Below are positions 1-64,000 of a stretch of 64,000 nucleotides of DNA, piece after piece. This stretch comes from an uncultured Candidatus Saccharibacteria bacterium (GTDB lineage Bacteria; Patescibacteriota; Minisyncoccia; Phycocordibacterales; CAYSCM01). Positions within the stretch are counted from its first letter, which is position 1, and every line of letters begins with the position of its first letter. The notes under the pieces are model-generated. The model saw only the letters and a list, made by a program, of their open reading frames with translations, did no database searches and was not told the DNA's origin. The stretch covers positions 32,001 through 96,000 of the forward strand of contig CAYSCM010000001.1 of assembly GCA_964429815.1 (NCBI GenBank), written 5' to 3'. The translations under genes and the position numbers were made by a program.

Positions 1-268
1 TTCCCCGCGCGCGAGCGTACGTGAGTGGGACGTTGTTGGAGCCCGAACCGTTGCGGGCAATGGTTTTGAGGTTGACCATCCGTGCAAGCGCATCGACAGT
101 GAGAATCTCGTGCCCAAGAAGAAGGGCGACGACCCTCTCAGGCTCCGCAAGTGCGCCTGGATTTCTTTCGTGAAGAACTTCGAGACCCGCATCCTTGGCG
201 AGAGTCTGGAAATCCTTTTTGCCCGCATAGGTTCCGGGCGTTACGACAAGAACATTTTCTTTCTGCAT
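1..268 (-). CDS. D-isomer-specific 2-hydroxyacid dehydrogenase-like protein, N-terminal part (gene continues beyond window start)
   Basis: ATG at 268..266 preceded by AAGGAG. Translation MQKENVLVVTPGTYAGKKDF...NLKTIARNGSGSNNV resembles the N-terminal substrate domain of D-2-hydroxyacid/phosphoglycerate dehydrogenases. Absent from the ORF track because there is no in-window stop. Confidence 0.4.
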   Translation of the reverse strand, partial: MQKENVLVVTPGTYAGKKDFQTLAKDAGLEVLHERNPGALAEPERVVALLLGHEILTVDALARMVNLKTIARNGSGSNNVPLTYARARG

Positions 269-386
269 GCCCTTCTCCTTCTTTCGTGGCCAACTCATGG
301 GGCCCCTCGCAGTTGTTCGGGTTTGAGACGTGCAAAATCCTGGGCCATACTACTTACCGCTTGTCAAATAGTCAACTCCCCGATCT

Positions 387-419
387 ATAAAAAGTTAAGA
401 GCGGTCCGAAGACCGCTCT
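387..419 (-). terminator. rho-independent terminator after the KdsC-like gene
   Basis: AGAGCGGTC-CGAA-GACCGCTCT hairpin at 398..419. It is preceded on the plus strand by an A-run (387..397), which is a T-run on the minus strand. Confidence 0.5.
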
Positions 420-440
420 CGTAGGGCAGAAATCCGCAGG

Positions 441-1028
441 TTAGCCGTAGGGCAGCTCAAAGGGATCCTTCTTGTGGACGACTTCGACCAGGAAGTTCGC
501 GAGGTCGCGAATCGCACCCTCGCCGCCTGGCCGGATGCTCACGAAGTGGCAAATCCTCTTGATGGCCTCCTCGCCGGAGATCGGCGCTGCCGAAAAGTGC
601 ACGGCCTTGAGCATCGCGACATCGACAAGGTCGTCGCCCATGGCCCCGCATTGATTAAGTGTTCCCCCGTGTTTGGCGAGCCATTCCTTGAGCGTCTCGA
701 GCTTCTTGGGCCCGCCGCACCCTTCGAAAAGGTCGATGGGGGGCCAGGCACCGCTTTTGCAGGAAGGGAGATTGTTCAGCCGCTCTACGAGCGCGCGGAC
801 ACCGGCTGCGTTATCATCCTTCTCGTTGGTGATGACGCACAGGCGGATGCCGAGCGCCCGCATAAGAGAGAGCCCCTGGCCGTCGTAGTACGTGCGGATT
901 TTGGGTTTGAATTTCACGCCCCCGATCTCGACGCCTTCCCACACGGTGTTTGGAAAAAGGCATCCGTCGGAATCAAACGCGAAGAAAGAGACTTCGCGGG
1001 CACGTTCGAGTACTTCGGTGGACCACAT
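441..1028 (-). CDS. HAD-IIIA phosphatase, KdsC family (3-deoxy-ulosonate phosphate phosphatase-like)
   Basis: FAFDSDGCL (DxDG), GDDLVDVAMLK and GGEGAIRDL motifs typical of KdsC. AGGAGG lies 7 nt upstream of the ATG at 1028. The track ORF extends to 1082, but that start lacks an RBS. Confidence 0.7.
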   Translation of the reverse strand: MWSTEVLERAREVSFFAFDSDGCLFPNTVWEGVEIGGVKFKPKIRTYYDGQGLSLMRALGIRLCVITNEKDDNAAGVRALVERLNNLPSCKSGAWPPIDLFEGCGGPKKLETLKEWLAKHGGTLNQCGAMGDDLVDVAMLKAVHFSAAPISGEEAIKRICHFVSIRPGGEGAIRDLANFLVEVVHKKDPFELPYG

Positions 1029-1160
1029 GGTCCCTCCTGTTTGTTTGTTGGCTACTGTTTGGCCGGACGCATTCTGACACATCCATTTTATTTGTCAATA
1101 TTCTTCCAGGCTGTCTGGCAATAGAAACCCGTGCTAAGCTTCGCGAGTAACAAACGCGCT

Positions 1161-1697
1161 ATGGACCACCTTAGTCCAGAACTTAGGAAGAAATTCTCGC
1201 AGGTACAGTTTCTCGCGCTCGACTTCGACGGCATTTTCACCACGGGCCACGTGTACGTGCGCCAAGATGGAGAAGAAAGCGTTAAGTGCGACCGGCGCGA
1301 CGGCTTTGGGATTGAGCTTCTGCGCCGAGCCGGAGCCGTTAAAGCTTGCATCATCTCGCGAGAGCCAAACCCCGTCGTGACGGCGCGCGCAAAAAAGCTC
1401 CAACTCCCGGTGTGGCAAGGGATCGAGCGCGGAGGAGGAAAGCTCGAGGTACTCAAAGCTCACGTGGCCGAGCTCGGCATTGCGCTTGAGAACGTCGCAT
1501 ACATGGGGGATGACCTCATCGACATTGCGGTGCTACGAAGCGTCGGACTCCCTATCAGCGTCCCGAACGCCCATCCGAAAGCGCAGAGAGAGGCCCTCTA
1601 CGTCACCAGAGCAGGCGGCGGGGACGGAGCGATCCGTGAGGTCGCCGAGCTTCTCTTGCTAAGCAAAGGTTTCGACCTCGAGGAGCTCTCCCGTTAG
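1161..1697 (+). CDS. HAD-IIIA phosphatase, KdsC family (second divergent paralogue)
   Basis: LALDFDGIF, GDDLIDIAVLRSVGLP and GGDGAIREVAELLL align along the whole length with KdsC. Alternative GTG start at 1131. Divergently oriented to the first paralogue. Confidence 0.65.
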   Translation: MDHLSPELRKKFSQVQFLALDFDGIFTTGHVYVRQDGEESVKCDRRDGFGIELLRRAGAVKACIISREPNPVVTARAKKLQLPVWQGIERGGGKLEVLKAHVAELGIALENVAYMGDDLIDIAVLRSVGLPISVPNAHPKAQREALYVTRAGGGDGAIREVAELLLLSKGFDLEELSR

Positions 1698-1737
1698 CCC
1701 AGTGACCCTTTATATGCGTGGTATGGTTATCTCACCT

Positions 1738-2454
1738 ATGAAAAACGATGTCGTGCTAGTGATCCCGGCTCGCGGTGGAAGCAAGGGAGTGCCGCGGAAA
1801 AATATCCGCCCGCTCTATGGAAAGCCCTTGGTTGCCTACACCATTGAAGCGGCGCTTTCCTCAGGAGCCATTAGCCGCGTTATTGTCTCGACCGATGATC
1901 AAGAGATTGGAGCAGTGGCAGAAAAATTTGGTGCGGAGTATCTTGACCGACCGAAAGAAATTTCCGGTGATAAGGTGACACTCGAGCCGGTGATTAAACA
2001 CGCTCTTGCGGCGCTAAAAGAAAAGGAAAACTACGTACCCACCTACATTGCCTGCATTCAGCCGACTTCCCCACTCCTTAGTGGAGATGTTATACGACGT
2101 TGTGTGGAAAAACTTACAAAAGAAAATTTTGATTCATGCATTACTGCGTTTTTGCCTGACACCTACGAATGGAAGTGGAGTCCAATCGTCAAAGACGGTA
2201 AAGAAGTCGGCTTCGAACCTGAACGACCTGTTATGAAGCGCGTGGTGCGGCAAGATTTGCCCAAGGTTTACCACGAGAACGGCGCCTTTTACGTCACCAA
2301 GACCTCACTTTTTAACGAAATCGGCCATCGCTGGGGAGGCAAGATGGCGATCGTTGAGATGACGCAGTTGAATTCTATACAAGTCGATAGCGAAGACCAA
2401 TTCTGGTTTATTGAACAGATCCTCCGCAAGCGCGAAAAAGACAACAAATCGTAG
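1738..2454 (+). CDS. CMP-nonulosonic acid synthetase (acylneuraminate cytidylyltransferase, NeuA/PseF/LegF family)
   Basis: The N-terminal VLVIPARGGSKGVPRKN motif is diagnostic of the NeuA-type cytidylyltransferase family. The track ORF starts at GTG 1702. ATG 1738 gives the canonical MK-x4-IPARGGSKG N-terminus. Confidence 0.7.
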   Translation: MKNDVVLVIPARGGSKGVPRKNIRPLYGKPLVAYTIEAALSSGAISRVIVSTDDQEIGAVAEKFGAEYLDRPKEISGDKVTLEPVIKHALAALKEKENYVPTYIACIQPTSPLLSGDVIRRCVEKLTKENFDSCITAFLPDTYEWKWSPIVKDGKEVGFEPERPVMKRVVRQDLPKVYHENGAFYVTKTSLFNEIGHRWGGKMAIVEMTQLNSIQVDSEDQFWFIEQILRKREKDNKS

Positions 2455-2511
2455 CCGCAGTCACTAGACAAATCATCGATTTTCTGGTCTATTGACACCA
2501 GTAACAGATCG

Positions 2512-2544
2512 CCCTCTAAAAATGTTTAGAGGGTAGGCTCTTTT
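2512..2544 (+). terminator. possible weak terminator hairpin between the cytidylyltransferase and radical SAM genes
   Basis: CCCTCTAAA-AATG-TTTAGAGGG 9-bp stem followed by TAGGCTCTTTT. A TTGACA at 2489..2494 overlaps it. Confidence 0.3.
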
Positions 2545-2564
2545 ACAGTTTACAGGAGGAACCA

Positions 2565-4307
2565 ATGACTCTCGAGCTCAGGGACTTTGTCCCGAAGAAG
2601 GCCCTCGGGCTCCATCCCGCCGACGTTGTCGCTGGGATTCCCTGGGGAGGACTCTCCGGTATGCGGGTGTGTTTCATCAACATGCCACTGCGGGAGTCCG
2701 CGAAGCCAAATACCCCGCCGCAAGGTCCCGGCCTTATGGCGGCCCGTCTTATGCAGTATGGCGCTGACGTCTCGATTATCGACCTCAACGGCTACCGTAT
2801 CGATGACGAAGAAGCGCACAAGCGCGGACTCGTCAATGGCCGACACGTCTCCCACAATGAGGCGCGTCAGCTCATCGAGGCGACTTTCCACAAGTTCGGC
2901 GAACCGCACGTGATTGGCCTTTCGGGGAAAATCACGACGTTGCGCTGGCAGGAGTGGACCGCCAAGACGTGTCGTTCGCTCGCTCCAGAGGCGTTTCTCA
3001 TCTCCGGCGGTGGGCTCGCGACCGAGTTCAAAGAAGGACTCTTCAGCTGGGTGCCGCAGCTCGACGCGGTCGGCCACTCGGAAGGCGACGACATCATGGT
3101 CGCCTGCGTGAATGACGTTCGCAAGAGCGGAGGCAAGCGCGAGCGCATGACCGACTCGCCCTACTACGTGGGCGAAATCGGCGGACGCCACCGCTTCCTC
3201 TATGCGGGCGATCGACCAAGGGACCTCGATGCGCTACCGTTTGCTGCGCTCGAACTTCTCGAAGAAGACGTCTTTGGCAATCGCATACTCGACGAGTACA
3301 TCGCGACCCCCGTATGGGGACTCGCGGCGAACAACTCGTCGGCGGCACCTTTCGAGATGAGGAAGTCTCTCACGACCGTCTCCTCTCGCGGCTGTCCGTA
3401 TGCCTGCGCGTTCTGCTTCCGTGGAGCGCAAGGCGAGCAAAAGTGGGGGATCCGCTCCCCCGAGAACCTGCGAGCCGAAGCCGAGTGGATGATTCGGAAG
3501 TATGGCGTGGATTTCATCGGGTTTCCCGATGACAACTTTGCCGTAAGCGTCAAGCGCTGCCAATCGCTTCCGGAGGCCTTTGACGGGCTCTCGTTTCGTT
3601 GGGGCACGCATACGCGCCTTGACGAATGCACGCTCGATCGGATCGTGCCCATGGCGAAAGCTGGGTGCATCTATATCGGCGTCGGTGCCGAATCGGCCTC
3701 GAAACACACCCTCTACCGCATGAAAAAGGGCGGACACATCGTCCGCAAGGACGGCGTGGAGCGTCTCACGAAATGGAACGGGTTCGAATTTCCGACAACG
3801 ATGATCGAGGGGATTCGAAATTGCCGAGACGTGGGTATCCACGTGAACGCGACCTGGATCATGGGATACCCAGGGGAAACCTTGGAGGACCTCAAGACCT
3901 CGGTTGCTTTCATTTCCTGGCAACAGGAGCACTACACCAAGGGATTGGTGCCCGGCACGCCGGAGTATCAAAATGCCTCGGCGTCGGTGAATCGACGCAT
4001 GTTCACGGCGACGTGGTATCCGGGGACCACCATGGTGGAAGCCCCCGAAGCCACGAAACCGCGGGAGCTCCTCGGCGAGCACTTCGGGATTCGTTTCGTC
4101 GAGAAAGGAAGCGGGCATGCACACAAGTTCGTCCCCGTTCCCGACGACGCAATGAAAGCCTATGTGCTGGAACTCGATGACGCGACTAAGATCCTCCACG
4201 GATCCGACGGAGCGCCCATCAACTACTCGGACATGCCGGAGGAGGTCTTCCTCGAGGCCCGTAGTCACATCGATTCGGGTCAAACGGAAAAGATCCTGTC
4301 GATGTAA
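2565..4307 (+). CDS. B12-binding (class B) radical SAM enzyme, probable radical methyltransferase acting on a sugar
   Basis: N-terminal cobalamin-binding-like domain (MRVCFINMPL...ADVSIIDLNGYRI). CxxxCxxC cluster in SSRGCPYACAFCF. AGGAGG 6 nt upstream of the ATG. Confidence 0.75.
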   Translation: MTLELRDFVPKKALGLHPADVVAGIPWGGLSGMRVCFINMPLRESAKPNTPPQGPGLMAARLMQYGADVSIIDLNGYRIDDEEAHKRGLVNGRHVSHNEARQLIEATFHKFGEPHVIGLSGKITTLRWQEWTAKTCRSLAPEAFLISGGGLATEFKEGLFSWVPQLDAVGHSEGDDIMVACVNDVRKSGGKRERMTDSPYYVGEIGGRHRFLYAGDRPRDLDALPFAALELLEEDVFGNRILDEYIATPVWGLAANNSSAAPFEMRKSLTTVSSRGCPYACAFCFRGAQGEQKWGIRSPENLRAEAEWMIRKYGVDFIGFPDDNFAVSVKRCQSLPEAFDGLSFRWGTHTRLDECTLDRIVPMAKAGCIYIGVGAESASKHTLYRMKKGGHIVRKDGVERLTKWNGFEFPTTMIEGIRNCRDVGIHVNATWIMGYPGETLEDLKTSVAFISWQQEHYTKGLVPGTPEYQNASASVNRRMFTATWYPGTTMVEAPEATKPRELLGEHFGIRFVEKGSGHAHKFVPVPDDAMKAYVLELDDATKILHGSDGAPINYSDMPEEVFLEARSHIDSGQTEKILSM

Positions 4308-4324
4308 TCCAGTTCTCTCACTCA

Positions 4325-4358
4325 GGGACCGCAGCAATGCGGTCCTTTTTTATTTTTA
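4325..4358 (+). terminator. rho-independent terminator
   Basis: GGACCGCA-GCAA-TGCGGTCC hairpin followed by TTTTTTATTTTTA. Confidence 0.7.
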
Positions 4359-4431
4359 TGGTCGTTCGCATCCTCATCCTGACCAATCATCGTGCTTTTT
4401 GATGTGAGCGTGCTTTAGGTATAGTGGAGCG

Positions 4432-5394
4432 ATGAAGATAGTACGGTGGTCCATACCCAAGCACCTCGATCTGTCGATTGAGATTTCCGGTAGAGAACAT
4501 ATGGCACAGGGAGAAAAGATGGGGTCTACGAAAGCCTTGGATGTCCTGCGCGGAATAACCTTCAGCGGCTCAGCGCCGGCGATACAGTTTGCCGATGTCG
4601 AGTCTTTATTTTCCTTTGTAGAAAAAAAATTTTTACATAAGACATTTGCGGGAGTCGGCATCGAAGTCGGCGCGGGGCCGATGATATTTAGCTCGCTCCT
4701 TACGCGCTCACGACCAAACATTCAACAGATGTATGGAATCGAACTAAGTGGCGGTATCGTAGAATTCATTGCCCCGGGAGTGGTTGATGAATTGCTGGGA
4801 CCCAAGAGTGAAAAGGTAGTCGGGGTCATCGGCAGTTTCGACGCGATGGAGCTTACAAGCGAGAGTGTCGATTTTGTTCTTGATTTTATGTCGCTTCACC
4901 ATGCGACCGACCTCGGAGAGGCGTTCGCCGAATGCTACCGGGTGCTAAAACCAGGCGGCTTCGTTGTTCTTTTTGACAAGGCTCGCCCCGATTCCTTCAC
5001 CTCTCAAGACCTGGAGGGATTGCTCAATACCGAGTACAGCGATGAAGAGAAAAAACGCTTTGGGGTGCCTTCCGGCGAACACTTTACACGCCGGATGAAC
5101 GGGGAAAAAGAATACCGGCTTAAAGATTGGTCGGCGGGGGCCTTAGAGGCCGGTTTCCCGACCCTTATGCATTGGCGACTCGCGCGCACCAACGTGCCGG
5201 GTATCTCAGGATTGTACCGACGTTTGCTTTCTCATGTGCCGCTACGCACCCAGATGGCTACTACCGCTATTGCACAAAGCGTACTGGGCAGCGGCTCAAG
5301 AGTGAAGTTTTCACAAAAAAATTTGGTGTACTCGCGGTACGTGAACCCCTTCCCCCGCGAGATCTCGCTCATGATCGCGCACAAGGCTTACTAA
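4432..5394 (+). CDS. class I SAM-dependent methyltransferase
   Basis: GIEVGAGPM glycine-rich motif I and LKPGGFVVL motif. Start uncertain: ATG 4432 sits 7 nt after a TATAGT hexamer, and an internal ATG at 4519 follows GGGAGA. Confidence 0.6.
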   Translation: MKIVRWSIPKHLDLSIEISGREHMAQGEKMGSTKALDVLRGITFSGSAPAIQFADVESLFSFVEKKFLHKTFAGVGIEVGAGPMIFSSLLTRSRPNIQQMYGIELSGGIVEFIAPGVVDELLGPKSEKVVGVIGSFDAMELTSESVDFVLDFMSLHHATDLGEAFAECYRVLKPGGFVVLFDKARPDSFTSQDLEGLLNTEYSDEEKKRFGVPSGEHFTRRMNGEKEYRLKDWSAGALEAGFPTLMHWRLARTNVPGISGLYRRLLSHVPLRTQMATTAIAQSVLGSGSRVKFSQKNLVYSRYVNPFPREISLMIAHKAY

Positions 5395-6299
5395 CTTCTC
5401 CACGCGCTCAGGTCGCGCCCGGTAAATGCCTCGAGTTTTTGCAGTTCGGGTTCATAGCGAGCGCGGAGGGCTTCTTTGAGCTTCGGGTCGAGCGTCCCGT
5501 AGCTAGCTTCCCCGGTCCCCGCCCTCGTGTCGATGGAGCGCACTACTTTTTGGTGGAGCGGCGTTTTGCGGAAGAGGGAGAGGAGGGGCTCTCCGAATGG
5601 CAGGGCTTTGAGTAGCTTCCGCGCCCTGAGCGCGTGTCTGCGCAAGAGTGTCGCTCCGGCGGAATTTATGGTCGTGGCGAGCGAGGGCGGCACGAACGAG
5701 GCATCGACGCCGATGAAAGAAAAGATATCTCTCATATATTTTTTTGGGTCGGCACGCATATCGTCATAGAACGTAATGAGTATCTGGTCGCGGGAAAATA
5801 CCTTGAGATAATTTTCGAGGTGCTTCATATAGAAGCTCTCCTCGATAAACGACGGTTTAGTTTTAATAATTTCCTCAAGGGTTGGGAGCTCATGTGCGCC
5901 CTTTAGCTTCGTGTACATGTAGTGGGAAAAAAAGCGCTCCGTAGGGTTTCGCAATACCGCAATGATCTTCGCTTTAGGAAAATGTGTACGGAGGCGCTCC
6001 GGCACCTCGGGTGCGTGAATATAGATAGGAGTGACTTCTCCGTATACCCTCTTCCCTACACAGTGACCAAAATGTTCAAAATACCCTTCGAGAGCGCCGT
6101 TGTATTTTGTTTTCCCCACCAAATCAGTGCGCCAGAAACTTTGCGTCGTGTTAAAAAAGTTGAGCTCTTTGGGTTCGGAAACACAGACCTCGGGGTGCTC
6201 TTTGAGACATTGGTGGAGCCAGGTGGTGCCCGTCCGCTCCGGACCAATCACGAAGAAATCAATGGAAAAAGGCTTTGCTGTAGATGAAATGGTACTCAT
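5391..6299 (-). CDS. sulfotransferase family protein (PAPS-dependent)
   Basis: 5'-PSB-like motif FFVIGPERTGTTWLHQ and 3'-PB-like motif RNPTERFFSHY. Confidence 0.65.
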   Translation of the reverse strand: MSTISSTAKPFSIDFFVIGPERTGTTWLHQCLKEHPEVCVSEPKELNFFNTTQSFWRTDLVGKTKYNGALEGYFEHFGHCVGKRVYGEVTPIYIHAPEVPERLRTHFPKAKIIAVLRNPTERFFSHYMYTKLKGAHELPTLEEIIKTKPSFIEESFYMKHLENYLKVFSRDQILITFYDDMRADPKKYMRDIFSFIGVDASFVPPSLATTINSAGATLLRRHALRARKLLKALPFGEPLLSLFRKTPLHQKVVRSIDTRAGTGEASYGTLDPKLKEALRARYEPELQKLEAFTGRDLSAWRS

Positions 6300-6931
6300 G
6301 AGGCCGTCGGGATGGATTCCTTGTCGCGGTTTGAGAAAAACAGGTAGTCGACGATGGCGTGGAAGAAAACCGCGTGAAGCGCCTCAACGGGACCGTAGGC
6401 ACCTTTTCCTGTCTCAATGATTATCTTGTGGTGACAGAGGCTCTTCGCTTTGCCTCCGTCAAAACCAAGAACGCCTATCGCCGTGCCGCCCTTAGCGCAT
6501 ATGTACTCGATCGCGCGAAGCACATTGGGGGAATTGCCACTTGCGGAAATGACGATGAGCACATCGTCGGGACGAAAAATGTGCTTAAGCTGGTCCGCAA
6601 AAACGTTCTCGTAGCCGACATCGTTCCCGAGCGCCGTCACGGCGGCGATATTGTTGAGCGCGTGAATACGAAACGGCTTTTCTTCCGTACCACCCCCGTT
6701 CGTGGTGAGATCGGCCGCAAAGTGAGCCGCCATGGCAGCGCTCCCCCCGTTGCCGGCGATGTAGATCGTAGAGCCCCTCTCCCGGGCCTTTTGAAGCACG
6801 TCGATAATCTCCTCGACCGCTTTGGAATCTACGGCGGAAGCAAGCTCGAAGGCATGCGCAAGATACCCTTCCATAAATTCGGGTACCGATCCTTTTGTCT
6901 TTTGATAGATGGTATCGACGTGTCCTCTCAT
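6296..6931 (-). CDS. gmhA: D-sedoheptulose-7-phosphate isomerase (SIS domain)
   Basis: IYIAGNGGSAAMAAHFAADL matches the GmhA SIS signature. 4-nt overlap with the upstream sulfotransferase gene. Confidence 0.7.
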   Translation of the reverse strand: MRGHVDTIYQKTKGSVPEFMEGYLAHAFELASAVDSKAVEEIIDVLQKARERGSTIYIAGNGGSAAMAAHFAADLTTNGGGTEEKPFRIHALNNIAAVTALGNDVGYENVFADQLKHIFRPDDVLIVISASGNSPNVLRAIEYICAKGGTAIGVLGFDGGKAKSLCHHKIIIETGKGAYGPVEALHAVFFHAIVDYLFFSNRDKESIPTAS

Positions 6932-7932
6932 AGCGTTGTGAGCACCCCGCGGATGAGCTTCCCTTCCTCGAGGTCTTTGAGGGCGGCTCCTATCTCGTCG
7001 AAGGAATACTCTTTCGTAAGTAACTTATCCAAGCACATGACCTTCGGGTTTTCAACGTATTCACGCGCGTAGCGAGGAATGTCGCGGTCGAGCTCGCTCT
7101 CTCCGCCCCAGGTGCCGTAAAGCTTTTTGCCCTTGATGAGCCCGAAAGGGTTGATCGATATGGTTTCCCCGGGCGCAAGGTTTCCTGCAATAACGACGGT
7201 CCCGGCGTCCTTGACCGCGCGGTAGGCGCTCTCCATGGCGCCCTTGTTTCCCGAACACTCGACGGCCACATCGAAATCCTTTCCCTGAAACTCTTCGGCA
7301 GAGATCGCTTCATCGACGCCGAGCTCCTTTTTCGCATGCGCGAGCTTCCACGGAACGACGTCGATCGCGGTAACGTGAGCACCCTTCATGACGGCTCGAA
7401 TGAGTGCACTCGCTCCGATCCCCCCGATGCCGAATATAACCACTCGTTTGCCGTTGAGGTCTCCTAGGCGGTCGATGATACCCATGCCGGTCGGCACCGC
7501 GCACCCAAGAAGTGCCGCAATCGCGGGCTCCACCCCTTTTGACACCTTGGTGACACGATTCTCTGAGACGACCGCAAGCTCGGTAAACGTCGCCACGGAG
7601 CCACCGTTTACCTTCCCTTCTTTGCTTTGATACGTCGGCACCGGAGCGGATATACCCTCTCCAAGGATCCAACTTGCAACCACATAATCTCCGCTCCTTA
7701 CTTTCTGCACGCCTTCTCCGGCCGCGACCACCTCCGCTGCGGCTTCATGTCCCAATAAGTGGGGAATATATTCCGCTCCTTTCCTGCCGCGGATTTCATT
7801 GAGTTGGCTGTGGCAAAGTCCTGTCGCTAGCACTTTAATAAGTACCTGCCCCTTTTGAAGGGAGGGAACCTCAAGCTCCTCGATGGAGAGCGGTCCACCG
7901 ACGACGCGGAGTACTGCAGCGCGCGTTTTCAT
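6928..7932 (-). CDS. zinc-dependent medium-chain alcohol dehydrogenase/reductase
   Basis: GLCHSQ...GHEAAAEV zinc-ligand region and GIGGIGASALIRA Rossmann motif. ATG at 7932 (MKTRAAVL), the typical ADH N-terminus. Confidence 0.65.
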   Translation of the reverse strand: MKTRAAVLRVVGGPLSIEELEVPSLQKGQVLIKVLATGLCHSQLNEIRGRKGAEYIPHLLGHEAAAEVVAAGEGVQKVRSGDYVVASWILGEGISAPVPTYQSKEGKVNGGSVATFTELAVVSENRVTKVSKGVEPAIAALLGCAVPTGMGIIDRLGDLNGKRVVIFGIGGIGASALIRAVMKGAHVTAIDVVPWKLAHAKKELGVDEAISAEEFQGKDFDVAVECSGNKGAMESAYRAVKDAGTVVIAGNLAPGETISINPFGLIKGKKLYGTWGGESELDRDIPRYAREYVENPKVMCLDKLLTKEYSFDEIGAALKDLEEGKLIRGVLTTL

Positions 7933-7933
7933 G

Positions 7934-8587
7934 CTAGGGGATAAACCAGTAGTAGTCACCCGTGTAGCCGACCTCGGCGAAGAGTTTTTTCCAATCATCG
8001 ACAGATAGGATGGTCTTTGCAGTAAGATTCCACTTCATCATGCGATCCTTCTCTTCTTCATGGTGGTAGGCGTCGACGGTAATGAACGAGTGTTTTCCTT
8101 TCACACGCTCAATCTCTCGAAGAGCCTCTTTACACTCAGGCAGTGGTAGGTTGTGAATGGTGTTAATCGAAATCACGAGATCGTAGGATTTATCCGCAAA
8201 TTGACTAAGATTTCTTGCATCTCCAACCGATACTGCGCCCGCAATTGAGGGCATGGCATTTTCGATAGCGTAGGAGGAAACATCAATACCGCGAACCACC
8301 ATGTGGGGAAGCCAATAGAGAAAATCATTAAGCATAAATCCCTTAGCACACCCGACATCAAGTACCGAAGAGTTGTTGTTGAGTCCGTAGTAATTTATGA
8401 AATCCCGAACCACCGGTACCCACCTCCCATCATAGCGGAAGCCGCCGTAGCCCTGATCCCTGGTGCCATCAAAAAACTCCCTGCCAAACTTTCGGGCAGT
8501 AGCAACATCCTCAGGAGACTTTTGTCCTCGAGCTTCAATGTTGCGTTTGGCTTTTGGATATTTCGAAAGAAGATCGATTTCTGCCAT
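7934..8587 (-). CDS. class I SAM-dependent methyltransferase
   Basis: VLDVGCAKG motif I and DLVISINTIHNLP motif. Confidence 0.6.
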   Translation of the reverse strand: MAEIDLLSKYPKAKRNIEARGQKSPEDVATARKFGREFFDGTRDQGYGGFRYDGRWVPVVRDFINYYGLNNNSSVLDVGCAKGFMLNDFLYWLPHMVVRGIDVSSYAIENAMPSIAGAVSVGDARNLSQFADKSYDLVISINTIHNLPLPECKEALREIERVKGKHSFITVDAYHHEEEKDRMMKWNLTAKTILSVDDWKKLFAEVGYTGDYYWFIP

Positions 8588-8596
8588 AGTGGTTGG

Positions 8597-10366
8597 TTAT
8601 TTTTTTTCGGGAAGAAGCTTAACCATCATGTTGTCATTGAACTCTTTTCTTGCAAGTAGCGGCTCGGGATCCTCGAGCGGCCGACCGAACTTTACCTGCG
8701 GGATTACGCGGTGCTTCGGGTTAATCTCGATGTTACAAAACACAGGCCCCCTCATCGCGAGCACCTTCTTAACTCCCCCGCTCAACTCGCGGTTCTTCTT
8801 GATCGTAATGGTTTTGAAGCCAAAGGAGGAAGCAATTTTGGCAAAGTCTGGGAACGCAAGTCCTCCCCCTTCCGAAGACGCAAGATACGCCGAATTAAAC
8901 CACTGATCTTGAGTCTGCTGTATCATACTGTAGCCGTGGTTATTCAATACAAAAATCTTGATCGGAAGTTTGTGCTTGAGAAGGGTACTTAACTCTTGCA
9001 AATTCATTTGGAGTGAACCATCTCCGGTTACACAAATAATTGATTTCTTGTTAAGCGCCAGGCTTACCCCAATGCTCGCCGGCAAAGCCCACCCCATCGC
9101 GGTGTTGTTCCAATCGTGGTAAAGACGCTGACCTTTCTTGAAGGAAAATCCCTGCATCATCCATGCGACCGTGCAGCCGGTATCAATGACCATTACTTCG
9201 TTCTGACGCGTGTAGCGAGAGAGCTCCTCAACAAATACATACGGATTGACCCCTTTCTCTTTGTAGTACGCGGGTGGGCACATGGGATATTTTTTCTTCC
9301 ATGCGGCAATACGTCTAAGCCAGGGTGAGATGTCGTTTTTTGGCAAACGTGCGGCGTGCTTTTGAAATGCCTTCAGCAGCTCTTTTGCGTCACCGGAGAT
9401 ACGCACATCGACTTTCAGGCCAAATTTTTTAAACTTCTTAAGTTCGTAGGGGTCAATATCGATGACTATCTTTTTTGCCTCTCGCGCAAACGTGTTGGGA
9501 GGACTACCCGTCGATTTGGTATCAAGACGGCTTCCGATTGAGAGGATCATGTCAGCGTTCTGGACGGCAAAATTGGCAAACCGCGTGCCGTGAGTGCCAA
9601 AGGTGCCGATGCGAAGTGGATGACTCTCTGGCAGGAGATCCCCTGCCCCCCATGTGAGTGCCGCAGGAAAGCCGAGTGTTTCCAAAAGTGAGATGGCCTC
9701 TTTTTCGGCCCCCGCGAGGTGGATTCCCCACCCAAACACAACGACGGGGCGCTTCGCCTGCCGTAGATAGTTTATGCTTCGAGCTACATCAACCGGCGCT
9801 TTCTTCTTCTCGACGGAGGGTGTAAACGAGGGAAGCTCTCCTGGATTAATTTCTCTGCGCTGAATGTCGTCGGGAATATCGAGCACTACGGGTCCTGGCC
9901 TACCACTTCGCGCCAGAAAGATCGCTTTCTCAAGCTCGTAGCGTATGCGCCTCTCATCGGTGATGAGTATCGCGTACTTAGTGATAGGACGATACATTTC
10001 GACCGTTGCCGTTTCTTGAAAACCCACTTGCCGCACGTTGGTATGACCTTTCATCCTAAAGGTGGCTACTTGGCCGGTAATAAATATGACGGGTACCGAA
10101 TCGTAGTAGGCGGAGCACACTCCCGTGATCATGTTCGTAGCACCTGGCCCTGAGGTGGACATCGCTACACCGAGGCCACCCGTGGCCCTCGCGTACCCGT
10201 CGGCAGCCATTGCCCCCGCTTGCTCGTGTCCTGGACAGATGACCTCCATTCCCCCCGTGCGCGCCACCGAATGAATAAGGTGAAGGGATGCTCCGCCGGA
10301 GATGGCAAAGACATGCTTCACCCCTTCTTTGCGGAGAACCTGTGCTACGTAGTCGGTGAGCTTCAT
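8597..10366 (-). CDS. thiamine-diphosphate-dependent enzyme, acetolactate-synthase large-subunit-like (candidate sugar C-branching enzyme, YerE-like)
   Basis: N-terminal TPP pyrimidine-binding domain (AISGGASLHLIH...GPGATNMITG). Central domain. C-terminal TPP-binding GDGSLQMNLQELST...NNHGY motif. Confidence 0.7.
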   Translation of the reverse strand: MKLTDYVAQVLRKEGVKHVFAISGGASLHLIHSVARTGGMEVICPGHEQAGAMAADGYARATGGLGVAMSTSGPGATNMITGVCSAYYDSVPVIFITGQVATFRMKGHTNVRQVGFQETATVEMYRPITKYAILITDERRIRYELEKAIFLARSGRPGPVVLDIPDDIQRREINPGELPSFTPSVEKKKAPVDVARSINYLRQAKRPVVVFGWGIHLAGAEKEAISLLETLGFPAALTWGAGDLLPESHPLRIGTFGTHGTRFANFAVQNADMILSIGSRLDTKSTGSPPNTFAREAKKIVIDIDPYELKKFKKFGLKVDVRISGDAKELLKAFQKHAARLPKNDISPWLRRIAAWKKKYPMCPPAYYKEKGVNPYVFVEELSRYTRQNEVMVIDTGCTVAWMMQGFSFKKGQRLYHDWNNTAMGWALPASIGVSLALNKKSIICVTGDGSLQMNLQELSTLLKHKLPIKIFVLNNHGYSMIQQTQDQWFNSAYLASSEGGGLAFPDFAKIASSFGFKTITIKKNRELSGGVKKVLAMRGPVFCNIEINPKHRVIPQVKFGRPLEDPEPLLARKEFNDNMMVKLLPEKK

Positions 10367-10370
10367 GGCG

Positions 10371-11228
10371 CTACCAGGGCATCTGCTCCTTAACGCTTAT
10401 AAAGAGTGTCCCGTCACGGTAGCTCTCGGGCATATCGCCGGCTTTTGTGACAAGTCCCCACCCTATCTTCTGCGAGAACAAATTGACGCCGGAGCCTGTA
10501 AAGTGCTTGAAAATGTGCTTGGCATTCTCCGCGGTCCCAACCTCGACCAGGCCGTCACAGCTCTCCCAATCGGAAGCTTCGGTCGAGAGGAGTACTTCCT
10601 TCTCGTGCCCTTCGACGTCCATTTTGATGAGATCAGCGCCGGCGAGAATCGGCCCGAACGCTTCGAGCTCCACGGAGAACATTTCCCGATCCCCGTAGAC
10701 GTCGTGCTTTGCTCCCGAGAGGTGACTCCCCGTAGTGTTGCCGAGCACTCGGGTAAAATCTGCTGAACCCGAGCGACTTGAGACGGCGCTGTTGTGAAGG
10801 CTGGCAGAATTACATCCGTTACGCGCAAGATTTTTTTTGAGGATATCGAAATGAACCGGATCGGGCTCGTAGGAGGAAACCTTAAAACCACAACGACAAA
10901 GGATAATCGAGTGAAGTCCAATATTTGCTCCGAGGTCTACAACGCTCGTATAGCGATTGCGATTGCGCCAGTAAAAACTGAAAATAACGAGTTCATTGAG
11001 GTCAAAGAGATTCCGCGAATCGACATTACCCATGTTGTGGTATGGAAACGAGATATCTCCAAATGGCGGAAAGTGGACCGACTCTTTTGAATCAACGGGA
11101 AAGAGCCTCTCCACTTCCTTCCGAGCTTTGGCGGCACGTTCTTTGAATGGCGCGCTTGTCGGAGTATGAGAGGGTAATTCCTGCGGGAGCGTGGCAAAGA
11201 TATTCTCCAAAAAAGCCGAGGATTCCAT
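10371..11228 (-). CDS. FkbM-family methyltransferase
   Basis: VVDLGANIGLHS and IKMDVEGHE motifs characteristic of the FkbM family. Confidence 0.6.
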   Translation of the reverse strand: MESSAFLENIFATLPQELPSHTPTSAPFKERAAKARKEVERLFPVDSKESVHFPPFGDISFPYHNMGNVDSRNLFDLNELVIFSFYWRNRNRYTSVVDLGANIGLHSIILCRCGFKVSSYEPDPVHFDILKKNLARNGCNSASLHNSAVSSRSGSADFTRVLGNTTGSHLSGAKHDVYGDREMFSVELEAFGPILAGADLIKMDVEGHEKEVLLSTEASDWESCDGLVEVGTAENAKHIFKHFTGSGVNLFSQKIGWGLVTKAGDMPESYRDGTLFISVKEQMPW

Positions 11229-11244
11229 GACGGGAGATACCCTA

Positions 11245-12042
11245 TCAGATTTTTCGTAATTTTAATAGCTCGGGGTCACGCGCGAGCGTTTTTGAAAAGC
11301 GCGCGCTCCCCCACGCGTCATAGACAACGTGTACATCTCTTCCCCCGACTACCTTTTTTGCTGACCCAATGACCCAGTCGAGACAGTCGAGAACTCGCTC
11401 CATGGGTATAAAGTCCCCGCGCGCTAGCTTTTTCCTTGTTCGAGCATACGTATCGCCCGCGCGCCTGCCGGCGGTGATAGTCTCCTGATGGATTTTGCTG
11501 CGCACCCAACCGGGGCCTATGGTGACGAAGCGAGCATCGTTCAGCTCCGCGTCGAGGATTTCAAACATTTTTATGGTCGCTATCTTTGAAACGGTATACG
11601 CCGAGAAATTGCGTGGTGCGTTGTTCGTCCCCCCACCAGAAAATGAAATTATGCAGGGTTTTTTGGATTTCGAACGTCTGGGCAGAAGTCCGTGGATGAT
11701 GCCCATGTGAGAAAGAAAATTGAGGCGAATTGATTTTTCCCAGTCTCCGAAAGAAACGCGTTGAAAAGCTCCTATGGGCGTAAGGGTCGCCGGAGCCAGT
11801 ACAAGAACGTCCCAGGCCACCGCGAGGCTCCGCAACGTACGTAGCGCCCTATGTACAGAGGCAGGTCGAGCGACGTCACAGTGTATAAGGTGTGCGCCAA
11901 GTTTTTGCAATCCTTCTGTGGTGTGGCTGCCGGTTCTATACGTGCCGAAAACCGCCCAGCCGCGGTTTAAGTATCTTCGAGCTATGGCGGTGCCGATATC
12001 GCTTGAAATGCCGACGATGATTATTGAGCCAGTTTTTTTCAT
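11245..12042 (-). CDS. short-chain dehydrogenase/reductase (SDR)
   Basis: N-terminal IIIVGISSDIGTAI glycine-rich motif and YTVSK (YxxxK) catalytic motif. Confidence 0.6.
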   Translation of the reverse strand: MKKTGSIIIVGISSDIGTAIARRYLNRGWAVFGTYRTGSHTTEGLQKLGAHLIHCDVARPASVHRALRTLRSLAVAWDVLVLAPATLTPIGAFQRVSFGDWEKSIRLNFLSHMGIIHGLLPRRSKSKKPCIISFSGGGTNNAPRNFSAYTVSKIATIKMFEILDAELNDARFVTIGPGWVRSKIHQETITAGRRAGDTYARTRKKLARGDFIPMERVLDCLDWVIGSAKKVVGGRDVHVVYDAWGSARFSKTLARDPELLKLRKI

Positions 12043-12215
12043 GACGCGCTCTTTTGGTTGATGACGCTCGCGTTTTTCACGAATATGCCTATACTACACT
12101 ACTGCGCCACCGCAGGTTTCCAACCTACAAAACGCAGTGGAAAAGAAAAATTAATGGGTACGGTGAATTACAACGGGTCGAAACTTGACCCGTCTCTGGT
12201 AGAGTTGTACAGAAC

Positions 12216-13496
12216 ATGCGCCAAAAATTGAGCACCCTTGTCGAAAAACTGACGGTCGCGACCGGCATAAACTTTTCCTACCTCCTGCGCGGAGGGTCCT
12301 GGGCGTTTTCCGAGCAGGTGGTTACCAACGCCATCTCCCTCCTCCAGGCCATCGCGTTTGCCAACCTTATCTCTCCGCAGACGTATGGAGTGTTTAGTGT
12401 CGTGCAATCGTGGATAGGCATTCTCGTTACGTTCGCGCTCGGGAGCCTTCCAAACGCGCTTATAAAAAGCGTTGCGGAAGGCAACGACGGGGAGCTCAAA
12501 CGCGGATTTCTCCTCAAGCTTAAGTATGCTCCCCTTGCCTCTCTGCTCGGGCTCGGATTCTCCTTCTACTATCTATTTATAGGGAACAATACGACCCTCG
12601 CTTACTCGTTTCTCATTGCTTCGTTTTGCATGCCGCTTTACGTAGCGCTTCCGCAGGTCACGTTCTTCCTGTTCGCCAAGGGAGCATTTCTCGATAAGTT
12701 CATCGTGCAAGTGAGCGTTAGTCTTGCTTCGCTGGCAGGAATGACTATTTCAATGCTCTATTTCGGTTCTGTTCCATACCTGATGCTCGCCTACTTCATT
12801 CCACCGATCATCGTGAACGGCATCTTTTTTTGGCGCACGCTGCGCACCAAGGTTCATAATGCCAAGACCGGCGCGAACACGGAGCGGTTTGCGCTCCACC
12901 TTACGGGCATGAGTCTTCTTGGTTCGATAACCAAAAACATCGACCAACTCCTCATGTTCCACTTCAGCGGCGCAGTTCAGCTCGCGGTATATAAATTTGC
13001 CTTGATTCCCATACGAAAGCTGGAGACCTTTTTCCAGATCATCCTCGATCTGCTCCTCCCGCGATTTGCCAAGAGAGAGTACCGCGAGATTTACCAGGGG
13101 TTCGACAGAAAGCTCCTCCTTTCAGGCGCTTTTTCGTTGACGGTCGTGGCTGTTTATTTTTTCAGCATCCCCTACCTCTACAAGCTCTTTTTCCCGAAAT
13201 ACACCGACGCGGTGATATACTCGCGACTCCTTTCCCTGCTGTTTTTGTTTGGCCCTCTCTCATACGTTCAGCAGCTTTGGCTTGCGAAGGCGGAAACTAA
13301 ACGTCTCTATTTTTTAAAAATTCTCGGTGATTCCACCCGGATCTCACTTCATGTCGCGCTTATTCCCGTATTTGGGATCGCCGGTGCAGTGGGAAGCCGG
13401 ATGGTCGCATCCTCCTTTGTCAGCACCGCGGCATTCATTTTATTTTTGAAGGATAGGAGACGGTACGGTAAAGGCTCGAAGCGCCAATCGCAGTAA
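12216..13496 (+). CDS. polysaccharide/oligosaccharide flippase (Wzx-like MOP superfamily membrane protein)
   Basis: 426 aa, about 12 predicted hydrophobic helices, with Wzx-like topology and length. The only plus-strand gene in this part of the locus. Confidence 0.55.
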   Translation: MRQKLSTLVEKLTVATGINFSYLLRGGSWAFSEQVVTNAISLLQAIAFANLISPQTYGVFSVVQSWIGILVTFALGSLPNALIKSVAEGNDGELKRGFLLKLKYAPLASLLGLGFSFYYLFIGNNTTLAYSFLIASFCMPLYVALPQVTFFLFAKGAFLDKFIVQVSVSLASLAGMTISMLYFGSVPYLMLAYFIPPIIVNGIFFWRTLRTKVHNAKTGANTERFALHLTGMSLLGSITKNIDQLLMFHFSGAVQLAVYKFALIPIRKLETFFQIILDLLLPRFAKREYREIYQGFDRKLLLSGAFSLTVVAVYFFSIPYLYKLFFPKYTDAVIYSRLLSLLFLFGPLSYVQQLWLAKAETKRLYFLKILGDSTRISLHVALIPVFGIAGAVGSRMVASSFVSTAAFILFLKDRRRYGKGSKRQSQ

Positions 13497-13508
13497 AAAA
13501 CCTTACTA

Positions 13509-14732
13509 TCACGCGCTCCCGCGGGGAGCGAGGGTGTGCGGCCAGGTAAGTACGCCAAGATCTGCCTCCTCGATGTTCTCTTTCCATTTTCGCATATCCG
13601 AAACCGAGATAAGATGTGCAAATTCCTTTTTCAGGGTTTCGAGTGTTTCCTGTTCCCAGGAAACTTTCTGAAATGCTTGTCGTTGCCACGGAAACGAGTC
13701 ACCTTCCTTGAGCCAGCTGTAGTTGTTGGCGACGTCGGGCATCACGAAACTGGACGCAAAGTACGCTATATCATCCCGCAAAAAGGCCCACGAGAGAGGG
13801 CCACTCGAGACGCACAGGTAAAAGAGCGCGCGCTGTACTAGGGCTAGATCCTGCTCGCTGTTCGTCCCATAGTCTTTGGTAAAGATAACGTTTGGCCCGC
13901 GCAGCGCTTCATTGATCTCGGCTCCCCTGCCTAAAATAATGAAGGTGCACTCGGGATACTGCTTCGAACAGTACCTAAAAAATTCTCGCCAGACTTTCGG
14001 TTTAGCGTTTCGGTGCGAGGCAAAAAAGGGATTGCTGCGCAGGCTGACCGCTACGGCGTATCCAGGCGCATGTTTTTTGATAAATGCTCGTGCCCACGCA
14101 TCAGTGAGGGCGGGTATCTTCAGCTTCGGTAGAGATCCGTACCGCTCGTAGAATTCCTTGAAAAACAAGTAGCCACGACGGTAGGGAGAATTGCTATTTA
14201 CGTAGTCAAAAAGAGATGGGGTGAGGATATACTTTCCCCGGCGCTCAGCGAGAAAAGACTCGAATTCATCCCTGGAATCGAAAATGTGGACCGACCCCAA
14301 CTTTGGATTGGTACGCAAAACAGGAAAAATCTCAATGAAGTGGAGCGGGACATTTTCTTTGGTGATCCAACCCGCATATTTAGAATGTCGACTAGGTCTT
14401 TCTCTGTCGTATACAAAAGCGTAGTCGATCTTTTCAACTTCATGGATGTGGGCCTCGCATAGCGTCCTGATCTGGTGCTCGATCAGTATCCCAAATGAGA
14501 CATCGGTGGTGAGAAAATCATTAATGCCCAGAATCCTTCGATCATTTCGCTCGTGGCGACGCAGAACGTAGCGGGCATAGCGCATCGAACCAACAATGCC
14601 TCGACGATACCAACGTTCATACACGCGATACGTCAAAAAATTGACTGCGACATCAAAGGCGGGTACCAAAAAGGGGGGCAGCATTTTTCGAAAATGCACA
14701 ACCGCAGGTTTCTTGTTGAGTGCGCGCAACAT
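13509..14732 (-). CDS. hypothetical protein; C-terminal half weakly GT9 (heptosyltransferase)-like
   Basis: LFYLCVSSGPLSWAFL resembles the GT9 donor-site motif (DSGPMHLAAA). No N-terminal match. Embedded next to ADP-heptose genes. Confidence 0.35.
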   Translation of the reverse strand: MLRALNKKPAVVHFRKMLPPFLVPAFDVAVNFLTYRVYERWYRRGIVGSMRYARYVLRRHERNDRRILGINDFLTTDVSFGILIEHQIRTLCEAHIHEVEKIDYAFVYDRERPSRHSKYAGWITKENVPLHFIEIFPVLRTNPKLGSVHIFDSRDEFESFLAERRGKYILTPSLFDYVNSNSPYRRGYLFFKEFYERYGSLPKLKIPALTDAWARAFIKKHAPGYAVAVSLRSNPFFASHRNAKPKVWREFFRYCSKQYPECTFIILGRGAEINEALRGPNVIFTKDYGTNSEQDLALVQRALFYLCVSSGPLSWAFLRDDIAYFASSFVMPDVANNYSWLKEGDSFPWQRQAFQKVSWEQETLETLKKEFAHLISVSDMRKWKENIEEADLGVLTWPHTLAPRGSA

Positions 14733-14733
14733 G

Positions 14734-15231
14734 TTAGCGTCGGTAGGTTGAATTTTTTTTGATTGCCGTAATGATATCGCGTGTGCTTAATTTTTTGTCT
14801 TTCGTAAAGGTAATCCTGCAACCCACCTTCTGAGCGCTTTGTATTTCCTCTGCGAAATCTTTATTCGGCGGGATACCGCGGTAATCGGGACCGCGCACAT
14901 ACAGGTCCGGCTTGAGAGCACGTATGAATCTTGATCCATTGTTAGCATCATTAATGAACACGAAATCAACCGGGCGAAGCTGCGAGAGCATGTAGGCCCG
15001 CATATGCTCGGTGAACACCGGGCGGCCGATACCTTTTTGTCTTCGTACCTGTTTATCACTTGCGATCGCAACCACGAGCACATCACAGAGGCGCTTTGCG
15101 GATTCAAAATGCATCGCATGCCCGGGGTGGAGCAGATCATAGTTGCCGTTACAAAAACCGATGATCTTCCCCTCCTTTTTACGTCGAGCAAGTATGGGAC
15201 GAAGCTGCTGAAAGGAGATGATGCGTGCCAT
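14734..15231 (-). CDS. D-glycero-beta-D-manno-heptose-1-phosphate adenylyltransferase (HldE/RfaE domain II-like cytidylyltransferase fold)
   Basis: GFCNGNYDLLHPGH nucleotidyltransferase HxGH motif. About 165 aa, as in stand-alone RfaE-II. Confidence 0.65.
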   Translation of the reverse strand: MARIISFQQLRPILARRKKEGKIIGFCNGNYDLLHPGHAMHFESAKRLCDVLVVAIASDKQVRRQKGIGRPVFTEHMRAYMLSQLRPVDFVFINDANNGSRFIRALKPDLYVRGPDYRGIPPNKDFAEEIQSAQKVGCRITFTKDKKLSTRDIITAIKKNSTYRR

Positions 15232-15233
15232 AG

Positions 15234-16238
15234 CTACGGCTGATGGATATACTCGCGTGGATACTTTTTAAGTACATCCCACGACTCAGTGAGCCAAGAG
15301 ATAACTTCCTCAACCCCTCGCTCGAGCGGAATGCGCGGTTTCCACCCAAGAGCCTTCGCGGTCCCTCCAAACGAAAGCGCATAGACCTTATCCTGTCCAG
15401 GACGACCTTCACTCACTTTGGCGACTTCATTGAAACGAACCCCCATCTTGCGACACACGAGCTCAACGACGCCTCGAATGGAGCTCTGAGTGTGTGTCGA
15501 AAAATGATACACGCCACCAGACTTCCCTTTCTGGATCACGAGCTCAATACCGCGACATACATCCTCGATGTGTATGAAGCTACGCTTGATGGTGCCCCCT
15601 TGGTGAAGCGAGAGTTTAGTACCAACAAGGACCGAGAGGACCGTTTTTGGGATTACTTTGAAGAGCTGCTGATGCGCTCCATAGACATTCGCCGAGCGCA
15701 CAAAGCACACCGGAAAACCCTTGGTCTTATGGAGCGCGATGAGGAAGAGATCCCCTGCTCCCTTTGAGGCGGCGTAGGGCGTCGTCGGATTAAAGTAGGT
15801 AAGCGTCTCGGGGCCGCTGTATGAACCGTAAATTTCCGGCGTCGATATTTGTATGTACTTTTTTAAATAGGCCGTGTCTTTGAGGTGATCCGCGAGAGCA
15901 ACAATACCCAAGCAGTTGGTTCTAAACCAATCAAGCGGTTTTTTCCAACTAGCCTCAACGATGCCTTGGGCCGCGAAATTCACGACTATGTCAGGACGCT
16001 CGCTATCAAGGAGAGCGGCAAGTTTTTTTACATCTTTGTTTACGTCGAGCTTATGGAAACGATAGCGGCGCGCGGAGGGTTTTTTCCCTTTGTAGAGGTA
16101 GGGCAAAAATTCAGGCTCCTTCTCAGATGAGCGACTAATACCGATGACTATGTAATTTGTTTTCCGAAGCAGGTAATCGACGAGGTGTCCTCCCGAAAAA
16201 GAATTACTCCCGATGATAGCTATTTTTTTCAGAGCCAT
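15234..16238 (-). CDS. NAD-dependent NDP-sugar epimerase/dehydratase (extended SDR)
   Basis: IIGSNSFSGGHL Rossmann motif and YAASK catalytic motif. Confidence 0.6.
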   Translation of the reverse strand: MALKKIAIIGSNSFSGGHLVDYLLRKTNYIVIGISRSSEKEPEFLPYLYKGKKPSARRYRFHKLDVNKDVKKLAALLDSERPDIVVNFAAQGIVEASWKKPLDWFRTNCLGIVALADHLKDTAYLKKYIQISTPEIYGSYSGPETLTYFNPTTPYAASKGAGDLFLIALHKTKGFPVCFVRSANVYGAHQQLFKVIPKTVLSVLVGTKLSLHQGGTIKRSFIHIEDVCRGIELVIQKGKSGGVYHFSTHTQSSIRGVVELVCRKMGVRFNEVAKVSEGRPGQDKVYALSFGGTAKALGWKPRIPLERGVEEVISWLTESWDVLKKYPREYIHQP

Positions 16239-16249
16239 GTGAGCAAAGT

Positions 16250-17317
16250 TTAAAACGGACCGGTAAAACGCTTATCGGGCACATCGAGCGGCGTCGTGCG
16301 TTTCTTCTCTTCCGCTGCGACGAGCGACTCTAATTTTTTTGTATCCCCCTCAACCATAGAGACCACCATTCTGGCCATATCGATATAGCGCGGGTAGTAC
16401 TCATTGGCAAGCGCAGGCGTTGATGGGCTTGGCAGATCCGGCGCGGTAAGCCGGCGAGGGTTGGTCCGTAGACTGATTGTCGAATCCTCCGCGACTTGTG
16501 TGATTATCTCTCCCGCGACCCCGAAGCTGCGATGCCCGAGATCGGCCACAAGCAGCCGTCCTGTTTTTTTGACTGAGCGTGCTATTGTCTCGGTATCAAG
16601 AGGTTTAAGACTTCGCACATCGACGACCTCGGCGCTCACGCCAACCTTTTGGAGTAACTCCTGCGCACGCAGAGCCTCGTAGGTGAAGTAGGACGTTGTT
16701 ACAAGGGAAACATCGCTTCCCCGGCGCATTATACGAGCCTTGCCGATGGGCACCCTATAGTGACCCTCGGGAACATCTTCAGCAAGATCATGGAGCCATC
16801 GATGATCGATATATATGACCGGATTATCGTCCTCAATCGCGGCGAGCATCAGTCCCTTGGCATCGGAGGGGGTCGCGGGCATCACTACCTTGAGCCCGGG
16901 GATGTGCGCATAGAGGGCTTGGAGATTTTGTGAATGCTGCGGGCCCTGCCCCCATCCCATGCCGATGGTCATTTTCACCGTAAGGGGTACCGATTGCGCT
17001 CCGTTGTACATGTACGACCATTTCGCCGCATTGTTGATCACCTGCTCGATCGCAAGAAGGCTGAAGTCAACTCTCTGGTGCGTTAGGACTGGGCGCATCC
17101 CATTTACCGCCGCACCGATGCAGATCCCGGTTACCGCGAGCTCAGAAGTTGGCATATCAAGTACTCGTTTTGCGCCATGTTTTTTCTGAAGTCCCGTCGT
17201 CGTGCCAAAAATTCCCTTTGGATCAGGGACACCCAATCCTATAAGGAACACCGACTTGTCTTTAGCCAGAGCAAGATCAAATGCTTCTCGTATTGCTTGC
17301 GAATATGTTTTACGCAT
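16250..17317 (-). CDS. TPP-dependent 2-oxoacid dehydrogenase E1 component, beta subunit-like (transketolase-like C-terminal domains)
   Basis: E1-beta-like pyrimidine-binding and C-terminal transketolase domains. ATG 17317 overlaps the upstream alpha-subunit stop by 8 nt (ATGCGTAA), implying translational coupling. The track ORF extends to 17401. Confidence 0.7.
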   Translation of the reverse strand: MRKTYSQAIREAFDLALAKDKSVFLIGLGVPDPKGIFGTTTGLQKKHGAKRVLDMPTSELAVTGICIGAAVNGMRPVLTHQRVDFSLLAIEQVINNAAKWSYMYNGAQSVPLTVKMTIGMGWGQGPQHSQNLQALYAHIPGLKVVMPATPSDAKGLMLAAIEDDNPVIYIDHRWLHDLAEDVPEGHYRVPIGKARIMRRGSDVSLVTTSYFTYEALRAQELLQKVGVSAEVVDVRSLKPLDTETIARSVKKTGRLLVADLGHRSFGVAGEIITQVAEDSTISLRTNPRRLTAPDLPSPSTPALANEYYPRYIDMARMVVSMVEGDTKKLESLVAAEEKKRTTPLDVPDKRFTGPF

Positions 17318-18269
17318 AGAGGTGTTCGGCAAGAGCTTCCCTCTTTGGAAACGGGCTCTTTTCGGCAAAACGGAATGCTCCATCAACCTGTCGAATCGCA
17401 TCGTTTCGGATTTTTTCGATGAGGTCGCTAGAAAGCACCTCTTTCTTCAGGAGCTCACGCTCGAACATCGCGACAGGATCCTTCTTCTTCCACACGGCAA
17501 CCTCCTTCGGATCACGGTACCCAAGCTCGTCATCAAAATTTGGGCCGCAGTGCTCACGGTAGCGGTAGGTCGAAAATTCCAAAAAAACTGGACCCGAACG
17601 GACGGCTTTTCTGGCTTTTGTTGCGGCAGCGAGAACGGTCGAAACATCGTTACCATCGTGGCGCGACGCAGGAATGCCGTGCCCTTTGGCAAGCGCGTAG
17701 ATGGGGCGTTTAGGTTGGCGCTCAGAGAGATGTGTGTACACCGAGAAGCGGTTATCTTCGCACACAAATACAATGGGTAGTTTGTGGAGCGCCGCAAAAT
17801 TGAGACTTTCATGGAAAGCCCCCTCCTCGACGGTACCATCCCCAAAAAACGAAACGATGACGCGGTTTTCCTTCCGGAGCTTCGCTGCAAACGCCGCTCC
17901 CGTTGCAATCGGAATGCTGTTGCCGACGATGGGTGTGGCCCCGCCAAAACCGGCCTTGAGATCAATGAGGTGCATGGAGCCGCCCTTGCCACCGCAGCAG
18001 CCCGTAGCTTTGCCATAGAGCTCAGCCATCATCGCATTGAGGTTGCCGCCTTTAGCGAGGTAATGAGCGTGACAGCGATGGGTACTATACACGAGATCCT
18101 CTGCCGTGAGCGCCGCGCACACCCCAACCGCAACGGCCTCTTGGCCGATCGAGAGGTGGACGGGACAGCGCATCTTTCCTTCGCTATAGCGACGAGCTAT
18201 CGTCTCTTCCGTCGTGCGTATGAGAATGAGCTTGCGGTAGAGCGATAGGAGTGCTTCATTTTTCTTCAT
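17310..18269 (-). CDS. TPP-dependent 2-oxoacid dehydrogenase E1 component, alpha subunit-like
   Basis: GDG...EG TPP-binding motif region (SFFGDGTVEEGAFHESLNFAAL) and PIVFVCEDN motif typical of E1 alpha. No E2 or E3 genes in the window. Confidence 0.7.
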   Translation of the reverse strand: MKKNEALLSLYRKLILIRTTEETIARRYSEGKMRCPVHLSIGQEAVAVGVCAALTAEDLVYSTHRCHAHYLAKGGNLNAMMAELYGKATGCCGGKGGSMHLIDLKAGFGGATPIVGNSIPIATGAAFAAKLRKENRVIVSFFGDGTVEEGAFHESLNFAALHKLPIVFVCEDNRFSVYTHLSERQPKRPIYALAKGHGIPASRHDGNDVSTVLAAATKARKAVRSGPVFLEFSTYRYREHCGPNFDDELGYRDPKEVAVWKKKDPVAMFERELLKKEVLSSDLIEKIRNDAIRQVDGAFRFAEKSPFPKREALAEHLYA

Positions 18270-18270
18270 G

Positions 18271-19248
18271 CTACGTAAGCCCTAGCTTCTGCATCATCTT
18301 GACGTTGTGGTAGAGAGGATTGTTGAGACCGTCTGTTATGTCGCCCCGTTCGTATGCTGCCTTTATAGAGCGCACTGCCTCGGGGATATCAAACTGGGCC
18401 TTAAAGCCGAGTACACGCTCTATCTTGTCGGCATTGAGCTTGTAGGAGCGGTTATCGACGATCGAAGCCGATACCTTGATCGAAACTGCGGGGTCGTTGA
18501 GAACATCCTTGATGAGTTTCCCCGTATCGAGCACCGAAATATTCCAGAACCCGGTATTGAAGACTTCGCGATGAATTTTCTCCTGCGGAGCTGCGAGGAG
18601 CGTCTCGTAAATACGCACCATGTCGCGGATATTTATATGGGGTCGCAACTGGCTCCCGCCGAAGATGGTTATTTTCTTGTTTACGAGCGCATGCATGGTA
18701 AGTAAGTTCACGGTGAGGTCAAGTCGCAAACGCGTCGCGTAACCACACACCGTGCCCGGACGCACCGTCACGTAGTTGAGGTTGGTACCCTCAAGAACCT
18801 TTTCACACTCGAGCTTGTACTTGCCGTAATCCGTGATCGGCCTTCCCACCCTCTCCTCGGTCACTTCCCCCTCTTGGATACCATAGGTGCTCGCGGAGCT
18901 TGCGTAGATAAACCGACCGATGTCGTTTTCCTTCGCCGCATCGATGACGTTGAAGAACGCGTCGTAGTTGATCGATTTCCCGAGCGTTGGGTCGAGCTCG
19001 AAGCTCGGGTCGTTCGACACGCACGCAAGGTGAATGAGGGAATCGCAGCCTTTGGCCGACTCGATTAACTTTTTTCGGTCACGGATATCTCCCCGGATCT
19101 CAGTGAGGTTTTTCTGCTTGATGCCGGAAAAAACATCGCCGTAGAGATAGAGGTCGTACACAACGACGCTATGGCCCGCTTCGAGAAGTTTCGGAACGAG
19201 AGCGCTGCCGACGTATCCCGCTCCGCCTGTGATGAAGATCTTGGTCAT
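18271..19248 (-). CDS. NAD-dependent NDP-sugar epimerase/dehydratase
   Basis: ITGGAGYVGSAL Rossmann motif and YGKYK catalytic motif. Confidence 0.6.
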   Translation of the reverse strand: MTKIFITGGAGYVGSALVPKLLEAGHSVVVYDLYLYGDVFSGIKQKNLTEIRGDIRDRKKLIESAKGCDSLIHLACVSNDPSFELDPTLGKSINYDAFFNVIDAAKENDIGRFIYASSASTYGIQEGEVTEERVGRPITDYGKYKLECEKVLEGTNLNYVTVRPGTVCGYATRLRLDLTVNLLTMHALVNKKITIFGGSQLRPHINIRDMVRIYETLLAAPQEKIHREVFNTGFWNISVLDTGKLIKDVLNDPAVSIKVSASIVDNRSYKLNADKIERVLGFKAQFDIPEAVRSIKAAYERGDITDGLNNPLYHNVKMMQKLGLT

Positions 19249-19250
19249 AG

Positions 19251-20309
19251 TTATGCGAGAAGTTCGCTTATAAAATCTTTGAGTTCCGCTTTCTTGATAG
19301 GTCTCTTATTGCCCACTATGCCTATCGCAAGTGCTCCGACTGCATTGCCGATAAAGCCGACCACGTCGAGCGGCACCCGGTTATGTACCAACGGGGCCGT
19401 CAGGGCCAGGAAAGCATCTCCCGCCCCCATTCGGTCGGTAAACGAGCTCCTCATCGTGGGGGCGTTCGTGATCTTCCCCCGATTATATAGGTAACAACCC
19501 ATGGGCCCTCCGGTCACAATGAAGTTTTTGTACCGGAGCTTGGTGGCGACGTTTCGCATGACGCTTATTAGGTCGTGATTGCGCTCGCGCGCCTCGAGCC
19601 GGAGCTCTCGCTCATCGGCGCAAACATAGTCGGCTTTTGGAAATACCGAAAGGGTATGAAACCCCATATTACCCGCGTTCGCCTGGGCCGTAAGGGCCAA
19701 AAAGGGTGAACGCTGCATAAGCTCCTTACGGCTCGCCCGGTCGAGCATGCCGTGCCCGAAATCACCGCAGATGACCAGATCGTGGGACTTGAAGAGCTTG
19801 CGAAGTGTCCGGACGACCTCCGCGCTCTCGCTTGCGCTCGGAGACTTGTCGCTCATAACGTAAAACTCGAGGAGTTTCTGAAGCGGTACCTCTTCCATAA
19901 ACCGCTTCTTCATGATGGTGGGAGCGCTCTTTTTGTAGAAAAAGACTGGCTTGACGTTTTTCGGGAGCGAGCGGCGAACGAATGCTTCTTGGGAATTTTC
20001 CTCGCCGAGCATGGCAAAAAGCGTCACCTCCTTGCAAAAGCTCGCGAGATGGTTGGCGATGGCGATGGACCCTCCGGCGTAGAGCTCTTTTTTTATTTCT
20101 TTGAGCGCGACGATGGGTTCCTTAGCGGACTTTCCAATGGACCTTCCGAACGTATATTCGTCGAGAATAGCCTCGCCCACCACGAGGACTCGCGTGTCTT
20201 TCATCGCTTCGAGCACATCAAAAAGGTACTCTTTCGAATACCTCTTCTTGAAACGCATCAGGTACGAATTCCAGTCGGTGCTAAGATTCTCTTTCATGGA
20301 TTCCGACAT
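19251..20309 (-). CDS. D-glycero-beta-D-manno-heptose-7-phosphate kinase (PfkB family, HldE/RfaE domain I-like)
   Basis: VLVVGEAILDEY N-terminal PfkB motif and GAGDAFLA C-terminal motif. ATG 20309 (MSESMKENL) chosen. The track ORF extends 101 codons further upstream with no homology. Confidence 0.65.
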   Translation of the reverse strand: MSESMKENLSTDWNSYLMRFKKRYSKEYLFDVLEAMKDTRVLVVGEAILDEYTFGRSIGKSAKEPIVALKEIKKELYAGGSIAIANHLASFCKEVTLFAMLGEENSQEAFVRRSLPKNVKPVFFYKKSAPTIMKKRFMEEVPLQKLLEFYVMSDKSPSASESAEVVRTLRKLFKSHDLVICGDFGHGMLDRASRKELMQRSPFLALTAQANAGNMGFHTLSVFPKADYVCADERELRLEARERNHDLISVMRNVATKLRYKNFIVTGGPMGCYLYNRGKITNAPTMRSSFTDRMGAGDAFLALTAPLVHNRVPLDVVGFIGNAVGALAIGIVGNKRPIKKAELKDFISELLA

Positions 20310-20353
20310 GGTACCTGATGGGTGGGAAAAGAAAAGCCGCGAAAAGCTTCCTC

Positions 20354-21724
20354 CTAGGAAATAAAACTGAGCACAGCGGAAGCGATGTGAGAGGCCGACA
20401 TTCCGTCGAATTTCCAGCAGTAGCGATCTTTGAAAACTTTGCGCCGGTCGCTGTGAATCTCGGGGTGCGCAAGGTAGATGTTGATCCATTTCGCAAGTTC
20501 TCCCTTGGAGCCCACGAGAGCGGTCGAGCCGATGGAGAGCCAGGAAACTTGATTTTCCTCCAATCTCCAGCGCCTCACGAGGCTGCGCAGGAACGGTACC
20601 TTTGTTTCCCACCCGTCGAAATTGATGGTGATGAGCGGTTTATCGAAAATAGAAGAATCGATGATGATGGAAGAGATGGTATTGATGACCAGCGAGCTCC
20701 AGTAGAGTGAATCGTAAATGTGTTGAAAGAAGCTCATGTCGAGTTCCCCCTCTCGCTTGTCACGCTCAAGGTCATTGAGCTTGGCGGGGCCTGGAATATC
20801 AATAATAAAGTGCTCGTCTGGTGTGAATTTGGAGAGGTCGACGGGGAGGAACGGGTGGAGCCGAACCAAAATTTGCAAATCGTCGGGGATTTTCTTCTCC
20901 GCAAAGAGGTCTTTGAGGATCTGGCAGGTCTGCCAGTCGGTGTCGATGAAAAAATGTCCGGCGGGCGCGAAGAGGACGAGGCGTTTCTTCGGGTCAGCGC
21001 CGATTTTCTTAAAAAATTCTTCACGCGGGGTCGGCTGCATGGTGAGGTACTTTTCAAACTGCGGGACACCTGATAGCACGATCGTGGTCTCTTTGATGTG
21101 GTGGTAGCGCACCATATCCTCTTTCATGACCTCGTTATGGACGATGAGCCGATCCGGCACGAAGCGAGCATAGCTACGGGACGTCGTATTGTCCCACGAA
21201 CGCACCATCGCGACCGTTCTCACCCCGCGTGCTTTGGCATTTTTGAGAAGGAAGAGGTCCGAGTGATTAAAAAGGTCGGTCGCGAACACGACGCTGGGCC
21301 GATATGTCTCAACATATCGATTGAACGTGTCCTGATTATTGAGCCTATAGTCGAGAAAACGCAGGAATTTCTTGACTGGCGTGATCGGAGCGAACAGGGC
21401 CGTGAAGAGAAGCGACGTATAGTACTTCGGCCAGTTACCCGTCTTCGTCCGCGCCTCGAGTTTATGGATCCACATGACGTTCGTGTCGAGGAGCCACTCG
21501 GCCAGTCTTTGGAACAGCCGGTTGCGGAAACTGGTTACGTTCTTTCCAAGTTCCACCCCCTCGACAATGACGCCCGGGTAGCGTATTTTAAAATATTCCT
21601 CCTGGGGTTTTGCAACAAAAAGGACGACCCGCGCCTCCTTGGTGAGAAGATCGAGCACTCCCGTGTTGAGGATATTTTTTGTTATAAACGGATGAAAATC
21701 CGTAATGAAAACCGTCGGCTTCAT
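20354..21724 (-). CDS. hypothetical transferase (possible GT-B-like glycosyl- or glycerophospho-transferase; family unresolved)
   Basis: 456 aa soluble protein inside the glycan locus. Placement and size fit TagF/KpsS-type transferases, but no motif could be matched by eye. Confidence 0.3.
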   Translation of the reverse strand: MKPTVFITDFHPFITKNILNTGVLDLLTKEARVVLFVAKPQEEYFKIRYPGVIVEGVELGKNVTSFRNRLFQRLAEWLLDTNVMWIHKLEARTKTGNWPKYYTSLLFTALFAPITPVKKFLRFLDYRLNNQDTFNRYVETYRPSVVFATDLFNHSDLFLLKNAKARGVRTVAMVRSWDNTTSRSYARFVPDRLIVHNEVMKEDMVRYHHIKETTIVLSGVPQFEKYLTMQPTPREEFFKKIGADPKKRLVLFAPAGHFFIDTDWQTCQILKDLFAEKKIPDDLQILVRLHPFLPVDLSKFTPDEHFIIDIPGPAKLNDLERDKREGELDMSFFQHIYDSLYWSSLVINTISSIIIDSSIFDKPLITINFDGWETKVPFLRSLVRRWRLEENQVSWLSIGSTALVGSKGELAKWINIYLAHPEIHSDRRKVFKDRYCWKFDGMSASHIASAVLSFIS

Positions 21725-22821
21725 TGAAATAGAGACTTCACCGAGGCAATCACGTGGTCCGACTCAGTTTTCGTAAGTGACGGATAGAGCGGTAGTGCGA
21801 TCATGCCGAAGCCACGCCGCTCGGCGTTGGGGAAGTCCCCTTTTTTGTACGCATATTTTTCCACGTAGTAAGGTTCGAGTGGGATGGGATCGTGATTGAC
21901 TCCGGTCTCCACTCCTAAGGCAGAAAGTTTTTTGCGCAGCTCATCCCGATCGTTCGGATCGACATACATCGCAAAGACATCGTACGCGTGCCGAACATTC
22001 TTATTTCGTCTTGGAAAGGAGACGCCTTGGATGCCGACAAACGCCCTCTCATAGACCTCATACCACTTTTTGCGCTTTTTCCACTGGGCCTCAATACGCG
22101 CGAGTTGGGGAATAAGCATGGCGGCCTGGAATGAGGTCAGAGGGTAACGATAGCCCAGGTAGAGCATACGACGATTACCCTCTCTTTTTTCCATCCCACT
22201 GTCACAAAAAACCCGTACCTTGCGGCACAGCTCAGCGTCGTTGGAGACCATAGCCCCCCCTTGCCCGCTCGTGATGTTTTTTGCCGCATGGAAACTGAAG
22301 AAGGCCGCCGCGGTGAGCTGTCCAGGGCGGATCCCCTCAAAATCACTCTCGAGTGCATGCGCGGCGTCCTCGATGACAAGAAGATTGTGCTTTTTTGCGA
22401 TCTGTGCGAGCCGCTTGATATCGACCATGTTGCCGTAGTAGTGGACCGGTACGATAGCCTTTGTTTTTACGGTTACAGCTGCCTCAATTTTGGCGAGGTC
22501 GATGAGCGATGTGTCTGGATCGACATCAACAAATACTGGTTTCGCACCGGTGTATTCGATGGCGTTTGCAGTCTGGACCGCAGAGAGGGCCGACGTGATA
22601 ACTTCATCTCCTGATCCGACACCAAGGGATGCCAGGGTCGCATGGAGCGCCGCAGTGCCACTTCCCACGACCGCGGTGTCTTTCGCCCCAAGGTATGCCG
22701 CCAAGTCTCCTTCAAGCTCCTTGGAAACCGGCCCGTATGTAAGCCATCCCGATTTCATCGCTTCGGTGGCTCGTTGTATGTCAGCCTTCTTAATTTCGGG
22801 TTTTAGAAATTCTACCTTCAT
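21721..22821 (-). CDS. DegT/DnrJ/EryC1/StrS-family PLP-dependent sugar aminotransferase
   Basis: FSFHAAKNITSGQGG contains the conserved PLP-lysine. Family-typical N-terminal region. 4-nt overlap with the downstream gene. Confidence 0.75.
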   Translation of the reverse strand: MKVEFLKPEIKKADIQRATEAMKSGWLTYGPVSKELEGDLAAYLGAKDTAVVGSGTAALHATLASLGVGSGDEVITSALSAVQTANAIEYTGAKPVFVDVDPDTSLIDLAKIEAAVTVKTKAIVPVHYYGNMVDIKRLAQIAKKHNLLVIEDAAHALESDFEGIRPGQLTAAAFFSFHAAKNITSGQGGAMVSNDAELCRKVRVFCDSGMEKREGNRRMLYLGYRYPLTSFQAAMLIPQLARIEAQWKKRKKWYEVYERAFVGIQGVSFPRRNKNVRHAYDVFAMYVDPNDRDELRKKLSALGVETGVNHDPIPLEPYYVEKYAYKKGDFPNAERRGFGMIALPLYPSLTKTESDHVIASVKSLFQ

Positions 22822-23537
22822 CTCGTGAAGACAAGCATTTTGTATTTCGACTTCGTGGCGCCGACCATGCGATACAGCGAATCCAAAAACAAGGTGAGCG
22901 TGTATACAAACCAGTTTTTACCTAAATGAAAGAAAAGAAAACTATCGATGAAGTTGACATGGCGCAGTTCTGAGAGCGTGGCACCCACAGCCTCAAACTT
23001 AGCCTTAATCTCCGGCAGGGTTTCGACCTCCTTGTAAGACAACCCTTTCTGGAACGAAGGTACGCTCTCAGGTATGTACTCAAGCAATAGAATTTTGCTC
23101 CCCTTTTTCATGCCAGCTATTCCTTCAAAAAAGGCCAGCCTGGCTTCCGCCGAGAGGTGGACATATACGGTCGTAGTGTATACCACGTCGGCCTTCTTGA
23201 TAGCCTCGACAACTTCCGGTCGTGGTAATGGTTTTGGAACGAAGGATGTTTGCGGCAGGGTTCCGCGTATCCTCTGCACAATTTCGATATTGAACGGGAA
23301 ATCAAAACCCGTGAAGTGCGCGTTTGGCGCCAGTCTGTGAATCGCCTCAAGGTACTCGCCTACGCCGCACCCGACATCTACAACTTCCCTTGCTCCGGCA
23401 AAGTCACGGCGAGAGAAGGCGCCCGTGCGAATGTGGTAGGCGTACCGGTCTTGCCAAACATTATGATAGTGGCAGGGATTGTGGCCTTTTTTTGTTTGTT
23501 CGAGCCAATAGTCTTCTGTGCCGTTCGTATCAAGCAT
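22818..23537 (-). CDS. class I SAM-dependent methyltransferase
   Basis: VVDVGCGVGEY motif I. Confidence 0.55.
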   Translation of the reverse strand: MLDTNGTEDYWLEQTKKGHNPCHYHNVWQDRYAYHIRTGAFSRRDFAGAREVVDVGCGVGEYLEAIHRLAPNAHFTGFDFPFNIEIVQRIRGTLPQTSFVPKPLPRPEVVEAIKKADVVYTTTVYVHLSAEARLAFFEGIAGMKKGSKILLLEYIPESVPSFQKGLSYKEVETLPEIKAKFEAVGATLSELRHVNFIDSFLFFHLGKNWFVYTLTLFLDSLYRMVGATKSKYKMLVFTR

Positions 23538-24669
23538 GGGTGAGTATCGATTCGTATGCGCCTATGTACAGCTCCCCAATTCTATCCCAGCTGTGTTTTT
23601 TCGCTTCCTCTTTTCCATGCCGTGACATTTCCTCGCGAAGCGCGGGGTTCCCTACGATCTTTCGAATGGCGTCCGCGAGTTCTTTCACTGAATCCTGCGG
23701 CACCAAAAATCCATTGTAGCCGTTTTTTATCACATACTCAGAACCAAACCCGTTGGTACTCACGATAGGAGCCCCCAGTGAATGGGCTTCGTAGTAGACC
23801 ATGGGGAATCCTTCGAATGATCCTTCGATCGTCTGTGCCGCCAGCACGAAAAGAGTACAAGTGCTGTAAAGCTCAAGGAGCTTCTCGTCACTCACGCGCC
23901 CGAGAATATGGACCTGGTCTTCAAGCTTGAGCTCTTTCACAAGGGCCTTCAGCTCTTGTGCAAAAACATCGGTATCATGATAACTTCCCGCGATCTTATA
24001 TTCGAGCTCAGGAAATTCATCGCGAAGCAAATTGAGCGCGCGGACCACATAATTAGTACCCTTGCGCGGTTTGAGGCCTCCGACGGTCAGGAGAAATGGT
24101 TTCTTGGAAGCGGGGTAGCTTTTGATACCAATGAATTTGGATGGATCGACACCGAAGGGCACAAAGTGCCATCGATTGCCGAGCTTTACTGCTCGCTCGA
24201 TGCGCTCAATATTTTGCTTTGACCCGGTCGCGATGTAAGCGGCGTGGTCGTACATAAAGCGCATTACGATGCGCTTAATTCGCTGCCGCATGGTGTTTCC
24301 CGTCGGAACCACGCAGTAGGTCCCAGCAAGGGTGATAATGAATGGCTTACCTAGCACCCATGCCGCAAACGCCGCGCCTGGGCCGAGCGGCTCTATAAGC
24401 GCATGGATCACATCGCAATCTCGTAAATAACGAAAACACATAAAGGCGGTGTGGATCTGGTTCTTGAGTCCGAAACTCAAGTGATTCTTGGACAGGACGT
24501 TTTTTATTTCGTAGTTGACCAGATCATTTTCTGCCTTCTTCGAGGAAAGTACCACCACATTGTGGTAGCGCGCGACCCCACCAACAATGCCCTTCGAAAG
24601 CGTGTCCCAGCCGCCGTGGTAGGAAATCGAGGAGGTCACGTAGCCGATTTTGAGCCGCTTCATTGCCAT
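23530..24669 (-). CDS. glycosyltransferase family 4 (GT-B, retaining)
   Basis: C-terminal EGFPMVYYEAHSLGAPIVST (E-x7-E-like) motif and typical GT4 length. Confidence 0.7.
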   Translation of the reverse strand: MAMKRLKIGYVTSSISYHGGWDTLSKGIVGGVARYHNVVVLSSKKAENDLVNYEIKNVLSKNHLSFGLKNQIHTAFMCFRYLRDCDVIHALIEPLGPGAAFAAWVLGKPFIITLAGTYCVVPTGNTMRQRIKRIVMRFMYDHAAYIATGSKQNIERIERAVKLGNRWHFVPFGVDPSKFIGIKSYPASKKPFLLTVGGLKPRKGTNYVVRALNLLRDEFPELEYKIAGSYHDTDVFAQELKALVKELKLEDQVHILGRVSDEKLLELYSTCTLFVLAAQTIEGSFEGFPMVYYEAHSLGAPIVSTNGFGSEYVIKNGYNGFLVPQDSVKELADAIRKIVGNPALREEMSRHGKEEAKKHSWDRIGELYIGAYESILTHA

Positions 24670-24713
24670 ACGCTAGCAGATAAGCCAATAAATACGAACT
24701 GGATGATGGATAG

Positions 24714-24742
24714 TTGACTATTGCAGATAATCGTGCTACAAT
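24714..24742 (+). promoter_or_regulatory. sigma-70-type promoter TTGACT-N17-TACAAT
   Basis: Near-consensus hexamers with a 17-nt spacer, followed by GAGGAGG and an ATG at 24775. Confidence 0.5.
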
Positions 24743-24774
24743 TTTGCCCGGTCTACAAAGCCGAGGAGGCACAC

Positions 24775-25362
24775 ATGCCGAAGTTCTTTCCTGCCCGCCC
24801 CGACCCGGAGCCGCCGGTCTTTTTCGAAGGCGGCGATGGCGTCCGCAAGGGATGGAGCCGGCCGTTCCTTGATGACGCTGAATACCTCACTGCCCTCAAC
24901 AAGCTCCTGATCGTCTGTTCGGACGTCTTATGGGTGAGGCCGGAATCGCAAGAGCTCTGGCTCACCTGGCGCAAGGTGCACAGCACGAAAGGCCCGTGGA
25001 TGTTCGGCGGGCGTCAGCTGCGCGGGGAAACGCCGCGCGAAGCGGCCGTGAGGAAACTCTCACGGGAGGTCGGTACCGACGTCGGGCCGGATGAACTCTC
25101 GTACCTGGCGACGCTCGTGTGGCTCTCCGAATTTCGTCAACAAGAACCCCAGGGCGCCGGCTGCCATTTCATCCTGTTCCACTACTGCTGGCAGCCACAG
25201 GACGAGCTGGTCGCTTCGAAGCAGGCAAAGCTCGACCCGGCCGAGTACGATCTCGAGCACGGCATCAAAGCCTACGGCTTGGCCGACATCGAAGCGCTCG
25301 ACGGGAAACTCTGGCCGCAACGCCAGCTTCTCATCGATCACTGGCGTCGCTGCTTCGGCTAG
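24775..25362 (+). CDS. Nudix hydrolase, GDP-mannose mannosyl hydrolase-like
   Basis: Degenerate Nudix box GGRQLRGETPREAAVRKLSREVG. Sits in a gmd-containing locus like E. coli wcaH/gmm. The track ORF starts at TTG 24721, inside the promoter, so ATG 24775 is preferred. Confidence 0.6.
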   Translation: MPKFFPARPDPEPPVFFEGGDGVRKGWSRPFLDDAEYLTALNKLLIVCSDVLWVRPESQELWLTWRKVHSTKGPWMFGGRQLRGETPREAAVRKLSREVGTDVGPDELSYLATLVWLSEFRQQEPQGAGCHFILFHYCWQPQDELVASKQAKLDPAEYDLEHGIKAYGLADIEALDGKLWPQRQLLIDHWRRCFG

Positions 25363-25393
25363 TAGACGTCCGCTCTCGTTCTTAACACTTTCG

Positions 25394-25423
25394 GCCGCAC
25401 CCACAGGGTGCGGCTGATTTTTC
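25394..25423 (+). terminator. rho-independent terminator (copy 1 of a repeated hairpin)
   Basis: GCCGCACCC-ACA-GGGTGCGGC followed by TGATTTTTC. Confidence 0.65.
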
Positions 25424-25452
25424 TTGACTATTTAAAATAGTGTGATATTATC
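25424..25452 (+). promoter_or_regulatory. sigma-70-type promoter TTGACT-N17-TATTAT
   Basis: Directly abuts the upstream terminator. Followed by AGGAGAGGA and an ATG at 25483. Confidence 0.5.
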
Positions 25453-25482
25453 TTCCTAGACTAGAAATTTCAGGAGAGGAAC

Positions 25483-25977
25483 ATGAGCGTGGATAGACTA
25501 CTAATCTCCAAAGAAACAAAAACCCATGAATGGTATCTTCAAAAAAAAGCCCGCGCCGCAGGCGAAACGGGCTATGATCTCTTCTTCAGCAGACTGCAGC
25601 CGTCGGACTTCAGTTTTGTCCTAGAGAAAGAGGCGGGCCGAGTCCTAATTGTAGGGACGAATTCTCAAATTCGCAATTTTTTTGCGGACCAAGAAAAAAT
25701 CCTTCGCGAGGTCTGCACAAGACGTGCCATAGCAAATCCGACGTTCATGGCCGCTGCCTCAACCAACTGGTTCTGGCAAAAATTCTTCAACTATGGAAAT
25801 TTTTTGGACAACCATCCCGAGGGAGCGACCCTTCCCGCGTTGGTTATTGCCTCGGGCGACATCCGCCACTACGACGACTGGGGTCGCGGCACCACTATCG
25901 ACAAGATCGATACGTGGCTCTCTGGCCATTGCGAGCGCTTCGGTGTACCGATTGAGTACATCAAAAGCGCCAATTAA
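25483..25977 (+). CDS. hypothetical protein (164 aa), stand-alone transcription unit
   Basis: Has its own strong promoter and RBS, and is bracketed by two near-identical terminator hairpins. No recognisable domain. Confidence 0.55.
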   Translation: MSVDRLLISKETKTHEWYLQKKARAAGETGYDLFFSRLQPSDFSFVLEKEAGRVLIVGTNSQIRNFFADQEKILREVCTRRAIANPTFMAAASTNWFWQKFFNYGNFLDNHPEGATLPALVIASGDIRHYDDWGRGTTIDKIDTWLSGHCERFGVPIEYIKSAN

Positions 25978-25986
25978 TTAAGACTT

Positions 25987-26019
25987 CGGCCGCACCCATA
26001 GGGTGCGGCCGATTTTTAC
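25987..26019. terminator. bidirectional rho-independent terminator (copy 2 of the repeated hairpin)
   Basis: CGGCCGCACCC-ATA-GGGTGCGGCCG followed by ATTTTTAC. Lies between convergent genes. Confidence 0.65.
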
Positions 26020-26996
26020 TTTCCGGGATTTTTTTCGTACCAGGCGATTGTTTTTTTGAGGCCATCTCGTAGTGCCGTCACCGCTTCCCAGCCGGTATCG
26101 CGTTTTATTTTTGAGACGTCCGGAACACGTCGCTTCACGCTTCCCGTGGGACCTGGTTTGCGTTCAATAACGTTCGGCCTCCATCCGGCACGTTCGAACA
26201 AGACTTCGACGAGTTCCCCGATGTTAGTCTCGACGCTCGTACCGATATGATACGTCTCCCCGTCCGTTTTAGAACTTTCCATTACCGCCTGCATCGCCTC
26301 GACCGCATCATCAATGTAGCAAAATGAGCGCGTCTCATCGGCGCCGTAGAGGGCGAACGGATCTTCGCGTCGCTCGATGCGCCCCAACACATCGGGAATC
26401 ACGTGGTGGCCGGAGCGGGGTCCGTAGAAATTATGGGGGCGTACAACGACCGTGCGAAGTCCATACTGTTTTGCATAACTGTTGAAGAGTAGTTCTCCTA
26501 TCAACTTAGTACCGGCATACGACCACCGGGGATTACGAGGGTCAGCGATGACAAGCGGGACATTTTCAAGCGTAGGCAGCGGCAAGATGCCGAAGGCTTC
26601 AAGGGCACCGGCATATGCCTCGTTCGACGAGGTAAAAAGTATTTTTGACCCCTTCTTGTTCTTCTTAAACCACTCGAGCGCATGGACATTAAGAAGAAGG
26701 GCGGAGCGGAGAATTTCCGCAGGTATCTCATAAAAAAGCTTGGTCGAGTTAATGGCGGCTAGATGGTAGACGTCGTCAAAATCGAAGCCGAGCTTCTCCC
26801 AAGCTCTTGCTTGCGTGAGGTCGCACTGTAGGAACACAACTCCCCTCTCCTTAGTGAGAGCCCGGAACTCTTCGTCATGCTGCCCGAGCGCAAAGTTATC
26901 TACCAGGGTGAGCTCGTACCCAGCACCCTGTAATCGCTTAGCTAGGTGGTAGCCGACAAATCCTGCTGCCCCGGTTATCAAAACTCTTTTTGCCAT
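26016..26996 (-). CDS. NAD-dependent NDP-sugar epimerase/dehydratase
   Basis: VLITGAAGFVGYHL Rossmann motif and YAGTK catalytic motif. ATG 26996 chosen. The track ORF extends to 27080. Confidence 0.6.
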   Translation of the reverse strand: MAKRVLITGAAGFVGYHLAKRLQGAGYELTLVDNFALGQHDEEFRALTKERGVVFLQCDLTQARAWEKLGFDFDDVYHLAAINSTKLFYEIPAEILRSALLLNVHALEWFKKNKKGSKILFTSSNEAYAGALEAFGILPLPTLENVPLVIADPRNPRWSYAGTKLIGELLFNSYAKQYGLRTVVVRPHNFYGPRSGHHVIPDVLGRIERREDPFALYGADETRSFCYIDDAVEAMQAVMESSKTDGETYHIGTSVETNIGELVEVLFERAGWRPNVIERKPGPTGSVKRRVPDVSKIKRDTGWEAVTALRDGLKKTIAWYEKNPGK

Positions 26997-27907
26997 GATA
27001 GTCTTCGCTTTATCGCGATCCGAAGAGCCTTGAGCGCTTCCCGACCGGAAACGATCGGCCTTGGCCACTCCGAGAACCATTCAGGAAGGATAGGGAACCG
27101 CTTCTCCGCTCTGAGTTGCACGTTATTTGCCTTGATGGCTCCGCCGAGAAGTTCCATGCTCTTCCCCGCTCGGCCGTGCGCATAGAAAAAGGCGCGCATA
27201 TCTTTCGGCAGACAATGCCCGCCGAAGGCTTTGCCATAGCGGAGGTACGGCTTTCGTTCGAACAAAAAATTGACGACGTTCTCTATTTTGGAGAGCTCCT
27301 TTTGGCTGGTCGGGGTTCCCATCGCGTTACCGAATTCATTCACGAATGCGATACGCATGGCATTCCAGACATTCGACAAATATTTTATGTACGATGCTTC
27401 TTCGGGGGTGCCTGCGAAAGATTTCACCGAACGTTTACGCCACTCATCGAGAAAGCTCGGTTTCTTTTTCCCGGTGCGTGCGCCAACGACGAAGTAGTAC
27501 GGATTGAGGCATTCCTCTACCGCCTTCTTTTCGTGCAAAAATTCAGGAACATAGAAATCAAATGCGAGTTTATCCAGTGATTGTGGTATGACGGTAGAGC
27601 GTAGTATGACCGTCCCCTTCGCTCCCTTCAGGGTCTCAAGGGCTTTTTCTATCGGGGAAACATCCTGAATGCCTTCTTCGGATACGCGATCGCCCACACA
27701 GACCACGTACACGGTGTTCGGGCCATCGTGTTCACGTGCGTGCGAGAGAGAAGCGATTTCCGAGCATTCTTTCTGATATTTTGGGACGTATTTGAGCGAA
27801 GTCTCTGCCACGTCATAGCAAAAAACCGGATATCTCATGATCCGCAGCGAGATGGCATTTGCTTGGCCGACCCAACCGTATCCAACGATGACAATCGTCT
27901 CCTTCAT
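26978..27907 (-). CDS. UDP-glucose/GDP-mannose dehydrogenase-family protein, short (lacks the usual C-terminal domain)
   Basis: N-terminal IVGYGWVGQ NAD-binding motif. Catalytic-cysteine region GGHCLPKD. Only 309 aa. Overlaps the downstream epimerase start by 19 nt. Confidence 0.55.
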   Translation of the reverse strand: MKETIVIVGYGWVGQANAISLRIMRYPVFCYDVAETSLKYVPKYQKECSEIASLSHAREHDGPNTVYVVCVGDRVSEEGIQDVSPIEKALETLKGAKGTVILRSTVIPQSLDKLAFDFYVPEFLHEKKAVEECLNPYYFVVGARTGKKKPSFLDEWRKRSVKSFAGTPEEASYIKYLSNVWNAMRIAFVNEFGNAMGTPTSQKELSKIENVVNFLFERKPYLRYGKAFGGHCLPKDMRAFFYAHGRAGKSMELLGGAIKANNVQLRAEKRFPILPEWFSEWPRPIVSGREALKALRIAIKRRLSWQKEF

Positions 27908-27936
27908 GGCGAAAAACTATAACATAAAAATGGCCT

Positions 27937-29073
27937 TTAGGTAACGGCCCGAAGGGACTCGAGAATGAGGCGCGCCCGCGCTTCCCAGCTGTAGCGTTTC
28001 GCGAGTTCGCGAGCGACCCGACCTCGATCCACAAATTTGCCCCGAAGTCCTTCGAGCACCGTTTTCAAAAGAATTTCCCCATCGCCAGCGGGAACGAATG
28101 CCGCCTCCCGGTCGGAGAGAATTTCCCGCACCGAGGGAAGATCCGTCGTGACAATAGGAATTCCGCTCGCCATGTAGCTGAACATTTTAAGCGGTGACAT
28201 AAACTTGGCGTAGTGTTCCGTGTTTGGATAGTTCATGACGTGCACGTTGGCGGCTCGGAAATAACCGACCATGTCCTTTTGTGATGGAGTAGCATTAATA
28301 TGAAATTGACTATCTCGAAGACCGGCAGAGTGTGCCATATCGATCGCACGAGCCCTATCGACCTGCGACATACCAGCAAGAAGTAAATACGCGTTTGGTT
28401 CCTCATGGAGTAGTTTCGGAAACAGACGTATAAGCTCCTCGACGCCCTTGCCCCTTCCCATGGTGTGGAGTGCCCCTACATACCCGACCACCTTCGCTTC
28501 GGAGGGGATGCCGTTGCCCCGACGCCACACTCCTACATCAAACGGCTCACGGTAGGGTCGCACATCGACTCCATCGTGAGCTACCACGATCTTCCCAGGA
28601 TCCACCCCTTCGCTCTTCAGAAGCTCTGCGTGTGCTCCCGTGATGGCAACAATGAGCCGAGCACGTTGAAATAGAATTCGAGCGAATCGATTCAGTTTTT
28701 TGGTGTGAACTTCCCACACTACCCTCCCCGTTTTTGCGACAAGAGAAAGCGCCACCTCATCACGACCGTAGATGATATCCGCTCTCGAACTGCGAGCGTA
28801 GAGGTACGAAGCGAAAGCAAACGTTACCACCTGTACGAAAAAGCCAGCGCTCCCGAATCGCACGAGGTCGAGCGAGAAAAGCCTTACGATGCGAAACTGC
28901 GTGCGCACATCATAAAACTCAAACGGATCGACAGCAAGCCGACCGAAGCGCCACGGTACTGCGAGAATCACCTCATGGCCTTCACGGGCAAAGGCCTCGC
29001 ACATCTTCACGACCTGGAGGCCATGCGCCTTCTCGGTCGGCAGTCGGATGTTGGCGACGTAGAGGATTTTCAT
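27937..29073 (-). CDS. glycosyltransferase family 4
   Basis: GT4 architecture. The N-terminus MKILYVANIRLPTEKAHG is typical. Confidence 0.65.
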   Translation of the reverse strand: MKILYVANIRLPTEKAHGLQVVKMCEAFAREGHEVILAVPWRFGRLAVDPFEFYDVRTQFRIVRLFSLDLVRFGSAGFFVQVVTFAFASYLYARSSRADIIYGRDEVALSLVAKTGRVVWEVHTKKLNRFARILFQRARLIVAITGAHAELLKSEGVDPGKIVVAHDGVDVRPYREPFDVGVWRRGNGIPSEAKVVGYVGALHTMGRGKGVEELIRLFPKLLHEEPNAYLLLAGMSQVDRARAIDMAHSAGLRDSQFHINATPSQKDMVGYFRAANVHVMNYPNTEHYAKFMSPLKMFSYMASGIPIVTTDLPSVREILSDREAAFVPAGDGEILLKTVLEGLRGKFVDRGRVARELAKRYSWEARARLILESLRAVT

Positions 29074-29876
29074 AGACTCCTGCGACGCTTATAGAGAAAA
29101 TTGAGCCAGCCGAACGCTAGGTTAAATGCGAGCTGCCGTGTCCACGAAAGATTCTCCTTCCAGGACTCATCGAGCTCTATTTTCTCACTCGCTTCCCCCT
29201 TCATACGGTTGCCACTTATTTGATGATGCGGAAAGGCCCGAAAAGAGAGCATGGCGGGTTCGTAGGAGAGGCCGACCGCTTCCAAGATGCGGGCGAGGGA
29301 TTCCTGCGGATGCGCAACAAGCTCCTCATAGCGCAAGAACAGGTAGCGCGCTTTGACCCTCCTGCGCAGAAGCTCGACTTTGGCGTTCATGAAAAACCAG
29401 CGCGAGAGCGAGAACCACACATGGGCTCCATATTTACGCAGATAGGATGAAAATACCCCGCGCCCGTCTCGCACTACGTGCACGATTACGGGGTCGGGGA
29501 GCGCCCGGCACATGAGTTCGGTATAGTCAGCGTTCTTTGATGAGTCGACAACGACCGAGGCCCCCTTGGTAGCGGCAGCCTTGGTATAGATGGTACGGAC
29601 ACGTTCTCGGTACTGCGCGATGTCGACCGCCTTCCCTGTCTTGGCGTAACGATAATTTTTTGAGCCGAATAGAAAACCGCTTTTGCTTCGGGCTACGTCA
29701 AAGAGTTCCCCTTTCGGGAGAATGTCCCGCCAAAAAGGGTCACTGGTGGGGTCCGAATCCTCCGAGACGAGCTCGCCGATGCCGATGACTTTCGAATGTG
29801 AGTCGAGAAGAAGGTCCAGGAGTGTTGAGCCACTGTGCCCACTTCCGAGGATAAAGAGTACTTGGGGGATTCGCAT
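29070..29876 (-). CDS. sulfotransferase family protein (second, PAPS-dependent)
   Basis: FILGSGHSGSTLL (5'-PSB) and VVRDGRGVFSS (3'-PB) motifs. First ATG at 29876. The track start at 29924 is TTG. Confidence 0.6.
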   Translation of the reverse strand: MRIPQVLFILGSGHSGSTLLDLLLDSHSKVIGIGELVSEDSDPTSDPFWRDILPKGELFDVARSKSGFLFGSKNYRYAKTGKAVDIAQYRERVRTIYTKAAATKGASVVVDSSKNADYTELMCRALPDPVIVHVVRDGRGVFSSYLRKYGAHVWFSLSRWFFMNAKVELLRRRVKARYLFLRYEELVAHPQESLARILEAVGLSYEPAMLSFRAFPHHQISGNRMKGEASEKIELDESWKENLSWTRQLAFNLAFGWLNFLYKRRRSL

Positions 29877-29960
29877 GAGAGTGAGTGTTACACGTAAACT
29901 AAATCGACATCGGGAAAGTTGCAATGAGGAGCCTGCGTTTTACTTGTGGCGCTGAGGGGA

Positions 29961-29966
29961 TATAAT
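29961..29966 (+). promoter_or_regulatory. -10 hexamer TATAAT 8 nt upstream of an ATG (near-leaderless transcript likely)
   Basis: TATAAT at 29961..29966 and ATG at 29975. Weak -35 candidates upstream. Confidence 0.35.
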
Positions 29967-29974
29967 CCTTACCT

Positions 29975-31243
29975 ATGGACGACCGGGAACGTAGGGTGTG
30001 CCGTATATCCGGCGAGCCTCTCACCGAACTTTTCACACTCGGCGAACTTTACATTTCCGATTTCATCCCGCGAGAGGGAAAGCCCCGTATGAAAAACAAG
30101 GTTGAACTTAAGCTTATGCTTGCACCAAAATCCGGTTTGGTACAGCTCGCGCACACCGCCCCTTTCGATGAGATGTACGGCGAGTATTGGTACCGCTCGG
30201 GCACCAATGAGACCATGCGTCGGGAGCTTAAGGACATCGCAGATTCCGCTTCAAGACTTATGCGACTTGCGAAGGGAGACGTGGTAATTGACATCGGCTG
30301 TAATGACGGGACGCTTTTGAGTTTCCTGGGCACCGAGGTCGTCCGCATAGGCTTTGACCCCGCACGCGGAGACTATCCCGAGCTTGCAAAAAAACATGCA
30401 GACCTTGTCGTGACCGACTACTTCACCTGCGCTGCGTTCAAAAAATCGAGCTTTGGCAAGCAAAGGGCTAAGGTTATCACATCGATCGCGATGTTTTATG
30501 ACCTCGAGAAGCCCGATGAGTTCGTTGCGGATATTGCCGAGGCTCTCGACGATGAAGGACTTTGGATAATACAGATGAGCTACACTCCGCTCATGCTCAA
30601 GCAGTTGGCCTTTGACAACATCTGCCACGAGCACCTTGAGTACTATACGCTCCATTCGCTCCAGTACCTCCTCGCGAAGCATGGGCTCAAGGTCGTTGAC
30701 TGTCAGCTCAATGACGTCAATGGAGGGAGTTTCAGGATCTATATCCGCAAGGAGAAAGCTACTCCCGCCACATTTGCGACCGCGCCATACCGTTATGTAG
30801 CGCAATTCCGGGTCGATTCCATACTCGCGTATGAGAAAACCCTCAACCTAACCGACCCGAAGACCTACCTCGACTTTTTCGAACACGCGAAACGATTGAA
30901 AAAAGAAACCGTCGACTTTATCGTATCCGAAAAGAAAAAGGGTAAGAAGATCTGGGCGTATGGGGCCTCCACCAAGGGCAATACACTCCTGCAGTGGTTC
31001 GGTCTCAATGAGACCCACATCGACGGCATAGCGGAGCGCTCTCCGGCAAAGTTCGGGCTCAAGACAGTGGGCAGTAATATCCCAATTTATTCAGAAGAGG
31101 AGATGCGGGCCGCAAAGCCCGATTACCTTTTGGTCCTGCCGTGGCACTTTATCGAAGAGTTCGTGCGGCGAGAACAGGCGTTCCTCAACGGCGGCGGGAA
31201 ATTCATAGTTCCCTGCCCGAAGTTCGAAATAGTTGGCGCCTAG
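29975..31243 (+). CDS. NDP-hexose C-methyltransferase (TylC3/NovU-type sugar C-methyltransferase)
   Basis: SAM-binding VIDIGCNDG motif. Conserved C-terminal C-methyltransferase domain (IWAYGASTKGNTLL...PDYLLVLPWHF...GGKFIVPCP). Confidence 0.7.
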   Translation: MDDRERRVCRISGEPLTELFTLGELYISDFIPREGKPRMKNKVELKLMLAPKSGLVQLAHTAPFDEMYGEYWYRSGTNETMRRELKDIADSASRLMRLAKGDVVIDIGCNDGTLLSFLGTEVVRIGFDPARGDYPELAKKHADLVVTDYFTCAAFKKSSFGKQRAKVITSIAMFYDLEKPDEFVADIAEALDDEGLWIIQMSYTPLMLKQLAFDNICHEHLEYYTLHSLQYLLAKHGLKVVDCQLNDVNGGSFRIYIRKEKATPATFATAPYRYVAQFRVDSILAYEKTLNLTDPKTYLDFFEHAKRLKKETVDFIVSEKKKGKKIWAYGASTKGNTLLQWFGLNETHIDGIAERSPAKFGLKTVGSNIPIYSEEEMRAAKPDYLLVLPWHFIEEFVRREQAFLNGGGKFIVPCPKFEIVGA

Positions 31244-31246
31244 TCG

Positions 31247-32251
31247 TTATTCCCTCCTCTGAGCCGCCTCTACCATTTCTTCGACTAGTTCCTTGAAGGA
31301 AATCTTTGGCTCCCATTCGAGCTCCTCAGCAATTTTTGCGTTGTCTCCACGGCGCGGATACATTTCCGCAGGGCGATAGAACTCGCTCGCCACGCGCACA
31401 CGCACAGTACCGGACGGGTCCACTCCGACCTCATATTGCCCTTCCGCTTTCCACGCGATATCCATACCAAGACGTTTCGCAGCTATTTCGATAAACTCCC
31501 GTACGGTATGGGCCCTGCCAGAGGCTATGACGTAGGACTCCGCCCTATCGTGCTGCAGGGTCTTCCAAACGGCTTGGACGACGTCTCTGGCGTGTGACCA
31601 ATCGCGCCTCACATCGAGATTCCCTATCCGCAACTCCTGCTCTTTCCCCAGAGAAATGCGCGCGAGCGTCGTCGCTATTTTTTGGGTCACGAATTCCCTT
31701 CCACGACGAGGACTCTCGTGATTAAAAAGAATTCCAGACACGGAAAAAATATGGTGGTCACGCCGATATGCCTCGATAAGGTTATGCGCAGCTGTTTTTC
31801 CGACGCCGTAGGGGTTGCAGGGCCGAAAGGGCGTATTCTCATTTTGCGGGCTTTCTGACGCTTCGCCGTACATTTCTGCCGATGATGCTTGGAACAGTCT
31901 CGATCCAGGCAAAAATTCTCGCATCGCCTCGAGGATAGTGAGGGGAACGAACGCAGTGCTCTCAAGGGTTTTGCGCGGGTTCTCCCAGGGGTTTGCCACC
32001 GTGCTCACCGAGGCAAGATTATATATTTCATCGGGACAGACGACTTTGAGCTGTTCGCGTAAAAAGTGAGAGTCGGTCACATCCCCTGCGGAGAGCGCGA
32101 CCCCGGTAACGTCTTTAAGATTTTCCTTCGTCGAACCTGCGCGTTCAATGCCGAACACCCGATATCCCTTTTGAAGCAAAAGTTCGGCCAAGTAGGAACC
32201 GTCTTGGCCGCCGATCCCCGTGATAAGGGCTGTTGTTGCCTTCTCTCTCAT
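31247..32251 (-). CDS. gmd: GDP-mannose 4,6-dehydratase
   Basis: LITGIGGQDGSYLAELLL, YGVGK and GILFNHESPRRG are hallmark Gmd motifs. Confidence 0.8.
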   Translation of the reverse strand: MREKATTALITGIGGQDGSYLAELLLQKGYRVFGIERAGSTKENLKDVTGVALSAGDVTDSHFLREQLKVVCPDEIYNLASVSTVANPWENPRKTLESTAFVPLTILEAMREFLPGSRLFQASSAEMYGEASESPQNENTPFRPCNPYGVGKTAAHNLIEAYRRDHHIFSVSGILFNHESPRRGREFVTQKIATTLARISLGKEQELRIGNLDVRRDWSHARDVVQAVWKTLQHDRAESYVIASGRAHTVREFIEIAAKRLGMDIAWKAEGQYEVGVDPSGTVRVRVASEFYRPAEMYPRRGDNAKIAEELEWEPKISFKELVEEMVEAAQRRE

Positions 32252-33283
32252 CTATTCATCTCCCCCCTTCTTATGGCCCGCGATAAGTCGTAGGTCCGAT
32301 TCAACCATCATCTCTACGAGATCTTGAAACGATACCTTCGGCTTCCACCCCAATTCCCGCAGGGCTTTGGTGGAATCGCCCTCAAGAGCCTCAACCTCCT
32401 GTGGTCGGAAGAAGCGCGAATTGACTTCGATGATACATTTTCCGTGCTGATCGTATCCCTTTTCTTCGAGTCCCTTCCCCCTCCACGTAATGTCGATCCC
32501 AAGCGCATGACACACCGCTGCGACAAGATCTCTCACGGTGTGGGACTTTCCTGTGGCGATAACATAATTCGAGGGTCGCGCAGGCTGGAGCATCATCCAC
32601 ATCGCCTCGACGTAATCTCCCGCAAAGCCCCAATCGCGTTTGGCCCCAAGGTTCCCTAGCCTTACTTTTTCCTGAAGTCCAAGTTTGATTTTCACCAATG
32701 AGTGGGTAAGTTTGCGTGTCACGAAGTGCTTGCCGCGGCGAGGACTTTCATGGTTGAACAATATTCCGGAGACAGCGTACTTACCTTCTTTTTGCCAGGC
32801 ACTCACAAGCTCATGTGAATGCAGTTTCGAGACCGCATACGGGCTTACTGGCTGAAATGGGCTCGCCTCGCTCTGCGGTGGCGGGGTGCTGCCGAACATT
32901 TCGCTAGTCGAAGCCTGATACACTTTCACTTTCGGGTTGCGACGGAATGCTTCAGTGCCAAGGCGTTCGAGGCCTTTGAAGTTTATATCGTCGGTCTCAT
33001 CGGGACAGAGAAACGAAACACCGACATGCGATTGTGCCGCAAGATTGTAGATCTCATCAGGTTTGGCTTCCTCAAGCGCTCGCACGATGGTCGGCATGTC
33101 GCGCATATTCCCATACATGAGATCGATCTCACCCTTGATATAGAGATCCTCTATCCGCACGAAAGGGTCCGTGCTGGTGCGGCGCATAAATCCGAATACT
33201 CGGTACCCTTTTCGTATCAGAAGCTCAGCCAGGTAGGAACCGTCCTGCCCCGTGATGCCTGTTATAAGAGCCCGTTTTTGCAT
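32252..33283 (-). CDS. gmd: GDP-mannose 4,6-dehydratase paralogue (tandem second copy)
   Basis: LITGITGQDGSYLAELLI, YAVSK and GILFNHESPRRG. Shares many residues with the neighbouring copy. Confidence 0.75.
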   Translation of the reverse strand: MQKRALITGITGQDGSYLAELLIRKGYRVFGFMRRTSTDPFVRIEDLYIKGEIDLMYGNMRDMPTIVRALEEAKPDEIYNLAAQSHVGVSFLCPDETDDINFKGLERLGTEAFRRNPKVKVYQASTSEMFGSTPPPQSEASPFQPVSPYAVSKLHSHELVSAWQKEGKYAVSGILFNHESPRRGKHFVTRKLTHSLVKIKLGLQEKVRLGNLGAKRDWGFAGDYVEAMWMMLQPARPSNYVIATGKSHTVRDLVAAVCHALGIDITWRGKGLEEKGYDQHGKCIIEVNSRFFRPQEVEALEGDSTKALRELGWKPKVSFQDLVEMMVESDLRLIAGHKKGGDE

Positions 33284-33291
33284 AGGGAAAA

Positions 33292-34515
33292 CTATACACT
33301 AGCGAGCGCCTCCCTGATAACTTCCTCCACCCGTTCACGGGAAAACAAGCTCTGCGAACACGCAACCGCCGCACGGGACATGGCCGCACGGACGGCGACA
33401 TTGCGTAGCGTTGAAAGCGCGGAGAGATACTCCTTAGCCGTCTCGGCATAGAACACTTCCTTCCCGTTTTCGAAGGGATAACCGACCGTACTGTACTTGG
33501 ACGTTATGAGCGGGACGCCACGCACCAGGGGTTCGAACACTTTTCCCTGCATGCCGACGCGCTTCGGGGATGGGACTAGGGCGATATCCATCGAACGCAC
33601 GTAGGTCGGAAATTCTTCGGAGGGGATGAAGCCGTCGTGGATGATCGTTTTTCCGTCGATATATTTCCGAAAATAATCGGGGAGTCGTGTGCCGGAGATA
33701 TGGAGCTCGTAGGCACCTGGAGAAGATCTTGCAAGTTCTGGCATGATGCGCCCCAGAATGAACTGAAGTGCCTTGCGGTTGTGGGATATGGCGTAGGAAG
33801 ATCCCAAAAAGAGCACCCGCAGCGGTTTCATCTCGCGAATAGGGTGAGATTCCCCTATGAGAGCGGGAAGCCATCGAAGCGGCAGCACTTCGACTTTCCG
33901 TGCTCCTAGACGCGCGTAGGCGGCTGCGTCGTTGGGATTGAGCGCTAGGATAAGTGTACTTTTTTTAGAGACCAGCCACTCGCTCATGAGTTTTATGAGA
34001 TAGCGTGGAATAGTTAGAAGCGAACGTTCGTGTTCCTCGAGGAAATGACGTGCTTCGAAATTTATCGATCGCGTTATTATCGGGATTCCGCGCGAACGAA
34101 CTTCTCCATAGAGTGGCCACAGATAGGTGTAGTCGAACCAAACAACGTCCGGCTGAAATGTGTTGAGTTCTTCCGCCAGTACCCTCCTCGTCAGCGGGTC
34201 ACTATACTCAAACGCCGCCCCGTCCCAAAGCCGCGGATCGATGAGACGCCGCAGGAAGCGCCCGAGACGCTCCTGGGTCGACCTCTCTCGGGCGAACGAG
34301 TAGGTGACTGGCCGTATTGGAATTCCCCACGTCCTCTGCGCTTCCTCCACCGCGCTCCTATCCGAAGGGACGACCATGACGATGACCCGCACCCTGCAGC
34401 CAAGCTTTTGGAGAAGCTTGATGCCCATGCCCCGATCAAGTTCATCGGCTCCCTGCATGGAAAAGGGGGTGCGAGGCGTTACCACCAGCACTTTCTTGCC
34501 GCGGATCCCTTCCAT
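33292..34515 (-). CDS. glycosyltransferase family 4
   Basis: GT-B/GT4-like organisation. C-terminal E...E region FEPLVRGVPLITS. Confidence 0.6.
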   Translation of the reverse strand: MEGIRGKKVLVVTPRTPFSMQGADELDRGMGIKLLQKLGCRVRVIVMVVPSDRSAVEEAQRTWGIPIRPVTYSFARERSTQERLGRFLRRLIDPRLWDGAAFEYSDPLTRRVLAEELNTFQPDVVWFDYTYLWPLYGEVRSRGIPIITRSINFEARHFLEEHERSLLTIPRYLIKLMSEWLVSKKSTLILALNPNDAAAYARLGARKVEVLPLRWLPALIGESHPIREMKPLRVLFLGSSYAISHNRKALQFILGRIMPELARSSPGAYELHISGTRLPDYFRKYIDGKTIIHDGFIPSEEFPTYVRSMDIALVPSPKRVGMQGKVFEPLVRGVPLITSKYSTVGYPFENGKEVFYAETAKEYLSALSTLRNVAVRAAMSRAAVACSQSLFSRERVEEVIREALASV

Positions 34516-34516
34516 G

Positions 34517-36331
34517 TTAGGTTTTTATGGAAAATGCTTTCGCCCACAGCTGGAACACCAGGAGACTCCACAGGCTTTGGAGATGATATCCGCCTTGCTG
34601 GTGGTCCTTGCGAAGCCGTTCTATCTCATGCCAGTTAAAAAGGCTTTTTGTTTCGACGTAAAATGATGGAGAAAGTACCTCCCTGGCAAATGCTGCGACG
34701 TCGGGACGACGCAGCCACTTTGCGGCTGGAGAAAACCACCCCCTTTTTTCCTGGCTGAGGAGAAACTCCGGCACATGACCGCGGAGCGCCTCTTTGTAGA
34801 GTATTTTTTTATCAAACGACGAAATGAGATCGCTCTGGGATAATCGATCCGCGAAGGAAAGAAGCTCCAGGTCGAGGAGCGGCACGCGCACCTCAAGCCC
34901 CGCGGCCATCCCCATCTTATCGGTACGCAGTAGCGCCTCATCGACAAGCCAATTCTTTCTGTCGACGGCCATGAACTGTTTTTCAAATGACTTCTCTACC
35001 GTCGGGAATCTGTTGCTCAGATATTCGAGGACGGGCTCACTATTGTTGTCACCTTTTTCAAGAATCGCTTGCACAGTATCCTCCGTTTGCAACATGAACC
35101 ACGCGAAACGCTCTCCTCCCTCTTCTGTCGACAGGGGTTTTAGTTTTTTATTGAGCAACCCGAGCTTTGAAAATAGCGGAATGCGACGAAGTAAACTTAG
35201 CTGATGTGATTTGCGATAACGCTCATATCCACCAAAGAGTTCATCGCCCCCGTCACCTGCGAGAGCTACTGCAACCTGCGGTTTTGTGAATTCCGCAAGT
35301 TTGAGCATAGAAAGCGACGTCGGATTCCAGTTTGGATCATCGAGATGCCAAACCGCCTTTTCGAGATAGGGGATAACCTCTGTGGCGGAAAAGAGGACAC
35401 TATGATGTTCAACACCAAACTGTGCCGCAGCGCGCTTGGCAAGTTCAAGATCTGCATTGAATTTTTCTTTTTGCTCTCCCTCCTCAAGTTCAAACCCTAC
35501 GCTAAACGTTTTCAGTTTGTGTCCCGTCTCAAAGAGAGCTGCCAGGATAGCATTTGAATCTAGGCCTCCCGAAAGATAGAGCCCTACTGGGCGATCAGAA
35601 ACAAGTTGGCGACTTACGCCCCCCTTCAACACTTCCCATAGCTTGTGCGCGCGGTCTGTTCGGTCCGCTGGCAGGAAAATCTCTCTCTCATACGCTTGGT
35701 ATGTGCTAAGTGATATTTCGCCACGACGGTACTTGAGCACCTGACCTGGTTGAATACGAGATATGCTCTCAAACATTGTCGTGGGTCCTGGCGTATAGAG
35801 AAATCGGAAATAGAGATTGAGCGAATCGCGATTAAGTTTTCGAGTAATTCCCGTTTCGAGGAGCGCCTTGATCTCCGAAGAAAAAAAGAGCTCGTTATCC
35901 TTTTCTAGATAGTAAAGAGGCTTGATGCCGACCGGGTCGCGCACGAGATAGAGAGTTTCTTCTCTCTCGTCCCAGAGCGCAAAAGCAAACATGCCATTGA
36001 AACGTGAGAGGCAGTCAACTCCCCATCTCTCCCACGCCGCCAAGATAACTTCGGTATCGCTCTCGCTCCGAAAGGGGTAGGCCGGCAATTCTTTCTTGAT
36101 ATCGCGGTAGTTGTAGAGTTCTCCGTTGTAGGTAATGGTGAATCGCCCGTCGTGGCTTGCCATCGGCTGTTTGCCACCCTCGGAGAGGTCAATGATAGCG
36201 AGGCGATTGTGCCCCAAGGTTACTTTCCCAGCCCAAAGCCCCGTGCCGTCGGGGCCCCGGTGGTTGGTTTCTTTATTCATCCGCTCAACAAGAGCGGAGT
36301 GACTTCCCGTACATCCGTTAATGCCGCACAT
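34517..36331 (-). CDS. asnB: asparagine synthetase (glutamine-hydrolysing)-family amidotransferase, likely glycan amidation (WbpS-like)
   Basis: N-terminal MCGI nucleophile cysteine. SGGLDS PP-loop ATP pyrophosphatase motif. 604 aa. Confidence 0.75.
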   Translation of the reverse strand: MCGINGCTGSHSALVERMNKETNHRGPDGTGLWAGKVTLGHNRLAIIDLSEGGKQPMASHDGRFTITYNGELYNYRDIKKELPAYPFRSESDTEVILAAWERWGVDCLSRFNGMFAFALWDEREETLYLVRDPVGIKPLYYLEKDNELFFSSEIKALLETGITRKLNRDSLNLYFRFLYTPGPTTMFESISRIQPGQVLKYRRGEISLSTYQAYEREIFLPADRTDRAHKLWEVLKGGVSRQLVSDRPVGLYLSGGLDSNAILAALFETGHKLKTFSVGFELEEGEQKEKFNADLELAKRAAAQFGVEHHSVLFSATEVIPYLEKAVWHLDDPNWNPTSLSMLKLAEFTKPQVAVALAGDGGDELFGGYERYRKSHQLSLLRRIPLFSKLGLLNKKLKPLSTEEGGERFAWFMLQTEDTVQAILEKGDNNSEPVLEYLSNRFPTVEKSFEKQFMAVDRKNWLVDEALLRTDKMGMAAGLEVRVPLLDLELLSFADRLSQSDLISSFDKKILYKEALRGHVPEFLLSQEKRGWFSPAAKWLRRPDVAAFAREVLSPSFYVETKSLFNWHEIERLRKDHQQGGYHLQSLWSLLVFQLWAKAFSIKT

Positions 36332-37373
36332 GTTCGATAAGTATAGTCGAAATCGTTTTTACGATGGCTTTGGTGCTGAAGCGCTCTCCCGCCACACGCG
36401 AGAGGTACGCTCCGATCTGGGGGCGGTCGACCGACTCGACGAGCGCACGTATTCGCTCCGCGAGCGCTATGGGGTCGCGTTCGGGAAAGGTGAGACGCGA
36501 GGCGTACTGCCCAAAGTATCCGCTAAACGCGACATTGCTCACGATGGGAGGTGTTCCCGCGGCCATGGATTCGATGACGGCTTTATCGAGGCCGCCGGGC
36601 GGGGTCATATTGACGGAAACGCTCGCCCGACAGTACCACACGGGAAGTCCCTCGTTGGGAATGGAGCCTATAAAACGGACGGTCTTCCCTAGTCCGCGTT
36701 CTTCGACGAGCCTGAGAAGCTTTTTTTCATATGCGCGATCGCTTTCGTGGACCGGAGCTCCAATGAACGTGACGCTGAACCTCTCCTTCCAGTGACGCTT
36801 TAAGATCTCTGCCGCCTCGATGAGCGTATCGCAGTTCTTGATGGGCGTGATACGCCCGACGCTTATGACGGCACGCTCCTCACGCGCAGAGCTCTCGCAG
36901 GCAAAGCGCCCCACCTCGATGCCATGCCCGAGAATGTGAAGTTTCCGCGACGGCAACCGAAAGCTGTAGCGCGATGCGGTTAAGACCGCGTGGCTGAAAA
37001 GATGCGCTACGTAGAGCTTGAGGTTCACCTGCCGATGCGTATACCATAATCCGACCCGCTTTCCCATAAGGCGCCAGGGTATGCCGCCCAAGACGACATA
37101 CTCGGGATTCATGTGAACGAGTACGACGTCGTACGGACGACGGATGGAAAAAATATATTGATAGAAACGCCACAGGTACGTGAGCCTCCCGGCACCTTCC
37201 TCCTTCCCCAGCGAGCGCACATGGACGTTCTCGGGTAGTGTAGCTCCTCCGCGTTCAAGACAGATGACCTCGACGGCCGTAAAGTGCCGTGCGAATTCCT
37301 GCAACCACGATATGACGTACGCTAGAAGATCGTCGTCTTCGTCAATTTTCTGGGTAATAAAGAGGAGTCGCAT
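36318..37373 (-). CDS. glycosyltransferase family 4
   Basis: GT4-like. 14-nt overlap with asnB. Confidence 0.65.
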   Translation of the reverse strand: MRLLFITQKIDEDDDLLAYVISWLQEFARHFTAVEVICLERGGATLPENVHVRSLGKEEGAGRLTYLWRFYQYIFSIRRPYDVVLVHMNPEYVVLGGIPWRLMGKRVGLWYTHRQVNLKLYVAHLFSHAVLTASRYSFRLPSRKLHILGHGIEVGRFACESSAREERAVISVGRITPIKNCDTLIEAAEILKRHWKERFSVTFIGAPVHESDRAYEKKLLRLVEERGLGKTVRFIGSIPNEGLPVWYCRASVSVNMTPPGGLDKAVIESMAAGTPPIVSNVAFSGYFGQYASRLTFPERDPIALAERIRALVESVDRPQIGAYLSRVAGERFSTKAIVKTISTILIEHVRH

Positions 37374-37374
37374 G

Positions 37375-38478
37375 TCAGTTCGTGAGAAGGTCGATATAGC
37401 GCTTCAGGTATTCCTTCTTGGTTGCCGCAAAGCCGGTGAGGCCGAGAACGAAATCCCCTGCCGTCGCCCTGCCATCTTTAATGGTCTCTCGCAGTGCGTC
37501 AGCGAACTCATTTATTGAGCGGCCTGCGACGATGGCGGAGCGTGCGCCGAGATTGTAGAGCTCCCGGGCTACGCCTACATCGGTCGACACGAAAGGGCAC
37601 CCGAGTGCCGCGGCTTCGACAAGCGCGAGTCCGTAGCCGTCATAAGCGCTGGTGAAAAGGAGGGCATCCGCGCTTTTATAGAGGCCGCCGAGATTCTCTC
37701 TCCAGCCCATGAATACAACTCTGTCGGAAATACCGAGGTTTTTTGCCCGAAACTCCAAATGTGCCCGGTCACTTCCATCTCCGGCAATACAAAGCCCTAC
37801 CCCTTTCGGCTGCAAGGCTATAACATCAATGGCCAGAGCGATGCCTTTTTCTTTCTCAAGCCGAGCCGCAACAAGCACGTGCTTGCGAAATTGCGGGTAC
37901 ATTTTCTTGAGATCACTACCTTCTTCTTCCCAGAGTTTTTTGAGATCCGTAAATATCGGCAGTACGTGGACGGGAGCTTTCAGGCGGAGGGGCCGTAGCG
38001 AGTCGACTATGCGTTTGCTGACGACGCGTATTGAGTTGGTTTTGGGTAAAAGTATCGTGCCGATGAACACTCGCAGGCGATTGAGCATCGAGAGCGAAGC
38101 AAAATAGGGGCTCAAAAAATCAGTATGGATCTGCGCCTGGAAGCGTGCGCGATGATACCGAGCCAGCCGCCAACCGACGAGCCCCGTCTCGAAGGGGTCT
38201 TGCGTGCTCACGACCGAGACACCCTTGATTTTTTTGCCGATGCGGTAGGCGCCCAACAGGTACAAGAGTCTGTGGCATGCACTCGTCGGATACAGGAAGA
38301 GATTTTCCTCTGCCACAGCAGCAAACCCGTGTCTTTTTGTCGAAAACACGATGACGTGAAGCTCGCTTCCTTTGTGCCTATGTGTTTCGAGCGCGTGAGC
38401 ATACTCCCGCAGGCGCTGCCGCACGGCGGAGCGCTCGTCGAATGCCTTTCGGTCTGTTGATACCATGAGCACCTTCAT
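37375..38478 (-). CDS. glycosyltransferase family 4
   Basis: GT4-like. C-terminal EAAALGCPFVSTDVG. Confidence 0.65.
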   Translation of the reverse strand: MKVLMVSTDRKAFDERSAVRQRLREYAHALETHRHKGSELHVIVFSTKRHGFAAVAEENLFLYPTSACHRLLYLLGAYRIGKKIKGVSVVSTQDPFETGLVGWRLARYHRARFQAQIHTDFLSPYFASLSMLNRLRVFIGTILLPKTNSIRVVSKRIVDSLRPLRLKAPVHVLPIFTDLKKLWEEEGSDLKKMYPQFRKHVLVAARLEKEKGIALAIDVIALQPKGVGLCIAGDGSDRAHLEFRAKNLGISDRVVFMGWRENLGGLYKSADALLFTSAYDGYGLALVEAAALGCPFVSTDVGVARELYNLGARSAIVAGRSINEFADALRETIKDGRATAGDFVLGLTGFAATKKEYLKRYIDLLTN

Positions 38479-39587
38479 ACGTTTTTCTTCAAGAATTCCT
38501 CCACAGCCTCAACCATCTTCGCTTCAGAAAATTTGGCAAGCGAGCGCCTCCCTGCCGCGGAAAGTTTCCCCGCAAGTGAGCGCTCCCCGAGCACCCGGAG
38601 CATCGCGGTCTCCAGGGCTTTCCGATTGTTGTAGGGCACAAGAAGTCCGTTTTTGCCATCCTCGATGACTTCCGGGTTACCACCAACTTTGGTCGTCACG
38701 ATCGGAGTGCCGACGGCAAGGACTTCGAGAAGTTGGTGCGAGAGCCCTTCGTAGCCGGTATTGAGAACAAAAAGGTCCGCCGCTTTGATGTAGCGCAGGA
38801 GAACGTCGCGCTCGAGATTTCCTGCCAGAACGACATTCTCCTCGAGGCCTTTCGTTTCAATGAGCGTCTCAAGAGCTCCTCGCTGTGGCCCGTCCCCGGC
38901 AATCATGAGCTTCACGTTGGGGAATTTTTTACGTAGCGTCGGCACGGCCGAGATGAGGGTCTCAAAACCCTTCCAGGGTACGAGGCGCCCTGCGGACATG
39001 ACAAAAACCCCGTCGAACTGGAGTATCCCGCGCAGTACGTCGCGCCTCCCGGAGACCGCAATATCTTCAACGGCGCTTAAAATGACCTCGATTTTTTTTG
39101 CTTCGATCCCCCACTTCCCTATGACTTTCTTGAAATAGGCGCTCGGCACGATGATGCGCCGCGCCTTGCGGGCGACGTAGCGCTCGACGAAGACGAAGAG
39201 ACGGACAAGCGGGTGCGTTTGTCCCTGCTTTACGAAATCGTCGAGAAGTTCGGTGACACCGAATCGGTTCATGCCCTGCTCCCACGCGAAATCCCCCGCG
39301 ACGCGTAAGAGGAAGGTCTTTTTTCGAAACGAGGCGACGAGTGCAGCCGGGAACCCCACGGAAACGGGGTCGAGGGCGAGAATGGCGTCACAGCTCTCCG
39401 AGAGCTTCCACAGGAGGGCTAGGTACACGAGGTGGCGTACTCCGGGCGGAAACTTCCGGACCTTCCCAAAGTAGGCGACGGAAATTTCGATGCCGCGGCC
39501 GGGGAGGTGTGTGATGAGGCTTTTGGCAAAAGTAGCCGGCCCGCCGACATCAGGGGGGAGAAGCGGGGTCGCTAGCAAGAGCCGCAT
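38475..39587 (-). CDS. glycosyltransferase family 4
   Basis: ATG 39587 gives MRLLLATPLLPPDVGG, a typical GT4 N-terminus. C-terminal EVLAVGTPIVTT. Alternative ATG at 39611. Confidence 0.65.
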   Translation of the reverse strand: MRLLLATPLLPPDVGGPATFAKSLITHLPGRGIEISVAYFGKVRKFPPGVRHLVYLALLWKLSESCDAILALDPVSVGFPAALVASFRKKTFLLRVAGDFAWEQGMNRFGVTELLDDFVKQGQTHPLVRLFVFVERYVARKARRIIVPSAYFKKVIGKWGIEAKKIEVILSAVEDIAVSGRRDVLRGILQFDGVFVMSAGRLVPWKGFETLISAVPTLRKKFPNVKLMIAGDGPQRGALETLIETKGLEENVVLAGNLERDVLLRYIKAADLFVLNTGYEGLSHQLLEVLAVGTPIVTTKVGGNPEVIEDGKNGLLVPYNNRKALETAMLRVLGERSLAGKLSAAGRRSLAKFSEAKMVEAVEEFLKKNV

Positions 39588-39620
39588 AGGAGTAGTATAA
39601 CGGCAAACCATGGCTCTCGG

Positions 39621-40829
39621 TCAGCGCGAAAGGAGCGGCATAAATACCCTTTCGCGCATACCGGCAGCGACGAGGCTCCAGTCATATTTTTCAAACACGA
39701 GCTTGCGAGCATACTTGACGACTCCCGAGACCTTCTCGGGACCGGCAAGAATATCTTCGACCGCCGCGACGATATCGCTCGGAGAGTCTTTATCGACGGC
39801 CCACCCGGTGGTCGGTTTGTCGGGGTTTCGTTTCGCATCAAACAGGAAGTCCGCAATGCCCCCTTCCTGGGTCCCAATGACGGGAATTCCTGCTGCCATA
39901 GCTTCGATGAATGAATTTCCCATGCCCTCCGAGCGGCTCGGGCGGATGAAAATATCGCACGCTTTGAGATACTTCGGCATCTCGTCATGAGAGAGCTGGC
40001 CGAGGAATTTCACCCGCCTCTCGACCCCAAGCTCCCGCGCAAGGGCCTTTAGTTTTATCTCGTCGGGCCCGACGCCAAAGACGACGAAATGGACACTCTG
40101 TGGAAGGCCGCGCTGTGCGCGTATGACGTCGTCGACAGCGTTTTTGTGGACAAGCCGGGAAGTCGTCACCAGAAAAACATCGCCCTCTTTCTTGCCGAGG
40201 AGCGTCTTCACCGTTTCCATCTCCTCGGGCGGATAGGAGGCCGAGAAACGTTTGGTATCAACGGCGTTCGGGATGATTTCAAGGCGCCCCTTGAAACCTC
40301 GTCGGCGCGCCCAGGAGCCTAAGAACGTGGAGATCGCTTGGATAGTGTCGGCCGTCGTGAAGGCGCGAGAAAAAAGTGGCCATACCGGGCGAGCCAGGCG
40401 TTCGATATGCTCCGGTGGATCACCTTCTTGGAGGGTGAGAATAAACGGGACCTTGGGGTGGAACCACTTGAAAAGCGCCGCGGGGATGCCACATGAGTGC
40501 GCCATCATTGCCCAGATAGCATCGAAGTGATACCTCCGGTGAAGCGAGAGGGCCTTCCAGGCCGCAAGAAACTGAAAGAGATGCTTATTGTAGTGGAGGG
40601 GAAATCGCTTAAGGTCTGCCATCGTGGGGTTCGGACGCGCAGGCCCAATGCGATGGACATACACATTTCCTATTTTTTCTTCCTTGGGAAGGGAGGAGTC
40701 GAATCTCAGGCACACCATGTGAAGTTCAATTTCAGATGTAGCAATGCGATCAGTAATTTCTTTGATAGCCACCTCTGCCCCGCCCACGTGCGGGTAATAG
40801 GTCAGGGAAAAAATGAGTATTCGTTTCAT
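39621..40829 (-). CDS. glycosyltransferase family 4
   Basis: ATG 40829 gives MKRILIFSLTYYPHVGGAE. ATGA overlap with the upstream epimerase. C-terminal EAMAAGIPVIGT. Confidence 0.65.
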   Translation of the reverse strand: MKRILIFSLTYYPHVGGAEVAIKEITDRIATSEIELHMVCLRFDSSLPKEEKIGNVYVHRIGPARPNPTMADLKRFPLHYNKHLFQFLAAWKALSLHRRYHFDAIWAMMAHSCGIPAALFKWFHPKVPFILTLQEGDPPEHIERLARPVWPLFSRAFTTADTIQAISTFLGSWARRRGFKGRLEIIPNAVDTKRFSASYPPEEMETVKTLLGKKEGDVFLVTTSRLVHKNAVDDVIRAQRGLPQSVHFVVFGVGPDEIKLKALARELGVERRVKFLGQLSHDEMPKYLKACDIFIRPSRSEGMGNSFIEAMAAGIPVIGTQEGGIADFLFDAKRNPDKPTTGWAVDKDSPSDIVAAVEDILAGPEKVSGVVKYARKLVFEKYDWSLVAAGMRERVFMPLLSR

Positions 40830-41689
40830 GTGCGCCGCGCTTCCTTGATGTATTCCTCGACGGACTTGGTTATCTTCCACCCGATGGATTCCGACCTACT
40901 GGTATCGATCGCGGAGCTCATACGATTCCCTGCACGCTCGGGAAGCATTTTAATTTCAGTGCCAAACAGTTTCGCAATGTCGAGGATGGAATATTCACGC
41001 ACATCCCCCAAACCATAGTCATCGCCCTCCCCCCTTTCCCCAACAATCACAAGTCCCTCGACAATGTCGTGCACGTGGGTAAAGTTGCGTTTTTGGGTGC
41101 CGGGAGACACGACCGTAAGGGGTTCCCCCGCAAGATATTTTTGTCGGAAGATTTCTATGACCGTACCGTACGCCCCCGCACGTTCACGCGGCCCATACAC
41201 GTTGTAAAAATAGGTGATCGCGTACGGGACGCCAAACCACACGCCGTAGTTATGAACCAGGTCCGTATTGCTTGCCTTACACCACGCATAGGGGCTCTGG
41301 TGCCTCCCAAGCCCATCATCAGCAAATTTTGTGGACGATCCGGCGTAGACGAGTTTTGATCCACGGTTTCGACAGAACTCCACCACCCCAAATGTTCCAA
41401 GTACATTGAGGTCCCATACCAGTGAAGGCTCGTCAAAGCTCTTTTCGACACGGGAATACTCCCCGAGGTGATATACAACATCAGGTTTCTCCGGTATGTG
41501 CGTGTCGATATCTTTGGTATGCCCCTCGCGATAGGTGACTCCAGGGACGTGATTTTCCCTCGAGCCGGTGAAATAGTTATCGAGGGATATGACCTTATGC
41601 CCATCTTTCGCGAGACGTTCACATAAGTGTGAGCCTATGAAACCGGCTCCGCCGGTCACTAGGATGAGTTTTTGTATAGCCAAAGCCAT
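40826..41689 (-). CDS. NAD-dependent NDP-sugar epimerase/dehydratase (UDP-xylose-synthase-like size)
   Basis: ILVTGGAGFIGSHL Rossmann motif and YAWCK catalytic motif. Confidence 0.6.
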   Translation of the reverse strand: MALAIQKLILVTGGAGFIGSHLCERLAKDGHKVISLDNYFTGSRENHVPGVTYREGHTKDIDTHIPEKPDVVYHLGEYSRVEKSFDEPSLVWDLNVLGTFGVVEFCRNRGSKLVYAGSSTKFADDGLGRHQSPYAWCKASNTDLVHNYGVWFGVPYAITYFYNVYGPRERAGAYGTVIEIFRQKYLAGEPLTVVSPGTQKRNFTHVHDIVEGLVIVGERGEGDDYGLGDVREYSILDIAKLFGTEIKMLPERAGNRMSSAIDTSRSESIGWKITKSVEEYIKEARRT

Positions 41690-41718
41690 GGAAGTTAAGC
41701 CTACGGTAGCGATTCTCT

Positions 41719-42498
41719 TTATTCAATGATCTCGTACTCGGCCGCTTCGGCTGACACTGAAATGCTCGAGTCGTGTTTTCGGCGCGCAAGGTATACAGCG
41801 CCTGCGCCGAGCGCTAGCACGGTGCCGAGCGCGAGCCACCACAGGTACGGGGAGTGTTGTTCCTCCCCAGTAGCCACGAACCCCGGCTTCGGGGTCAGTG
41901 CGCTCTCTACAACGCCCGGGGGTGGCTCGAGGTTGGCGGGCTTTCGCGACGCTTTTTGTGTAATCACATTTGGGGAAGAAGGAGCGGTTTTTGCTGTCGG
42001 GATATCGGCTTGCGCGAGTGCCCGACCTGGAGAAGGTTTCGCGGCGATGAAGCCTCCGAGGGTGCGTGAGAGCGAAAGTCCGTCCCCTGCCGCGCCAAGC
42101 GCGTGTGTGTACGTGACCGAATCGAGCGTCGAGCTTCCGCTCAAAAGCGCGATTGTTTCGCCGGTATTCGAGAGCGAAAACGAGCTATCAAAAAGCGCCC
42201 CGGTGTAAGATGGGTTGTCGGCCAAAAATTTCGCCGGATCGGCGGCGATGACCGCATACACCCCCGAAGCCAGAACAGACGTACCGGACGCTTTGAGAGT
42301 GTGTCTGACTCCACCCTCGAGCAGCCTGAGGGTCGTAAGGTCGACGGGTCCGCCTCCCCCGTTGTATACCTCGATCCACTCGCGGCCATCATCGGCACCA
42401 GGGAGGTCATAGAGCACCTCGCTGATAGAGACCTGCGCGAAAAGCGGTAGTGGAGCGACGAGGAGCCCGATAAGCGCGCTAGTTCGAGTCATCAGCAA
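41719..42498 (-). CDS. secreted lamin-tail-domain (LTD) protein with signal peptide and C-terminal membrane anchor
   Basis: N-terminal signal-like segment. ISEVLYDLPGADDGREWIEVYN LTD core. S/T/P-rich linker and a C-terminal hydrophobic helix. Confidence 0.5.
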   Translation of the reverse strand: MLMTRTSALIGLLVAPLPLFAQVSISEVLYDLPGADDGREWIEVYNGGGGPVDLTTLRLLEGGVRHTLKASGTSVLASGVYAVIAADPAKFLADNPSYTGALFDSSFSLSNTGETIALLSGSSTLDSVTYTHALGAAGDGLSLSRTLGGFIAAKPSPGRALAQADIPTAKTAPSSPNVITQKASRKPANLEPPPGVVESALTPKPGFVATGEEQHSPYLWWLALGTVLALGAGAVYLARRKHDSSISVSAEAAEYEIIE

Positions 42499-44260
42499 GC
42501 ATTTTTCGAAGCTCTTCGGGTGAGGGTTCGCCCGTATGCTGTTGTGTCGGAGTCGCTTCGTTGGTCAATTCTTTCGATGATTCCCCCTTTCGTTCCTCCT
42601 GGGCTCGAGCGCGCTCAGCCATAGCCTTTGCGAGTGCATCGCGCAGTGCATTGTTTTGTTTCGGAGTCTCCGGCTGCGCCTGCTCCCTTTTATCTTTCTT
42701 TTCGAGCTCTTTCCCGGCCACCTGGCGTAGCGTCTCGCGAAGTTTCGCAAGATGGTCTCCTGTCGACTGCTGCGGGCGAGAAGATATCTGTGAAGGAACT
42801 CCCGTGGAAGGAGGAGGTGCTCTTCTCTCCTCACGGCGGGTATCAGCTCCGCGCTCAGGGCGCGCTTCAGCATTACGATGTTCGCGGGGACGAGATCCCC
42901 CGTTGCGGTCTCGGGAGGAAACGCCCGCTCCGGCAGGAGCCGTCGATGGTCGCAGGGGTTCCACCGGTTCATGCCACTTGGCAATATCCCGCTCGACATC
43001 AGCACGTGGGCGAGCAAATTGCTGGCGCGACATCGCAAGGATTTCTTGCTTAAAGGAGCGCGTGGGTGCCTCAATTGGCGGAAGAGTTACGGCAGAAAAG
43101 GGCGGCGAGCCGACGCCGTCGATCATGAGTGAGAGGTATATCTGGCGAAGACCAAGGTTGACGATATCCTCTGCAGTAAATTTTGGCGCAAAAACTTTCT
43201 CCAGGAGCTCCGCATCGAGTGGACCCACTCGAAAGGCGATAGTGGTGCCAACGTTGCCAAACACCGCATCGCGCACCTCCTCTTCCATTTGTTCCACATA
43301 TTGATGTGCGATGGTGAGGGAGAGCCTATATTTGCGGGCCTCGGCAAGAATATCCGCAAAGGATGCATTCGCAAACGACTGAAACTCGTCTACGTAAAAA
43401 TAGAGACTGGGGAGTTTGGCCTGTGTTGCGGCGGAAGTATCTGCGCGGCTCATGGCGGCCAAATAGATGCGCGTGGTGAGCATAGAACCAAGAAGTGCTG
43501 TGTTTGTCTCCCCCACTAAGCCCTTGGAGAGATTCATGATGATGATTTTTTTCTCATCCATCAATTTACGCAAGTCAAAAGAAGATTTGGACTGTCCGAT
43601 GATGTTGCGAATAAGGGGGTTGGAGCTGTACTGCCCCACCTTGTTCTGAATTGCAGGGGTTGCTTCTGCTGCGAAGCGCTCAGTGTACTTGGCAAATTCA
43701 TTGACCCAAAACGCTTTCACTGATGGGTCGGAAATGTTAGCGACAACTCGATCTCGATAGGGTTTATCCGAGAGCATGCGGTTCACCGCAAGGAGCGTTG
43801 TGTCTGGATATTCCAAAAGTGCCAAGAGTGTATTGGTAAGGATGTATTCCATGCGGGCGCTCCAGGTGTCTGGGCCCCACACTTTTTTAAAGGCACTCAT
43901 AAGTCCCGAGGCGACGAAGTGTCTTCGCGCTGGACCCACATCTTCCATCACGTTGAAGGCCACCGGGTAGTCGGTATCAAACGGCGCGAAATAGAGCACG
44001 TCTTTCACACGCTCGGCCGGAATATAGTCGAGAAGTTTTTCAGCCGTGCCACCGTGCGGATCGATAAAGGCAAGTCCCTCACCATTCATAATGTCCTGGA
44101 TGGCCATGTTCTCGAGAAGAGTCGACTTACCCATGCCCGTTTTACCGATGACATAGACGTGCCGTGAGCGGTCTTTGGCTTTGATGCCAAAGGGGGTGCG
44201 CTTGCCGCGTGAGTCGGTAACAGCAAAATACGTTATCCTCTCGTCGGGATTCATCTTCAT
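42479..44260 (-). CDS. VirD4/TraG/TraD-like type IV coupling-protein-type ATPase (orphan) with a long charged low-complexity C-terminal tail
   Basis: Walker A VYVIGKTGMGKSTLLENM. HerA/TraG-like central domain. Disordered R/E/K/P-rich C-terminal 200 aa. Start moved to ATG 44260 because a minus-strand terminator occupies 44291..44320. Confidence 0.6.
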   Translation of the reverse strand: MKMNPDERITYFAVTDSRGKRTPFGIKAKDRSRHVYVIGKTGMGKSTLLENMAIQDIMNGEGLAFIDPHGGTAEKLLDYIPAERVKDVLYFAPFDTDYPVAFNVMEDVGPARRHFVASGLMSAFKKVWGPDTWSARMEYILTNTLLALLEYPDTTLLAVNRMLSDKPYRDRVVANISDPSVKAFWVNEFAKYTERFAAEATPAIQNKVGQYSSNPLIRNIIGQSKSSFDLRKLMDEKKIIIMNLSKGLVGETNTALLGSMLTTRIYLAAMSRADTSAATQAKLPSLYFYVDEFQSFANASFADILAEARKYRLSLTIAHQYVEQMEEEVRDAVFGNVGTTIAFRVGPLDAELLEKVFAPKFTAEDIVNLGLRQIYLSLMIDGVGSPPFSAVTLPPIEAPTRSFKQEILAMSRQQFARPRADVERDIAKWHEPVEPLRPSTAPAGAGVSSRDRNGGSRPREHRNAEARPERGADTRREERRAPPPSTGVPSQISSRPQQSTGDHLAKLRETLRQVAGKELEKKDKREQAQPETPKQNNALRDALAKAMAERARAQEERKGESSKELTNEATPTQQHTGEPSPEELRKMLADDSN

Positions 44261-44290
44261 GAGTATAGCAATTTTGCCGCCATCGCGATG

Positions 44291-44320
44291 CAAAAAGCCC
44301 CGCACTCTTTTGCGGGGCTT
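44291..44320 (-). terminator. rho-independent terminator (minus strand)
   Basis: AGCCCCGCA / TGCGGGGCT stem with a T-run on the minus strand. Confidence 0.6.
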
Positions 44321-44338
44321 CCAGGTGTACGGCTTCGA

Positions 44339-44554
44339 TCAATGAACGCTGACCGGCTCGAGATCGTGGCTTTTCACGGCCTGGAACGCTGTGTCACGGT
44401 CGCTGATGATCGCGAGTTGGGTCCCGTCTGCCGCGTGGACGGAGAATGCGCGCTCACCATTTTCAACGACCGGCTTGATGTAGGCCACCCTATTTAGCAT
44501 CCACACCTGCCACTCAGCCTGCGTCAGGGGCCTGTAGATGGTGTCGGTTTTCAT
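44339..44554 (-). CDS. small hypothetical protein (71 aa)
   Basis: GAGGTG 6 nt upstream of the ATG. Followed by the terminator at 44291..44320. Confidence 0.45.
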   Translation of the reverse strand: MKTDTIYRPLTQAEWQVWMLNRVAYIKPVVENGERAFSVHAADGTQLAIISDRDTAFQAVKSHDLEPVSVH

Positions 44555-44600
44555 GGCACACCTCGTCGTCGCTACCTTCAGTAGACCAGATATCCGATTT

Positions 44601-44612
44601 CACGCAATTGCG
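44601..44612. promoter_or_regulatory. perfect 12-bp palindrome ACGCAATTGCGT (possible operator)
   Basis: Lies in the 65-nt spacer between the hydrolase gene end and the small gene start. Confidence 0.25.
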
Positions 44613-44619
44613 TTACGCA

Positions 44620-45975
44620 CTACTGTGCCGCTGTCGTCGAAGCCGCTGGTTCACGCGCCAACACCGTGCGCAAGCTCGTGTACTTGTTCGCGGCATCCCA
44701 GATGAGGTACGAGTTCAGGCCGGAGTCGAGGTTTGCTTGTATCTGCTCCTTCACCATGTCAGGCGTGTAGGTGACGGGGTAGTCAAACGATTGGAGCCAG
44801 GGGCGAATGATGGAAGCGGGATAGGCCGGCTTTGAGTACAGACCGCTCGCCAATTCCCTGGTCGTCGTGGGAGTCGTCGTCCCCGCCACTTCCACGGTTT
44901 TCATGATGGGCGTGTAGGCCATCGAAAAGAGCTCGGTGGTGGTCGCCATCGCCCGTGCGACTGCCGAGTCGAGAGAGACTCTAACCACCTTGTACGGGTC
45001 CGAGTTGACGTTTTTAAGTCCAACAAAGCCGCTGTTGTAGTGGGAAGGGTAGACCATTGGGTCTATGAAGTCGAAGTAGGGCATCGCGCGCTCGAGAACC
45101 TGTCCGATACCGAGGTCGTCGACGTGGACCGTCACATAGCCGAAGAGATCGGCGGACATAACGGCGCCGATCTGCTTTACGTGAGCGTGCAAATATTGGA
45201 AAAACTCCTCGAGCGCCTGCGCCTTGGTCTTCCCCTCGTCGAGCATATAAACCGCATCCGCCATAGGACCATCCGAGGGGAAGCGAATGTAATCGAAGTT
45301 AAGCTCGTCGAAGCCCATCTCCTCGTACGAGACTTTGCTCAGTTCGACGATGTAGTCCCAAAACGGTTTCGCGCCGACGTCGACAAACGAGAGTCCTCCA
45401 TAGTTTTTCCAAATCCCTCCCTTTTTGCTTTGCACCGCGAGATCGGGATGCTCCTTCGTGTAGGTGGGGTCTTGGAAGACAGTAATGCGGCCGATGACGT
45501 AAATGCCCTTGTCGTGCAGGTTTTTAACGAACGACTTCATGTCGGCCGCACCGCACGCTTTCGAGACATTATCCCGGAGGAGTGAGCTATCGGTCGGAAA
45601 GGCGATGCCGCCGGAGTAGTCCTTTATGTCAATGACGATTGCGTTGAGTTCGGTCCTGTCGATGAGCCCCAGAAGGTCTTTGCGGAACGAGGGCGTACCC
45701 GCCGCGCACTGGCTCATGTAGATGGCCTTCACGGGGTCCGGGGTCGGCACATGGGTGATCGAGGGGTGTTGCACGATGGTGGTCGTGGCCGCCGAGGTCG
45801 AGCTGGCGAGCGTGGCATTGTGATAAGACGTTTCAATAGCGGCCGGAATGCCGAAAAAGGCCGCCGCGGCCACGCCGGAGAGAAGAAGCCCAAGATAGGC
45901 TCCCCGGATAAGCCCCAAGGGCTGTTTTTTAGGAGCGCGCATCGACGCCAGGGCGTTCACGCATCGCGCTGTCAC
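44620..45975 (-). CDS. putative glycoside hydrolase-like TIM-barrel protein with N-terminal membrane anchor (DUF4015-like)
   Basis: N-terminal TM helix. Ser/Thr-rich linker, then a domain with acidic motifs (DFIDPMVYPSHY, GFDELNFDYIRFP). GTG 45975 is preceded by AGGAGG. Confidence 0.45.
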   Translation of the reverse strand: MTARCVNALASMRAPKKQPLGLIRGAYLGLLLSGVAAAAFFGIPAAIETSYHNATLASSTSAATTTIVQHPSITHVPTPDPVKAIYMSQCAAGTPSFRKDLLGLIDRTELNAIVIDIKDYSGGIAFPTDSSLLRDNVSKACGAADMKSFVKNLHDKGIYVIGRITVFQDPTYTKEHPDLAVQSKKGGIWKNYGGLSFVDVGAKPFWDYIVELSKVSYEEMGFDELNFDYIRFPSDGPMADAVYMLDEGKTKAQALEEFFQYLHAHVKQIGAVMSADLFGYVTVHVDDLGIGQVLERAMPYFDFIDPMVYPSHYNSGFVGLKNVNSDPYKVVRVSLDSAVARAMATTTELFSMAYTPIMKTVEVAGTTTPTTTRELASGLYSKPAYPASIIRPWLQSFDYPVTYTPDMVKEQIQANLDSGLNSYLIWDAANKYTSLRTVLAREPAASTTAAQ

Positions 45976-46129
45976 GACTGCGTCCCTCCTGCCGCAAGGC
46001 GAACGCGAGGGCGGCTACCAGTAATCCGAAGAGCACGTAGAGCGGGGTCTTCCAGGGGGTCGGAACGCCCACGAACGGCAAGAGAGCGACGAGGAGAGCG
46101 AACAGAATGATGGTGGCATGTTTGGACAT
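45929..46129 (-). CDS. small two-helix membrane protein (hypothetical)
   Basis: Hydrophobic 66 aa from ATG 46129. TATACT hexamer 7 nt upstream of the ATG. Confidence 0.3.
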   Translation of the reverse strand: MSKHATIILFALLVALLPFVGVPTPWKTPLYVLFGLLVAALAFALRQEGRSRDSAMRERPGVDARS

Positions 46130-46243
46130 GCGCACAGTATACCCTATAAGCACTGACCTAAGCGGGAACGAAGGTTCATTCCTGCATTTCACCCAAACCA
46201 GAGGGTCTTGAAGGGTCTGGAGGGGTTAGTGCTTGGGTATACC

Positions 46244-46927
46244 CTATGTACCTTCGACCATGACGACGAATTCACCCCGCACCGTATCGGGATTTTCCGC
46301 AAAGTGGGATTCGATCTCCGAAACGGTGCCCACCAGCGTCTCCTCGTACACCTTGGTGAGCTCGCGCGCGACCGCAATGCGCCGGGTTGGCGGGAGATGC
46401 GCCCTGAGCGACGCGAGGGTTTTCATAATGCGGTGCGGGGATTCATAGAAGACAACGACGCGAGATGAAGCGGCTATTTCCCTAAAGAGGGTTTCTCTCC
46501 CTTTTTTGTGGGGCAAAAAACCCAAGAAAGTAAATTCAGATACCGGAAATCCAGACGTTGAGAGAGCCGCAATCGCCGCGTTTGGTCCCGGAATGGCAAT
46601 AATTTTTACCTCAGGGAGCTTTTCGCGGATAAGAGCAACGAGACGAGAGCCTGGATCTGAAATTCCTGGAGTTCCTGCATCCGAAACAAGTGCCGCGCTC
46701 TTTTCCTCCGTGAGGGCGTCGAGAATTTCTCCGTGGCGTTTATCGGAGGCATGCGCGTTATAAGAAAGCATAGGCTTTTTGAGACCATATTCGTGGAGAA
46801 GCTTGCCGGTCACTCGTGTGTCTTCGCATACGACAATATCGACCTCAGAGAGTACTCGCAGCGCCCGCGAGGTAATATCCTCGAGATTACCGATGGGGGT
46901 CGCGACGATGTAGAGCATGACGGCCAT
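46244..46927 (-). CDS. rsmI: 16S rRNA (cytidine1402-2'-O)-methyltransferase
   Basis: The tetrapyrrole-methylase-fold N-terminus LYIVATPIGNLEDIT and overall length match RsmI. Confidence 0.75.
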   Translation of the reverse strand: MAVMLYIVATPIGNLEDITSRALRVLSEVDIVVCEDTRVTGKLLHEYGLKKPMLSYNAHASDKRHGEILDALTEEKSAALVSDAGTPGISDPGSRLVALIREKLPEVKIIAIPGPNAAIAALSTSGFPVSEFTFLGFLPHKKGRETLFREIAASSRVVVFYESPHRIMKTLASLRAHLPPTRRIAVARELTKVYEETLVGTVSEIESHFAENPDTVRGEFVVMVEGT

Positions 46928-47006
46928 GGCATGAACCTACCACAATTTGCCGAAGCTCGGAAAAGGGGTTTAATGGGTAACGGAACGGTGCAAAAAGGAG
47001 TTCGCA

Positions 47007-47231
47007 ATGCCGAGAAAAAAGCTCGAGGACATGCTTAATGCCACTGCGGAAGATTGGGCGAAGATCCCCCCCGATCCGGATGGACGCCGTATGGTATCCG
47101 TATCCGGCCCTCTCGAGGGGGATCTTCTCAGCGCCGCTCATGCCGCGCTTCATCACGGCGTCGGTCTCAAAGCCAGGACGAAAGAGGCAAAACTCTCTAT
47201 GCATGAGAACGTGTCCGAGCAGGACAAATAA
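47007..47231 (+). CDS. small hypothetical protein (74 aa)
   Basis: AAAGGAG 7 nt upstream of the ATG. Followed by the terminator at 47245..47276. Confidence 0.45.
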   Translation: MPRKKLEDMLNATAEDWAKIPPDPDGRRMVSVSGPLEGDLLSAAHAALHHGVGLKARTKEAKLSMHENVSEQDK

Positions 47232-47244
47232 CGCCTGCGCCCCA

Positions 47245-47276
47245 GGACGCCCGCCACAAACGGGCGTCTATTTTTT
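47245..47276 (+). terminator. rho-independent terminator
   Basis: GACGCCCG-CCACAAA-CGGGCGTC followed by TATTTTTTT. Confidence 0.65.
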
Positions 47277-47810
47277 TGGAAAAATCGCCATACGGCGCCA
47301 GTCCAGAAAGAATGCCGGGAGAGGAACAAAATAGTTTTTGAGAGCATCCTTCTCCGAACCGGCGGGGTCGTGATAGAAAAAACCTGCGATTTCCCCGCCC
47401 TCACCCTCTCGAACCCCCACTAAAAGTACCTGATGGAATTTACGTTGATCCCAGAGGCGTAGTTGTGTCGAAATTATAACAGGATTCCCTATCTTAATGG
47501 CATTGCGAATCTGTGTGATATCGCGCTCGGACATCTGCTCTTTTCGCTCACATCCAAAACCAAATCTTTGTATAAGCGAGACCGAATAGTCATGTATCCA
47601 CCCCGAATCGCCGTAGCCTCCTTCCCTCATACCCCGTGCAATGAGTTCATCGAGACTCGGCAATTTTGCACCAAAGTACGCAAGCGCCATGTATACACAG
47701 GTCATCCCGCAGGAAAAAATACGTGAGTCAGGATTTTTGACGTCACGATACTGGGAATAGTAGGGAACTTCGAGAATCGTATCCGTGAAGGTTATCTGTC
47801 GGGTCATCAT
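47268..47810 (-). CDS. papain-like cysteine peptidase, C39-like domain protein
   Basis: Putative catalytic Cys in FSCGMTCVYMA with a downstream His. About 180 aa, as in stand-alone C39-like proteins. Confidence 0.5.
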   Translation of the reverse strand: MMTRQITFTDTILEVPYYSQYRDVKNPDSRIFSCGMTCVYMALAYFGAKLPSLDELIARGMREGGYGDSGWIHDYSVSLIQRFGFGCERKEQMSERDITQIRNAIKIGNPVIISTQLRLWDQRKFHQVLLVGVREGEGGEIAGFFYHDPAGSEKDALKNYFVPLPAFFLDWRRMAIFPKK

Positions 47811-47817
47811 GGTTGTA

Positions 47818-48282
47818 TTACGAAGTTAGAAATGGGTGGATATAAATAGCTGCCACCTTACGAACAGGATTACCCTCCGCCTGTGCCGCGTAATGTAGAG
47901 GATGTTCAATCGGGATGCGATATTCGAAACGGCTGCTGACGGCGGTCTTTTCGTTGAGCACAAAACCGTTGTGCTCATGCATTTCCTCATCTCTCTGTTT
48001 TATTTTTTCCCAAAGAACGACAGCTCCAGGGACTGGTTTATCCGTTGTGGTCCATCCTGATGCTTCCATATCCCGTGTCGTGCCCGAGACTGTGGCATGA
48101 ACTTCCTTAAGCAACTTGAAGTGGTACAGGATTGAAGAAACAAAATAAGCGCAAGAAACATCACCGTCGCGCAAGATGTCCTCCTTCTTGCCATCCACCT
48201 CCGCATAAAGAGTGCGAAAAAGGTTCGAACCGACCGAGTTGCGGATCATCGCGAGGTAGGTGTCCTTCAATAAAAATTTCAT
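47818..48282 (-). CDS. hypothetical protein, possible second papain-like (Cys-His) fold
   Basis: GDVSCAYFVSSI candidate nucleophile plus downstream HEHNGF. Tandem with the C39-like gene. Confidence 0.35.
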   Translation of the reverse strand: MKFLLKDTYLAMIRNSVGSNLFRTLYAEVDGKKEDILRDGDVSCAYFVSSILYHFKLLKEVHATVSGTTRDMEASGWTTTDKPVPGAVVLWEKIKQRDEEMHEHNGFVLNEKTAVSSRFEYRIPIEHPLHYAAQAEGNPVRKVAAIYIHPFLTS

Positions 48283-48308
48283 TTCCCGATACTACTTTAT
48301 TTTACTGA

Positions 48309-48392
48309 GGTGGGCGAGGGGAGAGTTGAACTCCCAATCCTTGCGGAATACGCTTCTGAGGCGTACGTGTATACCAATTCCACCACTCGCCC
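48309..48392 (-). tRNA. tRNA-Leu (anticodon CAG), class II with long variable arm
   Basis: Minus-strand read GGGCGAG...TACGC-CTCAGAA-GCGTA...GGGAGTTCAACTCTCCC-CTCGCCC-ACC. Good acceptor, anticodon and T arms. Confidence 0.75.
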
Positions 48393-48544
48393 GTCTGTTC
48401 CATCCTACTCAAATATGAAAACGGGTCTAGCCGACATCAGACCGCGTGGGTCTCATTTAAAGGCGCCATCAATCCGATTTAAGCCTTCGACACACTGTTC
48501 TGTCAGCCGACTGGCGAGGGGCGGAAAAGCTGTACCGTCCTGTG

Positions 48545-48616
48545 TGCGAGTGGAAGGAATCGAACCTTCGACCTCTGTCTTATCAGGACAGCGTTCTACC
48601 ACTGAACTACACTCGC
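48545..48616 (-). tRNA. tRNA-Ile (anticodon GAU)
   Basis: Minus-strand read GCGAGTG-TA-GTTCAGTGGTAGAAC-G-CTGTC-CTGATAA-GACAG-...GAAGGTTCGATTCCTTC-CACTCGC-A. CCA not encoded. Confidence 0.75.
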
Positions 48617-48923
48617 AATGAGGTGGATACTAGCAAGAGAGCGCCTCCCTATCAACAGCTCCCCCTTCATGCGGGGTGCGTTTGGTCGGTACAATGATGG
48701 TGGTTCCAGTAGAAAGGAGAGAACCTTTGTGCGGTTGGTCACGACGTACACTCAAACGGGATCGCGGTCGTAGCCGAGAAATTCGGTCAAAGCCCATCCA
48801 GGAGGAGCTTTCCCTGCTCACCCCGAATGTCTCACGTGTCCTTCCCGAAGCCACAGTCGCTCCACCGGCGAGTCGCTCCGCGCGGCTCCCCTCACAGCAG
48901 CGACTCGCTGAGCTCTATGCCGC

Positions 48924-48975
48924 AAGGAGGTGATCCAGTCGCGTAAGAGCCCTACCAAGGCGCTTACGACTACCG
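48924..48975 (-). other. orphan 16S rRNA 3'-terminal-like segment (h45-like hairpin plus exact CTGGATCACCTCCTT)
   Basis: Minus-strand read GTAGTCGTAAGCGCCTTGGTAGGGCTCTTACGCGACTGGATCACCTCCTT. An exact 15-mer of the universal 16S 3' end, lying 1.6 kb downstream of the 16S body. Confidence 0.55.
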
Positions 48976-49028
48976 TTTTCGAACGTTCTTTCTTTCAAGC
49001 GCGCCGCGTTAGCGGCGCGCTTTCTATT

Positions 49029-49057
49029 CAAAAAAAGACCCGCTCTCAGAGCGGGTC
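49029..49057 (-). terminator. rho-independent terminator after the three small membrane-protein genes
   Basis: GACCCGCTC-TCA-GAGCGGGTC with an A7 run on the plus strand, which is T7 on the minus strand. Confidence 0.6.
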
Positions 49058-49069
49058 AGGTACGGGGGG

Positions 49070-49477
49070 TTATGCATCGTCGCGGTGACATAGCCGCAGG
49101 AGCGCACTAACGATGAGGACAGCTCCGAGGACGACCGGGGTGAACGCGGCGTTGAGTTCCCTATGGATGCCTAACCGGAGACCAATGAAGGTGACGACGA
49201 GGCCACCGAAGAACAGGATCGCGCTTTTCTCCACGTACGGGCTCCAGATTCGACAGAGGATGCCGCGCCATCCTCCCGTCATGAGAGCGGAAGCTACCAC
49301 CCCCAAGCTGTAGGAGGGAAAAGAATCCGTTTCCCGAACGAGGGCGTGGACGAAAAGCATGAGCCCGAGGAGAAAGACAAACGTGCCGAGTCCGATGATA
49401 AGCCGAGCCACGATGGACTCGCGAAGAACGCGAGGACGACTCCAATCGTGAAAAAGCTTGGTGGAGCGTTGAGACAT
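49070..49477 (-). CDS. small integral membrane protein (about 4 TM helices), hypothetical
   Basis: ATG 49477 is preceded by AAGGAGG at 8-nt spacing. The track ORF begins at GTG 49510. Hydrophobic throughout. Confidence 0.45.
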   Translation of the reverse strand: MSQRSTKLFHDWSRPRVLRESIVARLIIGLGTFVFLLGLMLFVHALVRETDSFPSYSLGVVASALMTGGWRGILCRIWSPYVEKSAILFFGGLVVTFIGLRLGIHRELNAAFTPVVLGAVLIVSALLRLCHRDDA

Positions 49478-49561
49478 GGATGGACCCTCCTTCTTTCGTC
49501 GTGATACCACTCTTCCTGAGCCGCCGCAACCTGTGGAAAACCGTTACGCAAGAAGGCCGCC

Positions 49562-49771
49562 CTACGGGCGGCCTTGCGGCTTTTTCTCGGCGCGACAGAT
49601 AAAGACGCACAGTATCATAAGCGCGATCGCGATGATGATAAAGAGCGTCCCCGCCGGCAGCGCATGAACAGGTTTTCCGCGTTGGATGATGCCGCCGATG
49701 AGCGCGGCAAAGCCGGCACCGGCAAGAACGAGCGCGAAGAAAGCCGTTGTGAGATTCGCTGCCTTTTTCAT
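49562..49771 (-). CDS. small membrane protein (2 TM), hypothetical
   Basis: ATG 49771 is preceded by GAGG. 69 aa with two hydrophobic helices. Confidence 0.4.
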   Translation of the reverse strand: MKKAANLTTAFFALVLAGAGFAALIGGIIQRGKPVHALPAGTLFIIIAIALMILCVFICRAEKKPQGRP

Positions 49772-49996
49772 GGGAGCCTCACGAGCGGTCCGTGGAAGTA
49801 GAGAAACACGTCGAGCGCCAAACTGAAAAAGAACAGGCTTAGCAGGATACGTTTCTTCCCGCTTGGGCCCGAGAACGCCTTGATGGGATGCATGCTAGCC
49901 CTCCCTGGTACCTTGGCACATCCTAGCTAAAGAGGCATGCCGGCGCAATCTAAGAAGAGCGCCGCCGGTGGTGCCGGCGGCGTCGTGTCCCCACGA

Positions 49997-50251
49997 TCAA
50001 GGGAAGGTTCGGTCGATGAACGAGCCGAAGTAGCCGACGCCGAAGCCGAGTCCGAGGTACTGGAGCGGTCGGAGCGGTGCCTCGAGCATGTTGACGGCAG
50101 CGTAGGCGCCGAGCATCCAGGCTATACCTACCGTGAGCGCCCCGGCGGCCACGCCGGTCGCAACGTCACGGTACCAAGAGGCCTGAGCGTCCCACATGTG
50201 GTCGAGGCGCTCGAGTCCAGTGCGATAGTTCCGTAGGGTTCCGTCGGGCAT
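49997..50251 (-). CDS. small membrane protein with glycine-zipper helices, hypothetical
   Basis: ATG 50251 is preceded by AAAGGAGG at 5-nt spacing. 84 aa. Confidence 0.45.
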   Translation of the reverse strand: MPDGTLRNYRTGLERLDHMWDAQASWYRDVATGVAAGALTVGIAWMLGAYAAVNMLEAPLRPLQYLGLGFGVGYFGSFIDRTFP

Positions 50252-50325
50252 AGGAACCTCCTTTCCTTTCCCGTCCCTGTTCTACCGAAGTTTTGCGCTC
50301 TACACAATGGCTTCCTCCCCATGCG

Positions 50326-50355
50326 CAAAAAAGCCCCTTATAAGGGGCTTTTTTG
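50326..50355. terminator. bidirectional rho-independent terminator at the end of the 16S transcription unit
   Basis: 20-nt perfect palindrome AAGCCCCTTA/TAAGGGGCTT flanked by an A6 run and a T6 run. Confidence 0.7.
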
Positions 50356-50359
50356 CGTT

Positions 50360-50388
50360 GGTACCAGAGTCTCTTTTGTTCCGTTCAA
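50360..50388 (-). other. 3' half of the 16S precursor processing stem
   Basis: Reverse-complementary, 27 of 29 nt, to 51987..52015 upstream of the 16S 5' end. Classic RNase III stem geometry. Confidence 0.6.
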
Positions 50389-50528
50389 TATACCAGTACG
50401 CATTTCTGGAAAGCGAGCAGACTTTAAAGACATACTGCTATGGTCTACTTCCGTACTCGATCGAGATACAGAATATCGACCGGATAAGTCTTACCTTCCG
50501 AAGAAGGAGACAGTTCCGATTGGAATTA

Positions 50529-51973
<1,445 letters not shown>

Positions 51974-51986
51974 AGCTAAGAATTCG

Positions 51987-52015
51987 TTGAACGGAACAAA
52001 AGAGAGGCTGGTACC
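51987..52015 (-). other. 5' half of the 16S precursor processing stem
   Basis: Complementary to 50360..50388. Confidence 0.6.
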
Positions 52016-52230
52016 TCCTTCTTGATTCCTTTTACCCGTCCGAGCCGCAAAGCGGTTAGGATTAGGGTTTTTTGATCAGACTACACCGCCCTGGTTGGCG
52101 GCTAATCTAGTTGAACAGATTTTGTCTGCTCGCACATAACGTTCTTTGATTATCAATGATCACTACCTCATTGGCCGTTCGCCTCAAGCGGATTAGGCCG
52201 AAACAAAAACCTGCCCAAGGCAGTGCAGAC

Positions 52231-52258
52231 AGTATACGCAGAATTTGATGGGTGTCAA
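52231..52258 (-). promoter_or_regulatory. sigma-70-type rRNA promoter TTGACA-N16-TATACT (minus strand)
   Basis: Minus-strand TTGACA at 52258..52253 and TATACT at 52236..52231, about 260 nt upstream of the 16S 5' end. Confidence 0.5.
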
Positions 52259-52386
52259 ATGAAGGTCGCTCGCACACATCTTTTTGGAAACACGCATAAA
52301 ATAGGGCTTATTTTTGCTCCGCTCGCGCCGTCGCTCTGTGCGAGGTTTCCAAAAAGAGAATGCTCGCTCAAACAGGAAATGTAAAA

Positions 52387-52989
52387 TCAGATTGCGCCAC
52401 TCTGTGGAGGTTTTTTATTGAGATGTTGCCCAAAGAACGCCAGAGCTGTGATCGTTGTGTTGGCAAAAATCAAATAAATCGGATAAATCAGGTTAGCAAT
52501 ATCGAATTTTGTAGTCGAGACGGCAGCTAGAATTGCAGCGACGGCAATCATTGCCCACCCGAGAACGTTTTCTGAATAGGGCTCTCGATATGTCTTGGCT
52601 ATTGTCGGAATAGTCGAAATCAGGTCAGCCAGTACCGCTAGAATGAGCGCTACGAGAGGTTGTTTTGTAATTTGCCACAAACCTATAGCGATTATTGCTA
52701 GAGCAAAACAAGTATAATCAAGTGCCCCGTATTTTCTGTACCCATAACCAGACAAAGCAACAACAAGAATAAGCGCAGTGTTAAAAGTTGTTGTTATCAA
52801 GATTATGATGGACCACGATGCGCCGGCACTGAACTGAGCGGCTATGGCAATAATTTGTAGCGTGGTCCAAAGAACAAATGAAATTATATTTGGCCGAGTC
52901 GTACCCTTTATCATGCTTCTGACATAGGGGAAAACAGAGGCAATCTGGATTATTCCAGCAATAATTCCAACTACCGCATGCCAATCCAT
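52387..52989 (-). CDS. integral membrane protein (about 6 TM), hypothetical
   Basis: ATG 52989 (MDWHAVVGIIAGIIQ...) lies 2 nt after the secF stop. The track ORF 52387..53211 includes an unlikely basic N-terminal extension that overlaps secF. Confidence 0.5.
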   Translation of the reverse strand: MDWHAVVGIIAGIIQIASVFPYVRSMIKGTTRPNIISFVLWTTLQIIAIAAQFSAGASWSIIILITTTFNTALILVVALSGYGYRKYGALDYTCFALAIIAIGLWQITKQPLVALILAVLADLISTIPTIAKTYREPYSENVLGWAMIAVAAILAAVSTTKFDIANLIYPIYLIFANTTITALAFFGQHLNKKPPQSGAI

Positions 52990-52990
52990 C

Positions 52991-53893
52991 TTATTTCTTC
53001 TGCCAGCGCTCGATGGTGACGAGAAGTGGCGAGCCGAGGAAAATTGAGGAGTAGGTACCAGCGGCAATACCAATGAGAAGGGCAAGGGCGAAATTTTTGG
53101 TCGCCTCCGCGCCGAAAAAGTAAAGCGCGAGGAGCGAGAGGAGCACGGAGAGCGAGGTGTTGATCGAGCGATTAAAGGTCTGCGCAATACTCTTCCCAAC
53201 CGTAGTCCCAAACTCTTCCCGAATTCCCTGCTGGTGATTCACGCGGAGATTTTCACGCACGCGGTCGAAGACGACGATGGTATCGTGGACCGAAAAACCG
53301 AGCACCACGAGAAGCGCAGTGACAAAGAGCGTATCCACCTCAAACCCGGCATAGTGTCCGAGTATCGCAAATACCCCCGTTGGAATGATGACGTTATGGA
53401 TAAGCCCCACAATGGCGACCAATCCATACTTCCACGATGAAACAGGCTGCGACACCTTGCGAAACGCGAACGCGATGAAGAGGAGGATGGCCACGATGAC
53501 GAGCGCGACCGCGATCGTCGACTTGGTGCGAAGTTCCGAGCCGATCGTGGGGCCGATAGAGTTGTGCTGCTCACTCGTGATCTTCGCCGTCCCCCCGAGA
53601 GAAAGGGCGTTGAGAACTGCCACACGCTCTGGCTCTTGGAGATCTCGCGAACGAAGGATGTAACCATCGACTCCTGTGGGGCGCAGCGAGTAGGTTCCGA
53701 GCGTGAGAGTATTTAATTTACCCTCAGCCGCGGTTTTATCGGGCACTTGTCCCGCGTAGTGGACCTCTGTGAGAGCCCCGCCGGTAAAATCAATGCCGAG
53801 CTGAAGTCCAAAGAAAACAATCGCAAGGAGAGAGAGCCCCACCAGGACGGCGGAGAGGGCGTAGAAGAGTTTTCGATAAGTGATGACGAACAT
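52991..53893 (-). CDS. secF: protein translocase subunit SecF
   Basis: Six-TM SecF topology with a conserved N-terminal periplasmic domain (GIDFTGG). Confidence 0.8.
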   Translation of the reverse strand: MFVITYRKLFYALSAVLVGLSLLAIVFFGLQLGIDFTGGALTEVHYAGQVPDKTAAEGKLNTLTLGTYSLRPTGVDGYILRSRDLQEPERVAVLNALSLGGTAKITSEQHNSIGPTIGSELRTKSTIAVALVIVAILLFIAFAFRKVSQPVSSWKYGLVAIVGLIHNVIIPTGVFAILGHYAGFEVDTLFVTALLVVLGFSVHDTIVVFDRVRENLRVNHQQGIREEFGTTVGKSIAQTFNRSINTSLSVLLSLLALYFFGAEATKNFALALLIGIAAGTYSSIFLGSPLLVTIERWQKK

Positions 53894-53895
53894 AG

Positions 53896-55245
53896 CTAGA
53901 ATTTGAACCCGTTACCAAAGAGTGCTCGCACTGCGCCCTTGTTTTCCCGGTGAAGAAGGCCGAGCGCATAAAGGAAGGTACGGCTTATAGAGACCGCGGT
54001 AAACATCGAGACGAGGACCCCGACCCCGAAGACAAGCGCAAAACCTTTAATAACCGCTGTGCCGCCAAGCCAGTAGAGGATAAAGGCGGTAATGATGGAA
54101 GAAATATTTGAGTCGCGGATTGAAGGCCACGCACGCGCAAAGCCTTCACGGATGGCTTCACCGAGCTTGTGTCCACGATTGAGCTCCTCTTTCATACGCT
54201 CGAATATGAGAATGTTCGCGTCAACCGCCATACCGACAGAGAGAATGAATCCTGCGATGCCGGCCGCAGTGAGCGTCACCGGGATGATCTTAAAGAGCGC
54301 GAGCATCATGACGACGTACATTCCGAGCGCCAGAATAGAGATGAGGCCGGGGAGGCGGTACCACAGGAGCATGAAGAGGGCGACGGCAAGGAAGCCGAGT
54401 TCGCCCGCATAGACACTCTTAGCTGCTGCCGCTTCTCCGAGCGAGGCACCGATCGTTTGAGTCCCGATAAGGGAAATGGGTACAGGGAGCGCGCCGAAAT
54501 TGAGGCTCTGCACAAGATCGCGCGCCTCGGTCGGCGTAAAGTTCCCGGAAATCGTCGCTTTACCACCAGTGATGGCCTCGCGGATGACTGGGGTCGATAT
54601 CGGTACGCCGTCGAGGAAAATGCCCAGTACGCCGCCTACATGCTCGCGCGTAATCTTTTCAAAAAGCGCCGAACCTTCCGCATTGAATTCGATCGACACG
54701 ATCGGTTGATTAATGTTCGCGCCACCCTGCCCTGTCCCGAAATTGAGCGTTGCGCGGGAGAAGAGGCGCCCGGTGAGGCCGGTGTCCGTGAAGGCCGAGT
54801 TGACGTCGAAAGTTTTGGCCTCTGAGGAGCCCGGCTCCGGTATCTTCGCGTCCGGCTTCATGAGCTTGAACTCAAGGAGAGGCGTCTTGCCGATGGCGAA
54901 AATCGCGGCGTTTACGTCCGTGACGCCAGGAAGCTCGACGATGAGGCGGTTCTCGGAGACGCCGGAGAGCGCGCTTGCGCGCTCCACCTGCACGAGAGGC
55001 TCCGAGACACCGAAAGCATTTACACGGCTCTCAATGACGGTGCGCAGCACTTCCATCGATGGTCCAATGTCGCCGGAAGCAACCTTTTTGGTGTCGGCTT
55101 TGTAGACGAGATGCGACCCGCCCGAGAGGTCGAGGCCGAGCTTAAAGGCGAAGCGCCCCGGGGAAAGCTGGGAGTGATAGACGAAGTAGCCGACCGCAAT
55201 CCCTGCGATGAGTATTAAAATGGCACTGACGCGCTGCCATACCAT
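53896..55245 (-). CDS. secD: protein translocase subunit SecD
   Basis: SecD periplasmic-domain and TM-bundle motifs. Immediately upstream of secF. Start ambiguous between GTG 55281 and ATG 55245. Confidence 0.75.
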   Translation of the reverse strand: MVWQRVSAILILIAGIAVGYFVYHSQLSPGRFAFKLGLDLSGGSHLVYKADTKKVASGDIGPSMEVLRTVIESRVNAFGVSEPLVQVERASALSGVSENRLIVELPGVTDVNAAIFAIGKTPLLEFKLMKPDAKIPEPGSSEAKTFDVNSAFTDTGLTGRLFSRATLNFGTGQGGANINQPIVSIEFNAEGSALFEKITREHVGGVLGIFLDGVPISTPVIREAITGGKATISGNFTPTEARDLVQSLNFGALPVPISLIGTQTIGASLGEAAAAKSVYAGELGFLAVALFMLLWYRLPGLISILALGMYVVMMLALFKIIPVTLTAAGIAGFILSVGMAVDANILIFERMKEELNRGHKLGEAIREGFARAWPSIRDSNISSIITAFILYWLGGTAVIKGFALVFGVGVLVSMFTAVSISRTFLYALGLLHRENKGAVRALFGNGFKF

Positions 55246-55286
55246 GGGGGTGAGCTTAGCAGAAAACCCTACCGTATGCACTACTG

Positions 55287-56210
55287 CTACAGGAGCTCCT
55301 GGGTTTGTGTGAGACCTTCGATAAGCGTATGTCGAGGCACGTATCCGAGAATCTTTTTTGCCTTAGATATATCGGCAAAGCTGTGTGGGATATCTCCAGG
55401 GCGAGAGGGCGCAAAATGAGGCTCGATAGAGGTTCCAAGCACGGTGTTGATGGTCGCCACAAGTTCGCGAAGGTTCGTCCGCTCCAGCCCCCCCACATTG
55501 AAAACCTCGCCCGCGATACCCTCTTTCTCTGCCGCCAAGATATTTGCAGCCACGGCGTCGGAGACGTAGGTGAACGAGCGGGAAGCTGACCCATCGCCAT
55601 AAATAGTCGGCCGTTCCCCGGCCTTCATAAGTTTAATGAATTTGGGAATTACCGCGGAATACTCTGAATTCGGATCCTGCCGCGGCCCATAGATATTAAA
55701 ATAGCGTAGGGAGACAGTTTCGAGCCCGAAAAGCGAATAAAATTGTTTTGCGTACACCTCCCCGAGATATTTCTGCGCAGCATAGGGAGAAAGAGGATTG
55801 GGAGGCAAATCTTCGACCTGCGGTAGCACGGGCGTGTCGCCATAGTAGGAACTTGATGCGGCATACACCACTCGCTGGACGCCCGTGTCGCGGGCCGCGA
55901 GAAGTACCTGGAGCGTTCCCGTCGCATTCGCCTCATGCGAGGTAAGCGGGTCCCGTACGCTCTTGGGAACGGACGGTACCGCTGCCTGGTGGAACACAAC
56001 ATTAGCGCCCGAGAAAACGCGGGCGAGAGCGCCGAGGTCGAGAATGCTCGCCGGTATGAATTCGATACGGTCGGCAACACCTTTAAGATTTTCTGCACTA
56101 CCTGTTGATACGTCATCGACCACTCTGACGGTATACCCGCGCAACAGAAGCTCTTCAACGAGATGCGAACCAATGAATCCCGCACCTCCTGTTACCACAG
56201 CTCTTTTCAT
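55287..56210 (-). CDS. NAD-dependent UDP-sugar 4-epimerase-family protein
   Basis: AVVTGGAGFIGSHL and YAAQK motifs. ATG 56210 (MKRAVVTGGAGF). Confidence 0.65.
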   Translation of the reverse strand: MKRAVVTGGAGFIGSHLVEELLLRGYTVRVVDDVSTGSAENLKGVADRIEFIPASILDLGALARVFSGANVVFHQAAVPSVPKSVRDPLTSHEANATGTLQVLLAARDTGVQRVVYAASSSYYGDTPVLPQVEDLPPNPLSPYAAQKYLGEVYAKQFYSLFGLETVSLRYFNIYGPRQDPNSEYSAVIPKFIKLMKAGERPTIYGDGSASRSFTYVSDAVAANILAAEKEGIAGEVFNVGGLERTNLRELVATINTVLGTSIEPHFAPSRPGDIPHSFADISKAKKILGYVPRHTLIEGLTQTQELL

Positions 56211-56236
56211 GGTAGGTGTAACGACCTTCATGCGGC

Positions 56237-57571
56237 CTACGTTCCACTTCTCGAGAGAAGTGCGCGTACGGTCTTAAGGGCAATGTGGAAATCAAGCACG
56301 AGTGAGCGGTGTTTTACGTAGTACAAGTCGTAGGAGAGTTTCCGCGCTGTTTTTTCAACGTCAACGACACCCCGGGGGGCATCGTAGTCATTGATCTGTG
56401 CCCAGCCGGAGAGACCTGGCTTCACCAGGTGTCGGGCGTTGTAGAGAGGTAATTCTTTTTCGTAGGCCCTAACCAACGTGGGGATCTCCGGACGAGGCCC
56501 GATGAGAGAGAGCTCACCCCGTAAGACATTCAAGAGCTGGGGAAACTCGTCGATACGTGATTTGCGCAGTACTTTTCCCGCCTCCGTGATACGGTTTTTC
56601 TTGTGAAGCTCAGGATCGCCGTGATCATCAAAGAGCCAAGAGCGGAATTTCATGAGCTCAAAAGAGCGGTTATTCTGTCCGACCCTCTCCTGAGATATAA
56701 AAAGCGGCCCCGAGGAAGTTACTCTCAGTGCGATCGCGCCTCCAAAGCAAAATGGGAGCGCGATGACACCCGCAATGAGTGCCACCACGATGTCCATCGC
56801 ACGCTTGAGCGCGTCATACGCACTATGCCGATCGCGAATTTCTTCAGTGAGAAGCTTGGTTTCGTCGATGAGTGTAAGCGGCACACGCTGAAAGAGGTCC
56901 TCAAAGAGCGTCGCAGTATCGATAAAACGCGTACCCTCGAACACTAACGCGGAAAAATCGCGCGCGTACGGGGAAAGTTTCTCGTGGTGCGCATCGAATA
57001 CAATGACCCGAGGCCTTTCTTGGCGCGCACGCGCGAGAATTTTTTTTGCATCGAAGGCGCTCGCGGAGATTTTGTCTTTAAGGATGATGCCGTGTCGTGG
57101 ATTATGTGTGAGCTCATGCGCTATCGCATCTATCTCCTTTCCCTCCCCAATGAGATACGCTGTCACAGGTACCCGAGGTCGAAGCTTCGGGACAATGAGA
57201 AGTCGCCAGAAAAGAATACTCCCCACAGATACACCGAGGTAGATGAGAAGTGTCGTCTTCGGAGCAATACCAAACCAAGGAGCAAAGAAAAAGAACAAGG
57301 CGGCAATGATGACATTCGCGACTTGGGCCTGGACAATCGCTAGCGGCATGCGCTCAACCACCGCGAGAGTGCGACGCTCGTAGAGCTCAAGAATGAAAAA
57401 AACCCCTATCCAAACGAGAAAGAGGAACGAAAACGGCACAAGATGTTGCAGGAAAACGGCTCCGGTCGGAAACGAAAAGGTCCTCAAATAGAGGGATAGC
57501 CATAGGGACGCGACAAAACAAAAAACGTCTCCGAGGAGGAGCACGAAGGTGCCGGTGTGCCGAAGCCGCAT
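56237..57571 (-). CDS. undecaprenyl-phosphate sugar phosphotransferase (initiating polyprenyl-phosphate glycosyl-1-phosphate transferase, WbaP/PssY-type)
   Basis: N-terminal TM helices plus the C-terminal Bac_transf domain PLFISQERVGQNNRSFELMKFRSM-like motif. ATG 57571. The track start at 57586 is TTG. Confidence 0.7.
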   Translation of the reverse strand: MRLRHTGTFVLLLGDVFCFVASLWLSLYLRTFSFPTGAVFLQHLVPFSFLFLVWIGVFFILELYERRTLAVVERMPLAIVQAQVANVIIAALFFFFAPWFGIAPKTTLLIYLGVSVGSILFWRLLIVPKLRPRVPVTAYLIGEGKEIDAIAHELTHNPRHGIILKDKISASAFDAKKILARARQERPRVIVFDAHHEKLSPYARDFSALVFEGTRFIDTATLFEDLFQRVPLTLIDETKLLTEEIRDRHSAYDALKRAMDIVVALIAGVIALPFCFGGAIALRVTSSGPLFISQERVGQNNRSFELMKFRSWLFDDHGDPELHKKNRITEAGKVLRKSRIDEFPQLLNVLRGELSLIGPRPEIPTLVRAYEKELPLYNARHLVKPGLSGWAQINDYDAPRGVVDVEKTARKLSYDLYYVKHRSLVLDFHIALKTVRALLSRSGT

Positions 57572-57649
57572 GGTCACACCATACAACGATTTAGCTCTTA
57601 CACAAGTTACCTATGTGGAGCGCTACCTCGTGGTAGCCTTTTATAAACT

Positions 57650-58762
57650 ATGAAGGTTCTCTATGTCATCACAAAAGGTAATTTTGGAGGCGCCCAGCGC
57701 TACGTGTTTGAGTTGGCGGTTGAAGCAAAACGTCGAGGGCATGATGTGACTGTCGTTTACGGGGAGCCCGGCGTATTGATCAAGAAGCTAGCAGGGGCCT
57801 ACATACGGACAATTTCCCTTTCTACTCTTCAGAGAAACATCAATCCCCTCAAAGAGATCGGGAGTTTCATTCGCCTTGTGTCCCTCATACATTCATTACA
57901 TCCTGATGTGGTCCATCTCAATAGCGCCAAAGCCGGAGGACTCGGCGCCCTCGCCGCTCGCGTGATGGCAGTACCACGAATTGTTTTCACTGTTCATGGC
58001 TGGCCCTTTAACGAAGAACGGCTATGGGTTGACAACATGGTCCGGGCTTTGTTGCAGTGGCTTACGGTGATGCTAACGCATGTAAGCATTGTCGTTGCAG
58101 AGAGCGACAAAAAGCAGGTCGCTCACTGGCCCTTTGTGCAGAAGAAAATAGTGTGCATTCATAATGGCGTTGGCACCATAGATTTTCTTGAAAGGAGCAC
58201 CTCGCGCGCAAACCTTTTATCTACGCACGTCGAGAAATTCTGGATCGGAGCACATACCGAAAACAAAAATAAGGGCATCGACTTTCTTTTGAAAGCCTAT
58301 GCGCGCGCCCGGGAAAAACTTTCTTCCGCGATCATCGTACTTTTCGGCACAGGGCCGGAAGAGTCCAATCTTAAACGCCTCACACGGGAGTTAGGGATCG
58401 AGGATAAGGTTTTTTTTCTTGGATTTTTAGATAATGCACGAGCGTACCTTAAAGCTTTCGATGTTTACACCATTCCCTCCCGTAAAGAAGGATTGCCGTA
58501 TTCACTCCTCGAGGCCGGCGCGGCGGGACTCCCGGTCGTTGCGAGCCGGGTGGGAGGCATCCCCGAAGCAGTAACCGACACGCAAAGTGGTTTTCTCACA
58601 GCCCCTGGCGATGTAGTACTTCTTTCAGCCAGGCTCGCAGAGCTCATAGAAAGCGAACCGCTGCGCGAAAAATTTGGACAGGCCTTGCGAGCGAAAGTTG
58701 AAAAAGAATTCTCTCTTTCTCACGTGTTTGAAAAAACATTTGCTCTCTACTCACACCCCTAG
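57650..58762 (+). CDS. glycosyltransferase family 4
   Basis: GT4 architecture. C-terminal EAGAAGLPVVAS E-x7-E region. Divergent from the phosphotransferase gene. Confidence 0.65.
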   Translation: MKVLYVITKGNFGGAQRYVFELAVEAKRRGHDVTVVYGEPGVLIKKLAGAYIRTISLSTLQRNINPLKEIGSFIRLVSLIHSLHPDVVHLNSAKAGGLGALAARVMAVPRIVFTVHGWPFNEERLWVDNMVRALLQWLTVMLTHVSIVVAESDKKQVAHWPFVQKKIVCIHNGVGTIDFLERSTSRANLLSTHVEKFWIGAHTENKNKGIDFLLKAYARAREKLSSAIIVLFGTGPEESNLKRLTRELGIEDKVFFLGFLDNARAYLKAFDVYTIPSRKEGLPYSLLEAGAAGLPVVASRVGGIPEAVTDTQSGFLTAPGDVVLLSARLAELIESEPLREKFGQALRAKVEKEFSLSHVFEKTFALYSHP

Positions 58763-59902
58763 AAACTCTTTCCCGATATCGTCGCGGTGGAAGGCCCTGC
58801 TGTAGGCTCGCTGTCCCATCAAAATGCCGAGCCCCATATACTCGGTGAGGAGGTGTGAGCCGCCGTAGCTCATGAAGGGAATGGTGATGCCGGTCACCGG
58901 CAAGAGCCCGATGTTGAAACCGATGTGAATGATGAGGTGACTCAAGAAGTACACCGCAAGGCCAGCTGCAAATAAGGTCTCAAAATTACTCTCCCCGTGC
59001 ATAGCGGTCGCGATGATACGCCACAAAATAATCCCGTAGAGGATAAAGAGCAGAAGAACGCCAACAAATCCCCACTCTTCGGCGAACGCTGCGAAGATAA
59101 AGTCCGTTTGATACTCAGGGAGAAACTGCAGCCGGCTCTGGGTTCCGTAACCAACCCCCTTCCCCACAAGCCGTCCCGAGCCGACCGCGATCGTGGACTG
59201 GTAGGCATTGTAGCCGGCGCCGCGAATGTCGGTGAGGGGGTGAATGAACGTGAGGACGCGCTGCTTCTGGTATGGCCGGAGTGCAAAGAGCCACATGCCC
59301 GCCGCTATCACGGCCGCGACCAGAAAGACCGTGAGAAGATGACGAAGCGATATCCCCGCAACGAGGACCATCCCGAGCCATATGGTGCCGATGATGATGG
59401 CCGAACCGAGATCAGGCTGGAGAAAGATGAGGACGAAAGGAACGAGCGTATACGCGCCAGAGAGGAGGATGTGCCGGATGTGTGCTATTTCCACATGCCG
59501 ACGCGAAAAATACTTGGCGAGGACTATGATGAGCACGAGCTTCATCGGGTCGGCGGGTTGCAGCGCGAATGAACCGAAGTTGAAGCGAGCCTGAGCGCCC
59601 TTAGCGATGGAGCCGAACACGAAAATGAGGAAGAGCAGCGCGATGGCCGCGACGTAGAGCGACGCGATAACGGAGGTGCGCCGCAGGAAGTGATAGTCGA
59701 AGAGTGCGAAAATGAAAAAGCTCGCAAGCGCGAGCGCTATCCAGACAAGCTGTTTGTTGAAGAAGTAATTCTCCGCCCCGAAGGAATTCATCGTAAAGAG
59801 GCCTGCCGCGAGGATGGGGAGCGTCGAGAGGAGGAGCACCCAGTCGATACTCTGCCGTATGTTCGTGAAAAAACGGCGTCCTCGGGCGATGGTAGCGGCC
59901 AT
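58751..59902 (-). CDS. SEDS-family peptidoglycan glycosyltransferase (RodA/FtsW)
   Basis: 10-TM SEDS topology with a conserved C-terminal region (GVGYGTQS...PFMSYGGS). ATG 59902 follows the upstream stop by 2 nt. Confidence 0.75.
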   Translation of the reverse strand: MAATIARGRRFFTNIRQSIDWVLLLSTLPILAAGLFTMNSFGAENYFFNKQLVWIALALASFFIFALFDYHFLRRTSVIASLYVAAIALLFLIFVFGSIAKGAQARFNFGSFALQPADPMKLVLIIVLAKYFSRRHVEIAHIRHILLSGAYTLVPFVLIFLQPDLGSAIIIGTIWLGMVLVAGISLRHLLTVFLVAAVIAAGMWLFALRPYQKQRVLTFIHPLTDIRGAGYNAYQSTIAVGSGRLVGKGVGYGTQSRLQFLPEYQTDFIFAAFAEEWGFVGVLLLFILYGIILWRIIATAMHGESNFETLFAAGLAVYFLSHLIIHIGFNIGLLPVTGITIPFMSYGGSHLLTEYMGLGILMGQRAYSRAFHRDDIGKEFLGV

Positions 59903-59904
59903 GA

Positions 59905-60666
59905 TCAGAGAGGCCTGACCCGGACCTTCACATCGACCGTAGTCGAGGTCGCTGTAAACGGACGAGGCCACGTGAAGGTGAGCGTGTTACTCCCCTGCGC
60001 AGGGAGCTCTCTCACGACCGTGCGGGACGCCGCCATTGCATTGCCGTTTTCGTTGAAGATAACCGCGGTCGCCTCGATGCTTTGTATCGGCCGAAGTGAG
60101 GTGTTGCTGATGGTCACCGTGAGCTTGGGAGAGGCGCCCGCCTCGGAAAGTCCTCGCTCCCCTATCAAAATACTTTTAGCAGGATCGTCGGCTAGGGTGA
60201 AATTTTGTACGGGCGAAAATTCGAAGAAGGTGCGCGAGGGGGTTCGATTCCCCGTCGTTATGCCCGGTTCAACGATGACGTTAACCTGGCCTGGCGAGAG
60301 GAATGTGGTCCCCTTACGCTCCACGACGAGGATGTTTCCCTCATCGTAGAGCTTGAAATCGTAGGGAAAGGAGAGAACAGCACCGCTCTCATTGGGATTG
60401 TTGACGTAGGCGATCGCCGTCCACACCCCCGGCGTTACCTCGACGGAGCGTGCCCACATGACCGTGGCTGGGGATGTTTTGAAGGGGCAGATTTTCTTGC
60501 AAGCGCCACCGCAGTCAATTCCCTCTTCCCTGCCATCTTGTCTGCCGTCGGAGCAGGTCGGCGCCGTGGAGAGGAGTGAGTACGCGATACCCCCAAAAAG
60601 AAGCAGAAGAACGAGTAGTATGCCGCTTACGTAGAGGCCCTTGCGGCGATTAGCCCAGGCTGACAT
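59905..60666 (-). CDS. membrane-anchored extracytoplasmic protein, hypothetical
   Basis: N-terminal signal anchor (LYVSGILLVLLLLFGG). Cys-rich segment, then a beta-rich domain. ATG 60666 chosen because the track start at 60699 lies inside the terminator hairpin. Confidence 0.4.
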   Translation of the reverse strand: MSAWANRRKGLYVSGILLVLLLLFGGIAYSLLSTAPTCSDGRQDGREEGIDCGGACKKICPFKTSPATVMWARSVEVTPGVWTAIAYVNNPNESGAVLSFPYDFKLYDEGNILVVERKGTTFLSPGQVNVIVEPGITTGNRTPSRTFFEFSPVQNFTLADDPAKSILIGERGLSEAGASPKLTVTISNTSLRPIQSIEATAVIFNENGNAMAASRTVVRELPAQGSNTLTFTWPRPFTATSTTVDVKVRVRPL

Positions 60667-60683
60667 GGGAAGAATAGTAACAC

Positions 60684-60716
60684 GAAAAAAACACCTCACT
60701 TTGAGGTGTTTTTTTG
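60684..60716. terminator. bidirectional rho-independent terminator ending the 23S-5S transcription unit
   Basis: A7-ACACCTCA-CTT-TGAGGTGT-T7. Confidence 0.7.
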
Positions 60717-60730
60717 ACTTTTAAATCCCC

Positions 60731-60840
60731 TAACCTGGCGGCTACCTACTCTCCCCTTGCGAGTACCTAGCGGCGTAGCGGGCTGAAAGCGAGGGTTCGC
60801 AGCTTTCAGAGCCGCAGGCCTGTTCGAGGCCGAGGCGGGG
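60731..60840 (-). pseudogene. divergent 5S rRNA-like copy (possible 5S paralogue or pseudogene)
   Basis: The first 37 nt (60731..60767) are identical to the 3' part of the true 5S (60914..60950). The next ~30 nt (TAGCGGCGTAGCGGGCTGAAAGCGAGGGTTCG) still parallel the true 5S interior (ATCGGCGCTAGCGGGCTTAACGGCCGTGTTCG), and the last ~40 nt diverge without a convincing helix-I partner. Confidence 0.4.
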
Positions 60841-60875
60841 TCACGCATAAAATGCAGCAGCATTTTATGCGTGAC
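60840..60875. repeat. perfect 16-bp stem hairpin GTCACGCATAAAATGC-AGCA-GCATTTTATGCGTGAC
   Basis: Lies between the 5S-like copy and the 5S gene. Confidence 0.5.
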
Positions 60876-60914
60876 TAACGGCATGTCCCGTCCAAAATGT
60901 TAGTTAGAAACTAT

Positions 60915-61022
60915 AACCTGGCGGCTACCTACTCTCCCCTTGCGAGTACCATCGGCGCTAGCGGGCTTAACGGCCGTGTTCGGAATGAGAACGGGTGTTT
61001 CCCCGCCGCCAAACCACCAGAT
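60915..61022 (-). rRNA. rrf: 5S ribosomal RNA
   Basis: Minus-strand read UCUGGUGGUUUGGCGGCGGGGAAACACCCGUUCUCAUUCCGAACACGGCCGUUAAGCCCGCUAGCGCCGAUGGUACUCGCAAGGGGAGAGUAGGUAGCCGCCAGGU. Helix I and loop C/E conserved. Flanked by the inverted repeat CCGTCCAAAATGT / ACATTTTGGACGG, which forms a processing stem. Confidence 0.85.
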
Positions 61023-61074
61023 TATAAATTCCAACTATTTTCGATCTCTAAGTGTGACATTTTGGACGGATTCT

Positions 61075-61119
61075 CGGAATGAGAACGGGTGTTTCCCCGC
61101 CGCCAAACCACCAGATTAT
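61075..61119 (-). repeat. 45-nt duplicate of the 5S rRNA 5' portion
   Basis: Identical to 60981..61025. Confidence 0.6.
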
Positions 61120-61459
61120 GAGATTCAAAAAGTCGGGTTCGGCAGCCGACTTCCTCGATAGGATGAGGAAGATCGGCTGCCGCCCGCGCAAGGACGTGAG
61201 CAGTTGAGCGGGGCGCTCCTCCCGAGCGGCCACCATTCCCATCGCAGTGCTAAAGCGCTTCTTAGAATGGTCGCGGAGGGCGACACCATTCCAGCTCCGC
61301 AAAGGGTCCGTGCACGCTTCTTTCCCACGTCCGAAAAGCGAAAACAAAGAACTTAACGTTTCGAAGCGTCCGAAATCCGGGTAGATTTCGGCCACCAGTA
61401 AAACGTCAAGCGGGTTAAAAAAGTAACGAAAATCATATTCAATCAATTGCGACATGCAG

Positions 61460-64000
<2,541 letters not shown>

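What the first reader, a model, noticed from the sequence alone, without database searches (positions are those of the whole stretch)
29975..31243. Heavy methylation capacity: TylC3-type C-methyltransferase plus FkbM plus four class I SAM methyltransferases plus a radical SAM enzyme in one locus
Seven predicted methyl-transfer enzymes are present (2565, 4432, 7934, 10371, 22818 and 29975, plus the B12-rSAM). They imply C- and O/N-methylated sugars reminiscent of antibiotic deoxysugar pathways. With amination (DegT), amidation (AsnB) and sulfation, the predicted glycan is chemically very elaborate for a small-genome organism.
Basis: partly seen in the sequence, partly recalled or inferred. Interest (0 to 1): 0.5.

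Follow-up and report, generated by a model that had tools for sequence, protein, structure and literature searches.

The report
Sugar-methylating enzymes in a CPR glycan locus
The flagged gene is a real sugar C-methyltransferase from a large uncharacterised branch of the TylC3/TcaB9 family; in small-genome (CPR) bacteria it always sits beside GDP-mannose dehydratase, and it is one of six (not seven) methyl-transfer genes, each in its own conserved sugar-pathway module.

Summary
Observation largely holds. ORF 29975-31243 (+) has the three-domain NDP-hexose C-methyltransferase architecture (Methyltransf_14 1e-45; model TM 0.88-0.90 to MtmC/TcaB9/KijD1). FkbM (10371) and three generic class I methyltransferases (4432, 7934, 22818) are real. 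ORF 2565 is itself the only radical SAM gene, so the count is six, not seven.

"TylC3-type" is true only at family level: identity to characterised enzymes is 23-28%. Two of five mutagenesis-probed TcaB9 residues differ (His181->Asp176, Tyr222->Cys217), while Tyr71, Glu219 and His220 are kept. Three of four zinc cysteines are lost in the CPR subclade.

All 16 closest genomic relatives have a GDP-mannose 4,6-dehydratase gene within about 3.3 kb, as here. The likely substrate is therefore GDP-4-keto-6-deoxymannose, giving a virenose/evalose-like C-methyl 6-deoxyhexose (inferred, untested).

The other methyl-transfer genes lie in three further conserved modules:
- NeuB/KdsC/CMP-transferase + cobalamin-type rSAM + MT4432.
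- A cross-phylum ThDP (YerE-like + E1αβ) module + FkbM + MT7934.
- GT4-MT22818-DegT.

None matches rRNA or quinone methylases.

Verdict: elaborate glycan methylation is supported by context. A new variant of a known enzyme kind, of moderate interest.

The parts
29975..31243 (+). Sugar-nucleotide C-methyltransferase, 422 aa, of the 'Y-D-C-E-H' clade. SAM motif VIDIGCNDG. Tyr71, Asp176, Cys217, Glu219, His220. Zinc ligand positions read C9/S12/A50/S53.
   Evidence: Pfam; PDB sequence search; AF2 model pLDDT 90.1 with TM 0.88-0.90 to MtmC, TcaB9 and KijD1; residue mapping.
29939..29966 (+). Promoter-like site TTTACT-16 nt-TATAAT (10 of 12). It ends 8 nt before the ATG, which suggests a leaderless or near-leaderless monocistronic transcript.
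   Evidence: Consensus scan only (4 sites found against 3.1 expected in the region); sequence read.
32252..33283 (-). GDP-mannose 4,6-dehydratase (Gmd), the proposed supplier of GDP-4-keto-6-deoxymannose.
   Evidence: TIGR01472 394.8 bits (cut-off 415); PDB GMD 1e-108; catalytic T/E/Y/K motifs present; a homologue lies within 3.3 kb of the C-methyltransferase in 16 of 16 closest loci.
31247..32251 (-). Second Gmd-family paralogue (46% identical to Gmd), convergent with the C-methyltransferase and 3 bp from its stop codon. Candidate 4-ketoreductase or second dehydratase.
   Evidence: TIGR01472 333.5 bits; GMD structures 7e-86 against RMD 2pk3 4e-36; S/E/Y/K retained; co-conserved paralogue (51-52% identity) in L003, L004, L006, L013 and L061.
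33292..34515 (-). GT4-like glycosyltransferase, a candidate transferase for the C-methyl sugar.
   Evidence: Pfam; homologues at 44-48% identity lie next to the C-methyltransferase/Gmd pair in L007 and L012. One relative (P0361) is a GT4-C-methyltransferase fusion.
2565..4307 (+). Cobalamin-class (class B) radical SAM enzyme, 580 aa, with C277-x3-C281-x2-C284. Candidate C-methylase of a CMP-activated ulosonic acid or related substrate.
   Evidence: Pfam; NCBIfam class B hits, all far below their cut-offs; AF2 pLDDT 88.5; the top 16 Foldseek PDB hits are all class B rSAM enzymes: TokK, TsrM, OxsB, CysS, AprD4, MgmA.
4432..5394 (+). Class I SAM methyltransferase, 320 aa (Methyltransf_11), partner of the rSAM gene in module A.
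   Evidence: Pfam; orthologues at 42-43% identity lie next to rSAM orthologues in L082 and L084.
1131..2454 (+). KdsC-family sugar-acid phosphatase (1131-1697) and PseF/KdsB-like cytidylyltransferase (1702-2454). Together with NeuB just left of the window, these are the core of module A.
   Evidence: NCBIfam TIGR01670 114.3 against cut-off 106.95; PseF model 150.9 bits; NeuB and a second CTP_transf_3 gene upstream in L085.
10371..11228 (-). FkbM-family methyltransferase, 285 aa, in module B.
   Evidence: TIGR01444 78.5 against cut-off 37.7; the SDR-FkbM-ThDP enzyme trio is conserved in L087-L089.
7934..8587 (-). Class I SAM methyltransferase, 217 aa, in module B.
   Evidence: Pfam; orthologues at 55-61% identity in L087-L089.
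8597..10366 (-). Acetolactate-synthase-like (YerE-like) ThDP enzyme, in module B.
   Evidence: Pfam; TIGR00118 448.8 bits, below the cut-off of 538; orthologues at 60-63% identity in L087-L089.
16250..18269 (-). PDH-type E1 beta (16250-17401) and E1 alpha (17310-18269) ThDP pair, in module B.
   Evidence: Pfam; NCBIfam; orthologues at 49-55% identity in L087 and L089.
22818..23537 (-). Class I SAM methyltransferase, 239 aa. Its ends overlap GT4 (23530-24669) and DegT (21721-22821). Module C.
   Evidence: Pfam, weak; the same GT4-MT-DegT order is found in the five metagenome loci that reach far enough on both sides (L090-L094), and the parts seen in the truncated L095 and L096 agree; identity 45-57%.
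21721..22821 (-). DegT/PseC-like sugar aminotransferase, in module C.
   Evidence: Pfam 3.6e-106; NCBIfam PseC model 283.6 bits.

Best explanation
ORF 29975-31243 encodes a SAM-dependent C-methyltransferase that acts on a nucleotide-activated 4-keto-6-deoxyhexose, most probably GDP-4-keto-6-deoxy-D-mannose made by the adjacent Gmd (32252-33283). By analogy with TcaB9 and TylC3, the conserved Glu219/His220 pair removes the proton on the carbon next to the 4-keto group. C3 is most likely; C5 is not excluded. The enolate then attacks the methyl group of SAM. The branched 4-keto product would be reduced, perhaps by the Gmd paralogue 31247-32251 or another SDR. This would give a GDP-6-deoxy-C-methylhexose (evalose/virenose-like) that a nearby GT4 enzyme adds to a surface glycan. 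The enzyme belongs to a large uncharacterised clade in which TcaB9 His181 is Asp and Tyr222 is usually Cys. Its CPR subclade has also lost the structural zinc site. The gene is one of six methyl-transfer candidates in the locus, and each is embedded in a separately conserved module. Module A: NeuB/KdsC/CMP-transferase, cobalamin-class rSAM and MT4432. Module B: HldE-like enzymes, a 4,6-dehydratase, two ThDP systems, FkbM and MT7934. Module C: NDP-sugar dehydrogenase, SDR, GT4, MT22818 and DegT. Module D: the C-methyltransferase with Gmd. What is shown: fold, motifs, gene content and conservation of context. What is inferred: the substrates, the regiochemistry, the reductase, and the methylase activity of the rSAM enzyme.
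For: Family and fold. The SAM motif and Tyr71/Glu219/His220 are conserved in all relatives. Link to Gmd: 16 of 16 closest genome loci (63-68% identity) carry a gmd homologue within 3.3 kb, and 10 of 10 tested neighbours match only TIGR01472 at E<1e-40, four of them above the equivalog cut-off; in the ORF-based count, 15 of the 17 loci whose C-methyltransferase is at least 60% identical have one within 3 kb, and the two exceptions are 2-3 kb contigs. Fusions tie the clade to NDP-sugar and glycan chemistry: P0361 is GT4 + C-methyltransferase and P0388 is NTP_transferase + C-methyltransferase. A GDP route with Gmd and a TylCIII-like enzyme has been proposed for Coxiella virenose (PMC3539893). The same paper lists a bifunctional GMD among candidate 4-ketoreductases. 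Modules A-C. rSAM fold class. Cobalamin rSAM enzymes that C-methylate sugars are known (GenD1 and GenK, PMC4340712).
Against: There is no biochemical evidence for any member of this clade. Identity to characterised enzymes is only 23-28%, and two probed active-site residues differ, so chemistry or regiochemistry could differ. Classic-type (Y-H-Y-E-H) C-methyltransferase paralogues also sit next to Gmd in L002 and L014. The two types may therefore do different jobs on GDP-sugars, and C3 may belong to the classic type. Only 19 of 58 more distant relatives (under 60% identity) have Gmd nearby. No GDP-mannose pyrophosphorylase or phosphomannomutase gene is in the window. The Gmd paralogue keeps the dehydratase Glu and resembles GMD far more than RMD, so its reductase role is a guess. 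The Pfam B12-binding match of the rSAM enzyme is sub-threshold (16.7 against 32.1), and its fold class includes non-methylases (OxsB, AprD4).
Confidence: 0.55

Rival explanations
1. It is a conventional TylC3/EryBIII-like enzyme that methylates C3 of a dTDP-4-keto-2,6-dideoxyhexose, as in antibiotic deoxysugar pathways.
For: Same three-domain architecture and fold. An RmlB-like 4,6-dehydratase is present in the window at 15234-16238 (TIGR01181 188.7 bits, below the cut-off).
Against: None of the roughly 55 ORFs scanned in the window is a glucose-1-phosphate thymidylyltransferase, an NDP-hexose 2,3-dehydratase or a 3-ketoreductase. The RmlB-like gene lies 14 kb away inside module B. The universally conserved neighbour is Gmd, not RmlA/B. 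His181 and Tyr222 of the dTDP enzymes are replaced.
Confidence: 0.1
2. It acts on a GDP-4-keto-6-deoxyhexose but with different regiochemistry or an extra activity. It could be a C5-methylase like NovU/CloU, or a bifunctional methyltransferase/4-ketoreductase like MtmC, its best structural match.
For: MtmC is the top sequence and fold hit. PMC3539893 notes that the S. argillaceus TylCIII homologue has 4-ketoreductase activity. Some genomes carry both a classic-type and this type of C-methyltransferase beside one Gmd (L002, L014), which suggests non-redundant roles. No dedicated RMD-type reductase is present.
Against: Nothing in the sequence positively indicates C5 chemistry or NADPH use. That NovU is a C5-methylase is own knowledge and was not tested here.
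Confidence: 0.25
3. The methyltransferases, or some of them, are not glycan enzymes at all. They would be housekeeping or small-molecule methylases (RNA, quinone, lipid, protein) that merely lie among glycan genes.
For: The three generic class I enzymes give only weak, non-specific family hits: UbiE, MetW, BioC and RlmA models at 18-37 bits. The best PDB hit for MT7934 is a phospholipid N-methyltransferase at 3.6e-06.
Against: All such hits are far below the curated cut-offs (for example UbiE 19.5 against 216, RlmA 23.2 against 303). Each gene keeps the same sugar-pathway neighbours in unrelated genomes, often with overlapping reading frames.
Confidence: 0.08
4. The radical SAM enzyme at 2565 is not a methyltransferase. 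It would instead be a class B rSAM enzyme that carries out a rearrangement, dehydration or cyclisation (OxsB-, AprD4-, BchE- or HpnJ-like) on the ulosonic-acid or CMP-linked intermediate.
For: OxsB and AprD4 are among its top fold matches. The best NCBIfam hits include BchE and HpnJ. The Pfam B12-binding score is sub-threshold.
Against: Most top fold matches are methylases (TokK, TsrM, CysS, MgmA). P-methyltransferase and C-methyltransferase models also score. It is consistently paired with a class I methyltransferase, which neither supports nor excludes this rival.
Confidence: 0.35

Closest known systems
TylC3 / TcaB9 / KijD1 / MtmC NDP-hexose C3-methyltransferases (PDB 3ndi, 5t64, 4rv9)
   Same: Same three-domain layout (N-terminal beta domain, class I SAM domain, Methyltransf_14 domain). 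Model TM 0.86-0.93 and rmsd 2.3-2.8 A to the best chains. SAM motif, Tyr76, Glu224 and His225 equivalents conserved.
   Different: 23-28% identity. His181 is Asp176 and Tyr222 is Cys217. Three of four zinc cysteines are lost (C-S-A-S). The conserved neighbour is Gmd (GDP-sugar) rather than the dTDP-sugar enzymes. The setting is a surface-glycan locus of a CPR bacterium, not an antibiotic cluster.
Proposed GDP route to virenose in Coxiella burnetii (Gmd CBU_0689 + TylCIII-like CBU_0691)
   Same: A Gmd and a C-methyltransferase lie in one glycan locus, giving a predicted GDP-6-deoxy-3-C-methylhexose (PMC3539893). An HldE-like gene is also part of that region (PMC13252051), as it is here.
   Different: CBU_0691 is reported as 42-44% identical to TylCIII, EryBIII and AviG1, that is, of the classic type. 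The pathway is in silico and was 'not fully characterized' as of 2026. No sequence comparison with CBU_0691 could be run here.
Cobalamin-dependent radical SAM methylases (GenK/GenD1, TokK, TsrM, CysS; Fom3)
   Same: CxxxCxxC cluster and an N-terminal Rossmann-like domain plus rSAM barrel fold. GenD1 and GenK C-methylate unactivated sugar carbons (PMC4340712). Fom3 acts on a cytidylylated substrate (own knowledge), which echoes the adjacent cytidylyltransferase.
   Different: 14-18% identity only. All curated models score far below their cut-offs. The context is a NeuB/KdsC/CMP-transferase module in CPR genomes. Cofactor and reaction are untested.
YerE/YerF branched-chain sugar system (yersiniose) and E1αβ-type sugar branching enzymes
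   Same: An acetolactate-synthase-like ThDP enzyme sits next to a short-chain reductase in an NDP-sugar cluster. YerE ligates pyruvate to a CDP-4-keto sugar, and YerF then reduces the product (PMC9306805).
   Different: Here an FkbM methyltransferase sits between the reductase and the ThDP enzyme. A second ThDP system (E1αβ), a Zn-ADH and another methyltransferase are co-conserved. There was no direct sequence comparison with YerE.

Membership tests
NDP-hexose C-methyltransferase (TylC3/TcaB9/MtmC/KijD1) | Three-domain architecture: N-terminal domain, class I SAM domain, Methyltransf_14 C-terminal domain | tested here: met
   Pfam PF08484 1e-45 and PF13489 6e-15. The full-length model superposes on MtmC, TcaB9 and KijD1 with TM 0.86-0.93.
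NDP-hexose C-methyltransferase (TylC3/TcaB9/MtmC/KijD1) | SAM-binding glycine-rich motif (xEIGxNxG) | tested here: met
   VIDIGCNDG aligns with VEIGCNDG of TcaB9 and LEIGSNTG of MtmC. D106, N110, D111 and G112 are invariant in 57 relatives.
NDP-hexose C-methyltransferase (TylC3/TcaB9/MtmC/KijD1) | Cys4 zinc site in the N-terminal domain (Pfam Methyltransf_13) | tested here: not met
   Only C9 remains; S12, A50 and S53 replace the other ligands. The same C-S-A-S pattern is found in all relatives of at least 64% identity. PF08421 scores 30.3, below the cut-off of 31.3. Relatives at 43-53% identity mostly keep CCCC.
NDP-hexose C-methyltransferase (TylC3/TcaB9/MtmC/KijD1) | Glu224/His225 pair and Tyr76 (TcaB9 numbering; residues probed by the mutants in PDB 4e2y, 4e2z, 4e31) | tested here: met
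   Glu219, His220 and Tyr71 are present and invariant or nearly so in 80 locus-encoded and 150 representative relatives.
NDP-hexose C-methyltransferase (TylC3/TcaB9/MtmC/KijD1) | His181 and Tyr222 (TcaB9 numbering; mutants 4e2w, 4e2x) | tested here: not met
   Asp176 and Cys217 occupy these positions. Asp is near-universal in the clade. Position 217 is Cys in about 107 of 150 representatives and otherwise G, V, S, A or I.
NDP-hexose C-methyltransferase (TylC3/TcaB9/MtmC/KijD1) | Methylates the carbon alpha to the 4-keto group of an NDP-4-keto-6-deoxyhexose | not testable with these tools
   Only context is available: Gmd adjacent in 16 of 16 closest loci, and fusions to an NTP_transferase and to a GT4 in relatives.
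Class B (cobalamin-dependent) radical SAM methyltransferase, for ORF 2565 | CxxxCxxC [4Fe-4S] motif in a radical SAM barrel | tested here: met
   C277, C281 and C284. PF04055 9.3e-16.
Class B (cobalamin-dependent) radical SAM methyltransferase, for ORF 2565 | N-terminal cobalamin-binding Rossmann-like domain | tested here: inconclusive
   PF02310 scores only 16.7 bits against a cut-off of 32.1, though it is recorded for many homologues. In the model (pLDDT 88.5), the top 16 PDB fold hits are all class B enzymes.
Class B (cobalamin-dependent) radical SAM methyltransferase, for ORF 2565 | Methyl transfer via methylcobalamin | not testable with these tools
   The fold class also holds the non-methylases OxsB and AprD4.
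FkbM-family methyltransferase, for ORF 10371 | Match to the FkbM domain model above the curated cut-off | tested here: met
   TIGR01444 78.5 bits against 37.7; PF05050 41.7 against 22.7.
   The best such hits are UbiE 19.5 against 216, RlmA 23.2 against 303, MetW 34.2 against 189.5 and BioC about 21 against 185. Only RsmI at 46244, outside the locus, is an rRNA methylase.
GDP-mannose 4,6-dehydratase, for ORFs 32252 and 31247 | Gmd equivalog score and catalytic Thr/Ser-Glu-Tyr-Lys residues | tested here: inconclusive
   TIGR01472 scores 394.8 and 333.5, both below the cut-off of 415. Both match GMD structures at 1e-108 and 7e-86 and keep the STSE/SSAE and YxxxK motifs.

The most novel reading that the evidence does not exclude
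CPR bacteria, and many DPANN archaea and other phyla, would use a distinct, so far uncharacterised subclass of sugar C-methyltransferase. It has Asp/Cys in place of His/Tyr and is zinc-free in CPR. It would work on GDP-4-keto-6-deoxymannose, making it the first demonstrated GDP-dependent C-branching methylase. The same locus would add a cobalamin-dependent radical SAM methylation of a CMP-activated ulosonic acid, in an organism unlikely to make cobalamin, and a cross-phylum ThDP-based branching pathway with its own FkbM and class I methylases. The surface glycan would then carry several different carbon branches.
Probability: 0.35. Interest if true: 0.6.

Novelty: new variant of a known kind. 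Interest (0 to 1): 0.45.

Why it matters
CPR/Patescibacteria live attached to host cells and have minimal metabolism, yet here tens of kilobases are devoted to modifying sugars. If the predictions hold, three things follow. First, the C-methyltransferase + Gmd cassette would be a widespread route to a C-methyl-branched 6-deoxyhexose on CPR cell surfaces, with hundreds of 90%-identity clusters in the closest subclade alone. That would give a concrete chemical marker for host recognition or phage defence. Second, it would be the first biochemical test case for GDP-sugar C-methylation, a step still unresolved for Coxiella virenose. Third, the Asp/Cys active-site variant and the loss of zinc offer a natural experiment on what those residues do in the TcaB9 family. 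The three other modules are compact, conserved targets for discovering new branched or methylated sugars.

Tried and rejected
1. This was rejected: it is the radical SAM gene, and no other CxxxCxxC ORF exists in the window.

2. I looked for an NCBIfam equivalog for the C-methyltransferase. There is none, only weak BioC and DVU1556 hits.

3. I considered whether 31247 is an RMD-type GDP-4-keto-6-deoxymannose reductase. This was rejected as a family assignment: it matches GMD structures at 7e-86 against RMD 2pk3 at 4e-36, and it keeps the dehydratase Glu.

4. I tested whether the classic and the Asp/Cys clades split cleanly by nucleotide carrier. This was rejected: classic paralogues also lie beside Gmd in L002 and L014.

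5. I tested whether Cys217 is strictly required. This was rejected: about 30 of 150 diverse representatives have G, V, S, A or I there.

6. PDB sequence searches for MT4432, MT7934, MT22818 and FkbM gave nothing diagnostic.

7. I tried to read the TcaB9 mechanism papers by DOI. They are not held. The roles of the TcaB9 residues therefore rest on PDB entry titles and on own knowledge.

9. A recent preprint on CPR methyltransferases has no sugar or glycan content.

Full report
**What is at the coordinates.** ORF 29975-31243 (+) is intact, 422 aa, with no compositional anomaly against its surroundings (GC about 0.53).
- Pfam finds the C-methyltransferase C-terminal domain (PF08484, 1e-45), a class I SAM domain (PF13489, 6e-15) and a sub-threshold match to the N-terminal 'putative zinc binding domain' (PF08421, 30.3 bits against a cut-off of 31.3).
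- The only solved relatives found by sequence are MtmC (1.8e-46) and TcaB9/KijD1 (about 1e-32).
- An AlphaFold2 model built on 57 relatives (pLDDT 90.1) superposes over its whole length on MtmC, TcaB9 and KijD1. TM is 0.86-0.93 and rmsd 2.3-2.8 Å for the best chains. The next fold hit drops to TM about 0.3.

**The tally.**
- FkbM at 10371 passes its curated cut-off.
- ORFs 4432, 7934 and 22818 are class I SAM methyltransferase folds.
- ORF 2565 is not a class I enzyme. It is the radical SAM protein itself (PF04055 9e-16; C277-x3-C281-x2-C284), and no other ORF in the window carries a CxxxCxxC motif.
- The locus therefore has six methyl-transfer candidates, not seven.
- DegT, AsnB and two sulfotransferases are confirmed.
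- The host is a bacterium with unlinked 16S and 23S-5S genes. Close homologues come from Parcubacteria-type CPR genomes.

**How 'TylC3-like' the enzyme is.** I aligned the protein with 80 homologues encoded in genome loci and with TcaB9 and MtmC, then mapped the five TcaB9 residues probed by mutagenesis. The mutants are named in PDB titles: Y76F, H181N, Y222F, E224Q, H225N.
- Characterised enzymes, and five distant paralogues from the same kind of loci, read Y-H-Y-E-H and have four zinc cysteines.
- The window protein and nearly all relatives at 43-68% identity read Y-D-C-E-H: Tyr71, Asp176, Cys217, Glu219, His220.
- In 150 representatives of 50%-identity clusters (39-65% identical to the query), Asp176, Glu219 and His220 are essentially universal. 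Position 217 is Cys in about 107 and a small or aliphatic residue in the rest.
- The zinc ligands are CCCC in most of this clade. They are C-S-A-S in the window protein and in every relative of at least 64% identity, all from CPR genomes.

The enzyme is therefore a member of the fold family that fails two of its textbook features: the zinc site and two active-site residues. It lies 23-28% from anything characterised. At least 1,923 clusters at 50% identity match at E≤1e-30. The 120 best 90%-identity clusters are all at least 63% identical, so the CPR subclade alone is large.

**Substrate inference from context.**
- The gene is monocistronic on the + strand among − strand genes. It is divergent from a sulfotransferase and convergent (3 bp apart) with a Gmd paralogue, which is followed by Gmd itself.
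- In all 16 closest genome loci (63-68% identity, from Paceibacterota, Adlerbacteria, Kaiserbacteria, Magasanikbacteria, Yanofskybacteria and 'Saccharibacteria'-labelled MAGs), a gmd homologue lies within about 3.3 kb.
- Ten of ten such neighbours match only TIGR01472 (gmd) at E<1e-40, four of them above the equivalog cut-off.
- Nothing else from the window is consistently linked.
- Nine of the 16 have two Gmd-family genes, as here.
- Only 19 of 58 relatives below 60% identity have Gmd within 10 kb.
- Two relatives are fusions: GT4 + C-methyltransferase (P0361, 65% identical, C-S-A-S type) and NTP_transferase + C-methyltransferase (P0388).
- No RmlA, NDP-hexose 2,3-dehydratase or 3-ketoreductase is present among the scanned ORFs.

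The best-supported substrate is thus GDP-4-keto-6-deoxy-D-mannose. The chemistry would be the enolate methylation established for TylC3 and TcaB9 (own knowledge of that family). The route was proposed in silico for Coxiella virenose (PMC3539893). A 2026 preprint still describes that pathway as not fully characterised (PMC13252051).

There are caveats. Classic-type paralogues also sit beside Gmd in L002 and L014, so the two types may differ in regiochemistry (C3 or C5) or act on different intermediates. The reductase is also unassigned. The Gmd paralogue keeps all dehydratase residues and resembles GMD far more than RMD.

**The other methyl-transfer genes.** Each sits in its own conserved module.

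*Module A.*
- The rSAM protein has CPR-wide homologues at 54-74% identity.
- In three relatives and in the source contig it sits with or near NeuB and a CTP_transf_3 cytidylyltransferase. A KdsC-type HAD phosphatase (L082, the source contig) and a ~310-aa Methyltransf_11 enzyme orthologous to 4432 (L082 and L084, 42-43% identity) are adjacent in only some of these places.
- NeuB and a second cytidylyltransferase lie just left of the window.
- The rSAM model (pLDDT 88.5) has as its top 16 PDB fold hits only cobalamin-class enzymes: TokK, TsrM, OxsB, CysS, AprD4 and MgmA.
- The Pfam B12-binding score is sub-threshold, and the class includes non-methylases.

*Module B.*
- The SDR 11245, FkbM 10371, the acetolactate-synthase-like ThDP enzyme 8597, MT7934 and Zn-ADH 6928 recur at 44-63% identity in loci from Patescibacteria, Chlamydiae and Elusimicrobia. 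The E1α/β pair recurs in the Patescibacteria and Elusimicrobia loci, and the HldE-like kinase and nucleotidyltransferase and the 4,6-dehydratase only in the Elusimicrobia locus.
- The ThDP enzyme plus reductase pairing recalls YerE/YerF in yersiniose synthesis (PMC9306805).

*Module C.*
- MT22818 overlaps GT4 upstream and DegT downstream.
- The order NDP-sugar dehydrogenase, SDR, GT4, MT, DegT, TagF-like is kept in metagenome loci at 45-57% identity: the GT4-MT-DegT core is complete in L090-L094, and the truncated L095 and L096 agree as far as they reach.
- It is sometimes followed by the module A cytidylyltransferase and rSAM genes.

None of the six candidates approaches the curated score of an rRNA, quinone or other housekeeping methylase. 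PDB sequence searches for the generic ones were uninformative. Their atoms of attack (O, N or C) cannot be assigned.

**Verdict.** The interpretation (sugar methylation, elaborate glycan) is supported by conserved context but not demonstrated. The antibiotic-deoxysugar analogy should be replaced by a GDP-mannose-derived, virenose/evalose-like model. The flagged enzyme is a new variant of a known enzyme kind. Interest is moderate. Nothing categorically new is shown, but the locus gives several sharply testable predictions about CPR surface chemistry.

Noticed in passing
Relatives P0362-P0365, P0374, P0385, P0391, P0417, P0502; window-equivalent positions G108|C109, I216|C217, A331|S332 of ORF 29975-31243: Nine of 150 diverse representatives of this C-methyltransferase clade carry 320-404-aa insertions at three different conserved motifs. 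The seven scanned with Pfam have LAGLIDADG homing-endonuclease domains, four of them also an intein splicing domain; P0417 and P0502 were called from insertion size and position only. The sites are the SAM motif (DIG|CNDG), the active-site motif (FDNI|CHEH) and the C-terminal YGA|STKGNT motif, with Cys109, Cys217 or Ser332 as the +1 extein residue. The window protein has no intein. Inteins in a glycan-pathway methyltransferase appear unusual.
   Followed up: partly
window 5391-12042 and 13509-20612 (- strand); loci L087, L088, L089: A module with two ThDP-dependent systems (YerE/acetolactate-synthase-like 8597; E1α/β 17310/16250), FkbM, a 217-aa methyltransferase, an SDR, a Zn-ADH, a GmhA-like isomerase and HldE-like kinase/nucleotidyltransferase. 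Its core is conserved at 44-63% identity in Patescibacteria, Chlamydiae and Elusimicrobia; the E1 pair and HldE-like genes recur only in some of these loci. It looks like an uncharacterised pathway to an acyl- or hydroxyalkyl-branched, methylated higher sugar.
   Followed up: partly
window 441-5394 and L085 1-7436 (left of the window): The glycan locus continues beyond the left edge of the window. There it holds NeuB, a second CTP_transf_3 cytidylyltransferase, a cupin, two 2-hydroxyacid dehydrogenases, two AAA_33 kinase-like genes and a second HAD phosphatase. The last of these is on the - strand at about 441-1028, not the + strand ORF 474-1124.
   Followed up: partly
window 50519-51980, 60916-61021, 61464-64000: The rRNA genes are unlinked. 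The 16S gene is separated from 5S-23S by about 9 kb that holds SecD/SecF, an epimerase, a Bac_transf initiating sugar transferase, a GT4 and FtsW/RodA. tRNA-Ile(GAT) and tRNA-Leu(CAG) lie about 2 kb from the 16S gene, on the side away from the 23S-5S genes (48309-48616), rather than in a spacer. The 23S match spans about 160 nt more than the model positions covered, which may indicate an insertion.
   Followed up: no
window 41719-44305: Directly after the last glycan SDR gene come a lamin-tail-domain protein (41719-42498) and a 608-aa TraG/TrwB/HerA-like coupling ATPase (42479-44305). These are followed by a DUF4015 glycosyl-hydrolase-like protein (44620-45975) and a C39-like peptidase (47268-47810).
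   Followed up: no
window 29925-29974: The short divergent intergenic region holds a near-consensus promoter-like site (TTTACT-16-TATAAT) that ends 8 nt before the ATG of the C-methyltransferase. There is no well-spaced Shine-Dalgarno sequence, which suggests a leaderless transcript. This is a consensus match only.
   Followed up: no
loci L002, L010, L014, L058, L062, L087: Several CPR genomes carry both a classic (Cys4, Y-H-Y-E-H) C-methyltransferase and the Asp/Cys-type enzyme in one glycan locus, in two cases (L002 and L014) beside the same Gmd. This implies two different C-methylations in those organisms.
   Followed up: partly
window 13509-14732 (-): A 407-aa ORF with no Pfam match and no predicted membrane segments sits next to the flippase. 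A homologue at 45% identity is also found next to a flippase homologue in metagenome locus L091. Its function is unknown.
   Followed up: no

What the first reader, a model, noticed from the sequence alone, without database searches (positions are those of the whole stretch)
41719..44320. Orphan VirD4/TraG-like coupling-protein ATPase overlapping an LTD surface protein gene, with no relaxase or VirB genes nearby
The ATPase has a Walker A motif, a TraG/HerA-like core and a 200-aa highly charged disordered tail (RDRNGGSRPREHRNAEARPERGADTRREERRAPPPS...). It starts right after a minus-strand terminator. Its 3' end overlaps the start of a secreted lamin-tail-domain protein by 20 nt, suggesting co-translation. 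In small-genome bacteria such pairs have been proposed to mediate DNA uptake or cell-cell interaction rather than conjugation.
Basis: partly seen in the sequence, partly recalled or inferred. Interest (0 to 1): 0.5.

Follow-up and report, generated by a model that had tools for sequence, protein, structure and literature searches.

The report
Orphan secretion-type ATPase with surface partner
A very strongly conserved, membrane-anchor-less motor protein related to conjugation ATPases is a core chromosomal gene of these ultra-small bacteria, is not part of a mobile element, and is usually paired with a surface-anchored protein whose outer domain looks like a DNA receptor, which makes it a testable candidate DNA-transport module.

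Summary
The ATPase is 42479-44260(-), 593 aa, and starts at an ATG. The LTD gene is 41719-42492(-), 257 aa. The overlap is 14 nt and the disordered tail is about 150 aa.

The ATPase has a VirB4/VirD4-clade fold, passes the Pfam thresholds of three coupling-protein families, and has no transmembrane segment. No VirB, relaxase or integrase gene lies anywhere in the 64 kb. The surroundings are Paceibacteria-type housekeeping and glycan-synthesis genes.

It is not a fragment of a conjugative element. More than 8000 homologues exist, and the core is about 73% identical across 80 species, more conserved than any neighbouring gene.

In 48 of 75 related loci the next gene encodes a signal peptide, an LTD or ComEA-type HhH head, usually PKD, and a C-terminal membrane anchor. 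The HhH head replaced the LTD head at least four times, which points to extracellular DNA binding.

Relatives in other CPR classes carry an N-terminal anchor plus DUF8128, which I find is VirB4-N-domain-like. They sit beside a sigma70_r4/HARE-HTH gene instead.

Orphan coupling-protein homologues in Patescibacteria were published in 2025, but I found no report of the partner gene or the domain history.

Function is inferred: a DNA-transport motor, most likely for uptake. A remote T4SS partner is the main rival.

The parts
42479..44260 (-). VirB4/VirD4-clade ATPase gene (593 aa, cytoplasmic, no TM segment); the true start is ATG 44260
42941..44260 (-). Conserved ATPase core (residues 1-440): RecA-like nucleotide-binding domain with an inserted all-alpha domain (helices at about 113-235)
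   Evidence: pLDDT mostly above 90. Median identity 72.7% to 80 species. More than 100 invariant columns across 120 homologues.
44123..44146 (-). Walker A motif, GKTGMGKS (residues 39-46)
   Evidence: Invariant in 120 homologues; coordinates.
43382..43402 (-). Walker B region, YFYVDEF (residues 287-293; D291 and E292 invariant)
42482..42940 (-). Disordered, R/E/A/P-rich C-terminal tail (residues 441-593) with three short conserved amphipathic helices: 42713-42754, 42599-42649 and 42494-42520
   Evidence: pLDDT below 60 except for helices 502-516, 537-555 and 581-589. The motifs dLRxvL (twice) and LermmRv are conserved within the Paceibacteria type only. Composition and charge.
44293..44322 (-). 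Terminator-like hairpin (12-bp stem plus U-run) between the DUF1150 ORF and the ATPase start
   Evidence: Sequence. Fold: -29.9 kcal/mol for the 84-nt stretch, z = -2.2.
42479..42492 (-). 14-nt overlap between the end of the ATPase gene and the start of the LTD gene
   Evidence: The same 14-nt overlap occurs in L001/L002. The partner gene starts within -38 to +20 nt of the ATPase stop in 39 of 46 related loci.
41719..42492 (-). Surface-anchored LTD protein gene (257 aa): signal peptide 42433-42492, LTD domain 42106-42438, Pro/Ser/Ala-rich linker, TM helix 41785-41847, cytoplasmic C-terminal EYEIIE motif 41722-41739
   Evidence: Pfam LTD E = 4.9e-13. Database copy P0391 is 257 aa. TM helix and tail. 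Proteins in the orthologous position in 48 of 75 loci.
44620..45975 (-). Conserved upstream syntenic neighbour: membrane-anchored or secreted DUF4015 (glycoside-hydrolase-like) protein. Listed as context; a functional link is not shown.
   Evidence: Pfam DUF4015 E = 5e-86. Present upstream in 47 of 80 loci.
39621..41689 (-). Conserved downstream syntenic neighbours: NAD-dependent epimerase (40826-41689) and GT4 glycosyltransferase (39621-40880). Listed as context; probably the same transcription unit.
   Evidence: Pfam. The epimerase is present in 34 and the GT4 in 61 of 80 loci. No terminator-like site follows the LTD gene.

Best explanation
Identity (well supported). The 593-aa protein is a cytoplasmic member, lacking a TM segment, of a family of VirB4/VirD4-clade P-loop ATPases (FtsK-HerA superfamily) found across the Candidate Phyla Radiation. 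It is a vertically inherited core chromosomal gene of Paceibacteria-type bacteria. It is not a remnant of a conjugative element.

Domain history. Relatives in other CPR classes carry an N-terminal TM helix plus a DUF8128 domain, which folds like the N-terminal domain of VirB4. The Paceibacteria form lacks that module and has its own tail motifs.

Mechanism (inferred). By analogy with TrwB, VirB4 and HerA, the protein forms a ring ATPase that translocates DNA at the cytoplasmic face of the membrane. In Paceibacteria it is co-transcribed, and probably translationally coupled, with a single-pass surface protein. The extracellular head of that protein is either an LTD or a ComEA-type helix-hairpin-helix module, which suggests an extracellular DNA receptor.

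The most likely role is therefore a DNA-uptake or DNA-exchange module: the anchored receptor captures DNA outside the cell and the ATPase powers or gates its passage inside. The ATPase would be recruited by a partner. One candidate is the receptor's cytoplasmic [DE][YF]x[IL]xE tail, in the way that TM-less coupling proteins use a small membrane partner.

What is shown: fold, motifs, absence of a TM segment, conservation, synteny, and the domain swaps in the partner. What is inferred: ring assembly, DNA as the substrate, direction of transport, and physical contact with the partner.
For: - Core-gene status. There are 5,846 50%-identity clusters at E <= 1e-30 and at least 589 species hits. The core has a median identity of 72.7%, against 46-60% for neighbouring genes. 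Synteny is conserved. Flanks are housekeeping and glycan genes, with no T4SS or relaxase gene in 64 kb.
- Partner gene. In 48 of 75 loci the next gene has a signal peptide, an LTD and/or HHH_3 head, and a C-terminal TM helix. Of the 49 locus proteins scanned, Pfam finds LTD in 42 and PKD in up to 42; HHH_3 occurs in 7. Every LTD hit (45) and every HhH hit (7) within +/-8 kb is that one gene.
- Ancestry of the pairing. The partner occurs in both deep clades of the ATPase tree. HhH replaced or joined LTD at least four times independently. L037 has exactly the window's architecture, with HhH in place of LTD and the same EFEIINE tail.
- Spacing is tight: within -38 to +20 nt in 39 of 46 loci.
- Other nucleic-acid links in the family. 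One relative has a C-terminal S1 domain. In 69 of 80 DUF8128-type loci a sigma70_r4/HARE-HTH DNA-binding protein lies immediately upstream, preceded by TopA, and by DprA in L083.
- Literature. T4CP homologues occur in 96% of CPR genomes against 80% for VirB4, and only 148 of 5,713 lie near virB4. The Southlakia homologue is dispensable, unlike the T4SS (PMC12102498). The com genes are also dispensable in that organism (PMC10633639). TM-less T4CPs that use a small membrane partner are a known subtype (PMC7434980). LTDs occur in extracellular nucleases and ComEC-like proteins (PMC6085458 and PMC5118699).
Against: - No experiment bears on this family.
- 27 of 75 related loci lack the partner gene next to the ATPase; GT4 or epimerase follows directly, with equally tight spacing. 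Adjacency may therefore be inherited gene order in streamlined genomes.
- None of the 80 DUF8128-type loci has an LTD or HhH gene within 8 kb.
- The biochemical role of bacterial LTDs is unsettled. Membrane targeting or glycan binding has been proposed, and the LTD is dispensable for ExeM nuclease activity in vivo. PKD domains are typical of adhesins.
- The block is embedded in envelope-glycan genes.
- Known VirD4 and VirB4 ATPases export rather than import.
- 18 of the 42 partner proteins that have a C-terminal TM helix have no cytoplasmic tail, so tail-mediated recruitment cannot be general.
- About 73% identity across a class is unusually high for an accessory competence factor.
- The 80 loci are the best-scoring of at least 589, so the statistics are biased towards closer relatives.
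Confidence: 0.38

Rival explanations
1. It is the coupling or second energising ATPase of the chromosomal Patescibacterial type IV secretion system, which is encoded elsewhere in the genome (typically near dnaA). The TM-less ATPase would dock onto VirB4, or onto a stand-alone VirB4-N-domain-like protein such as TrsD, and would recruit substrates. On this reading the LTD gene is only a syntenic neighbour.
For: - It is homologous to T4CP and VirB4 ATPases.
- The Southlakia T4SS cluster lacks a recognisable coupling protein in cis (PMC10633639).
- T4CP genes are often unlinked from virB4.
- TrsD, an N-domain-only protein, is the most abundant T4SS component found in CPR (PMC12102498).
Against: - The T4SS genes are essential in Southlakia but the t4cp homologue is not.
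- T4CP homologues occur in about 500 more genomes than VirB4 does.
- There is no TM domain.
- No T4SS gene appears in the window. The two genes on each side of the ATPase in the DUF8128-type loci showed none among the commonest Pfam families, and the two annotated loci L083 and L084 have none within 10 kb.
- This reading does not explain the position-specific LTD/HhH partner.
Confidence: 0.3
2. It is a housekeeping DNA translocase or other nucleoprotein-remodelling ATPase acting inside the cell, for example in chromosome segregation or resolution at division, or in a transcription- or topology-linked process. The LTD protein would then be an unrelated adhesin or envelope protein that shares an operon only through conserved gene order.
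For: - Conservation is extreme and the gene is near-universal.
- The flanks are housekeeping genes: dcw genes, FtsH, MurJ, TopA and a sigma-like factor in the DUF8128-type loci, and FtsQ, FtsW and SecDF downstream.
- The basic, disordered tail and the S1-domain fusion suit intracellular nucleic-acid binding.
- 27 of 75 loci have no partner gene.
Against: - The DUF8128-type relatives are membrane-anchored and have a VirB4-like N-terminal domain. That points to a membrane machine.
- The Southlakia homologue is dispensable in Tn-seq, which is unexpected for a segregation motor.
- The repeated swap of LTD for ComEA-type HhH at exactly this position is hard to ascribe to chance synteny.
Confidence: 0.2
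3. It is a fragment of an integrative conjugative or mobilisable element, or part of an anti-phage defence island (a MADS-like or HerA-type ATPase).
For: - The Pfam T4CP hits.
- A PADLOC hit to mad8, E = 1.4e-14.
Against: - There is no integrase, relaxase, VirB, methyltransferase or other mad/dpt gene in 64 kb.
- Base composition does not differ from the flanks.
- The chromosomal position is identical in dozens of species.
- The ATPase tree and the neighbourhood pattern are consistent with vertical descent.
- The gene is more conserved than the housekeeping genes around it.
Confidence: 0.03

Closest known systems
Orphan VirD4-like 'T4CP' homologues of Patescibacteria (Quinonero-Coronel et al. 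2025, PMC12102498)
   Same: This gene almost certainly belongs to that set. It is VirD4-like by HMM, chromosomal, far from virB4, has no relaxase nearby, and the family is near-universal in the phylum.
   Different: The parts of that paper that I read (the passages found and section 12) count these genes and only raise exaptation as a possibility. In those parts I saw no mention of the following: the TM-less Paceibacteria subtype, the LTD/HhH partner gene, the DUF8128 (VirB4-N-domain-like) module of the other classes, or the sigma70_r4/HARE-HTH neighbour. No paper in the library contains the term DUF8128, and none combines Patescibacteria with lamin tail domain.
Canonical type IV coupling proteins (TrwB of R388, VirD4, TraD/TraG, Cagbeta, DotL)
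   Same: It has a RecA-like nucleotide-binding domain with an inserted all-alpha domain and Walker A and B motifs. It is the best Foldseek match to TrwB (E = 8e-12, TM 0.63) and scores above the Pfam cut-offs of three T4CP families.
   Different: Identity is about 14%. There is no N-terminal membrane domain. It is not linked to relaxase or Mpf genes. NCBIfam equivalog cut-offs are missed by a wide margin. The tail is basic and carries family-specific motifs, unlike the acidic TraM-binding tail of TraD.
VirB4 (TrwK of R388; C-terminal domain of Thermoanaerobacter VirB4)
   Different: Neither CagE_TrbE_VirB nor AAA_10 scores on the window protein. Sequence profiles favour the VirD4/TraD type. 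The window protein has no N-terminal domain at all. It is not located in the T4SS cluster.
TM-less coupling protein plus small membrane partner (TraJ/TraI of pIP501)
   Same: A soluble VirD4-like ATPase is encoded next to a gene for a membrane protein that could anchor it (PMC7434980).
   Different: The pIP501 pair lies inside a conjugation operon with a relaxase. Here the partner has a large extracellular LTD or HhH head, and no Mpf genes are present. Interaction between the two proteins is untested.
Gram-positive competence machinery: ComEA (membrane-anchored HhH DNA receptor) and ComFA (cytoplasmic ssDNA translocase)
   Same: The logic is the same: an anchored extracellular DNA-binding module working with a cytoplasmic ATPase. 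Seven proteins in the orthologous position carry the ComEA-type HHH_3 domain.
   Different: The ATPase is of the VirB4/VirD4 type, not a DEAD-box helicase like ComFA. The window's receptor has an LTD, not HhH. The anchor is C-terminal. No ComEC gene is in view. This is an analogy, not membership.
HerA / FtsK hexameric DNA translocases
   Different: There is no HAS barrel, no NurA partner, and no FtsK gamma or TM domain. The all-alpha insertion is of the T4CP/VirB4 type.

Membership tests
Type IV coupling protein (VirD4/TraG/TraD/TrwB) | RecA-like nucleotide-binding domain with Walker A and Walker B motifs | tested here: met
   GKTGMGKS and hhhhDE are invariant in 120 homologues. The fold matches TrwB.
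Type IV coupling protein (VirD4/TraG/TraD/TrwB) | All-alpha domain inserted between Walker A and Walker B | tested here: met
   Helices at about 113-235 in the model. Pfam TrwB_AAD_bind aligns residues 44-361 to profile positions 12-311 of 387, above its cut-off.
Type IV coupling protein (VirD4/TraG/TraD/TrwB) | N-terminal transmembrane domain anchoring the ATPase to the membrane | tested here: not met
   Walker A begins at residue 39. The maximum Kyte-Doolittle value in a 19-residue window is 1.09, so no TM helix is predicted.
Type IV coupling protein (VirD4/TraG/TraD/TrwB) | Genetic association with a relaxase and/or mating-pair-formation (VirB) genes | tested here: not met
   None in the 64-kb window. 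In the literature, only 148 of 5,713 CPR homologues lie near virB4. The rest of the source genome could not be examined.
Type IV coupling protein (VirD4/TraG/TraD/TrwB) | Scores reach curated family thresholds | tested here: inconclusive
   Pfam gathering scores are met for PF10412, PF02534 and PF12696 by modest margins. All NCBIfam T4CP models fall far below their cut-offs, for example 44.9 against 366 bits.
Type IV coupling protein (VirD4/TraG/TraD/TrwB) | Hexameric ring, DNA-dependent ATPase activity, and binding of the substrate or relaxosome | not testable with these tools
   This needs biochemistry or multimer modelling.
VirB4 | VirB4-type N-terminal domain preceding the ATPase domain | tested here: not met
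   It is absent from the window protein. It is present, as DUF8128, only in relatives from other CPR classes.
VirB4 | C-terminal ATPase domain with the VirB4 fold, and the matching Pfam signature (CagE_TrbE_VirB or AAA_10) | tested here: inconclusive
   [not shown]
TM-less T4CP with small membrane partner (TraJ/TraI type) | Soluble VirD4-like ATPase encoded next to a membrane protein, inside a conjugation operon | tested here: inconclusive
   The first two elements are met. The operon is not a conjugation operon. Interaction between the two proteins was not tested.
Lamin tail domain (PF00932) proteins | LTD Ig-like domain scoring above the Pfam gathering threshold | tested here: met
   49.8 bits against 34.3, E = 4.9e-13, residues 21-131 of the 259-aa ORF.
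ComEA-type DNA receptor | Tandem helix-hairpin-helix (HHH_3) DNA-binding domain | tested here: not met
   The window protein has an LTD only. HHH_3 is found in 7 proteins in the orthologous position.
ComEA-type DNA receptor | Extracytoplasmic, membrane-anchored location | tested here: met
   Signal peptide MTRTSALIGLLVAPLPLFAQ and a C-terminal TM helix at residues 216-236. This is a sequence-based prediction only.
Integrative conjugative element | Integrase, relaxase, VirB4 and other Mpf genes, attachment sites, and atypical base composition | tested here: not met
   No such genes were found. GC content is 0.54-0.57, like the flanks. The locus is conserved across species.

The most novel reading that the evidence does not exclude
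Paceibacteria possess a previously unrecognised two-part DNA-translocation module. One part is a C-terminally anchored surface receptor whose head is interchangeably an LTD or a ComEA-type HhH domain. The other part is a TM-less VirB4/VirD4-like ring ATPase, which the receptor or another partner recruits to the membrane. The ATPase arose by loss of the VirB4-like N-terminal module (TM helix plus DUF8128) from a paralogue found across the CPR that works independently of the T4SS. On this reading a conjugation-type motor has been turned into a chromosomal DNA-import (or DNA-exchange) engine in bacteria that cannot make their own nucleotides.
Probability: 0.22. Interest if true: 0.75.

Novelty: new variant of a known kind. 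Interest (0 to 1): 0.52.

Why it matters
Patescibacteria make up a large share of bacterial diversity, cannot synthesise nucleotides, and depend on hosts. How they move DNA and other macromolecules across their envelope is an open question.

The family is present in nearly every genome of the phylum. Within the class examined here, its core is more conserved than any neighbouring gene I compared it with. Its function is nevertheless unknown.

This work adds concrete handles that I did not find in the literature I could search:
- The Paceibacteria form has lost a VirB4-like membrane module.
- It has a position-specific partner whose head alternates between LTD and a bona fide DNA-receptor domain.
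- The other classes pair the ATPase with a sigma70_r4/HARE-HTH DNA-binding protein.

These observations turn the vague idea of an exapted coupling protein into hypotheses that can be tested in the genetically tractable Saccharibacteria and in vitro. If bacterial LTDs prove to be DNA-binding modules, many LTD-nuclease and LTD-ComEC fusions would also become easier to interpret.

Tried and rejected
- ICE fragment: rejected. See the fourth rival explanation.
- Defence system: only a domain-level PADLOC hit to mad8 was found, with no companion genes.
- Source contig: I tried to reach it beyond the window with the look-up of encoding contigs for P0001 and P0391. Neither is on record, so the rest of the genome (VirB4, TrsD, ComEC, DUF8128, FtsK) could not be checked.
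- Stand-alone DUF8128 gene: none was found in the window or in the 82 Paceibacteria loci.
- sigma70_r4/HARE-HTH neighbour: none was found in the window or in the Paceibacteria loci.
- Paceibacteria tail motifs: I searched the DUF8128-type loci and found no hits there.
- Consensus terminator scan: it missed the hairpin upstream of the ATPase. The hairpin was confirmed by reading and folding the sequence.
- Literature searches: 'Patescibacteria' plus 'lamin tail domain', and 'DUF8128', each returned nothing.


Full report
**What is in the sequence**

Both genes lie on the minus strand.

The ATPase ORF runs mechanically from a GTG at 44305. Alignment with homologues and the identical database entry P0001 (593 aa) place the start at ATG 44260. 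The GTG lies inside a 12-bp hairpin followed by a U-run at 44293-44322, which follows a small DUF1150 ORF.

The LTD gene starts at ATG 42492. Its database copy P0391 is 257 aa. The overlap is therefore 14 nt, the same as in the 73%-identical relative in L001.

The ATPase has an invariant Walker A (residues 39-46) and Walker B (287-293). It has no hydrophobic segment; the maximum Kyte-Doolittle(19) value is 1.09. Its tail of about 150 aa is disordered and rich in R, E, A and P, with three short helices.

The LTD protein consists of a signal peptide, an LTD (Pfam E = 4.9e-13), a linker, a TM helix, and a 21-aa cytoplasmic tail ending in EYEIIE. It is surface-anchored, not secreted.

**Genomic setting**

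The window carries unlinked rRNA genes. It also holds a glycan-biosynthesis island of about 41 kb, RsmI, SecDF and FtsW. Homologues are named Paceibacterota, Kaiserbacteria or Parcubacteria, so this is a CPR/Patescibacteria chromosome.

No VirB, relaxase or integrase gene is present. Base composition is even across the region.

**Family and fold**

- Pfam scores exceed the gathering cut-offs of TrwB_AAD_bind, T4SS-DNA_transf and TraG-D_C.
- NCBIfam aligns VirD4-like models, but far below equivalog cut-offs.
- The AF2 model has pLDDT 82 overall and above 90 in the core.
- By Foldseek it matches TrwB, Cagbeta and DotL best (E about 1e-11, 14% identity).

The protein therefore sits in the VirB4/VirD4 clade of the FtsK-HerA superfamily. 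Sequence favours VirD4. Structure does not decide between the two.

**A core gene, not a mobile one**

- The homologue search saturated at 8000 hits. The top 120 were all 58-79% identical.
- The exhaustive representative search found 5,846 50%-identity clusters at E <= 1e-30.
- Across the 80 loci kept, the ATPase core has a median identity of 72.7% to the window. The corresponding figures are RsmI 55%, DUF4015 46%, epimerase 60%, GT4 47% and LTD 45%. These are the best-scoring 80 loci, so the numbers are biased upward.
- The order RsmI / small TM ORF / DUF4015 / ATPase / (surface protein) / epimerase / GT4 recurs widely.

Together these results dispose of the ICE-fragment reading.

**The partner gene**

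In 75 loci with enough downstream sequence, the next gene on the same strand falls into two groups.

- In 48 loci it encodes a protein with a signal peptide, an N-terminal LTD and/or ComEA-type HHH_3 head, usually PKD domains, and a C-terminal TM anchor. Of the 49 locus proteins scanned, Pfam finds LTD in 42 and PKD in up to 42; HHH_3 occurs in 7.
- In 24 of the other 27 loci, GT4 or epimerase follows directly; the remaining three have other genes.

Every LTD hit (45) and every HhH hit (7) within +/-8 kb of the ATPase is that single gene.

The partner's start lies within -38 to +20 nt of the ATPase stop in 39 of 46 cases.

On a neighbour-joining tree of the ATPase core, LTD-type neighbours occur in both deep clades. 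Loci without a partner form at least six separate groups. HhH heads appear at least four times independently.

L037 (Adlerbacteria) has exactly the window's short architecture, with HhH in place of LTD and the same ...EFEIINE cytoplasmic end.

Because HHH_3 is the established dsDNA-binding module of the competence receptor ComEA, repeated replacement at one position argues that the LTD head does an equivalent job, namely binding extracellular DNA. The literature links bacterial and archaeal LTDs to extracellular nucleases and ComEC-like proteins, but leaves their role unsettled.

**Relatives in other CPR classes**

At about 45-55% core identity, the family carries an extension of 350-450 aa: an N-terminal TM helix plus DUF8128 (PF26449). 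These proteins are named from Saccharimonadia, Microgenomates and Berkelbacteria.

The ancestral architecture thus mirrors VirB3-VirB4, and the Paceibacteria form is the ATPase domain alone.

The neighbours of the DUF8128-type genes are quite different:

- A sigma70_r4 plus HARE-HTH protein lies immediately upstream in 69 of 80 loci.
- TopA often precedes it, and DprA does in L083.
- Downstream genes are varied housekeeping genes.
- There are no LTD or HhH genes.
- No T4SS family appeared among the commonest Pfam families of the two genes on either side.

About nine loci have tandem paralogues. One relative ends in an S1 domain and another has a duplicated core. The Paceibacteria tail motifs were not detected in the DUF8128-type loci.

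**What is already published**

Quinonero-Coronel et al. 2025 found VirD4-like homologues in 2,918 of 3,035 Patescibacteria genomes. Only 148 of the 5,713 lie near virB4. VirB4 itself occurs in 2,417 genomes. The authors note that the Southlakia homologue is dispensable while the T4SS genes are essential, so exaptation 'cannot be ruled out'.

Wang et al. 2023 saw no recognisable coupling protein in the Southlakia T4SS cluster and found the com genes dispensable.

A review lists TM-less coupling proteins that rely on a small membrane partner, with TraJ/TraI of pIP501 as the example.

I found no paper on the LTD/HhH partner, on DUF8128, or on the HARE-HTH neighbour.

**Interpretation**

Identity is secure. 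The gene encodes a TM-less, chromosomal, vertically inherited VirB4/VirD4-clade ATPase belonging to the known set of Patescibacterial 'orphan T4CP homologues'.

Function is inferred. I favour, at about 0.38, a DNA-transport role at the membrane coupled to the anchored DNA-receptor-like partner, with uptake the most likely direction. The ATPase may be recruited through the partner's cytoplasmic [DE][YF]x[IL]xE tail. That motif is present in about 17 of the 42 anchored partners, but 18 have no cytoplasmic tail at all.

The main rival, at about 0.30, is service to the distant T4SS. One possibility is that the ATPase complements the stand-alone VirB4-N-domain-like TrsD. An intracellular housekeeping translocase with a merely syntenic neighbour stands at about 0.20. 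ICE or defence readings stand at about 0.03.

**Verdict**

The gene is a new variant of a known kind rather than a new system. Interest is moderate. The existence of such orphans is published, but the partner gene, its LTD/HhH swaps, and the loss of a VirB4-like N-terminal module are new, testable leads.

Noticed in passing
window 50519-51980(-), 60916-61021(-), 61464-64000(-): The rRNA genes are unlinked. The 16S gene lies about 9 kb from the 5S and 23S genes, with SecDF, an epimerase, a sugar transferase, a GT4 and FtsW in between. The 23S gene runs off the end of the window.
   Followed up: no
window 44339-44554(-): A 71-aa ORF matches DUF1150 (Pfam E = 1.4e-14). It sits between DUF4015 and the ATPase and is followed by the terminator hairpin. 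None of the 82 related loci has a detectable homologue there, and in L001 the two genes are only 28 nt apart. It looks like a lineage-specific insertion.
   Followed up: partly
window about 440-41690: One very long surface-glycan biosynthesis island covers this stretch. It holds many GT4 glycosyltransferases, several epimerases/dehydratases, two sulfotransferases, a radical-SAM protein, a TPP enzyme, an asparagine-synthase-like amidotransferase, C- and FkbM-type methyltransferases, a flippase and a CDP-glycerol glycerophosphotransferase. This is a large investment for a small genome.
   Followed up: partly
L085-L164 (for example L095:6877-7929, L104:6890-7942): In other CPR classes, a conserved protein of about 350 aa with sigma70 region 4 plus HARE-HTH domains lies immediately upstream of the DUF8128-ATPase gene in 69 of 80 loci. 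It is often preceded by topoisomerase I. It is absent from the window and from the Paceibacteria loci.
   Followed up: partly
[not shown]
   Followed up: partly
L130, L132, L142, L143, L149, L152, L156, L158; proteins P0209 and P0216: Several DUF8128-type loci have two tandem paralogous ATPase genes. One representative carries a C-terminal S1 nucleic-acid-binding domain, and another has a tandemly duplicated ATPase core.
   Followed up: no
L007, L055 and many 'uncultured Candidatus Saccharibacteria' records among L003-L082: Two short contigs carrying this Paceibacteria-type gene are filed under Vibrio sp. and Gammaproteobacteria MAGs, which probably reflects binning contamination. Many of the records are labelled Saccharibacteria although their gene type and synteny match the Paceibacteria form.
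   Followed up: no
window 47268-47810(-) and 47818-48282(-): A Peptidase_C39_2-like protein and an adjacent 154-aa protein with no family match lie next to tRNA-Leu and tRNA-Ile. The second has a homologue near the ATPase in only one related locus, L040.
   Followed up: no
window 44263-44268(-): A TATACT hexamer lies immediately upstream of the ATPase ATG, ending 2 nt before it and just downstream of the terminator hairpin. If it is a -10 element, the transcript would be leaderless or nearly so. The promoter scan did not call it.
   Followed up: no

What the first reader, a model, noticed from the sequence alone, without database searches (positions are those of the whole stretch)
48924..50528. 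16S rRNA gene lacks the canonical 3' tail; exact GGATCACCTCCTT lies 1.6 kb downstream behind three SD-bearing small membrane-protein genes
The 16S body is intact from AGAGTTTGATCC (51973) through helix 45. After TGGAT (50529) it continues TAATTCCAATCGGAACTGTCTCCTTCTTCGG rather than CACCTCCTT. The 16S unit looks self-contained: it has a TTGACA-16-TATACT promoter, complementary processing-stem flanks (51987..52015 pairs with 50360..50388) and a strong terminator (50326..50355) right after the 3' stem half. An exact CTGGATCACCTCCTT, preceded by a second, divergent h45-like hairpin, sits at 48924..48975. It is separated from the body by three small hydrophobic ORFs, each with an AAGGAGG-type Shine-Dalgarno sequence, and a second terminator. 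About 300 nt further downstream is tRNA-Ile(GAU), the canonical 16S-23S spacer tRNA. Genes in this window clearly use AGGAGG ribosome-binding sites, so an anti-SD should exist. Four alternatives fit: (i) a non-spliced insertion displaced the anti-SD tail, as CPR 16S genes are known to carry large insertions, though this one has no homing endonuclease; (ii) the 48.9-kb segment is the relic of a deleted second rrs copy and the functional 16S uses the variant CUCCUU present in its own tail; (iii) a fragmented rRNA; (iv) an assembly chimera.
Basis: seen in the sequence. Interest (0 to 1): 0.8.

Follow-up and report, generated by a model that had tools for sequence, protein, structure and literature searches.

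The report
Orphan anti-Shine-Dalgarno motif beside tail-less 16S
This bacterium's 16S rRNA lacks the usual mRNA-docking tail because its whole lineage lost it (already published), but a 13-letter copy of that lost tail sits 1.6 kb downstream and is kept unchanged in the only known sister species, which suggests an unknown function.

Summary
The sequence features are real. The insertion reading is wrong. The 16S gene (51980..50519, minus strand) is complete and self-contained. Its ending, GGAU-UAAUUCC-AAUC-GGAA in place of GGAUCACCUCCUU, is a lineage-wide trait of one Parcubacteria/Paceibacterota clade: 37 of 44 genome relatives have it, it forms a covarying mini-hairpin, and the loss of the anti-SD in this group was published by Tsurumaki et al. 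2022. Relatives share the same trailer, processing stem and terminator, followed by a variable spacer before tRNA-Ile. Only the small spacer ORFs carry strong SDs, and this holds across the clade (3.4-fold, P=1.5e-11). What is new is the downstream CTGGATCACCTCC. It is exactly conserved, at the same relative position, in the only close relative (16S 97% identical, synonymous sites saturated at 38% identity). It is absent from about 160 more distant relatives. It is therefore probably under selection and is not part of the mature 16S. Its function is unknown. My best guess is an RNA element that pairs with the SD sequences of neighbouring genes. Misassembly and intron-like insertion are rejected; a split rRNA has no support but is not formally excluded.

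The parts
52231..52258 (-). 16S promoter TTGACA-16-TATACT
   Evidence: 11 of 12 matches; the sister species has TTGACA-16-TAGACT at the matching place
51987..52015 (-). 5' half of the pre-16S processing stem (CTCTTTTGTTCCGTTC core)
   Evidence: I1 (29 nt, 93% complementary); the core is conserved in the leaders of relatives
50519..51980 (-). 16S rRNA gene, complete through helix 45. It ends GGAU-UAAUUCCAAU instead of GGAUCACCUCCUU. The mature 3' end is unknown.
   Evidence: Rfam RF00177, 1376.8 bits, model 1-1533
50514..50531 (-). lineage-specific replacement tail: GAUUAA + mini-hairpin UUCC(50525-50522)-AAUC-GGAA(50517-50514)
   Evidence: 95 of 135 unique relatives' tails form this hairpin against 40 (maximum 54) in shuffles, with covarying arms
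50488..50511 (-). trailer hairpin 2, GUCUCCUUC-UUCG-GAAGGUAAGAC.
   Evidence: the sister species has GUUUUCCUCC-UUCG-GGGGCGAAAAC, with compensatory changes; other relatives have unrelated sequences here
50360..50388 (-). 3' half of the processing stem (TTGAACGGAACAAAAGAG core)
   Evidence: the same core is found in relatives' trailers
50324..50357 (-). intrinsic terminator of the 16S unit, a perfect 34-nt palindrome
   Evidence: I5; an equivalent terminator follows the stem half in relatives
49997..50251 (-). ORF A, 84 aa, hydrophobic, SD AAGGAGGT; no known relatives
   Evidence: no detectable homolog in the sister species
49768..49893 (-). ORF B', 41 aa, SD GGGAGGG
49562..49771 (-). ORF B, 69 aa, two hydrophobic segments; its start overlaps the stop of B' (ATGA)
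   Evidence: no homolog found
49070..49477 (-). ORF C, 135 aa membrane protein, SD AAGGAGGG. It is the only cassette gene with a detectable homolog (sister species, 32% identity over 98 aa, E=3e-6).
49030..49057 (-). intrinsic terminator after ORF C (GACCCGCTCTGAGAGCGGGTC + T7)
48995..49021 (.). GC-rich hairpin AAGCGCGCCGC-TAAC-GCGGCGCGCTT. On the + strand it is followed by a T-rich run, so it may terminate the antisense gene. The sister species has GGCGCGCC..GGCGCGCC 9 nt before the motif.
48924..48938 (-). orphan canonical 16S 3' tail, CTGGATCACCTCCTT. The first 13 nt are identical in the sister species at the syntenic place.
48727..48933 (+). antisense small basic protein gene (68 aa from TTG, SD AAGGAGAG), divergent from tRNA-Ile. 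Its TGA stop lies inside the motif. It belongs to an unnamed family (MCxGY...G-x-S-R-E) found in several relatives.
   Evidence: synonymous codon changes keep G-T/P/R-S-R-E; no Pfam or NCBIfam hit
48627..48655 (-). tRNA-Ile promoter TTGATA-17-TAGTAT, conserved in the sister species
48544..48616 (-). tRNA-Ile(GAU)
   Evidence: it lies downstream of 16S in most relatives
48309..48392 (-). tRNA-Leu(CAG)
   Evidence: same order in several relatives

Best explanation
Shown: the 16S gene is intact and typical of its lineage. That lineage is a Parcubacteria/Paceibacterota clade in which the single-stranded tail GAUCACCUCCUUA has been replaced by GAU(U/C)(A/C)AUUCC folded into a mini-hairpin. After it come a trailer of about 140 nt, the 3' half of the processing stem and a terminator. 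Nothing was displaced in this genome. The ribosome has no canonical anti-SD, and the host genes accordingly show no SD signal. The stretch between the 16S terminator and the tRNA-Ile promoter is a fast-evolving spacer. In many members of the clade it carries small membrane-protein genes that, unusually, do have strong AAGGAGG-type SDs. The downstream CTGGATCACCTCC(TT) is a separate short element in the convergent gap between ORF C and an antisense small basic protein gene. It is identical in the only known sister species although neutral sites between the two are saturated, so it is most likely maintained by selection. Inferred (not shown): it acts at the RNA level through its complementarity to SD sequences. 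It would be an anti-SD mimic carried on read-through transcripts of the cassette, pairing with the AAGGAGG(U) sites of the neighbouring small ORFs to control their translation or stability. It is not joined to, or part of, the mature 16S rRNA.
For: Lineage trait: 37 of 44 genome relatives found with a 16S pattern have the non-canonical tail, and none of these has CACCTCCT downstream. All 120 metagenome loci, which were selected by a pattern ending in GGATT, show variants of the same tail. The mini-hairpin covaries. Leader and trailer stem halves and the terminator are shared. The loss is published (PMC9297842). No SD use by host genes. SD-led spacer ORFs: in this window 3 of 3 independent starts against 6 of 72 host ORFs (Fisher p=0.0012). 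Across the clade, 0.74 SD-ORFs per kb on the sense strand of spacers against 0.22 per kb elsewhere (44 observed, 13 expected, P=1.5e-11), with a canonical A-rich GGAGG profile. Conservation of the motif: L140 and L170-172 (16S 97.0% identical, SecDF 80% aa) have the exact CTGGATCACCTCC 2.2 kb after the 16S and about 630 nt before tRNA-Ile. It is the only significant nucleotide island between the ORF C homolog and the tRNA-Ile promoter. Four-fold degenerate sites are 37.7% identical, so neutral retention of a given 13-mer has probability about 3e-6. The expected number of exact chance hits over all 973 kb of relatives is 0.015. The reading frames over the motif differ between the two species on the antisense strand, so protein coding there does not explain it. 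Complementary partners exist next door: ORF A AAGGAGGU (8 bp), ORF C AAGGAGG, and L140 ORF C homolog GGAGGUGA (8 bp). ORF C's SD is retained in both species.
Against: No sigma-70-like promoter precedes the motif on the sense strand in either species, and strong terminators lie just upstream, so sense transcription depends on read-through. On the antisense strand the motif is clearly inside a transcription unit, between the small basic gene's stop and a hairpin plus T-run, so the functional strand could be the other one. No shared secondary structure surrounds the motif. There is no covariation between species-specific flanks of the motif and the SDs: L140's SDs keep AAGGAGG although its motif lacks the UU. 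SD-led spacer ORFs also occur in many relatives that have no such motif, and sense-strand CCTCC is not enriched in spacers (1.08-fold), so the motif cannot be the general partner of those SDs. Only two species carry it, so the extent and strength of constraint rest on a single comparison. A pure regulatory pairing would not need identity to the CUGGAUCA part of the 16S tail.
Confidence: 0.55

Rival explanations
1. The functional strand is the antisense (+) strand. GGAGGUGAUCCAG would then be an element at the 3' end or 3' UTR of the small basic protein mRNA, between its stop codon and its terminator hairpin, affecting termination, stability or stop-codon context. The identity to the 16S tail would be incidental to that role.
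For: In both species the motif lies inside the antisense transcription unit. In the window it overlaps the TGA stop of the 68-aa gene (48727..48933). In L140 it lies 58 nt after the stop and 9 nt before the GC hairpin plus T-run. The small basic gene is real: synonymous codon changes preserve G-x-S-R-E across lineages.
Against: An SD-like sequence has no known partner in a ribosome without an anti-SD. No start codon follows it at SD spacing on that strand in either species. Relatives with the same small basic gene have no such motif. An exact match to the universal 16S tail would be unexplained.
Confidence: 0.15
2. It is a non-functional relic of a canonical 16S 3' end, from an old recombination or foreign rrn fragment at the tRNA-Ile locus. 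It would have survived in both species by chance or by recent parallel acquisition.
For: The motif equals 16S positions about 1527-1541 and sits where a 16S end would lie, upstream of tRNA-Ile. The tRNA-Ile neighbourhood shows signs of rearrangement: decayed partial copies of the tRNA-Ile 5' part occur in L140 and probably in L029, L044 and L021. Sharing some 13-mer between the two spacers occurs in 4.5% of shuffles.
Against: With 37.7% identity at four-fold sites, retention of this particular 13-mer has probability about 3e-6. The flanks are unalignable. No other 16S remnant is detectable around it. The clade has been without an anti-SD for a very long time, given 16S identities of 82-87% among members that all lack it.
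Confidence: 0.12
3. The 16S tail is split or supplied in trans. The orphan element would provide the anti-SD to an otherwise anti-SD-less small subunit, either as a separate RNA docking with SD-led mRNAs or joined after processing. This would allow translation of the SD-led spacer ORFs.
For: Functional-looking SDs persist in an organism whose 16S has no anti-SD. The SD of ORF C is kept in both species. The conserved stretch is exactly the canonical tail through CCUCC. Helix h26, which contacts the SD helix, is reported as conserved in Parcubacteria that lack the anti-SD (PMC9297842).
Against: Three intrinsic terminators lie between the 16S body and the motif. The processing stem closes the 16S unit before them. 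No trailer-distal complementarity exceeds shuffles. No intron or intervening-sequence model hits. No tether for a free 13-nt tail is evident. SD-led spacer ORFs exist in relatives without any such motif.
Confidence: 0.05
4. The motif is a protein- or DNA-level recognition site that mimics the 16S 3' end. Candidates are an RNA-binding factor that normally reads h45 plus GAUCACCUCC (Era-type), or a recombinase or homing enzyme that targets 16S rDNA.
For: Era recognises exactly GAUCACCUCC next to h45 (Tu et al. 2011, as cited in PMC10582724). In the window a hairpin abuts the motif. Conservation covers CUGGAUCA, which SD pairing does not need.
Against: [quoted passage not shown] The hairpin is not conserved in the sister species. 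No integrase or endonuclease gene lies in either spacer.
Confidence: 0.07
5. The motif is conserved because it encodes part of a sense-strand micro-protein (...R/S-L-D-H-L...).
For: CTG GAT CAC CTC reads LDHL in an open frame in both species. L140 has a 32-codon ORF with SD AGAGGAGG and a TTG start. The window has a 27-38-codon ORF ending 12 nt after the motif. A possible upstream R-L-G match shows third-position differences.
Against: The window has no SD or credible start, and the frame runs through two strong hairpins and a terminator tail. Flanking residues are not conserved. All four third positions are identical. The coincidence with the 16S tail would remain unexplained.
Confidence: 0.04
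6. One reading: a non-spliced insertion displaced the tail in this genome, or the region is an assembly chimera.
For: CPR 16S genes do carry large insertions; relative L016 has one near the 3' end. The junction between the 16S unit and the cassette runs through a 34-nt palindrome where Logan contigs break.
Against: The non-canonical ending, trailer, stem half and terminator are shared by relatives that have no distal tail. There is no endonuclease ORF and no intron RNA hit. The same layout appears in three identical assemblies of the sister species on contigs of 161-402 kb. The Logan contig is identical over 50355..48583.
Confidence: 0.02

Closest known systems
Anti-SD-less 16S rRNA of a Parcubacteria subgroup (Tsurumaki et al. 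2022, RNA 28:1041, PMC9297842)
   Same: The 16S 3' end lacks CCUCCU. The organism's relatives are named Paceibacterota, Kaiserbacteria, Vogelbacteria and Parcubacteria. The trait is clade-wide.
   Different: The passages of that paper read here report only a lower detection rate of the motif. They do not mention the replacement mini-hairpin, the SD-led spacer ORFs or an orphan canonical tail downstream.
Large insertions in CPR 16S rRNA genes (group I introns or homing-endonuclease-bearing insertions; Brown et al. 2015, from my own knowledge; an example seen here in L016)
   Same: Extra DNA associated with a CPR 16S gene; in L016 the insertion sits near the 3' end, after AAGUCGU.
   Different: In the window the 16S model is uninterrupted through h45 and the gene ends as in its relatives. 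The extra DNA lies after the processing stem and terminator, carries no endonuclease and gives no intron RNA hit.
Small regulatory RNAs with C/U-rich, anti-SD-like seed regions that bind ribosome-binding sites (e.g. CcsR1 with its CCUCCUCCC motif, RF02791; RsaE and RNAIII in staphylococci, from my own knowledge)
   Same: A CCUCC-containing sequence lies next to genes whose ribosome-binding sites are complementary to it.
   Different: No promoter of its own was found. No conserved hairpin presents the motif. The sequence is an exact copy of the ribosomal tail rather than a generic C-rich seed, and the host ribosome itself lacks that tail.
Bacteroidia/Flavobacteria translation, where the anti-SD is present but sequestered and only a few genes such as rpsU keep strong SDs (from my own knowledge)
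   Same: A genome-wide lack of SDs with a small special set of SD-led genes.
   Different: In Bacteroidia the anti-SD is still part of the 16S. Here it is absent from the 16S.
Era recognition element: helix 45 plus GAUCACCUCC (Tu et al. 2011, cited in PMC10582724)
   Same: The conserved 13-mer contains exactly GAUCACCUCC; in the window a hairpin precedes it.
   Different: It lies outside any rRNA. The hairpin is not h45-like by test and is not conserved. Most CPR lack era.
Fragmented rRNAs and intervening sequences removed by RNase III (23S intervening sequences of enterobacteria; scrambled organellar rRNAs; from my own knowledge)
   Same: A piece of rRNA sequence is encoded apart from the body of the gene.
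   Different: No helix joins the pieces. Terminators and protein genes lie between them. The body is closed by its own processing stem.

Membership tests
Bacterial SSU rRNA (Rfam RF00177) | Full-length match to the covariance model above the gathering score | tested here: met
   1376.8 bits, model 1-1533, 51980..50519
Bacterial SSU rRNA (Rfam RF00177) | Helix 45 with GGAA loop followed by the single-stranded GAUCACCUCCUUA | tested here: not met
   h45 is present, but the tail reads GAUUAAUUCCAAU
Anti-SD-less Parcubacteria 16S (Tsurumaki 2022) | No CCUCCU motif at the 16S 3' end | tested here: met
Anti-SD-less Parcubacteria 16S (Tsurumaki 2022) | Phylogenetic placement inside Parcubacteria/Paceibacterota | tested here: met
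   The nearest 16S relatives (82-87% identity) and SecF homologs are named Paceibacterota, Kaiserbacteria, Vogelbacteria or Parcubacteria
Anti-SD-less Parcubacteria 16S (Tsurumaki 2022) | Overlap with the uL1-lacking group | not tested
   The rplA locus was not looked for; only 64 kb of the genome is available
Anti-SD-less Parcubacteria 16S (Tsurumaki 2022) | Expected consequence: no SD enrichment upstream of genes | tested here: met
   11% against 11% background for GGAG/GAGG; 8% against 3.8% for strong motifs. The control set of canonical-tail relatives was too small (19 genes) to validate the method; the spacer ORFs serve as an internal positive control.
CPR 16S insertion or intron | Conserved 16S sequence interrupted, with both exons recognisable around the insert | tested here: not met
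   The model is uninterrupted to h45. Relatives end the same way. The contrast case L016 shows a real insertion.
CPR 16S insertion or intron | Homing endonuclease ORF and/or a group I or II intron RNA fold | tested here: not met
   No Pfam family reaches its curated cut-off for any of the four ORFs. No intron family appears in the Rfam scans, including E<=10.
Fragmented rRNA / intervening sequence | Complementary ends that hold the fragments together or form an RNase III stem around the insert | tested here: not met
   The only strong stem pairs the leader with 50388..50360. Trailer-distal duplex energies are no better than shuffles.
Trans-acting sRNA with an anti-SD-like seed | Own promoter and terminator defining a short transcript | tested here: not met
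   There is no sigma-70-like site upstream on the sense strand in either species; the organism's promoter rules are only partly known
Trans-acting sRNA with an anti-SD-like seed | Seed complementary to the ribosome-binding sites of target genes | tested here: met
   7-8 bp with the SDs of ORF A and ORF C and of the L140 ORF C homolog; this is ordinary SD:anti-SD complementarity and is not specific
Trans-acting sRNA with an anti-SD-like seed | Expression of the RNA | not testable with these tools
   No transcript data are available
Type I toxin-antitoxin | Small hydrophobic toxin plus an RNA that blocks its ribosome-binding site | tested here: inconclusive
   Small hydrophobic ORFs of 41-135 aa with SDs complementary to the motif are present. 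There is no homology to known systems, toxicity is untestable, and the PADLOC library was not searched.

The most novel reading that the evidence does not exclude
In this small clade the anti-Shine-Dalgarno sequence has been separated from the 16S rRNA and is kept as a separate genetic element. That element would supply SD recognition in trans, or after joining, for a special set of SD-led small membrane-protein genes encoded next to the rRNA gene. The bulk of the proteome would be translated without SD pairing.
Probability: 0.05. Interest if true: 0.95.

Novelty: new variant of a known kind. Interest (0 to 1): 0.6.

Why it matters
The headline anomaly, a 16S without an anti-SD, is a published trait of one Parcubacteria subgroup and is not new. 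Two things go beyond the published statement read here. First, an exact copy of the lost tail persists outside the rRNA gene and appears to be under selection in two species. Second, across the anti-SD-less clade the small genes just downstream of the 16S gene carry canonical AAGGAGG sites although the ribosome has nothing canonical to read them with. Either SD-like sequences have a ribosome-independent role in these organisms, or some RNA other than the 16S tail reads them. Both options bear on how translation starts in bacteria that have dropped the SD mechanism. Metatranscriptomes from the samples that hold these organisms could test this directly.

Tried and rejected
1. Insertion or intron reading. 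Rfam at the gathering threshold and at E<=10 found no intron or second SSU fragment in 48700..50800. Pfam found nothing above cut-off in the ORFs.
2. Homologs of ORF C. Only the protein itself was found at first. A profile built with the L140 homolog found only those two. ORF A and ORF B have no detectable homolog in L140.
3. Source contigs. Exact look-ups gave only short Logan contigs that break at the rRNA and at the palindrome, so the junction at 50324..50357 could not be checked independently in this organism.
4. Alignment of the two spacers. Global MAFFT alignment was uninformative. Short-word blastn found only the 13-mer and the tRNA-Ile promoter.
5. Shared RNA structure around the motif: none.
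6. Pairing of the 16S trailer with the distal region: not better than shuffles. duplexfold on such long inputs is not very meaningful, and the first attempt timed out.
7. Homology of the 'h45-like' hairpin to h44/h45: permutation p 0.03-0.5, not accepted.
8. A motif search with CACCTCCT missed the L140 copy, which reads CACCTCCG. The search was corrected with TGGATCACCTCC at up to 1 mismatch on both strands. Three 1-mismatch hits on the antisense strand fit the chance expectation of about 2.
9. A general anti-SD-like element in relatives' spacers: sense-strand CCTCC is not enriched.
10. Era mimicry was down-weighted because most CPR lack era.
11. More clade members via SecF: only one close relative exists in 5.8 billion proteins. 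P0006 contigs have no 16S near SecF and P0011 contigs have an anti-SD-less 16S without the motif.
12. Strain variation in the sister species: none; three assemblies are identical over 20.9 kb.
13. The SD positive control (canonical-tail relatives) was too small to be informative.


Full report
What is in the window. On the minus strand the order is as follows:
- 23S (cut by the window end, 64000..61464), then 5S (61021..60916), then about 9 kb of protein genes (FtsW-type, glycosyltransferases, SecD, SecF)
- the 16S promoter TTGACA-16-TATACT (52258..52231), then a leader holding the 5' half of a processing stem (52015..51987)
- 16S (51980..50519), then a trailer of about 140 nt, then the 3' half of the stem (50388..50360)
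- a perfect 34-nt palindromic terminator (50357..50324)
- four small ORFs (A 84 aa, B' 41 aa, B 69 aa, C 135 aa), then a terminator (49057..49030)
- a GC-rich hairpin (49021..48995), a second hairpin (48975..48939), then CTGGATCACCTCCTT (48938..48924)
- about 270 nt that on the other strand encode a 68-aa basic protein (48727..48933)
- the tRNA-Ile promoter (48655..48627), tRNA-Ile(GAU) and tRNA-Leu(CAG)

Checking the observation. Rfam's bacterial SSU model matches end to end at 1376.8 bits. It aligns its last positions GAUcACCUCCUUu to GAUUAAUUCCAAU, so helix 45 with its GGAA loop is intact and the canonical tail is missing. The exact canonical tail 1.6 kb downstream is the only exact GGATCACCTCC in the window. 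A Logan contig from an independent assembly is 100% identical to 50355..48583, so the cassette, the motif and tRNA-Ile are contiguous; that contig ends inside the palindrome, as a k-mer assembler would make it do.

First, host genes do not 'clearly use AGGAGG'. Upstream of the first ATG of long ORFs, GGAG/GAGG occurs at 11%, against 11% inside genes. Inspection shows starts preceded by sequences such as TTCTCGCATAACT-ATG. Second, the 'h45-like' hairpin folds, but its similarity to h44/h45 is not significant (p 0.03-0.5).

The missing tail is a lineage trait, not a local accident. A scan of one genome per species with a 16S signature returned 44 loci. The nearest 16S sequences are only 82-87% identical and are named Paceibacterota, Kaiserbacteria, Vogelbacteria or Parcubacteria. 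Thirty-seven of the 44 end like this window: GGAT(T/C)(A/C)ATTCC-AAWN-GGAA, or variants such as GGATTATTTCAAATTGAA. Six loci, two named Berkelbacteria, one 'Patescibacteria group' and three labelled Saccharibacteria, have the canonical tail. One (L016) has an insertion. None of the non-canonical ones has CACCTCCT downstream. Among 135 distinct tails, 95 form a 4-5-bp hairpin right after GAUNNA, against 40 (maximum 54) in shuffles. The arms covary: UUCA/UGAA 27, UUCC/GGAA 16, UUUC/GAAA 11, UCAA/UUGA 5. The canonical single-stranded tail has therefore been replaced by a small helix.

Relatives also share the leader core CTCTTTTGTTCCGTYC, its partner GRACGGAACAAAAGAG in the trailer, and an intrinsic terminator directly after it. 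The 16S is thus a closed transcription and processing unit throughout the clade. This loss has been published. Tsurumaki et al. 2022 detected the CCUCCU motif in only 48% of Parcubacteria, mostly missing in the uL1-lacking group, and concluded that SD helices do not form there (PMC9297842).

A true insertion can be seen in relative L016. About 810 nt with a homing-endonuclease-like ORF follow AAGTCGT, and the 3' exon AACAAGG-h45-GGAATTATTTC resumes afterwards. Nothing of that kind is present here.

The spacer. In relatives, tRNA-Ile(GAU) follows the 16S on the same strand at 0.25-4.3 kb, often with tRNA-Leu(CAG) further on. The spacer content is not conserved. It often holds small hydrophobic ORFs preceded by AAGGAGG-type sequences. 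I counted strong SD + start + ORF of at least 25 codons in 61 dereplicated spacers. The density is 0.74 per kb on the sense strand, against 0.20 on the antisense strand and 0.22 in the rest of the loci (44 observed, 13 expected, P=1.5e-11). The motif profile is that of a real SD: A-rich before GGAG, and G after it in 48% against 27%. In the window, 3 of 3 independent cassette starts have strong SDs, against 6 of 72 long ORFs elsewhere (p=0.0012). The anti-SD-less clade therefore has a special set of SD-led small genes right behind its 16S gene. I have no explanation for this. Sense-strand CCTCC is not enriched in the spacers.

Divergent from tRNA-Ile, several relatives and the window encode a small, very basic protein (MCxGY...G-T/P/R-S-R-E...). 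Its conserved residues are written with different synonymous codons (Ser as TCG, TCA, TCC and AGC; Arg as CGT, CGA and CGG), so it is a real gene. It matches no Pfam or NCBIfam family.

The sister species. A metagenome scan with the h45 sequence of this clade returned 120 loci. One, L140, has a 16S 97.0% identical over 1464 nt. A SecF search over 5.8 billion proteins shows that this is the only close relative (76% aa identity; the next are 65% or lower). Its locus was recovered identically from three assemblies, on contigs of 161-402 kb.

Synteny is conserved: SecD, SecF, then a stretch that differs between the two species, then 16S, terminator, spacer, tRNA-Ile and tRNA-Leu. The 16S unit is 95% identical. 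The spacer (2.7 kb in L140, 1.7 kb here) gives no blastn match. It again encodes four or five small, mostly SD-led ORFs. One of them is a homolog of ORF C (32% identity over 98 aa, E=3e-6).

At L140 7439-7451, 2.2 kb after the 16S and about 630 nt before tRNA-Ile, stands the exact CTGGATCACCTCC, 9 nt after a GC hairpin. Between the ORF C homolog and the tRNA-Ile promoter it is the only significant shared stretch. In 973 kb from 164 relatives' loci, TGGATCACCTCC with up to 1 mismatch occurs on the sense strand only at genuine canonical 16S ends and in L140. Three 1-mismatch hits on the other strand fit the chance expectation.

Four-fold degenerate sites of SecDF are 37.7% identical between the two species (n=363). 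A given neutral 13-mer would therefore survive with probability about 3e-6. The reading frames over the motif on the antisense strand differ: AGG AGG TGA here, GAG GTG ATC CAG in L140, where the small basic gene stops 58 nt earlier. That gene's coding therefore does not explain the conservation. I conclude that the motif is maintained by selection in this two-species clade, and that it is absent from, or was never present in, the rest of the anti-SD-less group.

What it does. This part is inference. The motif is not part of the mature 16S:
- the processing stem closes the rRNA unit
- three terminators and four genes intervene
- no pairing between the trailer and the distal region exceeds shuffles
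- no intron or intervening-sequence signature exists

The only complementary sequences the genome offers are the SDs of the neighbouring ORFs: 8 bp with ORF A, 7 with ORF C, and 8 with the L140 ORF C homolog. The SD of ORF C has itself been kept in both species. The most economical mechanism is therefore an RNA element that pairs with those SDs, carried on read-through transcripts of the cassette.

Several points weigh against this:
- There is no promoter before the motif on the sense strand in either species.
- There is no common structure around it.
- The flanks of the motif do not covary with the SDs.
- SD-led ORFs exist in relatives that lack the motif.
- Pairing would not require the CUGGAUCA part.

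On the other strand the motif lies inside the transcription unit of the small basic gene in both species, just before a hairpin plus T-run, so a role in that mRNA is the main rival. An Era-type protein site fits the exact extent GAUCACCUCC (Tu et al. 2011, via PMC10582724), but most CPR lack era. A sense micro-ORF (...LDHL...) is possible but weak. A decaying relic is hard to reconcile with the saturation of neutral sites. A split or trans-acting anti-SD would be remarkable, but nothing positive supports it.

That sequence is the 5' arm of trailer hairpin 2 (GUCUCCUUC-UUCG-GAAGGUAAGAC). The sister species has GUUUUCCUCC-UUCG-GGGGCGAAAAC, which keeps the helix through compensatory changes. Other relatives have unrelated sequences there. 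Both species of the clade thus have a CUCC-type run in that arm, but in a different register and base-paired. I cannot exclude that it serves as an anti-SD if the mature 3' end lies beyond it. The evidence favours a structural hairpin.

Verdict. The explanation 'a tail displaced by an insertion' is wrong, and 'misassembly' is excluded. The absence of the tail is ordinary for this lineage and is already published. What remains is an exact orphan copy of the canonical 16S tail conserved between two species whose ribosomes lack it, next to SD-led genes that themselves make little sense in this clade. I did not find this described in the two full-text searches I ran on anti-SD in Parcubacteria/Patescibacteria, and it can be tested with transcript data.

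Noticed in passing
window 49070-50251 (minus strand); relatives' 16S-tRNA-Ile spacers, e.g. L010 about 3300-3800, L016 4690-4960, L033, L047, L140 5509-7382: Across the anti-SD-less clade, small (25-135 aa), mostly hydrophobic ORFs with canonical AAGGAGG-type Shine-Dalgarno sequences are concentrated on the sense strand between the 16S terminator and tRNA-Ile. The density is 0.74 per kb against 0.22 per kb elsewhere (P=1.5e-11). Ordinary genes show no SD signal. No complementary partner was found in most of these genomes.
   Followed up: partly
window 48727-48933 (+); L031, L043, L018, L047, L029, L007, L044 and L140 (7869-7510, minus strand of the locus): A conserved small, very basic protein gene (46-119 aa; N-terminus MCxGY...G-T/P/R-S-R-E) is transcribed divergently from tRNA-Ile. 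It usually has a GTG or TTG start and a strong SD. Synonymous codon replacement shows that it is coding. It matches no Pfam or NCBIfam family.
   Followed up: partly
L140 7905-8020; L029, L044 and L021 spacers just upstream of tRNA-Ile: Decayed partial copies of the 5' part of tRNA-Ile lie between the tRNA-Ile promoter and the intact gene (two in L140, e.g. GCGAGTGTAGTTCAGTGGTTAGAGGACTGTCC...). This suggests repeated insertion or recombination at the 5' side of this tRNA, or intron remnants. A 2026 paper on group I introns in Patescibacteria tRNA genes (PMC13011429) may be relevant and was not read.
   Followed up: no
L016 1053-4400: A Vogelbacteria 16S gene carries two insertions. One of about 1 kb lies near model position 737. 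One of about 810 nt lies after AAGTCGT (about E. coli position 1498) and encodes a homing-endonuclease-like protein. The 3' exon that follows is itself anti-SD-less.
   Followed up: partly
window 60916-64000 versus 50519-51980: The rRNA genes are unlinked and in an unusual order. 23S-5S lies upstream of the 16S on the same strand, separated by about 9 kb of protein genes, while tRNA-Ile still follows the 16S.
   Followed up: no
window about 51505-51525 (16S 530-loop region): The universally conserved GCCAGCAGCCGCGGTAA reads GCCAGCAGAAGCGGTAA (AA for CC). This would mismatch the common 515F primer. Whether it is specific to the clade was not checked.
   Followed up: no
window 50324-50357: The 16S terminator is a perfect 34-nt palindrome (CGCAAAAAAGCCCCTTA|TAAGGGGCTTTTTTGCG), so it can terminate in both directions. 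Logan contigs break exactly there.
   Followed up: yes
window about 63300-63330 (23S): The Rfam alignment of the 23S shows extra sequence, not in the model, near model position 1218. The matched 23S part is about 160 nt longer than the model span.
   Followed up: no
window 52013-52030 and L140 about 3745-3760 (16S leaders): Both species have an SD-like AAGGAG(G) directly 5' of the processing stem in the 16S leader (AAGAAGGAGGTACC here; ATATAAGGAGTGGTACC in L140). In the window it is complementary to the CUCCUUCUU of trailer hairpin 2.
   Followed up: no
window 50268 and L140 6545: The second-longest exact match between the two spacers is the 13-mer AAGGAAAGGAGGT. It is the ribosome-binding region of ORF A here and of the ORF C homolog in L140, which are genes at different positions in the cassette.
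   Followed up: no
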